A stretch of 64,000 nt of DNA from Aplysia californica (GCF_000002075.1 NW_004797368.1:166485-230484); one strand, 5' to 3'. Numbered from the stretch's first letter, positions 1 through 64,000 are shown. The notes: generated by a model not told the origin, from the sequence alone. Made by a program: numbers and translations.

Positions 1-48
<48 letters not shown>

Positions 49-1255
49 GGAAAGGACAACACAGCCAAATTCTCCACAGTTTCCCCTGCTATCTCTTCTG
101 CCAACACTTTTTTTAAAAAATAGTTTTTTTCTTGATTTTTCTACATTGTATTTTTCTGCCCCGTGGATGGTTGAAGGGCGCCACTTGTTGTAGGTCCTAT
201 TTCTGTTCTTTCCCGTTGCTTCCGTCTGTCTCTATTGCTTTTTCCCCCCAGGACTAAATGACCGTTGCCGTGTCGTCAAACGATAATCGATCAAGCCCGC
301 CCCTTGTACGTCTCGGTCTGTCTCTTCTCCCCCCGCCCCCTCTCTAATCAAACCATCTCTAGAATTTACACCGACCCGTTTTGTGGTATTTACTATTGCC
401 CTACCCATCTTTGCTCTACTATATTCGCTTGTGGGCCTTATAACACTGTCTTTGAACTGTGCCGGGAACGTCTGGTACGACAGACGAAAGTGGTGATGTA
501 TTGGTCGACGTTTTATTTTCAGTGATGACGATGCGTATGTGGTCTGTTAATAGAATGTTCCAGAAAATGCCTCTTGGGGTGAGAGCTAGAAAAGGATAAA
601 GGATCGATGTTTTCCTCTGTGTTGCCACTTCTTGTGTCTCTTTGGGTGCTGTATATCTCCAAATTTGCTATCACACTCTTCCTATTTCATCTTAAGACTA
701 GCCTTGACTTCCTTTTTCGGTGGGCTGTGATTTCTTCCGTCTTTGCCCAGCTACCATTGTTGATTTCTGTTGATTGAGGTCTATGTGCTTCTTCGTCTTT
801 TAACTCTTTATCATCTTTATATGTTAGTGGAACATAATAGCTTCAATTTCTGTTACTTTAGTTTTGACATAAGTTTAGTCAAGAGTCTTTTGTTTTGGAG
901 TTAACCTTTTTATTTTACTTCTCTTTTTGACTAGTAAGCTTACGGGTTTCTTCTAGTGCATTGGCGAATTGTTGTTTGGAGTCACACTGTTTGTTTTTAA
1001 TTCTCTTTTTAAAAAGTAAGCTCACTGCATACTTCTAGTGTCTCAGAGAGTGTGATCTCTTTTACTTTGCGTCTGCAGTCTCAAGCGGTCAGGTTTTATC
1101 AGGCAAGAGGACCATTCTTTTCTTTTACTGGTACCTATGATGATATAAATCAGAAAGGAAGCAGAACCTCCTCGGTTTTACATGAATTTAAGAAAATATT
1201 GTGCTATGTTGTGTTACACATGTGTGATATTGCTTTGTTGTTGTTTTTTTCGCAG

Positions 1256-1393
1256 ACTTCGGCAGGCAGGCTTGAAGGGCCTCCAGGGAGTTGTGCGTAA
1301 GACAATCAGTGACGACCTGCAGGTGAACATTTGGGAGGCTGTCCACATGGACAAGATTGTGCCCTCGTTGCTCTACAACATGCAGGACCAAGG
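1256..1393 (+). CDS. EFR3: EFR3 exon (LRQAGLKGLQGVVRKTISDDLQ...NMQDQG)
   Basis: cgcag| ... |gtaag, 138 nt, phase 2-2. Confidence 0.93.
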
Positions 1394-1957
1394 GTAAGCT
1401 CTCCACGCTCTCCACTTCCACTCCCAGTGGGGACTCGGGGTTGTGTAGTGGTTTTGTTCTTTCCTGAGTTTATGGAACTAAATTTATTGTTTCAGTCTAC
1501 AATTTTGCTGATTCTGATCTGACAGAACATGTTATTTGGGTACAGATTTTTCCTACTCTCGGTGTAATTGAACCCTGTTGTGTTCTCCACTCTGTTTCTT
1601 TTTGTTTTACCTCTCTTGTTTCAGTTTATCTGTCTTACTTTTTCCCAGCACTAAATGATCATTGATCGTTATTGTGTCAATGTTCTTCTCTTTACGAATC
1701 AAAATCAAAATTCCAACTGGAACTAGTGCACCTGTGTGTATGCCCTCACTATGACAGGGAGTGATCTTGAAATGACCACTTTTTCTGCTTGTTGATTTCA
1801 GTTATAGCCCTAGCAGTGATGCAGACGACAGCCCACGAGAAGAAGAAGAGCCCTCGCACATGGCGGAGGTTGTGTTTCGTGACCTCATCTGCCGCGCCTC
1901 ATATGGAAACATCAAGTCTGTTTTGTCACCAGTGCTCATGTGAGGTTTTTTTCAGGC

Positions 1958-2014
<57 letters not shown>

Positions 2015-2455
2015 GGCAATGTTTAGGTGGGTGTGTGTCTTTTTGTCAAATATTTCTTGTACAGCGAATAGATCAATTGAAGCATTTGGAATTTGGGAGA
2101 AAAGCCTAGCATTTGAAAATGCATTGAGTAAGAAATTTTGATTTATGGCTTGTAAAAGTGATCTGATGGACTTAACTTTGAGAACCAACACTTACCAATA
2201 GCATCCCTCTACCTCCCATCTCTGTCTGAGGGAGAGATTTGTCTGTGTTTCCTGTAAGGCAATAGATAGATGGTAAATCTACTGTCATTTTCAGATATGC
2301 TTGTGTCTGTTCTTTTTTTTTTTTTTTTACTTTCTCTCAGTATTCTATGAATGGTATTTTTACCTACTAGTATTTTAACCTCTGTCAAAACAATTTGGCA
2401 GGTGGTTGGAGGGCGCCCCTGGTAGGTCCTACTTTTTTACTTTCTTTCCGTTGTT

Positions 2456-2486
<31 letters not shown>

Positions 2487-5400
2487 TTCTGTCTGTCTGT
2501 TTTACTTTTTCCCAGCCCAAAATTACCATTATTAGGTCGATGTGCTTCTGTTTACTCAAATAAACAAGCATCTTATTTTTTTTCACTTTCAGCCATCTGG
2601 ACAATCACAACCTGTGGGTCCCAAATGACTTCGCCATCAGAGTCTTCAAGATTATCATGTTCTCTGTACAGGTTTGTTCACTCGTTCACAAAGGGTAGTT
2701 CTTGAACAAAGCAGGGCCTTCTACCCACACCAGCGATATATGTAGGTCCAGAAACAAATGAGATTTCTTGAATACAGCAGTTTTGTCATAGGCAGAAGCT
2801 GTTAATACACTAGAGTTCATGTGCTCTTTATGCACTGCAGTTCATGCTAAATAGTGTTTAATTGTATGAAATCAAGATTTTCTATGGTCATACATGGACC
2901 ATATATCAGACAGGAGAATTTTTTTTAAATGCAGTAAAATAGAAAATGAAAAGTCTAGTTACCTGCCAAGAAAAGTCACCTGTCACTGTCACCTGTTACC
3001 ATGACTGTGTTCATCCATTGGTGGCCCACTCTTTGTCACAACAGGCATCCATCTTCTCTGGTCTCTGCTTTGATGTGTTATTTCATGAAATTGTAGATGA
3101 CTGTTGGATTTTATGCTTTCAATGTTTGATATGGGAGATTTTCCCTTATTTCTCTGTTTTTCTGTTTTTCTCTGTAGCACAGTTGTTGTTAGGTCTGTTT
3201 TTATGTTTTTATTTGGGGGACCAAGGTATCTGAATCTCCTTTTGTTTGTCTTAGAAAACAATCTACGCCATTTATCAAATTCTTTCAGGACATCTTCATT
3301 TGTTCTTTTATCTGTCTGGTTGGCAAGAAAAGTGGGATAATAAAATTTCGGTTGTGAAGGATAGTACCTCTGCCTGCTTAAGAATTCTGTCCTCTGTCAG
3401 AAGGTGGTTGCTGGGCAGCAGTGACAGGTGCTTCTTCTTCTCTTATCTCGGCTGTTTCTTTCTGTTCTTCTTGCGTTACTCAAGCATGAAATGGCTGTTA
3501 TTTTGTTGATATGGGTCTTTTTATTCAAACTTACAAAGCAAACATGACCCCCCCCTCTCTAGTACTAAGGCCTTCTCAGTCTATTCCGTGCCAACTATAG
3601 TTTTTGTCTGACCCACAGAGCCAGCACGGATACCTTGTGGTTCAGCAACTCTTGGCTCATGTAGACAAACACGCGCGCAGCGACCCGCGCATCAAGACGT
3701 GTATTGTCACTGTGCTTTATGAGGCTGTGCTCATCGCCGCCGGCAACTCCACTGGCCCGTCGGTGCTAGAAGTGTTCAACAACTTGTTGAGACATCTCCG
3801 CATCTCCATTGATAGAAAGAGCTCAGACGAAGAACAAAGAAATGAAGAGGTCAAGTTTGAAGAGGTCGTTGTAAACACTATTGGTGAGTGAGCTTTAGAA
3901 GAGAAAGTATTTCTGAAATGACATTGTGCTTGACTGATGCTGAGAAAAATACATTTAGTTCTCAAATCACAAAGTACAAGAGGGAAGATAAGAGAAAGTA
4001 GTTCAGTGATCACAAATTGCATATGTGATGGTGAGAGAAAAAATTTCTGAGATCACAAAGTGTTGAAGTCATGGTTTTATAAAGAAGTTGTGAAATCACA
4101 GTGGGCTTGATGTCTCCAGGTTCTAGGGAAAAGTGAATAGTTATAGGTTATAGGAAGTCAACACGAGGATAACCATGTATTTTTCACTCCAGGACAAGGT
4201 CGAGGGATACATGAATGGAGCAGTTGTAGTTTATTTTGAGTTAAAGTGATAATAGCCGTGCTCTCAGCAGGGTTAAGGTAAAGGGATTAGGGAGTATTGC
4301 ATTGTTGTTGAGTGTGGAGATATATTTACAGTGCACAGATGGCTCATTCTGTCTCCAGTTGGATTTTTTCCTTGTACTGGGAAATACACAGCATTGATTT
4401 ATGAATGAATACTTCTTCTGTATTTGGAAAGTTGGAAAGACGAATAAAATAGAAAGCAGTTTTTTGCACTAATAAGAACAGATTTTGTTAATGTACTTTT
4501 GCCATATAAATGTACACTGTCCTATTTTTCTCCAAGGTGAATTTGCCAACAACCTCCCAGACTACCAAAAGATCGAAATCATGATGTTTATCATGGGAAA
4601 GTTCCCGCAGTTCACAAATGAGGAAGAAATCGGGTGAGTGAATAAATGTTTTGGTATTGAAAGATTGGGTGAGTGAAAAAGAAATAGGGTAAATTTAAAA
4701 GAGAGAGGGTTTGTAAAAAAGTGATTGGATGAATGGAGAAGAGATTGGGTGAGAGGAGAAGAGATTAGGTGAGTGTAAAAGGGATTGCGTAAGCGAAGCA
4801 GTTGGGTGAGGGGAAAGAAAGTTAGCTGACTCCACATCACAACTCTACTGTTGGTGTCCCTAGGGACAGGTTGAATGTTTTTGACCCTCAGGGTTGGCTT
4901 TCCATGTTTGAGTTGCGTTGCTTTCTAAAGTTCTGTGGCGTTAACTGCTTCTGAATACTGTTTGTTTGAAGTTTGTGTCATGTGTAGGTCATCCAGGGTG
5001 TCCAGCTGATTTGTTTCCAAGCTACTCACCAGTTGTCTTTTCAGCTTGTCTTTGAATCAGGAGGGATTGCAACCTATCACTTACAACTTGCTGATCAGCA
5101 ACTATAATTTTCCTTTTTTCATGGAGGCAATGTGTAGCATGTGTCAAAACTTGAAGCTAACAGAAAGCTATTATGTGCTGCATGTATGCTTTCAGACTCA
5201 TTCTCGTAAGATATTGTAAGAATGGCATGGACTCTGAAGTAATGGGATTTTAAGTTTTTCTTGAGGAGTTAAGGATAACAGGGATGCTGTTAATTTGGGG
5301 GCTTTATTTCCTGCTATTTCTTTTATCGCTGTTGAAAAGAACTTTAATTGTTCTCAATGATTATTATCTAGATAACTTAAACTGCTTATTCGTTGTATCT

Positions 5401-8400
5401 CTTAACTTTTGTTTTGTTTGCAATTACACCTTCATAACTTATCAGTTATTCTTTTAAAAAAGTCCCAGTGGCATTTCTGTGGAAAAGATTAATTTGAAAG
5501 TATTGGTCAAATCATTTTGTCATTTTTAATATAGTAATGTCATCTTTATTTAGCAGCCTAGTCGTGTGTATGTTGTTAGTCTCTTGAAACACGTCTATTC
5601 TTCGACTCTTATTATATGACCTTATTTTGTAATGTTGCAAGTGCAGTAAAACACTTACTAAAACAAAACTCTATAGCAAAACCTCTTATCTCCAGCACTT
5701 ATAATATGACCTGCTGTATTGCAAGTGCTGTAATACTCTTATTAAATATAGACCTCTAGCTGGCATTATTCTACTAAGAACTGTCAGATGGTTCCAGAGT
5801 GCTGTTATTATGTTTGCAATGATGGCTGAGCATCGGTGGCCTAGTGGTTAGGCTCTCGGACTCGCAACCGTAAGGTCGTGGGTTCGAATCCCGTCAGGGG
5901 CTCGACGTTGTGTCCTTGGGAAAGGCACTTTACACGAATTTTCCTCACTTCACCCAGGTGGGAATGGGTACCCGGCTGTAGACAGCGAAAGATCTTGTCA
6001 GTTTGTTAGTGTTTGAGCGCTTAATCAGCTGCTTGTACTGTATGCTTCCCAGGAAGCTGAGAATGTTTCTGAGTGTTCTATGGTCTGCTGGGGTAATAAT
6101 ATAGTGTAAAGCGCATAGAGCCTGCTGTTGAGCGGGGATATGCGCTATATGAATGCTATCTATTATTATTATTATTATTATTATTATGTACACTCTGTAC
6201 GTTAAGAGAGTCGTTGTAGATTTGTGTAATATAATTATGGAGGGGGGGGGGGGGGGTGAGGATGCTCAATTTCTCTTCGTGGGTAGCCAAAGTGCCACTA
6301 ACATCGACAGAATGAGTTAATGAGTATTTCTGCTTTATTTTCTCCTTCAAGGTTCTCCGCAGAGAAAGTGTTCGACCCTGAGACCGTGATTAAGTAATTT
6401 ATGGCAGTTCTGCCTTGATTAACCTCGCCTCAACCATTACACGTTAACAACCCCCATACCCCTGCCCTACCTTACTGCCTCCTTCCACATGCACACAATG
6501 ATTTCATTGACCAGTGGCCATTGATTTGATGTACAATTCCCCTCCTGCTACCTCCACCATTTGTACTTTTGTCCTCGAAAGAAACAGAGAAGAGAAAAGA
6601 AAAAGAGGAAGTAGAAATTTTTTTTTTTAAAGAAAAAGCTTAATAAAAAAAATTGAACAAAGTAGTGGAACTTTTCCCAAGTTCATATCTTCGCTGTCGC
6701 AAGCAATAAATTTAAGTCCAGATTTTAATAATTTTCTGTTTTTACTCCCTCCCAAAGCTTTATCAAAGATGCACCTTTCAACGTCACCAAAATGCAGTTA
6801 AATGCTGTGATCAAAGGCTTACAATTTTCTTGCTTTTCATGATTTTTTTTTTTTTTCATGAACAGCACCACAAAAACTTTTTTTGTCTCTGATATTAAAA
6901 AGTACCCAAAAACTCTGAAATGGATTGCGTGCAACACTGACAATATCACATCCACATTGTTTTTGTCTGTGCACAGGTCGCAGCATCTGCTTTACCCTCC
7001 CTTGATGCCACCGTGTGCCTTACACCCCGAAGTGTTTCCTTTTTGTTCCTTCCACTCCTTTATCCCTTTGTTTTCTACCTCTAAAGTTGATAAGATTTAC
7101 ATGTTTTGCCAATGAAATAAGGCACTTGCTGAATGCACACATCTTAAGATTAAAAGAGTTGACAGCTATTATACACTTTGTGTCAGCCCAGGTAATGAAG
7201 CATTTGGCTCACTGTAATCGACTTTGATTGAAAGTTTGCTGACAGAACATAACCATGATTGGATGGCCAGTTTTTTTGTAGAAGTTACTTAAAGTGAAAC
7301 ATCAAAACGTTCGAGTTGTGAAGTTACACAAAAGAGGCCCCTCTATGTTGTGAAATAATGATGTATTAACTATTGCAGACTGTGCACACTGCGCTTGTTT
7401 TGTCCTTACTTTCCTCTTCAATATTTGAATTACTTATTTCACTCTACATTTTTCTTTCCTGTAGGAAACTAGACAAGCAACTTTCTGTCAACTTACTGAG
7501 GACTTTGCTCAAGGTAACTCACTCTGTTTTTATTCATTTTTTAATCAGAGAGTGATCTGTATGCATCATTTTGTCTGATTTCACATCTAGAGCTCCGACA
7601 ATAATTCAAAGATTTTAAAAAAAATAAATGATTCAAGCTTTTAATGCCATGCTCTCCCCTATTTGAATCATACTTGGAATTTACCACCTATCCAAGACTA
7701 CCACGTGTATAAACAACCATTGTCCACTGCTCTGTTCTTTTATTTATCAATCAACAGCCCACAAAACCTGTCCAAGGCAACCACACAAATCCCCAACAAC
7801 AACAACCAAAAAAAACCCAAACTTCCCTTTTTGCCCTTCCTCCAAAACAAAAAAAGAACATTTGTGAGGCCGCGTGGTGGAATCAGGCTCTCGTCAAAAT
7901 AATCAAAGTGAAGAAACTTGCATTTTCCCGCAGGTTTGTGAATTTTTATCAAATTTTTGTTTTTTGGCTCAACACCTTTCATGCCCATTAAAGAACTCAT
8001 TTCTGTGTGGATTTTTCTGAAAAACGTTGATTAAAGGCACAAAAAATGTTAATGTTCAGTTACCACAGATTCTTAAGCTAAGGAAATAACTAATCTTTGG
8101 CGGCCATTTTCTCTCTAACTTTACCACTGAAAACAGGTGACCCCCACCTCCTTCATTTGCAAATATCTCGACTTGTATTCAAGATAAATTGATATTTTTT
8201 TCATCCAAATAAAGGCAAGTGAACAAGCTTTAAGATGATACCAATAACTCCACGTGCCCAAAAATTGAGGAGCGCCTTATTCCACCACGATGCCTCACAT
8301 TTTACTGAACCTAATGGCAGTCCTAAACCTGCGACAGCCTCTGGTTTCGACCTCAGGAGCTTTTGTTTCCTTAATTTTTACCAGTTCTGCTTAAGACATC

Positions 8401-8929
8401 AACTTGTCTAAGACAATCATTGTCTCCTCAACAATGGATGGCCATCCTTTTATTCTTCTTCTTCTTCTCGATCGTATCACACCTGAAGTCCGGTATCTGT
8501 CATATATTGGGCCATCCTACTCAGTTCATCTGTCAGCCCGTACAGCTTCTCTTGTAGTGCCAGTGGGGGCCATCTTAGACAACTATCTGGTCTCATGTTC
8601 ATGTCAAAGTTGCAAATTCTAAAAACCCAAGACTTCACTTTTGCTGATAGGGTGGTTTTTAGAATTTGCAACTTTGACATGAACATGAGACCAGATAGTA
8701 AACAATTTGTCTAAATCTGACAGCAAAAGAACAGAGTTGTCTAAGATGGCTACTGTGGTTGTTCCACTGGGCAGGTCCTGGGCTGTCAGAACTAGTCCAG
8801 TTTATTGTGTGTGAAGGGGAACACATCTGTGTCAGTGCTCAGGGCTTAGTGGCAGGAAACATGGAGTTGTTTAGGTACAATGACTGACTGCTGTGCTGAC
8901 CACACTCATTTAAATATGTACATGCGCGT

Positions 8930-8967
<38 letters not shown>

Positions 8968-9150
8968 AGTCACTGCACTGACCAGGCACAAGCACATACA
9001 TACACACCATACGTGCACACACACTCATTTAGTCACTGCACTGACCACGCACAAGCACGTACATAGACACGCACCATACACACACACACCCATGCACACA
9101 CACACACATACACTTACTCACTGCACTGGCCAGGTACAAGCACATACACA

Positions 9151-9188
<38 letters not shown>

Positions 9189-9717
9189 GNNNNNNNNNNN
9201 NNNNNNNNNNNNNNNNNNNNNNNNNNNNNNNNNNNNNNNNNNNNNNNNNNNNNNNNNNNNNNNNNNNNNNNNNNNNNNNNNNNNNNNNNNNNNNNNNNNN
9301 NNNNNNNNNNNNNNNNNNNNNNNNNNNNNNNNNNNNNNNNNNNNNNNNNNNNNNNNNNNNNNNNNNNNNNNNNNNNNNNNNNNNNNNNNNNNNNNNNNNN
9401 NNNNNNNNNNNNNNNNNNNNNNNNNNNNNNNNNNNNNNNNNNNNNNNNNNNNNNNNNNNNNNNNNNNNNNNNNNNNNNNNNNNNNNNNNNNNNNNNNNNN
9501 NNNNNNNNNNNNNNNNNNNNNNNNNNNNNNNNNNNNNNNNNNNNNNNNNNNNNNNNNNNNNNNNNNNNNNNNNNNNNNNNNNNNNNNNNNNNNNNNNNNN
9601 NNNNNNNNNNNNNNNNNNNNNNNNNNNNNNNNNNNNNNNNNNNNNNNNNNNNNNNNNNNNNNNNNNNNNNNNNNNNNNNNNNNNNNNNNNNNNNNNNNNN
9701 NNNNNNNNNNNNNNNNN

Positions 9718-9753
<36 letters not shown>

Positions 9754-10342
9754 CACACGCACACACACTTAATCACTGCACTGACCACGCACACACACAT
9801 TCATACACTCTCACACACACTTGCACACACACACGCTCTCTCACACACTCGCCCACAGACACGCACACACACATACTCACATACCCTCTTTTACTCCATT
9901 GTGACGTGTTGGATGTGTCATCATCCTCCACCAGGTGGCCACCAAGTATAAGACAGTGCACCTGTCCCAGGCATTCCCCCCTGAGTTCCTCCACCCCCTG
10001 CTGCGCATCTCGCTGGTCGATGACCCTGGGATGAGACTCATAGTTCAGGAAATCCTGCACACGTTACTGGATCGCCATGGAAACTCGCAGAAATTGAGGC
10101 AAATTTTGTGAGTAGTCTGCAGAAAGAGGGACACTTTTTATATGCGTATGTATTTCTTAATAAATCTCTACATCTAGTAACTAAGTTGATCACATTGTTT
10201 AGATAGTGCTGTTAAACAACTTTTTAAACAAACTTGTCACAAAATGTTATTCTCTGAATTGAAAAGATTGAGTTTCTTTTCTTTTGTCTTTTTCAAATTG
10301 ACATACTGCCTTGAGTTAACAGGTGGTTGGAGGATGCCATGG

Positions 10343-10390
<48 letters not shown>

Positions 10391-11272
10391 TTACCCTAAG
10401 TGACTGTAATTGTATCAATGTGCTTCTTTTTACTCAATAAACCTTGAGATTTTGCATACGCAAACAGACTGACCAGAGTGTAAATGTCTGGTTGTTTTCT
10501 ATTTCATTTGTACACAGAATCCCCAAGGACATCGGGAGTCTGCATCTGTCGATCAAAATGGACTCAAGGCTTGACCTGCTCTTTATGAAAAAGGTCAGTA
10601 GAGTTAATGGGCCTGTGGTCTGCTCAGAGTGTCCTTTATGTTGTGTAGTATTTATAGTGGTGTCAATGCAGTATTTCTGTGCATTTGTGTTTGTGTGTGT
10701 ATGTGTTTGTGTACATGCCCCAATTGTGATTAAATGCATCGTTTCTGTGTGTGTGTNNNNNNNNNNNNNNNNNNNNNNNNNNNNNNNNNNNNNNNNNNNN
10801 NNNNNNNNNNNNNNNNNNNNNNNNNNNNNNNNNNNNNNNNNNNNNNNNNNNNNNNNNNNNNNNNNNNNNNNNNNNNNNNNNNNNNNNNNNNNNNNNNNNN
10901 NNNNNNNNNNNNNNNNNNNNNNNNNNNNNNNNNNNNNNNNNNNNNNNNNNNNNNNNNNNNNNNNNNNNNNNNNNNNNNNNNNNNNNNNNNNNNNNNNNNN
11001 NNNNNNNNNNNNNNNNNNNNNNNNNNNNNNNNNNNNNNNNNNNNNNNNNNNNNNNNNNNNNNNNNNNNNNNNNNNNNNNNNNNNNNNNNNNNNNNNNNNN
11101 NNNNNNNNNNNNNNNNNNNNNNNNNNNNNNNNNNNNNNNNNNNNNNNNNNNNNNNNNNNNNNNNNNNNNNNNNNNNNNNNNNNNNNNNNNNNNNNNNNNN
11201 NNNNNNNNNNNNNNNCGATGGACATGTCCGGAGTGCAGGGATGTTGCTTCCTGAAACAAGAACAAGAACAAG

Positions 11273-11306
<34 letters not shown>

Positions 11307-14190
11307 ATGTGTGCGTGCCACAATTGTAATCAAGTGCAGCGTTTCTGTGTGTGTGTGTGTTTGGTCAGCACAGTTACTGTGTGTATATCTGTGATCAGTA
11401 TCATGACTGGGTTCTGTTTTCTACCCCAGAGTGGTATGCAGCTGTATTGGCACATTCTGGAAAACTTGCAGCTGGAATCGAACCGGGTAGACAACTTTGA
11501 GGCTATCTACTGCACCATGTGTCTCCTGTGTCTGGAGGTGGGACAAGATGAGGTCATCATAGAGTTGCTTCGTCTGGCACTGGACATACAGGTGAGGAGG
11601 ACATGCAAGATAAGAGAAGGACTGTTTTTTTAAGTTTTAGTAGAGGTTTTATGGCGCTCGCAATTGAATAAAGGTAATATGTATGCCAGAAGATTAGGGG
11701 TGTTACAAGAGAGTAACAAACATAAAAAAGAAGAAGGGGTGATAAGGACGATAGATGTTTGATAGGAAAGAAGGAGCAAACCACACCAGAGCACCTGCCA
11801 GCCACCCATGAAGGACTGTGATACACAAGTGAGGTGGCATAAGATTGATGGAATATGTAGTTGAGTGGAGATACAGAGATTTACAAGTGAGGAGAAAGAC
11901 AGGGATGTTCAGATGAGGCGACCAAGGGGTGAAGGAAAATGATATTCTGTACAAGCAAATGAGGCAGGGGTAGGCCCAGTGCAGCTTACTCGGAGAGCCT
12001 AAACAGATGGGTGACAGAGAAAGATCAGAGTAATGTAGCTTTTTTTAAGAGCAAGGAATAGGGATCCATGATCGCCAGTGTCTGTCGCAGACCTGTCATT
12101 TGATGATGATGATGTACAGGTGAGGGGAAATACAGATAAAGGTAAATACATGGGTATTCAGGTGAAGGGAAGGACAGGGACATATAGGTAAGGGAAAGAC
12201 AAGGACGTACAGGTGACTAGACATACACGTGAGGGGAAGACTGGTGAAAGTGCAAGGACAGTCAGTGGAAAGGAAAGATGAAGACGGACATACAGGTGGG
12301 GGGGAGGAGGAGAGGAACACATAAATAAGGGGAAATACAAGGTATACGAGTCGTAGGTAGAGCAGTGATGTACACCCAAACCTCTTTTCTTTTCCTCTGT
12401 TGTTTCTGTCTGTCTGTCTGACTTTTTCCATGCATTAAATGATGGTTATTGTGTAGATGTAAGCTACTTCTTTTTACTCAAACAAACAAACAAACCCTTT
12501 CTCTACAGCAAATGGCCCTGAACAACTCTGGTCTGCCCCGGACACACCTGTGTGCCATCCACAGTCTGGTGGCTGCCTTCCTCAACCTCCTGGCCCAGGT
12601 CACAAATGTGGGCTCTCTCTCTCATTNNNNNNNNNNNNNNNNNNNNNNNNNNNNNNNNNNNNNNNNNNNNNNNNNNNNNNNNNNNNNNNNNNNNNNNNNN
12701 NNNNNNNNNNNNNNNNNNNNNNNNNNNNNNNNNNNNNNNNNNNNNNNNNNNNNNNNNNNNNNNNNNNNNNNNNNNNNNNNNNNNNNNNNNTATTCACTCT
12801 CTCACTGCTTGCTACTTATGATTTAGTTTTTAAAAATGAATGCACCAAAAGTTTTCTTTTTCTTAAGTATTGTATATTTAACTTTTTTGGATGTTGTAAA
12901 AGGTTATGTTTCTTAAATGTTTGTTATAGTTATATAATTTTTATTTTGAGGTTTGTAAGCCCTGAAAAAACAAAACAATGTTTAGGCGTATTGTTGATTG
13001 TCTTGGTTCAAAGTCCAGATTTTGTCTTTATTATTGTAGTATCATAGTAATTGTGGATATTCCTATAAAAGGGTTACCGTACAAATGCAGATATTTATGT
13101 AAAATGTGTGGGTGGTTCCAGGCCACTAGTGACAACTTCTTCATAGCCAGTTTGGGGGTAGTTGGAGGGTGCCTCTGGTATGTCCTACTTCTGTTCTCTC
13201 CCACTAGTGTCCCTGTCTGTCTGTTTGTTTTTATTCCTCTAAATGACCATTATTGTTCTGATGTGCTTCTCTCTACTCGGTGGGTGGTTGGCGGGTGCTC
13301 TGGTGTGGTTTGCTTCTTTTTTCCTATCAAACTTCTATCATCCTTATCTCCCCTTCTTCTTTTTTATGTTTGTTACTCTCTTGTAACACCTCTATTCTTG
13401 TGGCTCTCATATGACCTTATGCAGTTGCGAGCGCCGTAAAACCTCTACTAAAACTAAAACTCTCTCTACTCGAACAAACAAACAAAACATCACTGCCCTT
13501 CTGTTGTTTCAGTCTTTCTTGCTGTTTTTTCTTGCTTGTCCCAACAGTTAAGTACGATATATACTTGCCTATAATACGAGCAATTTTTCTAAAACACGAG
13601 ATCCTAAAGTATACCCTATGTATTGTAAGCATGACATGCAGCCAAGATTGGACCCAGGAAAGGGGTAATGTGGATACTTCATTTAAATTGCTGCTGATTT
13701 ATTTGTAAAAATCTGGGTGTTGCAACACATCATGGCATCTTGCGCTTTCTTGGAATATCTGCCACTCCAGCTTTACAAATTAACCCAATCTCAAGGAAAC
13801 AATCAACAGTTCTTTGGGATGAAACACTATATTTGAGGCTGGAATAGTATTTGATTTAAGGCATGATGAGTCTAACTAGCAAGTTAGAAATTGACCCCGT
13901 ATTATAGGCATAGGCTAATTTTGGAGTCAAAGTATACCTCGTGTATTATACATGAGTTCATGTTGTAGGCGAGCACATACAGTAATTAATTAATGTGGTG
14001 TCAGTGAGCTCCTGTTCATCTCAAACTCAGCCTGTAAATTGTTATTCATGTGCCATCCTTGTGACACAGGTCTTGGAGAATAGGGAGCTGGAGGGTAAGC
14101 ATCTCCTGCCAGACTTTGCCTTCAACCGATCCAACCGGCCACACAGGTGGGTGCCTTTCAGGATTTTCTGTACGCATAAATACATACACA

Positions 14191-14243
<53 letters not shown>

Positions 14244-27400: not shown

Positions 27401-28932
27401 CTCTTTTTTCATCATAGTTCCACAGCTGTTACAACATTTAGAAGAAGGAGAAAGAAAGGAAAGAAAAGACAACTTTTGGTATCTTTATTTCTAGGAGTCT
27501 AGAGAGATTTCTTTTATTATAATGGTGGCAAATGTAACCAGATAATAATAGTCTAAAATTACAAACTGAAACCATAACAACAACAACACAGCATTGCTGA
27601 TCATCACATCGCAGTTCCATTGAATTTTTTTTAGAAACTGGGAGGGTTCATGTGCTCAAGGATACACCCCAGTGAAACCCCACCAATGTTCTGTGTTACT
27701 CACACAGTGTAAGCCTGAGCTTATGATTGTACTAAATTCCTAGTTGAGTCGGCTAAGTTCCTGATTTACTTTTATATTTGTCATTTCAAAGATTGCTTAT
27801 TTTGTATGTTCAGCTCTATGAAAGCTATGTGATTTATTTTAGACCTATCTTTTACATGGCTATGGCTTATTTTGTTTGTTCATGTCTTTTTTGTTTTAGT
27901 AGAGGTTTTTCGGTGCTCGCAACTGCAGAAGGTCATATGAGCGCCAGAAGATTAGAGGTGTTACAAGAGAGTAACAAACATAAAAAAGAAGGAGGGAAGA
28001 TAAGGACGATAGATGTTTGATAGGAAAGAAGAAGCAGCAAACCACACCAGAGCACCCGCCAGCCACCCACTTGCTCAGGCCTGTGAAAGCTATGTAATTT
28101 TTGGGGGCCTATCTTTTCCATGGCTATTTGTTGTCTGTTCCCAGCGGAGGATGGCTCAGCATACAAGGCGGAGGAGGAGCGTCACCGGCGTGAAGTGGTC
28201 AACATGTTCCGCTCCGCACCGTTTGAGGAGATTGTTGCACGCTCTGAGGCAAAGGTGAGAGGAGGCTTTAGTGTAGAGAGGTTGGGGGGACTAAATTGTG
28301 GTTGCCAAGTGTGATGGTTTATATTACTATTATTACTTTCATATATTCATCATGGGACGGGAGGGGGGGGGGTGCGACTGAAGGATTATTTGGCAATGTA
28401 GGACTGGTGGACTTGCATAGCTTGCATCATAGATCATAACTTTGTGTAATTACAGTATAACACTGATTCTGAAAGTCTGTGATGGACTAGCTCGAATTTG
28501 TCGGGACCAGCCTCTGTACTTCGAGAGATCCGTAGTTCAAAGCATCTTACAAAGACAAAGAAAAATATAAAATGAGACAGCAGGCACAGTTCGGCGGATG
28601 TGTGATTTCGAATCTCCTGTTTTCGACCTATCCATGTTATACTCTTTTTACTTGCTTCAATTTTGTGGAGTTGAGCAATTTGAGATTATATTATATTACA
28701 TTATTATTATAATATGTGTTGGGAGTTATTTGTAGTTTGTAGGTTGCTTAGGTGTGTGTATGATTCCAAATAGAAATCGATGTGGCATCATTTCCCTGTC
28801 CTCTGTCTTGTGTTTCAGTCGAACCAGTTCCACAGCAAGTTGTCTGAGATCCTGGAAATGGTGTCTGTAGAGAAACTGCCATCTGAGCCTCAGTCGCAGG
28901 ACATGGTTTTCCCCAAACTCTTTGTCTACTGA
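1256..28932 (+). CDS. EFR3: EFR3 homolog (PI4KIIIalpha complex anchor; cmp44E/rbo family), 5' exons lie upstream of the window; 16 coding exons visible
   Basis: Spliced translation gives recognisable EFR3 motifs: GLQGVVRKTISDDLQVNIWEAVHMDKIVPSLLYNMQ, HLDNHNLWVPNDFA..KIIMFSVQ, STGPSVLEVFNNLLRHLRISID, FANNLPDYQKIEIMMFIMGK, ILHTLLDRHGN, EDITVESLKK, APFEEI, C-terminal FPKLFVY*. All visible junctions are GT-AG with consistent phases. Confidence 0.95.
1802..1939 (+). CDS. EFR3: EFR3 exon (YSPSSDADDSPREEEEPSHMAEVVFRDLICRASYGNIKSVLSPVL)
   Basis: tttcag| ... |gtgagg, 138 nt, phase 2-2. Confidence 0.9.
2400..2570 (+). mobile_element. Short repeat family B (GGTGGTTGGAGGGCGCC...gtcgatgtgcttct..tactcaaa(c/t)aaac)
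   Basis: Degenerate copies at ~163-285, 1590-1700, 10322-10440, 12380-12495, 13158-13280, 23698-23835, 24172-24300 (+) and ~41590-41710, 42290-42410, 51640-51760, 55420-55500 (-). Confidence 0.7.
2593..2671 (+). CDS. EFR3: EFR3 exon (HLDNHNLWVPNDFAIRVFKIIMFSVQ)
   Basis: tttcag| ... |gtttgt, 79 nt, phase 2-0. Confidence 0.92.
3619..3883 (+). CDS. EFR3: EFR3 exon (SQHGYLVVQQLL...EEVVVNTI)
   Basis: ccacag| ... |gtgagt, 265 nt, phase 0-1; matches ORF 3604..3891. Confidence 0.93.
4537..4633 (+). CDS. EFR3: EFR3 exon (EFANNLPDYQKIEIMMFIMGKFPQFTNEEEI)
   Basis: tccaag| ... |gtgagt, 97 nt, phase 1-2. Confidence 0.92.
5824..6187 (+). mobile_element. tRNA-derived SINE with CORE-like central domain and L2-like 3' tail
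   Basis: A box TGGCCTAGTGGTT; B box GGTTCGAATCCC (5881); CORE-like TGTGTCCTTGGGAAAGGCACTTTAC; tail tgtaaagcgcatagagc...gcgctatatgaatgc + (ATT)n. Confidence 0.85.
7465..7513 (+). CDS. EFR3: EFR3 exon (KLDKQLSVNLLRTLLK)
   Basis: ctgtag| ... |gtaact, 49 nt, phase 2-0. Confidence 0.85.
7863..8299. mobile_element. MITE with TGTGAGGC..GTGGTGGAATCAGGC terminal inverted repeats
   Basis: TIR pair at both ends; related copies at 31013-31446, ~45541-45890, ~53750-54145 and a disrupted copy at ~31848-33415. Confidence 0.8.
8582..8699. repeat. Perfect 46-bp inverted repeat with 26-nt loop
   Basis: 8582-8627 is the exact reverse complement of 8654-8699. Confidence 0.95.
8930..9885. repeat. (CA)n-rich compound microsatellite/minisatellite flanking an assembly gap
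   Basis: CA runs interleaved with TTAGTCACTGCACTGACCA units. Other microsatellites: (AG)n 1-46, (CT)n ~1961-2011 and ~10346-10387, (CA)n ~14185-14265, (TG)n/(AG)n ~21780-22030, (TG)n ~24410-24485 and ~30298-30343. Confidence 0.9.
9935..10107 (+). CDS. EFR3: EFR3 exon (VATKYKTVHLSQAFPPEFLHPLL...LLDRHGNSQKLRQI)
   Basis: caccag| ... |gtgagt, 173 nt, phase 0-2. Confidence 0.92.
10518..10593 (+). CDS. EFR3: EFR3 exon (IPKDIGSLHLSIKMDSRLDLLFMKK)
   Basis: acacag| ... |gtcagt, 76 nt, phase 2-0. Confidence 0.9.
11430..11591 (+). CDS. EFR3: EFR3 exon (SGMQLYWHILENL...ELLRLALDIQ)
   Basis: ccccag| ... |gtgagg, 162 nt, phase 0-0. Confidence 0.92.
12509..12626 (+). CDS. EFR3: EFR3 exon, 3' end lost in assembly gap (QMALNNSGLPRTHLCAIHSLVAAFLNLLAQV...)
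   Basis: ctacag| acceptor, phase 0; runs into the N gap at 12627. Confidence 0.85.
13281..13460 (+). mobile_element. ~175-bp short retroposon family A (GGGTGGTTGGCGGGTGCTCTGG...GGCGCTC hairpin...AAAACT tail)
   Basis: Near-identical copies at ~11627-11808(-), 19641-21483 (array), 27891-28070(-), 41170-41585(-). Confidence 0.8.
14070..14146 (+). CDS. EFR3: EFR3 exon (VLENRELEGKHLLPDFAFNRSNRPH)
   Basis: acacag| ... |gtgggt, 77 nt, phase 0-2. Confidence 0.87.
19641..21483 (+). mobile_element. Head-to-tail cluster of ~8 full or partial family A copies
   Basis: Repeated starts GG(G)TGGTTGGCGGGTGCTCTGG at ~19641, 19778, 19965, 20507, 20690, 21125, 21209. Confidence 0.8.
23376..23568. mobile_element. 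Tc1/mariner-pogo-type MITE, TA TSD
   Basis: ta|CAGTGCAGCCTCTCTACAATGAC ... GTCGTTATGGAGAGGCTGCAATG|ta. Confidence 0.75.
24564..24694 (+). CDS. EFR3: EFR3 exon (YPKNFEVKEAWLFHQERMADCVRSAGLDVTRLSTPFSARPNLG)
   Basis: ctacag| ... |gtactg, 131 nt, phase 2-1. Confidence 0.87.
24727..25330 (+). repeat. Minisatellite, ~37-39 bp unit (ATCTGTATTTCTCCCATAAATCTCTTTGTTGCTCTCTC), ~16 copies
   Basis: Directly visible tandem units. Confidence 0.95.
26503..26594 (+). CDS. EFR3: EFR3 exon (GSGEGSMTVSDVASINIDFETAVDGSPRIL)
   Basis: catcag| ... |gtcagt, 92 nt, phase 1-0. Confidence 0.82.
27162..27207 (+). CDS. EFR3: EFR3 exon (KRGEDITVESLKKML)
   Basis: cttcag| ... |gtgagc, 46 nt, phase 0-1. Confidence 0.88.
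28145..28254 (+). CDS. EFR3: EFR3 exon (EDGSAYKAEEERHRREVVNMFRSAPFEEIVARSEAK)
   Basis: tcccag| ... |gtgaga, 110 nt, phase 1-0. Confidence 0.9.
28819..28932 (+). CDS. EFR3: EFR3 last coding exon (SNQFHSKLSEILEMV...DMVFPKLFVY*)
   Basis: tttcag| acceptor, TGA at 28930-28932; C-terminus resembles the conserved FPxLxVY end. Confidence 0.9.
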   Translation, partial: SNQFHSKLSEILEMVSVEKLPSEPQSQDMVFPKLFVY

Positions 28933-29288
28933 GGTGTGTGAGATGCAATACAAGGATCAGGCCTACTCCTCCAATACCTGCTTGAGTACATGTGCTGCCA
29001 GCTGCAAGGGGAGGAAAATGTCTGTCGCTTCTGTGCATTTATGCTAGACCACTGGCTATGATTGTAGCACATGCTCAATGTTTTGGTTGTGTAATGGGGG
29101 CAAGAGGGGGTATGAGAAAAGTTGTATCATCTGAGATCTGTTACAAGTAATATAAGTTGAGCTTGTCATGCTCTGGGAGAACAAGATGTGCTGCAGCTGT
29201 GCTGTCTATACCTGGCCCGATGGAGATTCGACTGCATAAAATAACTTTACTGCGAGTTGAGGCTGGCACTTTGACAAATACTCACATA

Positions 29289-29432
29289 CAGTGGAACCTG
29301 CCCAAGATGACCACCCATTGTCAAGGAGAAAAGTGATCATTTTTAGACAGGTGATCCTCTTGGGGGAGTGGGAAGTGATCGTTTATACAGCTAGTTTTCT
29401 TGGACATATGGTTCTTAGAGCAGATTCGACTG
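29289..29432. mobile_element. Short Tc1/mariner-type MITE downstream of the EFR3 stop
   Basis: ta|CAGTGGAACCTGCCCAAGA ... TCTTAGAGCAGATTCGACTG|ta. Confidence 0.6.
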
Positions 29433-30295
29433 TATTATTATAATACAAAAGGATAGTAGGTGGGGGCTTTGGTGTGCTCTGCTACTGTTTTACATGTTAT
29501 GTCGTCCAGAGTCTACAAACTTGGGGTGTTCTCAAGGGGGTTACCATTCCCTACTATGCAGGAGTTGGACTGCAATGTCCCACCTCCAGTGTTGTCTGCC
29601 TCACAGATTTCTGCAGAGGACATACACATTGGAGTCTGTTGGGAGGCAGCAAAAGGAAGGTTAATGAAGTATTATGAAGTGAGTGGTAGAAGAGGGAGAC
29701 ACTGTCCTTGTCTGTGGCCAAAGTGTGGGGTGGGTCATCTGTGGTGAGTGTGACCCACATTTTCAAACAGGGTGTGTTCTTTTGACATACAGATGATACA
29801 GTACTCACATCTCGAGCCCTCTATTGCCACTTAGTACTTAGAATATTTAGATCTTAACTTGCAATACAGTTTGTTTTGTTCCTGACTTTTTGCCCTGCTA
29901 CTTTTGTTTGTTACTTATTGTTAATTTCATTCACACTGTACTTGCTTACCCAAAGACCTACTCATCTAGAATGCATCAGCAGACAGGCTCTGGTTAATGT
30001 TTTCAGCTTTGTTTTAATGTTTTTGTTTATTTTCTGGAAGTCTGTGATGGACTAGCTTTTTTATATGTTCCATTCTCATTCGGTCTTACTCTTAAAATAA
30101 TTTATTTTATGGTGAGCCTCAAGGATGAAAGTTAATAATAAGTAGACTACTTTTGTGTGTGGTGTACAAGTATATTTATTATGACAAATACTGTCGCCCC
30201 TGTGGCAAACGATGATGCAATGTTCACCTGCCATCGCAACAAGCACCCCAGCCAACACAAGCAATCAATTCTTGGACTGTGGGAGAGTGAGATGA

Positions 30296-30346
<51 letters not shown>

Positions 30347-30533
30347 CTGTACATAATCTGGAAGGTGTGTAATAATAATAATAGTAATGTGAGAAGCATA
30401 CTCATACTCAATAAATATGTTCTATATATTGCTTAGCCAGTTTTATAAGTTGAATATTGCATTTTCATGGTAATCATTTTCATAAAGTATGATAAAGGTT
30501 ATGTGAAGGGTAGCAGAACTGGTAGGCCTACTA

Positions 30534-31719
30534 CAGTCAAACATCGTTATAGCGCCAGCCCCGTTTACCACCAGGTTTTGCCAGTGTACAAACATGAACA
30601 TCTATAGTATTATGAAAAAAACAGTATTTGCGCCTTTAAACTGCCTTCCGCCAGCAGTGTAAGTTGTACGGTCCTTATTATAGTAATGTAAATTTGCCTT
30701 ACTGTAGGCTCCTGTCGGCCAATTGGCTGTTCGGATGTTCAAAATATAAACTGCACTCAGCAGCTGCTTAATATTTTTATTTTAAAAAAGAATGGAGTGA
30801 AATTTTAAAGCCTCATGTAGTAGAAGCTTCAAAACAATTGCCAGATATCAGCCTGATAACCAAGAGGCGGGTGCCCATGAGGCTTTTGGCTTTTATTGTG
30901 AGGACTCGTGCTCAAACATGACATGACAGGTCTACGAAGACGGCCAGAGGACTAACGAGAATCGGGTAAAAAACCTGCGAGTCTTAAAGGGTCCTTAGCA
31001 CATAATATTATATGTGAGACAGTGTGGTGGAATCAGGCTCTCGTCAGTTTTTGGACATATTGAGTTATTGGTATCATCTTAAAGCATGATCATTTGTCTT
31101 GCTTTCAATGAAATAATTACCCATTCGTCTTCAATAGAAGTGGAGATATTTTGGATTGAAAGAGGTGGGGGTCACCTGGTTTAAGAGGTAAAATTAGCGA
31201 GAAAGTGGCCGCCAAAGCTTGGTAAATTTCAAAGCTGGAGAGTCCATGGAATCTGTAAATTTATATTTTTGTGCTTTTAATCAACGTTTTCGGTGAAATC
31301 CTCAAAGGAATGTGTTTGTAAATGGACATAAAAAGTGTTGAGAGAAAAACAAAAATTTGATAAAGATTGCTATGCAGGGAGAAAACTGCTGTTTTCTTCG
31401 ATTTCATTATTTTGACGAGAGCCTGATTCCACCACGCTGCCTCACATATATAGCCTAGCTTCTTTCAATAAAGATTATGTAAAGTTTAGCTGCAGCTGTA
31501 CTTGTAACTTGTTTCTACATAATTATGTTTTTTGCCTGGGCATGGCAATCGCACAACACAGAGATCTAGAGGCGGCAAGACTGGCCACAGTACGTTTTTC
31601 TCTAGTCTTTATCAGTATATCACTAGTCAAGATAGCGATCGGTGCCGTCCCATTATATTTATGGCCAACCACCAACTTTATGCCTGTCCCATTGTAGGCA
31701 GTATAACGAAGTTTGACTG
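30534..31719. mobile_element. Tc1/mariner-pogo-type nonautonomous element containing a nested MITE (31013-31446)
   Basis: ta|CAGTCAAACATCGTTATAGCGCC ... GGCAGTATAACGAAGTTTGACTG|ta. Confidence 0.78.
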
Positions 31720-32289
31720 TACCAGATGCTGAAAAGTGTGAAGATGGGAATGTTAAGTTATGGTTTCTCCCTATTTTATACTAATTTTAGGGGGAACCTA
31801 AATGGTGGCAGGAGGGAGTTTGGGAGGGATTGATAAATATGTCCATGATGTGGTGGAATCAGGCATTCATCTATTTTTGGGTATTAGTATTATATTGTCG
31901 CTGTCGCAAACAATCCACTCAAGTCAAAATTTGGAGAATTTTAAAATTATTACTAAATATTATTCCCTCCCAAAGCTATATCAAACACGCCTCTTTCAGC
32001 ATCACCAAAATGCAGTTTATTATTATTTTCAAGGCTTACGAATTCCTTGCTTTTCTGACTTTTCATGATTCCTAATAGGATCAACACAAAAACTAGTTTT
32101 TTGTCTCTGATGTAAAAAGTACCCAAATGGACATACAAAGTAAATGGATTGCTTGCGACGCTGGCAATTTGGAGTTATTGTAATAATCTTAAACTTAAAC
32201 TTAAAGTAAATTTAAGTTAAAGCCTGTTCAGTTGTCCCTCTTTTGATGAAAAAATACCCATAGATATATCTTGAATAGAACTTGAGATA

Positions 32290-33110
32290 CAGTGGAATCC
32301 TGTTATAATGAGAGGGAGGGGACTGGCGGGAAATACCCGTTATAGCGGGATTCTTGTTCTAAGGGATCCAACAATAATGAAATGTTAAAGTAGGCCTAAT
32401 CTATGAGTTTGATGTTTTATTTATTTCTTTTAGATTTTGTTATCTCCCTGATGATTTTGTTCAACATGACCTCTAGACTTGATCAAAAATAGAATCAGGT
32501 TTCTTTCTCTGGCGCTAGCGATGTTGAAAGCTTGGCGTTGGCGATCAGAAAGAAAGGGCTCTAAGCTTACTCGCCCGCTGTGTTGTCCCCCACCCCACCA
32601 CACCCTGTGGTGCGTTCCATCTGCTCACGCACATTGGGTACTCACCACACCCTTCCCACATCACACATTCGCTCCATCCATCACAGCATTGTGACCTCTC
32701 TATCCCTGCATTGGAGAAGTGAGAGGCGTGGTAGGCCTAGATAATCTAGACTAGGCTGGCCTATCACGCTACGCATACTGCTTGTCTGCACATGCCACAC
32801 CCTCCCCACTTATTAGCTCCGGCCTTCATTGTAGGCACACGTGAGCTCTCCCATTCTTTGTTTCGCTAGATCATCTTGTTTCTCAACTGTCGGGGTTTTA
32901 ATGCATAATTGGCCTATGCACTGTGCACAGCAGCAGCAAATTCAACTATAACCGACTCGCGTGTTTGTCTGATTGCGCTATAGCAGCAGTCCTTTATTTA
33001 CAAAGATAAAGAAGGGAAAAAAACGGGGTTTTAGAATAGTGTCTTTGTTAACTTTGTAACAGTAACAGACTTCTCGTTATAACTTATTTCAGGACTCGTG
33101 GACTCCACTG
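32290..33110. mobile_element. ~820-bp Tc1/mariner-pogo-type nonautonomous element, copy 1
   Basis: ta|CAGTGGAATCC ... GGACTCCACTG|ta; full-length homolog at 40301-41126. Confidence 0.82.
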
Positions 33111-36100
33111 TATTATATTTTCCACTGAAAGAGATGGGGGTTCGCTTGAGTGTCAGGGGTAAAAAATAAGCGAAAAAATGACTGCCAGAGTTTGGTGAAT
33201 TTCAAAGCTGGAAACTGCAACCTTTACATTTTTTGTGCCGTTGATCAACAGTTTTCAGCAAAATTCATGGAGGAATGTTATTTTAAATAGACATAAAAGG
33301 TGTTAAGCCCTAAACAATTTGACTCAATTTGAGAAATTTGGATAAAAATAACCTTACAGACAGAAAAAATTTGGTTTGATTTCATGATGAGGAAAGCCTG
33401 ATTTCACCAGCCACACAAGACTGATTGTTAAAATGAGTAAAGATGCACTTCCTTCTGCTTATACACATGTCTTTTGCTTCGACTCCCATCCTGTCCTGTC
33501 GCAACCTCCAACAAGCCAGCACAAAGGGAGTGGGTGGTCTCGAGTGTTGCAGTTCTTTGTGTGCACTACTGTATGAGACATGGTGAACTGGAATTCTGAA
33601 TTTACGTTTATAGTGATCTCTTAATGTCTTTTGCTTACCTGGTATACCATAAAGGAGTCTACTTTCCTCATAAATATTCCTTAAAGTAATGGGCAAAACT
33701 TTTCTCTGAGACGTATATTGTCTGGGATATCTATGCTTTCTTTAGTCTAAAGCCGTTTCCGGATTTGTAATTTTCAGAGTTTATCACTGCCTGGTACTAA
33801 GTCTGTCCTATGTCAAGATTCCACAATTTTCCCAATGATCGGAAGAACGAAGAGAGTTCTCTGATATTGTAATACTGATTCTTGTACCTAAAATTTGAAA
33901 AATGACCATGAACTGATGGTTAAAGTGAAACGACGGAAAAACAAATTTAGGAAATTGTGAGGCCATTCTTATATTAAACAAGTTTGTCAGTGTCAGTATG
34001 ATCATACAACTAAGTACAAGTCTGAGCACTGAGTACCTATGTCAGTAATGTCACTGTGTAGTTGGCTAGATCACGGCTTCCATGACCTGCCCACACCAAA
34101 GACTAATTAGTAAAAGTAAGCTCCCTCATTTGACTTCAAGTTCATATTTTCACAATGTGATATATATGTATGTATACATTATTAGCACTCCCATGTACAG
34201 ATGCTTCATCATGAATACACACAATGTTATCTGATCTCTCGTCTGTTGGAATTTTTATTCTTGTGTCGTTTGGATAATTATTAGTTGTTTGATCTCCAAC
34301 TGCTGTAAGCTGACAAAAACGCTTTTTTTTTTTTTCATTTTGGCGCAAAAAAATGTATTTTTGCTAAATCGAAAGCCTGATCAGTTACACTACTTGTGGG
34401 AACAAATCAAAGTAAAACTGTGACTAGTTTTTTAAATAAATTAGAATTCAAATTTTGGAATAACATTATTTTTTAATGGTTAATACGTTGACAAACGAAA
34501 CGCAGAATTTTTCAAAAAATTACTGCGAACAAAAGATTAAAAAGATGTTTTGTCAGTTTACAGCAGATTTGTGGTGAGTACAGTTTGTAAGATTTGTGGT
34601 CAATACGATTTTGTTGTGTATTTGACTGTGTACTTGTTATAACAAATAATAGTACATGTAATAATATAATTAAGAAAAAACGTGGGACCTGAAAATCTGT
34701 TTTCTATTTGCCTTGCGTGCCAGACTATATAGGCCTACTATATAAATCAAGTGCTATTAATAACTTGAAAACATCTAGCGGCAATAAAGGAGTTGATCTT
34801 GTGAAATGGCGCATTTCAAACTGGATCTTTATGTCCATTAGTATTAGATGTTTCCATGGATGATAAAAATCTGTCACAACGTTGTGAAAAATTAGTTCCA
34901 CTAAAACTAAAACCTTGATTGGCCATGACAATCACAGCTGGAACAGCCAACCTCCAAAACGATTGAGATTGTCAGAGGTGTAATATTACGTACACTAGTG
35001 TATATACCTGCAGTGCATCTGATTTGATAGTCTAGATTGCAAAGTCGTTTAAGTAGCTACGGCTATCATCGGCTATGTTATATTTAATTCCAAGGTTTCA
35101 TGAACTTTCATGACCTATTTTTAGCACATTTTACTTCAGAAAGCACACATTTGTGCAGTGAAACAAGCTTTCTAAAAGCTACTCACTGGCAGCCGTACTT
35201 GCAACATGTGATCTATGCCAGGCACTGATTACTGGTAGCACTGCCACTGTGCAAGAACTAAAACTAGTAAAACTGTGCAGCAGATGCAACAATGGCTAAA
35301 AATTTAAAAAACAAACATTTTGATTTCCATGGAATATTTTTAAACCAATAACCATCTGCATTTAAAATAATGAACTGATACTCTTTTTTAGACTACCTAA
35401 GCAGTCAATAACAAAAAACATTGAAAATAGCTGACTGTAATTAGACCTCTTGAGAGCTGCAAAGTAATACTAATACTAAAGGGTGACCTTATTTAGGCCA
35501 AATATGGCCTAAATATAAGCGTAACTTAAACCCCCTCCTTAACCTTATTTAGAGGGGGGGTACTGACAGTGATGGAAATCCATAGTCACATTGAAACCAA
35601 AGGTCCGCTTCCGTGTGTGTACAGACTGGGGTCATAGAATTCATTCCAAATCACAACATGGAGTGCTTTTTCCCCTGGCGCAAACTGAGGTCACAAGACT
35701 AGTCTATTTTTGTGTTCGAAAAAATTGGCCTGGCTGAACTCACCCCACAATATGTGACTTGATGTAATAATACTTGGAAGAAATTTTATGGCCATCTTAA
35801 AGCCAACTAAACAGACTCCAATCAACTCCTTTCAACAGTAGGACGTAGGACTTGGACTGAACACTAGAAGGTGGGATCTAATAAACAGTTAAACTGGTCC
35901 TTCCGTGTGATGGGAGGATGTGAATCCTTGGTCTGAAAGCATAGTAGTAGGAAACTGCCGGAGCCAATCCTAGTACTGTGGATTCAACAAAGTAGTCAGG
36001 CCTGCCTGACCTTCAATTTAATTGAATCCGAGAGTTCGAAGTTACAGCAAACATGAGGCATAGATGATAGAGCAAGCAATTTCGTAATCAAAATTATTTT

Positions 36101-36519
36101 GGTTTTTTTGATGAGAGGCATTTTCGTTTCTTTTAATCCATACAGAAGAAAAGCTGGAAAATTCTAGGAAAATACTCTGAAAATCTATCATCTAATCGCA
36201 GAAGTTATGTTGCAGTGTAGAGCCTAGCATATGGCAATGTTTGATTCCGCAGTCCAGTGCGCACTTCTGTTAGGTAGGTGTATGTCAACATTAGCTTATC
36301 ATTGTAATATTGATCAATAGCCAGGGGGAACAAAATAACTGACGTATTTGTATACATCTCTGTTGACGTTCCACATACGGACAGCTTGTGCCCCACCCCA
36401 CCCCCAGACACACGTACTACACTACGTGACAGTCACATGTGTGCTGGCCACTCGTTCGACGCACACACGCGCTAAGACGAGACGTGTGCATGCAAACAAC
36501 GTGTATGTCATGCTCATAA

Positions 36520-36800
36520 CTGCGCCTGAACTACACTACAACAGGGAACTGCTGCCTTTTCTTTCCTAATCCCTTCTATCATATTTTCCTCTACTTCTTT
36601 TGTATGTTTATCACTCTTGTGACCCGCTATTTCCGGGGTGCCTTGATAGTCAAAACTGACTTTGTGCTGATGAAGCTAGAGAGGTGAGCAGAGTAAGTCT
36701 GATTCCTTGTAAGGACTTCTCTGTTGACATCCACCCCATGGCGCTCATATGACCGTATGCAATTGCGAGCGCCGTAAAACCTCTACTAAAACTAAAAACT
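36520..36800 (+). mobile_element. Short retroposon family C, different body but the same 3' hairpin tail as family A
   Basis: Ends GGCGCTCATATGACCGTATGCAATTGCGAGCGCCGTAAAACCTCTACTAAAAC; further copies at ~41912-42168(-) and ~46098-46380(-). Confidence 0.75.
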
Positions 36801-36879
36801 AAACAACAACACGTGTGTTCGTATGAAAGAAGGCCGGTGATTGGTCGCATAAGATATAAACAATAGGCTAAGCTAAGCC

Positions 36880-38299
36880 CAGGGTCCCCACCAAATCCTG
36901 GATGATTTTTTCAAGACCCCCAATTTTTTTTCAGGACCCGAATTCAAGGGAAAAATTAGGGCGCTGCGCGTCAAGAATGATCCCCCAAAAAGCCAATCTA
37001 TCAATGATAAAAAGTCAAAATGTCTTTAAATGAATGCAAATGTATATTTTGTAGTAAAGTCTTCAAACAATAGATGACTATAATACTGGGTGACTGCCAA
37101 GCCAGCTTCTCAATTTTCCAAGGGAGGGGCCTCATCCATATTCCAGGAACACGTTACCTAACAATGAAAGCGCGTGCTCCATTATCTAATATAATACATG
37201 TATATGTTTGTGAATACACACACACACACACATGTAGGTACATTATATCCAGTCAACAACATGTCAGTGTGGCACTGGGATCTTGAGAGACTTTGGTATT
37301 TCAGTCTGTTCTTACTTATTTATATTTTCCCCTCATCATATTAGCCTATATATAAAAAATGAATCCTGTTTTGAGCCTGAGAAAAGACCTAGAACTAGAA
37401 TATCGACTGTCAATAACCAGTCCGGGTGTCATGATTCATATAATAAACGTGAAGGAAAACCATTGCTGCAACTCAAAGTAGAGTAATATTAGTAATAACT
37501 AGAATGGCTCAAGTACACCTATTCAGTGTGAGAGGTGTAAGAACTGGGGGAGGGGGCAAGATGCAGTGACACTGAAAATCTGCCAATCTTGAACAGAAAG
37601 CTAAAATATAGATATATAAATTACAATCACCCATCCAATGAAACGCGAACACTTAAGTTCAATAACAAGGCATGACGGATCCCGATTCCACACAAGGCCT
37701 GCACCAACGCGCGCTTTGCCGAGAGCTCTAAAGCAGTTATCAAAATGCTAAAAATTTGCTTCAAAGTTCAGTTTTTGTCCTCTAGCGTGGCCTTCAGCCC
37801 CCCAATCCCCTTCCACGAGTGTATCGTATAATTTAAAGGAGTCCTTACTTCACAGCGCTCAGACCGCCGGTACTCACAGGTTCATTGATAGGTCACGAGG
37901 GCGAACCTGACAAGACGCTTGTATAAGTTCTTTTTCTTTTTTTTCCCCCACAAGCGACAGCAGAGGGCAATTTTTAATTTTTAACAGCGTTAATAATGCA
38001 CGACCTGCATGCTGCAAATGTTGCGTTATCTATCAGACTATTACTATTACAGGAAAATTTCTGGGTGGTAACGAAAGCGAAAATAGATCTTGATTCTTCC
38101 CGATCGAGCCTCGGTGTCACAAACACACTTCCGCTACAGCGGTTCAATTACGTTTCCTCTTCAGGATTCATCAACCATACAGTCTAGATAGCTACACATT
38201 ACACAGGCCCTATCCTTTCCCGACCCATCACAAAATTCCCGACTTTTTCCCGACCCATCTAAAAATTCCCGACTTTTCCCCAACCTGGTGGGGACCCTG
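36880..38299. mobile_element. Nonautonomous DNA transposon (hAT-like CAGGG termini), 14-bp perfect TIR, 6-bp TSD TAAGCC
   Basis: taagcc|CAGGGTCCCCACCA ... TGGTGGGGACCCTG|taagcc. Confidence 0.88.
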
Positions 38300-38607
38300 T
38301 AAGCCAATAATGGTTCACGATGCAGATGCCAAGGATTAAATGATTGACTTTTTCCAGGAATAGATCTAGTTAAGGTTTGTTGCTGGCGGAAAATGAGCGA
38401 CGCCTAGTCAGCACGGACTTCACTCTGCAAGCGACTTCATTGAATACAAGCTTGCCCATTATGAGTTTGTTGAATCAGGGTTATTTCTACTGATTTTAAT
38501 AAATATGGAAACAAAAAACAAAAAACTCCTTTTGTTGAATCTGAGTTCCCCTGTACAAGTACAAATCTACAGACGAAAAAAACACCAGAAAATAGTGCCC
38601 ACAAAAA

Positions 38608-38613
38608 TTTATT
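38608..38613 (-). terminator. Candidate ODC polyadenylation signal AATAAA (3' UTR about 1.45 kb)
   Basis: Minus strand: AATAAA followed by ttttt-gtgggcactattttctggtgttttttt, a GU/U-rich downstream element. Confidence 0.5.
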
Positions 38614-40034
38614 GGACTGACAAATGACAGACATCACAACAAGCCAGGCCAAAGGTTTCTAGCAGACGTTTCCGACTGCTTGTACAACCCCAAGACAACA
38701 TAGAATATAAAAAAAAAACATTCTGATCCGATAAATGCTTTGAGAAAAATATATAGTATATAAGTTATGCAGGTGATAGAGACGTAGAAAATGAACTGTT
38801 TAGAACATCAAGGGCCAAAAGCTCTCTATTCCTCAAATTTCCTAAAACAAAATTTTTGTCAACTTTCCAGCATCTACTTTTTAAAATAAAAAACTTTTCC
38901 ACTTCTTGTATCGAAATTTGATACCTTAATTTATACTGAAATTTTACGTAGGCATTCATTGATACAAATGTTATGAAAATGTTGGAAAACGACTTTTGTA
39001 TAAGATAGAGAAGCCCCGACTTTAACACAGAGACAACAACTGTGAAGACATGGCTGTAGGGACAATGCATAAACACGATCTTTGGGGTTTTTTGGAAAAC
39101 AGGAGACATCGAATCAACAAAACTAGGGAGCCCTCACAGGAAATGGTTTTGCAGCGGAAGAGATGTTTTATGGCGAAAAGAGTTGGTCCCTGTAATACAG
39201 CGCAGAGGAAGCGACCCGACCTCAAGGCTTAAAATTTAATAAAATCAAAGCAGAATTAGAGACCGAGAAGGTGAGTGAGGTAGATGGTGACTGATGTGGG
39301 GAGCTGGTGAGTCCACCTGCTACATGCACGACTCACAACAATCCGATTAATAAATAATGATCAGACTAGAATGCTGGCAGTGCCTTCTGAGCGTTTGCCT
39401 CTATTTGGTCTCCATACTCCAGGGCTTTTTCAAATGTCTGTGCCAGGTTCTACATCGAGCTGTCAAGGTCACTGACAGGGATTCGATCAATGGACAAGAG
39501 GCCAAACCAAACTGTTATCACCAGTACGGTAATCATAAGAATCCACATTCCAAACAAGGGTCAAGCTACGACCAACACAATTTAAATTTGACCATAAGGT
39601 TGTAATAACTTTCTGTTTTTAGGTGAGGGGTCCTAGTAGGGCGGCCACAACATGAACACTTTTGAACGGCCGGATACAAACCTAATTACGCTCAAAACTA
39701 CATTTCTGCTCCAAGAACACAATCTGGCACAGAGTAATCCTCTCTTGGAACGGAACAAAATCGGGGAAAACCAAACTCAAACCAAAACTGGTCAAAACTT
39801 ATGCAAACTGCAACCACTGTACACACAGGATGACTGGGGGGAGGGAGGGGCGACATAAGAGAGAGTAAAATGAAAAGAACAAAGAAAACTCCAGGTAAAC
39901 AACAAGACCAGAAGGACAAGGCCTCGTCTCCTCTAGGCAGCGGGTACACTGGCAAGTTCTATGCTAAACTGACTACTCCACCCTCTTTACACACGGGCAG
40001 CAACATAGCAACACTGGCAGTCGCCACGGAGACT

Positions 40035-40194
40035 CTAAGCCAGCATATTCTCCTCGGGAGCCACGGGGATGCTGCACACAGCATCATGCAGGGACTGGAA
40101 GTCCATGCCTGCCTTGAGCACCGCAGGGAACTGACCGTCAGCTGACAGGCTCTCACAGCGGCGCTTGGCCACGGGCTCTCCGTTCACCTCACGC
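40035..40194 (-). CDS. ODC1: ODC last coding exon ([16 protein letters not shown]...[14 protein letters not shown])
   Basis: tcccag| acceptor, phase 2 fits the preceding exon, TAG at 40037-40035. Confidence 0.85.
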
Positions 40195-43100
40195 CTGGGA
40201 AGACAACAAAGATTTGTTTTAGTACCGAGTGACTAACTACATTTGCAACACAATAGGTCAAATGAAAGCCGAAGATTGAAGCATTAAAGAATAGAGAGTA
40301 CAGTGGAATCCTGTAGTAACGAGAGGGAGGGGACCGGTGCCAAATGTCCGTTATAGCAGGATTCTTGTTATATGGGATCCAGTAATAAATTCAAGGGGAA
40401 TAGTAAAGTAGGCCTAATCAATGAGTCTGGTTTCTTTTTGTAATCTCCCCTGATGATGATTTGGTTCAACATGACCTTTAAGTCTTACTTGATCAAAAGT
40501 CGAATCAGGTTTCTTTCTCTAGCGCTAGCGATGTTGACACAGCTTGATGTTGGTGATCAGAAATAAAGTTCAGTAGGTTAACTTGCCCGCTGTGTTGTCC
40601 CCCACCCCACCACATCCTGTGGTGCGTTCCGTCTGCTTGTGCACAATGGGAACATACCACACTCCGCCCACGTCACACGTTCACTCCGTCCATCACAGTA
40701 CAGCACTATGACCTCTCCATCCCCGCATCAGAGAAGTGAGAGGCATGGTGGGCCTGGATAATCTAGACTAGGCTGGCCTATCACATGATGCGTTCTGCTT
40801 GTCTGCGCATGCCAAACCTTCCCTACTCATTCGATTCGGCCTTCATTGTTGGCACACATGGGCTCTCCCATTCTTTGTTTCGCAAGATCACAAACAAGTT
40901 TCGCAAGATCACAAACAAGTTTCTCAACTGGCAAGGTTTTACATGAAAAAAAAATGGCCTATGTGCCGGGAACAGCAGCAGCTATATTCCGCTATAACCG
41001 ACTCGTGTGTTTTTCTGATTGCGATATGGCAATATTTTATTTACAAAGATAAAGAAGGGGAATAAAATACGGGGCTTTAGAATAGTGTCTTTATAACAGA
41101 CTTCTCGGTATGAGTGGATTCCACTGCAATAAACACACAAAAGGAGTAGAGATAAGGACAATTAATGTTTAAAAAAGTTTTAGTAAGTGTTTTTACGACA
41201 CTTGAAACACAATAAGGTCATATAAGTGCCGGAGATTAGAGGTGTTTCAAGAGAGTAACAAACATAAAAAAAGAAGGAGGAGAGATAGATGTTTGATAGG
41301 AAAGAAGAAGCAAACCACACCAGAGCACCCGCCAACCACCTAAAATAAACGTTTCATCTTAGTAAGAGTTTTATAGCACTTGTAACACAATAAGGTCAAA
41401 TAAGTGCCGAAGATTAGAGGTGTTACAAAAGAGTAACAAACACAAAAAAGGAGGGGAGATAAAGACGATAGATGTTTGATAGGAAAGAAAGAGCAAACCA
41501 TACTAGAGTACCTGCCAACCACCCACCCAATAAACGTTTGATAGGAAAGAAGGAGAAAACCGCACCATAGCACCCGCCCACCAACAACTGTTTTGAGTAA
41601 AGAGAAACATAAGGGCACAATAAATACCGCCATTCCATACAAGGGAAAAAAAGAAGCCAAAGAAGGGAAGAAAAGAAATAAGACCAACAAGTAGGGCCCT
41701 TCAATCACCTGCAGACACTAATTTCACCACAACCTCACAGTGACTGCGGCCAGACCTAAAGCAAGATCTGTCAAACAAAAAAGTTTGCAATCTTCTCAAA
41801 AATCTTTATATGAACACACCAATAAGGCCTACAAAAAAAGAAAAAGTTTCAAAAAGACACAATACTGTTACGAGTGTAAGCATTGCAAGTTGCCATTTTG
41901 TTCTCATCAGTTCAGTTTTAGTAATGTTTTACAGCGCTCACAACTGCATAAAGTAATATGAGCACCAAGGGGTGGATGTCAACAGAGAAGTCCAAATGGG
42001 GAATCAGGCTTACTCTGCTCACCTCTCTAGCCTCAACAGCACTAAAGTCTGCTTTGACTATCAAGGCACCCAGCAAACAGCAGTTCACAAGAGAGTGACA
42101 AACATGAAAATACAAAACAAGTAGAGGAAAATTTAGATAGTAAGGGTGAGGAAAGAAAAGCAGCAGTCTAAAATATTGACAGGTCATAACGGTCCCTTCT
42201 ACAGTAGGGGAGATTCTGTCTCATTCCCGGGTAGCTACCTGACTACCAAACCAGACCCCTAGTGAAGACTACTGTTCTGATACTGATACTAGTAAAGTGT
42301 CGATTCCAAACCAAAAGAGCAAGAGCTAAGCAACAACCAAAGAACAAGCAAGAGAGACAGAAAGAAAAGAAGTAGGCCCTATCAGTGGCGTCCTCCAACT
42401 CCAACTACCTGCCAGCAAAGGAGAGAAACTACTAACCAGACAGAGGAGCGGCAGAAGTAGAAGCAGGCCGGCCTAGGCATTCCGTTGAATGTGGAGCCAG
42501 CACACATGGTGTAGGCTCCCATGTCTCGGAAGTACATCCACTGTCCAACCTCCATCTCCGGCAGATGGCAGTCTTCAAGGATGCAGTCCAGACCGTCACA
42601 GGTTGGGCCCCACACAGAGGAGGAGAACTGGGGTGCGTCAGGGTCCTGGGTGAAGACAGAACATACGTAATTTGAGTTTTTGAGTATGAATCAAGAAGAG
42701 AGGCAGGGCCACACTGAACACGTTACATATATGTTCATGTTCCAGAGTTTTTTTGCTGTCTTACATTGCTGTACAAGATGCCAAGATTAAGCCTGAGGAG
42801 TGTGAGGAGTGTGAAAGAGCAATTGGAATGCTCCAAGCTGGTCTATAGGCACTATTGGAGTTAATTGGACAACCACAATGGTCAAAACAAATATTGACTC
42901 CATCAATGGGCAGAAAATTGAAGATGCCAAGCCTGCATCATTGCAAGGGGTGGTCATACTAGTTACTGATATGAAGTTTTGAAATCAAGGGGGAACCAGT
43001 AAATACTGTATCACCATAGGAGCCATGACCAGGAGACAAAAGGAAACACACTTCTTGAAATATGTTTGTGTCATTCTTTTCTCTTATATGTCGTATACAA

Positions 43101-46100
43101 AGCACAATATATGCAGTTTTCTGAGTGGAAAGTTTCTAATACTGATGCGTATCAGGGCTGCCTACTTAGAATTTCCTATTTCAGGTAAATTCAGGGTTAA
43201 TTTTAGGTATCTAGGCTCAAAACAGGGCAGTATTCTAAGGTATCGAATAAAAAAATCTGTTTTATTTCTCCTTCAGTGAATAAAACAACAGGAGATCATG
43301 AAATTTTTTGTGATTTTAGTAAGTTACTGTGACAACTTTTCCTAGGAACAAACCAGTTTCACTAAAAAAATATAAACCACTGTACTATAGTTTTTAAAAT
43401 GCACAGAAAATTGAGGTAGCCAACCTGGTAGCCTACTGGTACTAATACTGAGAGTAATTTGCCATTTACCACCAAAAAAAACCCAACCAAAAACCAAAAA
43501 ACCCCTTTCATTCAGATATGTTTCACATGATCGTCGGTCGTGGCAAGCTGGAATATAATACACGGGATGTGTGTGTGTGTGTGTGAACTTATAATGTATA
43601 AGCACGGGCAGGGGGACACTTATTCGATACCTTAAGAGTACATAGACGAAAAAGAAGGTAAAAAAAAAAAATCGTGTACTCTAATTTTCCTAGATTTACG
43701 CATTCAATTGCCTAATGTTACAACTTCAGAGCATCACTTCTACTTATCTTTTATTTCAGCATCAGTTTCTTTCACCACAGCCTTATCCAGCTGAGGTAGA
43801 ATCCTACTGACAAATTCTCTAGATCTAGACAAATTTGAAAAAGTTTCTGATACTGACTTTCTTTTATGCACTTGCCATTCACATTCCTTAATCAGATTAG
43901 CGCAGATTTTCCAGCCACAGCAAAATCCCAAAAATAGAATGATTTAGGCAGCCCTGGTGTATACACAGAGCAAAGAACACACAAAAACAGCACAGAACAG
44001 TGAGACACAAAGGAGTACAGGTCGATCGCTCACTTCCAGGACAGAAGCCTCCACCTGGGCATGGTCGTACATGAGCGAGTTGAAGGAGCCGTAGACGCCA
44101 TCGTTGACGTAGTACATGTGCGAGGGCTCATCGTTACGCGTCACATTCTGCTGGTGGTGACCATCCACGGATGCTCCTGGATACAACAAATAAACTTTCT
44201 GCTCAAACACCTTCAGTCAAGGCACAGCTTAACAGATCAGCATCTACATTTTTTTAACAGAGTTTGTTATCCACAAACACTATTACGATTAAAAATATAC
44301 CAGACAATAGCAAAAGTGCAGCAGATACCTTTAAAAAAATGTAGGATTGCCTAAGCTAATGGAAAGCTGATCATTTCGATAATTTTGGCAAGCTGTGGTA
44401 TGGTCTTAAGGCCACACATGGGTTTTTGGGGTTCAAACAATGTTTTTTTTGGTTTTGAGAAACTTCCCTTGAAAAGTATATGCTAAATCGAATGGAAGTA
44501 CTCTCTCTTTCAAAGAGATAGCTCCATAAAGTTTGTAACATTGTGAGCCAATACAATGCTTTAGAGTGATTTTGAGACATTTTTGCTCCTTTCCTCAAAA
44601 TGTTCATTTTTTGGCAATATTAATATTTGCAATTTCAAGAAAAGCTAGCGTCATTTTTTAAAGATTTGTGTGCAGATTACAAATATGTAATTAGTTCATA
44701 GGTAACATGGATGGATTTTGAGCTTTTAGCTTTTGAAAATGGTCCTCCAGATAGCCGGTTTCACTTAAATTTGCTATTTCCATCATTATGCAACTGAATA
44801 TATGGTTCCCAAAACTGAATATTTTTAATCCCCGAATGGAATACTTTGAGAAAATGAGAAAAATTGTAGATTTTGGCACTAAGAAGTAGAGTGAGGCCTT
44901 AAGAGGGCAAGATTGTTATCAATACTGTGTCAACAACGGAACTGTCAGCCTTTTTTCTGTTTTGATCGAAATCGATACTATCATGGGCATACCAGAGGTC
45001 AGTTCTTTTCATATGCTGATTGTGAACGTCAAATCTTTCATAAATTTACCCATGTGAAATGAAAAAATGAATTAACCACCTTAGTTTTGTCATGGTCAGA
45101 ATGATCTTAAAAACAAATCAAAATAAGAGATGAAACTCATGTAGAACTCCATAGTGTACTGCTGGCAGGATCAGGTGCAACAACATAAGCCAAGCAGTCC
45201 TTATAAAATAAATCTTTACATTTCTCTACCTGAACTAGACAAGCGTTTGAGTAAAGAGAAGCACATCGACACAATAATGGTCATTTTGTGCTTTTAAAGG
45301 TACCCTATAATTCTGTGACTCACCGCCATTGTCCGAGATGTCTCTGGCCACAGTGCGCTTGGCAATGATGTTGACTGCCAGGGTAAATGCTGAGGCCACG
45401 AAGTAGCGGCCTGGCTCAGCGATGATGCGGACACCGCTCCCCTTCGGGAAGTACATATCCAGTGCCTGGTTCAGCACACTGGCAATCTAAGAACACACAA
45501 ATGAACATGATGTTGTTTTTAAAAAAAGAGAAAAAGAAAATGTGAGGTGGCATGGTGAAATCAGGCGTTCGTCAAATTATGAAATCAAAGAAACTGGCAT
45601 TTTCCCACTTGTTTGGCAATTACTATTTTTTGGCTCAACACTTTTTATGGTCAAAACGTATTTATGCGGCCTCTAAGGACCCCCAAGCTTTGGATGAAAC
45701 TCCGACGGCCGTTTTCTCGCCAAATTTACATATGAAACCAGGCCACCCCTACCTCCTTCGATCGCAAATACCTTGACATCTATTCAAGTTAAATGAGTAT
45801 CTTTTTTTTCCCATTGCAAGCAAAACAAATGAACACGGCCTATAACTCCACATGCCCAAAAATTGACGAGCACCTGATTCCACCTCCAACAACCCACTCA
45901 CAAAAGCTGGCAACAAGAAAACAACATCAAACAAACAATACCATAATTCAATCTTAACCCACAAACATATGGCAAACAAGGGACAAAGAAACAAAGGTGG
46001 CTGAGAACTGCCAAAACACAGACGAGTCTGTTCTCTACCTTTGTGTTTGCCTCCTATAAAATCTCAGGAGTAGTCAGCTTCCGGTTCTTTTTTTTTATAT

Positions 46101-49100
46101 AGTAGAGGGTTTTTCGATGCTCGCAACTGCATACGGTCATATGAGCGCCAAGGGGTGAGTGTAAACAGAGAAATCTTTTCAGGGAATCAGACTTACTCTG
46201 CTCACCTCTTTTGCTTCAACAGCACAAGGCCTGCTTCGACTATCATGGCACCCCGGTAATAGCGAGTCACAAGAGTGTGACAAACATACGAAAAAGAAGT
46301 AGAGGAAATGACAATAGTAAAGATTAGGAAAGAAAAAACAGCAGTTCCATTTTGTAGATCAGGCACAGTTATCAGTGTGACATGAAGAATCAGCCCATTT
46401 ACAATTCTACTGTGCTTGAACGTGAAATGTCCCCCCTTTGGGAATGGCCTAAAGACACTACAGTCAGTGGCACTGCCCAGGGGGGTGCTACTGGTTCTTC
46501 AACCTGCTGTACAACTGACTGTGACACATGTAACAGTTTTTCTTAACCCTTGCTTTCAGACGACCAATTTTTAAAAAAATCTATATTATTAATACTGATC
46601 AGAGTATTTTCAGTTTTGGTAGGAATTAATTTTGAATTTTGCCTGAGTGGTGGCTGAGATCTACTCTTAATTATTTTACAACTACCAAGGGAATCTTGAA
46701 TGTGCGCAACTTGCACATGTCATGGGATTTCAGAGTTTTTCCACTCTAATCCAAGAAGGCTCGGTGTTCTATCTTACCCATCTTAAGATCTCGGGTGTTG
46801 CAGAGATACGCTACCTCAAATCATGAATGGATGAATGGAAAAAGAAAATGTTTCCTGTTAGGTAAATAAACCTCTGAACAAGTACAGTACAAAACAAGTT
46901 TTACCTCCTCGAAAGTAATTGGTGCCGATTTTTGTCCCGGGAAGCCTCCACCGATGTCCAGAAGGGTCATCTCAAAGCCATACGCCTGTGCCATATTCCA
47001 GGCCTCGTAAGCTTGCTTCACAGCACAGGAAAACGCTGCCGCCTCCTCTACGCCACTGCCCACATGGAAACTGTTGAGATGAAGAAACACATTAAATGTC
47101 ATCTCTAAATAAATCAATTCCGAAAAACAGCTACCACACTCCTAGCTTCTCCAGTAAGCACGTTTTAGTGTTTCCAAAAGAGAAAAAAAAAAATGTGAGT
47201 GACATAACCTGAGACATCAAAGGGAAGGAGAATCCTATTGCAAACTAAGTACTGGATTCATGAAGAACACACATATGAAGCTGAAATCGACCGGTCATAC
47301 TTCAATAACAGTCATATATTTCAGTGTGTGACCAACTGATGTCGAGCCCATCATACTGACGTCAAATTCCAGGTTTCCATGAAAGAACATACTTATGTAT
47401 TGCATCTTTGGGGTAAGTGAAATAGTTACTCTTCCATCTTTGAGCCCACCCAGTACAAAAGAGACAAAAGAAATTGAGCATTTTTCTTGCCATAGCCACT
47501 TCTCACTGTGGGGAGACTGAATTACAAATTTCACTGCTGGGCCCACTGATCTAAACACAGGGTTCCTGCCATGAACTTCCCACCAAATTCAAGGAGATTT
47601 CAAGGAGAAATTTTTAAAATTCAAGGAGATTTGGTCAAGAAATTCAAGACGAAAGCCTATTTCCGATAGGCCTTTAATTATCCGAAAGAAATCATAGTTT
47701 CGATTTTCCTACAAAAACTCTGTTCCAGGGTGACTGCCACCCCGGCTTCCTAATTTTCCGGGGGGGGCGGGCGCGCCTCATCCATTTTCCAGGGGCATGT
47801 TACATAACAATGACAGTGTATGCTCCATTTATATATTATACACACAAATGTGCGCATGCAGGTTCATCATATCTAGTCAAAAACATGTCAGTGTGGAACT
47901 GGGGTATTGCGTGACTTAGGCATTTCAGTCTGTTCTTTACTTATTTATATTTTTCCCCTCATCATACTCGCACTATATATATATATATATAAATGAATCT
48001 TGTTTTGAGCCTGAGAAAAGGCCTAGAGCCAGAATATTGACTGTCAAGAACCAGTTTGGGTGTCAAGGTATACACAATAAACATGAAAGACAACTCGAAG
48101 TAGAGTAATAACTTGAATGGCTCAATCACCAACAAAATGAAACGGGAACCCTTTAGTTTAAAATAAAACACGGCTTAAAAGGTTTGAGTATGAGTATGAC
48201 GGATCCCAATTCCACACAAACCCTGCACCAACGCACGCTTTGCAGAGAGCTCGAGATATTGGAGTAGTCAAAATTCAGAAAAGTAAAATCTGCTTCCAAG
48301 TTCAGTTATTGTCATTCGGTGTGTGCTTTCAACCCCATCCCTCGAGTACGTCTTAAAAAAAAAAATCAATAACCCCCCCCCATTCACGAGTACTATACTT
48401 CGTAGCGCTCAAACTTTGAATGAACTTTGGTGACCTCACGCCGATACTCACGATGTGATGCGAACGAAAAAGTTCATTGACCGGTCACGATGGCGGGCCC
48501 GACAAGACGCTTGTATAACTTTCTTTTTCTTTCGGTCTTTTTTTTCCCCACAAGTGACAGCACAGGACAAATGATTTGTTAACCATAGGCAACTGAATTA
48601 AAATGTAGATCTATTTGAAAAAAAACAAAAAAACAACAACAACAAAAAAACAAAGGCACTAAGTAGACTAACAAGCATTTGAGTCAATTTGACACAGTTT
48701 GGACTTGGTGACTAAAAATCCAGTGTTTGTTGCAAGCTGGTGTCTTATAAAAAGATTTCTTTCAACTTAAAACTTGTACATCGATGTTGAGCACGCGCAG
48801 TATTGGATCAAGGAGGCAACACCTTTGCCGCTGTACTGAGCACTCCTGTACAACTGCGGTCCCGTTTGCACTAGTAGTCCCTCTGTAGAGTGTAGATCTA
48901 ACCTGAATTAAAATTATAGCCTAGGCTATCTAATCTAGATCTAGAATCTAGATATCTAAATATGTGTAAATCTAGATTATATCTAGAGATAGACCACAAT
49001 ATTATAATATAGCAGTCATGTAAACAAACGGGACCGCAATTGTACAAGAGTGCCGCGATTTCTTTCTCTCACCAAACGCAAAGTGCAGCAAGCGGTTTGT

Positions 49101-52100
49101 TCAATTTTCTCATGAACTTTTCAAATCGCACCGGCAGCTTCTTTCTCATTCCAGCTCCTTTTATTGTTGCATTCTGCATCAATTTCTCTCCAATTTCCGC
49201 CGTTTTCAATGACAACTCGGCGCGCCAACGTCCCGATGCCCGATCGACACTTTGTTGCTCCACAATAAACAAAGTGAAACTAACGCTAGGCCTGGAAGAA
49301 CGGAAGTAGAAAGCTACGGGCGGACATGCGCAAGCTGCATTTTCGTCCCTCTCCCGGTTCTGTGTTTTCTGCGTGTAAACAAGTATCGCAATTTGCGGCC
49401 GAGAGCGGTCCAGCGGAGGAAGGAGGAAAGTAGCGGGAAAAGCTAGATGAAGCGGAGTTTCCGCTATTTAGCGGGAAAGTGGCAGCTATGTTCAACTTCC
49501 CTGGGCATTCCCGGGTCTTGGCGATTTTTTTTTCAAATTTCCGGGTAATTCCCGGGGAGCCGTCAGTCACCCTCTGTCCGATCTGGCAAAATTCAAGGAG
49601 TTTTTAAGGAGGTTCCTCAAATTCAAGTAGTTTTCAAGGAGATTGTTCCTTGAAAGCAAATTCAAGGAGTTTTCAAGGACTCCCTGAATTCAAGGAGGCC
49701 GCGGGAACCCTGTAAACAGATTAAATCAGGAGAAACTACTGGCATTTACTTCAGAGAGAGACACACTGACCTGATGCCCATCACATTGAGGTCCAGCTCC
49801 TGGGCCTGGGCCAGTAACTTGCCGACGTTGTCCGGGTGGCAGCCAAACTTGTTACCCAGCTCGCACTGCACCTTGAAGTGAGACGTGGGCAGCAAACGCA
49901 GCACCAGTCTGAGAAAGGAAACATTAGATGGCTCAATATGGACGGACAGACACAAAAGTAACAACAATAGCCAAATGGGAAACAACATAAATAGACCTGC
50001 ATGTGAGCCTCAACCAGATTGTCTGAAAATTTTGCGCAACCCCCCCTCCCCCCAAAAGAGCTTCTGTGGGTGTCATAAGGAAGGACTTTTCCGAGTAACG
50101 AGCGACCACCCCAACAAACACAAATAAGAAGAGACCTAACCCTAACCCTAGACCTACCCCAAAAAAGAACCTGCAACGGGCCTCATGTAAAAAGGCCAGC
50201 ACAAGTCCAAAATGGGGGGGGGGGAAAAACCCAAACCCACTCCAAAACAAAGAGCATGCATAATATGGCCTACATCTACATTGCTATAATAGGGTTTGAT
50301 ACAATAACACAATAGAACTGGAATATGAATCCTCCATATATAGATCTAGTAATCTAAATAAATCTAGATCGAGATCTTGCAGAACAAGTGAATAGGAATT
50401 GGCCTTGAACTAGAAATCCGCATCCGATTCCGAACAGAGGGACTCAGCTGAGTATAGATTCTATAAATAATTCACACACCTGATGAAATGCTTTTTACCA
50501 ACATTAACCCTTAGAGTGCTGATCGTGACTGGTGGCGACGGCCCGAACTTCCGCAAAGTGCTGATCGCGACCATAGACACTGGCATATAGTATAACGTGA
50601 TGTACGAAAAGAACGAAGTATTAATTTTTATACTGCTGGCTGGTAGGCTACGCAGAATTGATTTCAGCCGCTATTTTTCTTGTCACCGGGTTCGATCGAG
50701 GCGCGAGGAGTTTTTTGTTTCACTTTTAAGTCGAGTGATAGTGAAGTCGGAAAATTCGCGATTTCGACAAACACGAAAATAGTTGCATTCGATTCAGATG
50801 AAGATGTTCCGCGTATTTTCCTTGAATCAGAAGATGATTTCGAGGGTTTTGATGCTAGAGCTAACACTTTGTGGAATATAACGTAGGCCTATGAAGCATC
50901 TAGACTCGGGTCTAGATCTAGAGATCTAATGAACCGGCAGTTTTTCAGTCATTTCCATCACCACTACTACAACAATAACTTTACAAAATACTTTTTGCTG
51001 AACATATTCAGAAAGAACTTTCAATATTCTAAAACTTTTATTCTTACCTTCATAAGAAATTTTGACAAATAAAAAAGTTATTAGCAAAAGAAAAGCGTAT
51101 GTGCAAATCTGGCGTTTTTCCAAAATAAATTCAGCACAGAGGGAAAATATAAGGGGAAAGAAGTCATCGCTCTAAGGGTTAATATTACAGCACAACCTAT
51201 GATAGGGTTTGACACAATAGAATTGGAATATGAATCCTCCATTGAGGTCTGTAATGATCTATATAAATCTAGATCTAGATTCTATTAGAACAAGTGAGTC
51301 AGACTTGAATGAATCCACACGATCTGAACAATTGAATTTGTCAACAAACGAAATTCAAAATGGCCGCCCGAGCACGAAACTGAAAGTAGATAATTTAGGT
51401 CGTCGTCCTTTTTCGTATTCGCATTTCTACTCGGGTTCCGACAATTGTCGGAAACGCGTCGGCACGAAAACCGAATGGAGAAAAAGGGGGCGCTGGCAGT
51501 CGGCCAGGCCTCGCATTTCGCACATTGACTGATACAGGTGGGCCTAGCAATAGCATCGGCTGGCTCGCGGGTCGGATTTCAGACGATGGCCGGCAAACAT
51601 GCAGGTCTACATAAAGTCCGAAGCTTGGTTTTGGTGGTTGAGTAAAAAGAAGCCCATTAATACAATACTTGTCAGGTGGTAAAACAAAGGAAGACAGACA
51701 CGACAAAAAAGAAGGAAAGAAAAGAAGTAAGACCAACTCCTGGTGCCCTCCAATCAGCAGCTGAAAACCCAACAGACAGCTGGAGGAGCACAGACAGACA
51801 GAAAGGCACAAACGTTATAGTAGTAGCCAAACAGGAAACATCAGAGACAGCATGAGGCAGATATTACCCCATACATATATAAAACAAGTTGTAGAAGCAG
51901 AATCTTAATATGAAACGTTAACCCAACCACTTCCATCTACGTGAAATGAAGGAAGGCAGGATCATCATTAATCTGATACCTGAGGTGTAGCACTAATTAG
52001 ACTAGTCACTCCCAGACTATCATAACCATTTTCTCTCCGTCATTTCAGTTCATGCACAACTTCTTGCCACTCGAGATTAGATCCATAAAGACGGGAAATG

Positions 52101-55100
52101 AGAGCATGCACCTATTAGGCAGCAACGTTGAATGTACCCTGGGCCACTGAGACTCGATATAATACGAGCTTCCAGCAGAGGGAGCATGTTACTATAAATA
52201 ACACTTTAAGTATCGGATCTTACCAAACAGTCAGCTCTTGAACACCATGGACCAACTCCTTGCAACAGAGCCCGGACTGCTGAGAGGAAAAGGGCTGAAC
52301 CTGTACCTCGGGAACACAAACTCTGGAGTCAGTCAGCCCTACAGCCATTACTCACCTGGCACTCGGATAGAGAGCTTTGATCTTGATAAGCTCTGCCTCA
52401 TTGTCGAAGGTCATGAGGTCAACCGACTGCTTGTGGGCATACTTGAGAAAGGACTTCTGCTTGCAGGGGTTGGCGTAGATAATACGGGATGGAGACACAC
52501 CCATCTTGACCACCTGGGATATCTCCGCCTGCAGGGGAGGACAGAAATGAGTGTTCATTTGAATAAAGAGAAGCACACCCACACAACAATGATCATCTAT
52601 GTTAATGTTTTAGTGCCTGTAAAATGGCAACTTGCGCTGTATGTTTCCCTTGAACCTGAGATTGTACCAGAATGCTACTTCAATATAAAGATAATTGGAG
52701 AAAACACTTCCAAACTAAGGCTCCAGTCTCTTATCCCTAACATCACACAGATTCTTCCATATTGCGTACAACCTAAGAAAAGGATAGCTAACAAAAATAA
52801 AAAGTTGTGACTCTTTTTTAATTAAAAATAAATGCGGCCTGCAAAGACAAAATAGATTTTTTAAAAAGTTTTCTTTAAAAAAGCATATGTTTATGAAGAA
52901 ACGTCATTAAAAAAGAATGCAGATTTCTGATTTCAAGCTCTTCGCTTCACACATTGGGTTAACATGCTTTGGAAAGAAAAAACAACAACTTTTTTTTGTA
53001 CTTTCAAGCCTGTACCTGTTCGAAAACTTATTCGAACCATTCTATATGAGTTGATTGGCAATGCAATTTCAAAACACGGTGGCTGCCTGACCAATAAAAA
53101 GTAACAACATCTTCCAATCCCAGCAGAGCAGTGATTGTAAAATAATTCATCATTCCACAATTTTGTTTCTTCCAAAAAATGATAATACTGACTCCTTGCA
53201 ATTGCAGTACATCATGTAGACAAAAAAAGAGAAAATCTTCAAAAGGATTTGAAAGACGCTTCGACTGGCATATAAGATCTTTGCGACTCATGAGCCGATC
53301 CAAACACTTCCACATTGGGCAAATAGGGGGAAGTCAGAAAAAACATGTAACATATGTGGGTCAGCTTATCTCTAGATTTCTGTTTTGTTTGTTTTCAAGA
53401 CGTATTGGGTACAACTGTAGTAGATCAGAACAATGAGCTTGAATGAAAAAGGTGAAACTGCCACTATTCGGGGGTAAGTTTAGATCTAAATAGAACTAAC
53501 CAGAAGTCTGCACCTCAAGTGCTTTCTGTCATCACGCATGTTAGTATTCCAGATAACAGACAGACATAGATAAGAATAGCTTGGATGTTCTGACTAACTC
53601 AGGAGTGGAGGAAAGGAAGAAGCAGGGGCCAAGAGCACCTCTGGGATTTTGTGAAAATACTTGTAAAGTTATGAAGTTACACTGGCAAAAAAAAAACCAA
53701 AAAAAAGAATGAATAGAAACAACTAATATGCAGTTAAAAGAAAACAAATGTGTCACAATGTGGAGGAATCAGGCTCTCGTTAATGTTGGGGTATGTAGAA
53801 TTATTGGCATCATCTTAAAGCTTTTTTCATTTGTCTTGCTTTGGATGAAAAAAACAACAACCATATATCTAGAATACAAGTCGAGATATTAGCGAAAGAA
53901 AGAGGTGTAAAATAAGTGAGAAAATGGCTGCCAAAAAGTAATTTATTTCCTTAACTTGAGAGTCCGTAGAAACAGAAAATTTACACCTTTTTACCTTAAA
54001 TCATTGATCTTAAGTAAAATCCACAAAGAAATGTTTTTTAATTTAAAACCCCTCCCCCATAAAAATACAGAAATCTGCTGAAAAATGCCAGTTTCTTCAC
54101 TTTGACTATTTTGACAAGGGTCCAATTTAACCACAATGCCTCACAAATGCAAAGAATTACCGTTTTTCAAGTGAAAGTAACAAAAATAACTGGGAGAAAA
54201 AACCAAAACAAATGGCATTCCAGGAAGCCTGGCCAAGCCTCACCACTTACCTTACTAGCACAGTCAAAGCCCATGCCAAGCTCGGCCAACAGCTTCACAA
54301 CAGTCTCATCTTGATTGCACTTCACGGCTGGCAGACAGAACAGAACAAAACACATCCCTTTTAATACAGAAGACAAAATCAATTAAAAATTTTTTTAAAA
54401 ATATTTTACACGAAAGACATAAAATCATGACCTGGCTATATAACCTCAACTTTCCACATTTTGCTTATTGTTGTTCCTTTTTACTCCCTATCATAGACAT
54501 TAAGTCACAAACATGAAAATAGTTTGGTTTATAAATTTATAAATCCACAATATATTATGTGAATCGGGAACACAATTCGAAAGGGTTCAACAAGTCTTAT
54601 AGAGAATGCTCCTGTATTTGGTGGCTTTTGCCATTATAGAAATGTAGCCAACTGTATCATCATAAAGTGTGAGCTTAAGGCCCGATACACTACAATGTTA
54701 CTTAGAAGGCGGGTTCCAAATTTATCATCCACCCTCAAGTGAAAGAAGAGCCCAGAAAACGTCCTAAACAACCGAAGTTCTAATACACATCGTTGGGGTT
54801 GTAAACAAGGGTCACAACTGCTGTAGCACCACAGAATACCATCCAAACATTTTTGGTGTCCTTGTATCACAAAGTGTGTGTGCAGAACAATTCTGATAGG
54901 ATGATGATGATGATGTCGCAGGAGAAGATGACTTTGACTTAAGATCACGTTGGATGTGCGAGCAAAAGGCTAATTCTGATATTTAGTGACAGTAGGATCA
55001 CCAAAAATTTGTCCCCCCCCCCAAAAAAAGGGGGAAAGTCCCTAAACAAAATGAAAAACAAGTGGCTAGTTCAATGTGATTGTAATTTTTATCAATCCCT

Positions 55101-56737
55101 TTGGCAATACTACAAGAATATGAGGGGATGTACAGGGAGGGCTTTACCACATGTAACTTCTGACATAAGCCTGACAAGTGACATCAAAACAGACACACAT
55201 GAGCAACAAGGCAAAATGAAAATGCTCCTCACCATAGAAAGGCTCCACCCGAGGCAGCAGCTCCTTCCACTTGACAAACTTGCCCACAACGTCGCCCAGA
55301 TCAGCGATGAAGAACGCTTCATCACAACCCTGCAAAGAGAGGGGGAGATTATTTGGGTTTGGGTAAAGGGAAGCACATCAAGACAAAAGACAATGCCAAC
55401 CATTTAATGCAGGGAAAAAGCAAGACAGGTAAATATGATCAAAAGATGGAAAAAAAAACAGAAGTAAAACCCACCTATGGCAATGCCCTCCAACATACCA
55501 CTGCAAACATGACTCAAGGGACCTCCTGAACTAGCCCACAACCACATATGTTCACACTGCACACACAGCAGTCAAAGGGAACAAAGGAGGAATGCCAACA
55601 AGGGGATAACAGGGAAACGCACGGCGCTTCAATCCAGACTGATGGCAATACAATGACCTGTAAAGACAATTTTGCCACCGACTACATCTCAACCACTCAG
55701 TGTAAGATTGTCATACATCAATCACTCTTTTCAAAATGGCGTAAAGTAGTCTTACACTGAGCAATTTATCTGCTGAACCATAGCAGTCCTACACCCTACA
55801 CATCAAAAGTAGGAACTTTAGGATCAAATCCCTCTTAATTTATCCAGCAGCCGAGGAACCCCCCCCCCCCCCGTTTTGAACAATACGAAATATTGTGTTA
55901 AGAACTCANNNNNNNNNNNNNNNNNNNNNNNNNNNNNNNNNNNNNNNNNNNNNNNNNNNNNNNNNNNNNNNNNNNNNNNNNNNNNNNNNNNNNNNNNNNN
56001 NNNNNNNNCCCCCCCTCCCGTTTGAACAATACGAAATATTGTGTTAAGAACTCACTCCTTATCTATACATTTCATTTCTCTATCACCACAATCTAAATGA
56101 GTCTCAAACAATACAATCTAATCATACACTAAACACCAATTGCCTGTGAACATCTTTAACTTTCACCAAGACATAATATAAAATGAATATCCTATGCCAG
56201 AATCTCATGTCAGACTTCTCAAGTACACCAATGGTTCTTCTCACCAGCTACACTGAATCTTACTTTCAATCACCAAACTTTGTTTATGGAAAGTAGCTCT
56301 CAAAAAGCAAACAATAATGAACAGAATCCAAAACAGACTAAAAGTGTTGCTGCACAGGAAAGAGAACATTTTCTGTCTTTTCAGTCATTAACACCCCCAA
56401 ACAACAGGTCAAAGAAAGACCCTTTTAGTTCATTCAGGCATTATTGGTACATACACTGCAATTCCCAAAAGAGAGAATGGATACAACACACGAGATCAGC
56501 AAGACAGAGTTCAAATCCAATGTTTCACCGTTAGTGCAGCACAGGTTCAAATGTGAAATCTTTATAACTATGAAACCCAGAAAAAAACACTACACCCTCT
56601 CTGCAGGCCATTGTTCTTGTTCTGTCCCTACTCACTTGGGCATCCAGTTCCTCAATCTTTTCCTTCACCAGAGCGGCCACGTTCGGCGCGTCGGCCAGGG
56701 TCTCGACACAACTCTCGTTCTGGGGACTGGTCTTCAT
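40035..56737 (-). CDS. ODC1: Ornithine decarboxylase, complete 475-aa CDS in 10 exons (1428 nt including stop)
   Basis: PFYAVKCN (PLP lysine), [74 protein letters not shown] (catalytic Cys), MGAYT..STFNG. All phases are consistent. Confidence 0.96.
40301..41126. mobile_element. ~820-bp Tc1/mariner-pogo-type nonautonomous element, copy 2 (last ODC intron)
   Basis: CAGTGGAATCC ... GGATTCCACTG; colinear with 32290-33110. Confidence 0.82.
42437..42645 (-). CDS. ODC1: ODC exon ([20 protein letters not shown]...MGAYT...STFNGMPRP...)
   Basis: acccag| ... |gttagt, 209 nt. Confidence 0.94.
43153..43956. mobile_element. hAT-like MITE, TIR CAGGGCTGCCTA, 6-bp near-TSD
   Basis: gcgtat|CAGGGCTGCCTA ... 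TAGGCAGCCCTG|gtgtat. Confidence 0.78.
44034..44176 (-). CDS. ODC1: ODC exon (...[22 protein letters not shown]...)
   Basis: atccag| ... |gtgagc, 143 nt. Confidence 0.93.
44410..44898. mobile_element. TTAA-target MITE (Kolobok-like)
   Basis: ttaa|GGCCACAC ... GTGAGGCC|ttaa. Confidence 0.6.
45324..45486 (-). CDS. ODC1: ODC exon ([10 protein letters not shown]...[23 protein letters not shown]...)
   Basis: tcttag| ... |gtgagt, 163 nt. Confidence 0.94.
46905..47070 (-). CDS. ODC1: ODC exon (FHVGSG...LDIGGGFPG...TFEE)
   Basis: caacag| ... |gtaaaa, 166 nt. Confidence 0.94.
47558..49712. mobile_element. Nonautonomous DNA transposon with CAGGGTTCC TIR, subterminal TTCAAGGAG repeats and 6-bp TSD TAAACA
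   Basis: taaaca|CAGGGTTCC ... GGAACCCTG|taaaca. Confidence 0.88.
49771..49908 (-). CDS. ODC1: ODC exon (LVLRLLPT...NKFGC...LNVMGI)
   Basis: tctcag| ... |gtcagt, 138 nt. Confidence 0.93.
50508..51178 (+). mobile_element. piggyBac-like nonautonomous element, TTAA TSD
   Basis: ttaa|CCCTTAGAGTGCTGA ... TCATCGCTCTAAGGG|ttaa; internal acidic frame [21 protein letters not shown] resembles a transposase N-terminal remnant. Confidence 0.75.
52356..52528 (-). CDS. ODC1: ODC exon (AEISQVV...IIYANPCKQ...MTFDNEAEL...YPSA)
   Basis: ctgcag| ... |gtgagt, 173 nt. Confidence 0.94.
54251..54327 (-). CDS. ODC1: ODC exon (AVKCNQD...GFDCASK)
   Basis: tgccag| ... |gtaagt, 77 nt. Confidence 0.94.
55233..55329 (-). 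CDS. ODC1: ODC exon ([15 protein letters not shown]...LPRVEPFY)
   Basis: ttgcag| ... |gtgagg, 97 nt. Confidence 0.93.
56636..56737 (-). CDS. ODC1: ODC first coding segment ([34 protein letters not shown]); the exon starts at 56801
   Basis: ATC-ATG-A at 56737; donor gtgagt; acceptor tttcag| before 56801; 102 nt, phase 0. Confidence 0.88.
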
Positions 56738-57551
56738 GATCAAACACTCAGAAGGTCTTGCACAAACAAACTTTAACACAAATCAGGGTTGTACAAACAG
56801 TCTGAAACACAAGAGAAAGAAATGGGTTTTTAGTGGAAGTTTTCATTATTCCTTGTGGTTTCCCACAACTTTACAAATAAAATTTCTGAACCTGTCTGCT
56901 CTTTCAAGAAATTATAATTTCAGTTGTCAGTGGAACATGTGTATGCAGTATCATTACCACTATAAGAAAACAGCCAGGCCTCAACAAGTCTCCCCTCTCT
57001 TGCCTAAACCAGTCTCATAAGCCCAACCTCTAAAACCACTAGGTAAAAGAAATCCCAGTGAACTAAAGATGGATGTGCATTTTCTAAAGCAGGACTGACC
57101 ATAATAAGAAAAAAGTAGTAGTCTATTCAGAATATATTAAATTGTCATGTCTGATATCCAAAACAAAAGCCACAAGAGAGGCAGGTCAACAGAAAGCACT
57201 AACCAAAAAACAAAAACAATTGTTGCATGAAGGCATAGGTAGCTGTAAGCTGCAAATGTTTCAGGTTGTATTCACAGGACACACTCTAGATATGTCCATT
57301 TCTTCCGCCCGATATATACTGACCCTGTATGATGATGTGTCACAATTTTCAAATGTTTTTAGGTTCTAATCTCAAGACTGCTTTGACTTTCAACTTTCAT
57401 AGCTATAGACACATGGGTCTGAAGACTGGCTCAGACTAACTCTTAGAAAAAGAGGCTAATCTAAGTCAGCCAAGGGTGAGCTCATATAACATGACAATAA
57501 GGTCCACAACAATGTCTTACCTGGCCAAGAAACGTCTGCCCTTAGCAAATA

Positions 57552-57653
57552 CTAGCTGGGATCCCACGGTGGCTCTGCGTTGAAGTTGAACTTACGCTTG
57601 ACGCGGCACACGGCCTCCGGACACTCGATGTGGAACACAAGGGAACTACTGCC
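57552..57653 (-). CDS. uCC regulatory uORF, part 2: GSSSLVFHIECPEAVCRVKRKFNFNAEPPWDPS*
   Basis: gttacag| acceptor; the leader exon 57653-57521 ends CAG|gtaaga; C-terminus matches the AZIN1/ODC uCC motif FNAEPPWxPS*. Confidence 0.92.
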   Translation of the reverse strand, partial: GSSSLVFHIECPEAVCRVKRKFNFNAEPPWDPS

Positions 57654-59039
57654 CTGTAACACAATACAAAGAACAAAAGAGATGAGAAATTCGTTCCTTG
57701 AAGTTTAGACTTTGTCAGAAACATTAATTGCATTTCACAAGAAACCAAAAGCAACACTGGGAGTAGCAGAAGGAGCATAGACAATAGTCCACAAGAGCAC
57801 ACATCATCCAACCAACTTCATTAAAAAATAGTTTGTTTCAATTTTCAACACCCCTTTTTAATTCTATATTAATTATAGGTTCAATGAAGGCAGGACCCCA
57901 ACTTTAATTTCCATCACAAGCATAGTCAAGCAAATGGTCAAGCGCTGTAAAACAATCATCAAATTTTTAAAAAATAAATTTAAAAAATAGAGAAAACAAG
58001 CTGTATACAGTGCTTACACTAGCTGAAACTGAAAAGTAAAGAAAATTCTGCCGGGGGTCCAGGGACAGCGCCCCGGTGAGGATTCAGGGGGCGAAGCCCC
58101 CGAAGAAATTTAAATTTAGTACTTTTAGAGGGTTGAAAATGGCATTTGGGAGCCTGTTTGAAGAGATTGTCAACAACTCATACTACCTATTTTTTTCACC
58201 AAGATTTTGTCTTGTTTGATTTCTTCACCAAAATATCTTTCCATTGCTGGCAATGGTTAAAAGCAGGTTCCCCTTCCATTGCTACTATAATTCAATTAAT
58301 TTGTCATCGCACCATTGATAGAAGGCAAACCTGGGAGTAATACTGTTATGAATAGATATGTACCTTTACAATACAGTTACCCAGCGTAAACCCTAATTTT
58401 CCTCAAATTTCATGTCTGAATGTCGTATGTCACAACCTCTGAACACCACTTCGAACTATTCTTGACTTTAGTAGTTTTGGCACACATTTCTTTCATCGCG
58501 GCCCTTATCGTGTTCCCGTGCCGTAGAATCTTCGCATTGATAATTTCTCTAGATCTAGACAATAAATTTGCAAAGGAGTTTCTTTCTGACAGTAATTTTC
58601 TTGTCTTAATTAAGATCACAAGTCAATATACTTGATCGCCCCCTCACCTCAGATGAGAGGCCTTCAATATGAATTCGGAGTGTTTATTCGTACCATTGTG
58701 TGAAAAACTATCTGGTTATCCGCACAATATTGTTGTACGAATAACTGCCACTAGTTATCCGTACAATACCAAGCTCCCACAACCTTGGCCTTGGCCGGGG
58801 CCTATTTGCACGAAACAACAAGTTTTGACGAAAACGGAAACGCGATATTTTGCGCGGGATTGCTCACGCTCAATGGCCATGGGTACTGGGCACACTGGAC
58901 CGGTGGGTGCCAAACTGACTCGATCAAGCTGAGCAGTGTCTGACTGAAGTTTTGATGAGATTTCAGACAGGATGTCTTCGTTACGGTGATACATGTACAA
59001 TTTACTGTTGCGTGTAACTGGGGCTTGAAATATATATAT

Positions 59040-60667
59040 CAGGGTTCCTGCCATGAACTTCCCATCAAATTCAAGGATGTTTCAAGGAGAAATTTTTAAA
59101 ATTCAAGGTTTGGTAAAGAAATTCACGAAAAAAGCCAATATTTCGATAGGCCTACATTTGTCGGAAAGGAATTGTATCATAGTTCCGATTTCCAACAAAA
59201 ACTGTTCTCAGGGTGACTGCCAACCCGGCTTTTCAATTTTCCAGATGGGCTCATCCATTCCCCAGGGGCATGTTACATAACAATGATAGTGCATGCTCCA
59301 TTTATATTTCATATTATATACACACACACACACACATGTAGGTACATTATATCCAGTCAACAACATGTCAGTGTAGGCACTGGGATGTGGTGTGACTTAG
59401 GTATTTCAGTCCGTTCTTATACCTATTTTTATATTTTCCTCTCATGATATTCGCCTATATAAACTATATAAAAATGAATCTTGCTTTGAGCCTGAGAAAA
59501 GGTAAAGAACCAGAATATCGACCGTCCAGAACCAGTTTGGGAACCAAGTTTTATAATAAACGTGAAAGACATAAATTATAGCTCAAACTCAAAGTAGTGT
59601 AATAACATGAATGGCTCAAGTAGACCTGTTCAGTGTGAGAGGTGTAAGAACTAATTGTGGGAGGGCAAGATGCAGTGACACTGAAAATCTGCGAATCTTG
59701 AACAGAAAGCTAAAATATAGAATATAGTTCAATACATATAATTTACTACCACATGCCCAATGAAACGGGAACCCAATACCTTTAGTTAAAGAAACTACAG
59801 CTTACAAGGTTTGAGTGAGACAGATCCTGATTCTACACAAGGCCTGCACCAACGCACGCTTTGCAGAGAGATCAAGATCTAGATTTAGATCTAATAACTA
59901 ATAGCAATTAAAATTTAGTAAAGTAAAATCTGCTTCCAAGTTCAGTTTTTGTCATCCGGTGTTGACTTCAACCCCATCCCCGCGTGCGTCTTAAAAAAAA
60001 AAATCAATAATACCCACATTCCCAAGTCCTATACTTCGCAGCGCTCAGACTTTGCATGAACTTTGGTGACCTCAACCATCGTGATACTCACGATGTGACG
60101 ACAACGCACAGGTTCAATGAGCGGTCACGATGGCGAGCCCGACAAGAAGCTTCTTGTATAATTTTTTTTCTTTCTTTTCTTTTCACAAGTGACAGCACAG
60201 GACAAATGATTTATTTTCATGACGACACCGTGTTTGTAACGCAGAACCTGCATGTTACAAAAGTGGCGTTATCAGACTACTAGGCCCAACAGGCAAATTT
60301 CTGGGCGGTAGCGAAAGCAGATCTTGATTTTCCTGATCGAGCTTCGGTATCGCACATATACACTTCCACTAGTTGACGCCATAACCGCCTGTGCGTGGGT
60401 AACATACTCTGGGGCCCGGAAAAGCCGAATTAATATTCTATCACAATCGCAACCGGCAAAAATTAACTCAGGGGCCCCCGGGATTCCCGGGGCCTGGCAG
60501 TCAACATGTGTTCCTGTCCGAATCTGGCAAAATTCAAGGGGGTTTTCAAGGACATTTTTTCTTGAATGTAAGTAAATTCAAGGAGTTTTCAAGGAGATTT
60601 TTCCTTGAATGCAAATTCAAGCAGTTTTCAATGACTCCTTGAATTCAAGGAGGCCGCAGAAACCCTG
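59040..60667. mobile_element. Second copy of the CAGGGTTCC element, inside the uCC intron; TSD not retained
   Basis: CAGGGTTCCTGCCATGAACTTCCC ... AATTCAAGGAGGCCGCAGAAACCCTG; internally colinear with 47558-49712. Confidence 0.85.
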
Positions 60668-62015
60668 CCCACCCCGCAATTGTTATTCGCCGGTCTTGAC
60701 CCCAAGAGAAGGGGGTTTCTGGGGGGCAAAAATATGGTGGGGGGGTTTCAGGGGGGCATGCACCCCTGAATTTTACCATAATTTTAATTTGATGTTTTGC
60801 AGTTGTTAGCTTTGCTTGCCATGGATCAAGGCAACGTATAGAGATCTAGATCTAGATCTAGGATATAGAATCTAGATCTAGATCTAGGATATAGAATCTA
60901 GATCTAGGCTCAAATAAGGGGGGTGGGAACTACCGAAAAAGCGCTGAAAAATGGAAGTCTTGTTTCCTGACAATCCTTTCGAGCTCCTCATGTCTAAGTG
61001 AGTCAATTTCTTCTATAATTTCATGGACGAACATCAAAAGCTACGAACTTGGCGTGTTTTGAACGAGACGTATGCCTCGATTAGGAACCAACGCAGGCGG
61101 TTCAAGAAGAAGGCCACAAACGCACACAAACTCAAGCAGACTGATGCACACACACTTGACCTACATGAATGGGGATCTGACTCGGAACCCGAATTTCACG
61201 TAAGATGAAGTGCGGTGCGCGTGCGCTGAGCCAGGGGCTACACTGATTCGGGACCAGAACGAAGGCAAGGTGCCGAAAAGGCTTATCGGGCGACATAAAC
61301 CCGGCCCCCGCAGGATGAGGGTTAAGCTACATATTCGCCACACTGTTTCAGGAAAGGCAACTCGACATAGATCAAGATGTAGAGATCTAGTTTTTCTAGG
61401 CCTCTTTGAACATAAGCCGACCACCACTAGATCTACTCCGGTAGAAAGGGGGGGGGGGAAAGAGGGGGTAGATAGATAGGGGGTGCCTGCTAAGCTAAAG
61501 TCACAAAAATAATAGAGATAGATGGAAAGCTAGGCTAAAGATCTTCTAGTTAGATCTCATTTGCAACAGATTTTAGTGCCAGGTGGTCTGCTAATCTTCA
61601 ATTTTACACTTTTTCTACAACAAAGAAACTGGGAAACATGGGGGTGGGGGGTGTATCAATGAGGCGGCGGGCATCGGATCGGCAGACAAGACAAGGTGTG
61701 GGGGAAACTAAAAAAAATGGCAGAAAATTGGAAGCACTGAGCGTTAGATCTAGATATCTAGATCTATAGACTATAGAACGAAGACACTTCCTTTTTCTGG
61801 ACCTTTTTTATTCAGACGAGTCCAAATATGAAAAAATGTTTTTCGGACTCGAGACCGAATAAAGACGGTGCTAAACATCAAATTATGGTAAATTTCAGGG
61901 GGCATGCCCCCCTGAACCCCCCCCCAATATTTTTATTAGGTCAGGGGGGCAACCTGAAACCCCCCTACTCTTGGGGCCAAAACCAGCGAATAACAATTGC
62001 GGGGTGGGAACTACC
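60668..62015. mobile_element. Element with long (~120 bp) imperfect terminal inverted repeats; left end clipped by the adjacent CAGGG element
   Basis: CCCACCCCGCAATTGTTATTCGC..CCCCAAGAG at 60668 is inverted at ~61970-62008 (CTCTTGGGG..GCGAATAACAATTGCGGGGTGGG). Confidence 0.7.
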
Positions 62016-62303
62016 GAAACAGTGCCAACTAAATTATAAATAATTTCAACAAAACCACTTACCCAGAAGTAAACTAACATTTATGATTAACACTGTAACC
62101 GACTAAATTCCTTGGTATTTTTTTACTTTCCCTCCCGTCTCACACTCAGCTACCAGTTGTCTATTTTCTACTAGATCTAGCACAGTGGCTATTCTCATCC
62201 GGGGTGAGAATAGAAAAACGATCTACCTCTCACCCCGGGTGAGAATTGCCAGCGTAGGCTATTCTCACCCGGTGCGAAACAAGACCTGCTTTTCCTCATT
62301 TTG

Positions 62304-62720
62304 GAATACTGTCTATCGGTGTGGATGATCCAATTGATAAAAGCCAATAAAAAATTACGTTATAGCACAAAAGTAAGCTAATTTGATCGTCTTCAAAGAT
62401 GCTATGGCTATTTCACTGTTCAAATCGAGCCGAACTACGCGGGTCGCCATTTTGTTTTGCCCGGAAGTTCTCGCAAGATCTACTCCTCCCCTATCTCTCT
62501 CTCTCTGTCTCTTTCTGAATACTGTCTATCGGTGTGGACGATCAAATTGACCAAAACAAAGTTAAAAAATGATGTCAAAACACAAAAGTAAATAAATTTG
62601 GTTGTCTACAAAGATGCTACAGCTATTTAACTTTTCGAATCGAGCCGAACTACGCGGGTCGCCATTTTGTTTTGACCGGAAGTTCTCGCGCTACTCCTCT
62701 CTCTCTGTCTTTCTCTCTCT
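62304..62720. repeat. Tandem duplication of a ~213-bp unit
   Basis: GAATACTGTCTATCGGTGTGGA starts at 62304 and 62517; both units contain CGAGCCGAACTACGCGGGTCGCCATTTTGTTTTG.CCGGAAGTTCTCGC. Confidence 0.85.
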
Positions 62721-63615
62721 CCACTGCCCACAGACAAAATTGTACGCTTTTAGTAGGCTAGGCTACAGTTGTGATGGAACGTTTGTTCACGGCACAGAAT
62801 TCTACAATGTTTCTGTTATCGCAGTGTAGAATTCTGTNNNNNNNNNNNNNNNNNNNNNNNNNNNNNNNNNNNNNNNNNNNNNNNNNNNNNNNNNNNNNNN
62901 NNNNNNNNNNNNNNNNNNNNNNNNNNNNNNNNNNNNNNNNNNNNNNNNNNNNNNNNNNNNNNNNNNNNNNNNNNNNNNNNNNNNNNNNNNNNNNNNNNNN
63001 NNNNNNNNNNNNNNNNNNNNNNNNNNNNNNNNNNNNNNNNNNNNNNNNNNNNNNNNNNNNNNNNNNNNNNNNNNNNNNNNNNNNNNNNNNNNNNNNNNNN
63101 NNNNNNNNNNNNNNNNNNNNNNNNNNNNNNNNNNNNNNNNNNNNNNNNNNNNNNNNNNNNNNNNNNNNNNNNNNNNNNNNNNNNNNNNNNNNNNNNNNNN
63201 NNNNNNNNNNNNNNNNNNNNNNNNNNNNNNNNNNNNNNNNNNNNNNNNNNNNNNNNNNNNNNNNNNNNNNNNNNNTCTGCAGCAAACAACAGTACAGCAG
63301 TTTGACCCCTGAAACAGTGCATCTGTGTGCGGGAGTGAAAGTAAAAATTTACCAATTCCTTAATAACGCCTGTATTAATGAGTGATCAAGTGTATCAACA
63401 AATGAACAGGCGTTTTCATCAATATCAGGATCAAAATTGTAAGTCATGACATTGGTCTGCTAAGAAGTCACACCTGAACAATCATGCGTGTTCGACAAGG
63501 CTAACTGTTCGGTGGCGAACGATTTTTTACCGGTCTGATATTATACGATACAGATACAGAGAGTGTGTATAATTCTGGTGCCAGACTGATTCAAACATAT
63601 TATTACAACACTTAC

Positions 63616-63663
63616 CTCCACAGAAGCTTCAGACCAAGCTTCTTTTTCTTTTAACGACGGAAT
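63616..63663 (-). CDS. uCC regulatory uORF, part 1: AUU-initiated (I/M)PSLKEKEAWSEASVE
   Basis: Minus strand reads CGCAAAA ATT CCG TCG TTA AAA GAA AAA GAA GCT TGG TCT GAA GCT TCT GTG GAG|gtaagt; exactly 16 codons, phase 0, consensus donor. Confidence 0.85.
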
Positions 63664-64000
63664 TTTTGCGGCTTTACGGCCTAGTCAGAAGGAAAAACTT
63701 GACATAAGGGCCATGGGTGTTCTCTGGTTTACTTCACACGCTGGGTACGGCCACCATATGATTAGAAAGGACTGAGGATTGCCAGGTTCATGGCAACTTT
63801 ATCAATAAAATAATTTGACATTGCCAAATAAGCAAAATCAAAAATAAACTGTAGGTATCAATCTACTTGCAAGTTTACTCTCTTTTATGACCATTGACTG
63901 CTTTCATTATTCATGGTTTTTTATGTCTGAGGCAACAACTGTGCATTACAATTAGTGTGAAATGTATTACATTAGTGACGATAGGTTTACATATAGTGTG

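Follow-up and report, generated by a model that had tools for sequence, protein, structure and literature searches.

The window analysed here, a 64,000-nt stretch of the Aplysia californica genome (NW_004797368.1:166485-230484), carries on its minus strand a gene for ornithine decarboxylase (ODC), whose coding region (40035..56737) consists of 10 coding exons with a GT-AG intron between every pair. The first of these (56737-56636) opens with an ATG at 56737-56735 that has A at -3, and is followed by exons 2-4 (55329-55233, 54327-54251 and 52528-52356), 5-7 (49908-49771, 47070-46905 and 45486-45324) and 8-10 (44176-44034, 42645-42437 and 40194-40035). When joined, the ten exons translate exactly to a protein of 475 amino acids (P0155), which is the NCBI entry "ornithine decarboxylase [Aplysia californica]"; a search of protein representatives with one exon gave no close full-length match, and the named Aplysia protein was reached via P0006. 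Pfam domains PF02784 and PF00278 are present, as are matches in the PDB. The original prediction had taken this main ORF for a true ODC, and it proved to be one: the product scores 452 bits against mouse ODC versus 344 against AZIN1 and keeps the motifs AVKCN (Lys69), HVGSG, GGGFPG, EPGRY and GPTCDG (Cys360). These scores and the retained catalytic and PLP-binding motifs rule out that the main ORF is AZIN1.

Upstream of the ODC start, the mRNA leader is spliced, also on the minus strand. Exon 1 (63616..63770) combines non-coding leader, AUG uORFs included, with codons 1-16 of the reading frame that is the subject of this study, and is separated from exon 2 by a GT-AG intron (57654..63615) of 5,962 nt as written. 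The length of this intron is uncertain, as it holds an assembly gap, an N run at 62838-63275 that lies wholly within it and begins 340 nt past the donor. The junction between exons 1 and 2 was read from the loose ends of RNA contigs matched to exon 1 alone. Contigs from three studies, X5 (3212 nt), X10 (1144 nt) and X14 (792 nt), cover exon 1 with a match that ends at 63615, and their loose ends, reverse-complemented, match the opening 30 letters of exon 2, counted from 57652; the exact exon cut is ambiguous by one base because the G at 63615 is the same as the G at 57653. Since the contigs of all three studies run from exon 1 into exon 2, the predicted join of 63616 to 57653 is confirmed at the RNA level and is in frame regardless of what the gap contains. 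Exon 2 ends at 57521 with the donor ccag|gtaaga, and exon 3 begins at 56801 after the acceptor tttcag|ACT. The predicted splice between them is deduced from orthologous mRNAs, which align colinearly and without gaps, and from RNA-like runs that contain only 0.24 of the words of 56600-57700, which is the share expected of exons.

The 5' end of the transcript could also be placed. In one set of raw polyA RNA reads (X21, sense strand), 22 reads end their match at 63770 and continue into about 11 loose letters ending in GGGG, presumably a template-switch or UMI tag. The RNA contigs reach 63754 (X5), 63743 (X14) and 63708 (X10), and RNA depth is zero upstream of 63776 as well as in the intron from 63376 to 63600. 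Transcription thus likely starts mainly near 63770 and, to a minor extent, near 63735. Eleven reads of one raw-read library continue into A-rich letters directly after 63663, and these are presumably products of internal oligo-dT priming.

Within this leader lies an AUU-started frame of 49 codons plus stop, spliced across two exons, which corresponds to the upstream conserved coding region (uCC) known from ODC homologues. Its first part (63616..63663) extends from the ATT at 63663-63661, which stands in the context gcaaaaATTccg with A at -3, through codons 2-16 to the donor GAG|gtaagt; the exon 1 share is thus 16 codons, encoding IPSLKEKEAWSEASVE, with 63616 as the final exon base. The second part (57552..57653) starts at the acceptor ttacag|GGC at 57653 and comprises codons 17-49, that is 33 codons ending in ...FNFNAEPPWDPS, and a TAG at 57554-57552. 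The C-terminus therefore reads ...NFNAEPPWDPS-TAG, with the PPW codons at 57572-57564, D-P-S at 57563-57555 and the stop directly after. Upstream, an in-frame TGA at 63687-63685 shuts the frame 8 codons 5' of the ATT, which is the first near-cognate codon downstream of that TGA. The original prediction had described this frame as split between 63663-63616 and 57653-57521, and its coordinates, splice sites and stop were all reproduced from the sequence. Two further points of that description were borne out: reading through the spliced leader, no ATG occurs between the ATT and the main ODC ATG (56737-56735), and 95 nt separate the uCC stop from that ATG, so that the two frames do not overlap. 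The distance from the AUU to PPW, put earlier at about 130 nt, measures 129 nt from the A of the ATT to the start of PPW. Because of its non-AUG start and its division by an intron, a frame of this kind is invisible to standard annotation and escapes it.

Conservation was assessed in 12 orthologous mRNA contigs, representing 10 distinct orthologues, from which Aplysia californica's own records were excluded; by tree, they belong to euopisthobranch and stylommatophoran gastropods, a cephalopod and a bivalve. The uCC frame was found in 12/12 of these contigs. The ATT and the A at -3 are invariant across all mollusc orthologues, and every contig (12/12) ends the frame in PPWDPS-stop, within the extended pattern (F/L)(N/D)FNA(E/D)PPWDPS-stop. 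Past the in-frame stop, the ATT is the sole conserved in-frame near-cognate codon; the bivalve contig has an additional in-frame ATG 6 codons 5' of it. In the gastropods and the cephalopod the uCC is 46-49 codons long, and its indels are multiples of three only. The frame evolves as coding sequence. Over its full length dN/dS is 0.11-0.45, falling to 0-0.12 in the last 16 codons, where identity at the three codon positions is 92/100/76% and codons for Ala, Pro and Asp vary synonymously. Codons 1-5 have 92% nucleotide identity, the middle segment has 62% with triplet indels, and conservation is strongest at the last 12 residues and the stop. Both expectations placed on relatives of Aplysia, an invariant ATT and PPW/PS-stop and a synonymous bias among changes, were thus realised. 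The ATT-to-PPW distance ranges from 105 to 129 nt among orthologues, which rules out tuning to a precise multiple of the ribosome footprint, and the spacer from the uCC stop to the main ATG is 64-122 nt. In a starfish ODC-like gene an upstream frame ends in LDFNLEPEWDPS-stop, which indicates homology across phyla, and PEWDPS-stop is found in the starfish homologue. The mollusc-wide comparison can be read as a natural mutagenesis map, in which the AUU with A at -3 and NFNA-E/D-PPWDPS-stop are fixed, and the middle segment, together with the length within the 46-49 codons seen in gastropods and the cephalopod, is free.

The uCC is not the only conserved part of this leader. An AUG mini-uORF in the uCC frame (63685..63714) ends at the TGA mentioned above (63687-63685) and has its conserved ATG at 63705-63703 (MSSFSF-stop), with an additional in-frame ATG at 63714 in Aplysia. 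In Aplysia as in 7 euopisthobranch orthologues, the conserved ATG precedes the ATT by exactly 42 nt, and the mini-uORF region is 80% identical versus 38% for the leader upstream of it; among the orthologue leaders compared, the mini-uORF is absent from the stylommatophoran, cephalopod and bivalve contigs. From the mini-uORF stop to the ATT runs a spacer of 21 nt (63664..63684) that provides the context of the start codon, A at -3 included, and has 88% identity to close orthologues. A further uORF (63734..63757), consisting of an ATG, 6 codons and TGA (MVAVPSV-stop), is out of the uCC frame and sits downstream of mapped 5' ends; its ATGGTGG motif recurs at a similar position in several orthologues.

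Directly after the uCC stop begins a block of 58 nt, the first 31 nt of which form the end of exon 2 (57521..57551) and the last 27 nt the start of exon 3 (56775..56801). It has 95.6% identity to 7 orthologues and no codon periodicity, and the adjoining leader is about 40% identical in the same species in which the block is about 96% identical. Its core, GGCCAGAnTGTTTGTA, straddles the exon 2|3 junction and occurs also in the cephalopod contig. Three of the 5 substitution types in the block are synonymous in frame 0. Read-through or extended coding was rejected nonetheless, given the missing periodicity and orthologues with a 1-nt insertion (L001), an in-frame TAA (L010) or a frameshift (L013). 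An RNA structure of the block or the leader was likewise rejected: neither the block nor the whole leader gave a stable fold (single-sequence z-scores of +0.2 to +1.0), alifold yielded a weak consensus (-7.4), pairing with the AUU region did not surpass that of shuffled sequences, and Rfam gave just one match, a sub-threshold snoRNA located on the wrong strand. The mini-uORF and the block are two conserved parts beyond what the original prediction had found. It is a tentative suggestion, with the balance somewhat against it, that they are functional parts of a polyamine switch additional to those described for the AZIN1 uCC. The fraction of ribosomes at the AUU that are competent to initiate could depend on the mini-uORF, and the block may possibly govern termination, ribosome release or reinitiation after an arrested uCC, or recruit a trans-acting factor or decay pathway.

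The uCC of vertebrate AZIN1 mRNA was reportedly the subject of work by Ivanov, Loughran & Atkins in 2008 and Ivanov et al. in 2018, and this sensor is said to have been first described in 2008. According to a later account, the uCCs published in 2008 come from six animal phyla, where those of ODC homologues end in Pro-Ser, have two adjacent prolines near the end and mostly a putative AUU start (PMC2811004). Repression by the uCC of AZIN1, the only case for which such regulation is known, is enhanced by spermidine and depends on its C-terminal peptide (PMC2811004), and PPW pausing, eIF5A and ribosome queuing have been described for it (PMC9082881, PMC8705083). The Aplysia frame lies in the leader of an ODC mRNA, starts at a non-AUG codon in good context, ends in PPW and Pro-Ser, shows coding conservation at its C-terminus and, as the RNA contigs of three studies and the 5' ends near 63770 establish, is present in mature mRNA. 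The sequence-level predictions made for it came out as expected, and its overall reading as a uCC-class element is supported. We consider it likely that the feature is the uCC of the Aplysia californica ODC mRNA, orthologous to those of animal ODC homologues and AZIN1, and that it would provide polyamine feedback. The class of mechanism is not new, and the Aplysia element appears as a member of the published uCC class; the splice and transcription-start evidence and the comparison of 10 mollusc orthologues are added here. For Aplysia californica, a classic model of neurobiology, this means that ODC is very probably under AZIN1-type translational polyamine feedback acting on the enzyme's own mRNA.

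The resemblance to the AZIN1 uCC includes the AUU in good context, the leader of an ODC-family mRNA, the C-terminal PPW followed by x-Pro-Ser-stop and, further upstream, conventional AUG uORFs whose positions are conserved. The logic expected for the two is also alike, with polyamines acting via eIF5A, a pause and queue, increased AUU initiation and a decrease of the main ORF (PMC2811004, PMC9082881, PMC8705083). There are differences as well: the Aplysia main ORF is a catalytically intact-looking ODC, whereas AZIN1 is an inactive, antizyme-binding paralogue; the Aplysia uCC is split by an intron of ~6 kb; its AUU lies 43 codons from PPW rather than about 30 as in AZIN1 (PMC9082881); and a near-invariant non-coding block of 58 nt follows its stop. 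The uCCs of invertebrate and fungal ODC mRNAs, to the extent that the 2008 bioinformatic set of Ivanov et al. is represented in a later source (PMC2811004), are of the same class as the Aplysia uCC.

By homology to AZIN1, a mechanism can be proposed in which most scanning ribosomes would pass the weak AUU and translate ODC. High polyamines would interfere with eIF5A, so that ribosomes on the uCC would pause at PPW and probably also at Pro-Ser-stop, and trailing ribosomes could queue back over the ~130 nt to the AUU, holding scanning complexes near it. Such a queue would raise AUU initiation, leave fewer ribosomes to reach the ODC AUG and lower ODC synthesis, thus closing a negative feedback loop. 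Initiation at the AUU is suggested by its conservation and by AZIN1, and AZIN1 is likewise the model from which polyamine responsiveness and PPW pausing are inferred. More speculatively, the mini-uORF and the 58-nt block would probably tune the switch, with the number of ternary-complex-loaded ribosomes reaching the AUU, termination, reinitiation and mRNA decay as candidate points of action. Against the AUU model stand the varying ATT-to-PPW distance, the reads that turn A-rich right after 63663 and up to three AUGs 5' of the AUU in the mapped transcript, owing to which many ribosomes may reach the AUU by reinitiation; ribosomes only 21 nt past a stop may be poorly competent to start there.

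Other explanations of the leader have to be weighed. The uCC could be translated and repress ODC constitutively, as an inhibitory uORF with a hard-to-terminate Pro-Ser end, and polyamine feedback would then operate only via antizyme. The AUG uORFs of the same leader could indeed repress in a constitutive manner, but the invariant PPW, PS-stop and weak AUU are the parts needed for spermidine-dependent repression in AZIN1 (PMC2811004, PMC9082881), and a plain inhibitory uORF needs neither a conserved non-AUG start nor a conserved peptide across mollusc classes, which makes this reading unlikely. Less likely again, in our judgement, is that the AUG mini-uORFs and the 58-nt block, for instance as a protein or small-RNA site, are the main regulators, with the AUU frame rarely used and its conservation partly at the RNA level. 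Within the close clade, conservation of the block (95.6%) and of the spacer and mini-uORF (80-88%) does equal or exceed that of the coding part, and codons 1-5 are conserved also at third positions. The last 16 codons, however, behave as coding sequence (position 2 at 100% versus position 3 at 76%, with dN/dS at most 0.12), the peptide end is kept in the cephalopod, the bivalve and the starfish, all of which lack the mini-uORF and have a largely diverged block, and no RNA structure was supported.

Purifying selection on the peptide would also fit a free-standing micropeptide of 49 residues acting in trans, its location before ODC being incidental or serving co-expression. The poorly conserved middle combined with conserved last 12 residues and stop is instead the pattern of a nascent-peptide arrest element; moreover, the start is a weak AUU and uCCs are always located in leaders of the ODC family (PMC2811004), so that we regard a micropeptide as highly improbable. 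Finally, the assembly gap between the two pieces could suggest a chance open frame made by joining unrelated sequences, an explanation with next to no probability: it is refuted by the RNA contigs of three studies that join the exons, and chance is excluded because none of the 12 orthologous mRNA contigs lacks the frame. A polyamine-responsive uCC is thus the reading that we prefer.

Among other translational polyamine sensors, the uORFs of AdoMetDC (AMD1/SAMDC) mRNA are similar in being polyamine-responsive nascent-peptide uORFs in an mRNA for polyamine synthesis, and that of mammals encodes MAGDIS. They differ from the uCC in having an AUG start, in being much shorter and in containing no PPW, and we know of no queue-dependent start-site selection at these uORFs. 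The 'short' uORF of plant AdoMetDC ends in Pro-Ser, as the uCC does (PMC2811004). The +1 programmed frameshift of antizyme, which occurs in molluscs (PMC1874602), is another translational polyamine sensor of the same homeostatic circuit; unlike the uCC, it is not a uORF but a recoding event inside a coding sequence, stimulated by polyamines and yielding more of a negative regulator.

Elsewhere in the genome, a gap-rich stretch of 10 kb upstream of a tandem ODC-like paralogue yielded no uCC. A pattern search for PPW-x-P-S-stop returned one further exact PPWDPS-stop, on C214; chance alone would give about one such match, and the genome-wide search recognised no ODC-like gene there. A second uCC was rejected on this chance-level match and on the DNA of uCC exon 2, which is single-copy in the genome.

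The frame studied here is the uCC (upstream conserved coding region) of an mRNA read from the minus strand, whose main ORF, judged by its sequence, encodes ornithine decarboxylase (ODC) and not an antizyme inhibitor. Pfam assigned the exon translations to PF02784 and PF00278. A representative search with one exon returned P0006, and a homologue search with P0006 led to P0155, the 475-aa NCBI protein 'ornithine decarboxylase [Aplysia californica]', which matches the exons of the window at 100%. Splice-aware reconstruction yielded ten GT-AG coding exons (56737-40035), the joined translation of which equals P0155 exactly. That the gene might instead encode an inhibitor like AZIN1 (vertebrate antizyme inhibitor 1) was ruled out by comparison with solved structures, in which P0155 scored 452 bits against mouse ODC and 344 bits against AZIN1, and by the retention of the ODC motifs AVKCN (Lys69), HVGSG, GGGFPG, EPGRY and GPTCDG (Cys360).

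Within the leader of this mRNA, the uCC starts at an ATT (63663-63661, minus strand) whose context, gcaaaaATTccg, has A at -3, and runs for 16 codons to the donor GAG/gtaagt, whose last exon base is 63616. It resumes in the same frame after the acceptor ttacag/GGC at 57653 for 33 further codons, closing with ...FNFNAEPPWDPS and a TAG at 57554-57552. A second leader intron follows (donor ccag/gtaaga at 57521, acceptor tttcag/ACT at 56801), and the ODC ATG (56737-56735) lies 95 nt 3' of the uCC stop in the spliced leader, in which no ATG occurs between the ATT and the main start. Upstream, the frame is shut by an in-frame TGA (63687-63685) located 8 codons 5' of the ATT, which is the first near-cognate start codon 3' of that TGA. 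All coordinates and counts of the original prediction proved right when re-read from the sequence of the window.

The predicted junction of 63616 with 57653 was recovered from RNA. Four A. californica sequencing runs were mapped to 63276-64000, and three of them (X5, X10 and X14), from separate studies, provided contigs of 3212, 1144 and 792 nt, respectively. These three runs behave as RNA, since the share of words of 56600-57700 found in them (0.24) equals the fraction of that stretch occupied by exons 2 and 3. Their contigs cover exon 1 and cease to match at 63615, and the reverse complement of the 30 unmatched letters at the contig ends reproduces exon 2 from 57652 on without a difference; thus, the two exons are joined in the predicted frame in mature RNA, with one base of uncertainty in the cut, since 63615 and 57653 are both G. 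In the mapped runs, no RNA depth was seen in intron 1 (63376-63600) or upstream of 63776. The run of N at 62838-63275 falls wholly inside intron 1, 340 nt beyond the donor, and a single transcription unit spans this gap, with its two sides in the order and orientation written, the length of intron 1 alone being uncertain. The putative 57521/56801 junction is supported by a gap-free alignment between the spliced leader and orthologous mRNAs.

The 5' end of the transcript can be placed with a fourth run, X21 (raw polyA RNA), in which 22 sense-strand reads cease matching at 63770 and continue into about 11 added letters ending in GGGG; three more reads cease at 63735 in the same manner. We infer that the added letters are template-switch or UMI tags at capped 5' ends, and if so, exon 1 would extend from approximately 63770 to 63616. 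Eleven raw reads of the same run pass from exon 1 into some 25 or more A directly after 63663, at the short A run preceding the ATT, which probably reflects internal oligo-dT priming or, less likely, a short polyadenylated product. Beside the gap, a 66-nt segment (63288-63353) carries RNA reads, mostly of the plus strand, and short contigs with loose ends on both sides in each of the four runs; either a small exon belonging to a plus-strand transcript or an expressed repeat within ODC intron 1 could account for it.

For comparison with other species, we used mRNA contigs encoding ten orthologous ODCs, seven of which grouped with Aplysia in a euopisthobranch clade in a quick maximum-likelihood tree, with one each beside the stylommatophoran Bradybaena, an octopus and a unionid bivalve. 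An upstream frame ending in (F/L)(N/D)FNA(E/D)PPWDPS-stop is present in all 12 contigs whose leader is long enough, 64-122 nt from uCC stop to main AUG, and runs colinear with the join of exons 1 and 2 in Aplysia (...SVE/GSS...). As had been predicted, the ATT and the PPWDPS-stop are kept in all orthologues, the bivalve included, and change is biased toward synonymous sites, with synonymous substitutions visible at Ala, Pro and Asp codons among the last 16; the A at -3 is likewise kept in all. Relative to Aplysia, dN/dS (Nei-Gojobori) was 0.11-0.45 over the whole uCC and 0-0.12 over its last 16 codons, where identity by codon position was 92/100/76%; the middle (codons 6-33) is just 62% identical. 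Length is 46-49 codons in the gastropods and the cephalopod, with indels only in multiples of three. Such a pattern is the mark of an arrest peptide that is translated and depends on its C-terminus. In the bivalve contig, about 100 codons of the frame are free of stops, and an in-frame ATG lies six codons 5' of the conserved ATT; the bivalve uCC may start at an AUG. In the starfish Patiria miniata, a frame upstream of an ODC-like gene (L026:8620-8754), 1.25 kb 5' of the CDS, ends in LDFNLEPEWDPS-stop, which argues for homology of the uCC across phyla; there, PEW replaces PPW, the second proline being Glu, a natural variant of the putative stall motif.

uCCs of this kind have been described in the leaders of ODC homologues from animals of six phyla and several fungal groups (PMC2811004, on Ivanov, Loughran and Atkins 2008). 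The animal members share a Pro-Ser end and two adjacent prolines, most seem to start at AUU in good context, and the AZIN1 uCC acts as a repressor of its main ORF, an effect that is strengthened by spermidine and requires the C-terminal peptide (PMC2811004). Work from 2018 (summarised in PMC9082881 and PMC8705083) showed that polyamines cause eIF5A-dependent pausing at PPW and that the ribosomes queued behind the pause increase initiation at the upstream AUU. The splicing, frame, conservation and gene identity support the original reading of the Aplysia frame as a uCC of the ODC leader and, because every sequence-defined feature of the family is present, an AZIN1-type mechanism is the best explanation for it. 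By analogy, initiation would occur at the AUU, ribosomes would pause at PPW in a polyamine-dependent, eIF5A-linked manner, and the queue behind them would raise AUU initiation and repress ODC synthesis. The distance from the A of the ATT to the start of PPW, which is 129 nt in Aplysia and varies across the orthologues (105-129 nt), leaves space for about four ribosomes and is not kept at a fixed multiple of the footprint.

From its mapped 5' end to the AUU, the leader contains three ATGs. One, at 63757, opens a 7-codon uORF out of the uCC frame; the others belong to a mini-uORF in the uCC frame (63685-63714, minus strand; MSSFSF-stop), with its ATG at 63705, an extra Aplysia ATG at 63714 and the TGA at 63687-63685 as its stop. 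In Aplysia and all seven euopisthobranch orthologues, the ATG at 63705 lies exactly 42 nt and the stop 21 nt before the ATT (M-x-x-F/Y-S-F/S-stop); the leaders of the stylommatophoran, the cephalopod and the bivalve have no such mini-uORF. In AZIN1, too, the uCC is accompanied by conventional uORFs whose positions are conserved (PMC2811004), and the Aplysia mini-uORF parallels these.

A 58-nt block directly after the uCC stop, spanning the exon 2/3 junction (57551-57521 and 56801-56775, minus strand), shares 95.6% identity with the seven close orthologues; identity is only 38-40% in the leader flanking the conserved core on both sides, and synonymous sites of the uCC differ by 32-69%. A coding function was excluded, and the block is thus non-coding, because identity by codon position (98/95/94%) shows no periodicity, one orthologue has a 1-nt insertion, and distant orthologues have a stop or frameshift. 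Neither a stable or covarying RNA structure nor a matching Rfam family was found for the block, the core of which, GGCCAGAnTGTTTGTA, is kept in the cephalopod. The block might control how ribosomes terminate or reinitiate once the uCC has arrested, bind a factor, or carry signals for splicing.

This kind of uCC is already known, from bioinformatics in 2008 and mechanistically from 2018, and its occurrence in the Aplysia ODC leader adds an orthologous, unannotated member from a mollusc ODC mRNA and is what a specialist would expect. A full-text literature search for Aplysia, ODC and uORF returned nothing relevant; Aplysia or Mollusca may already figure in the 2008 data set, and any novelty would lie solely in the mini-uORF and in the invariant block after the stop.

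Elsewhere in the 927-Mb genome, the sole other exact PPWDPS-stop, with about one expected by chance, closes an AUG-started 11-codon frame, MSRATPPWDPS-stop (G000:C214:147597-147629, minus strand), near which no ODC-like gene was recognised. A tandem ODC-like paralogue lies on the same strand about 56-65 kb past the high end of the window (G000:C98:286534-295100, minus strand). The 10 kb upstream of it, a stretch rich in gaps, yielded no PPW frame. The exons found are 40-70% identical, HVGSG is changed to HEGSL, and GGGFPG, EPGRY and GPTCDG are retained; this may be an inactive, antizyme-inhibitor-like copy. Another ODC-like exon was located at G000:C262:756820-756996.
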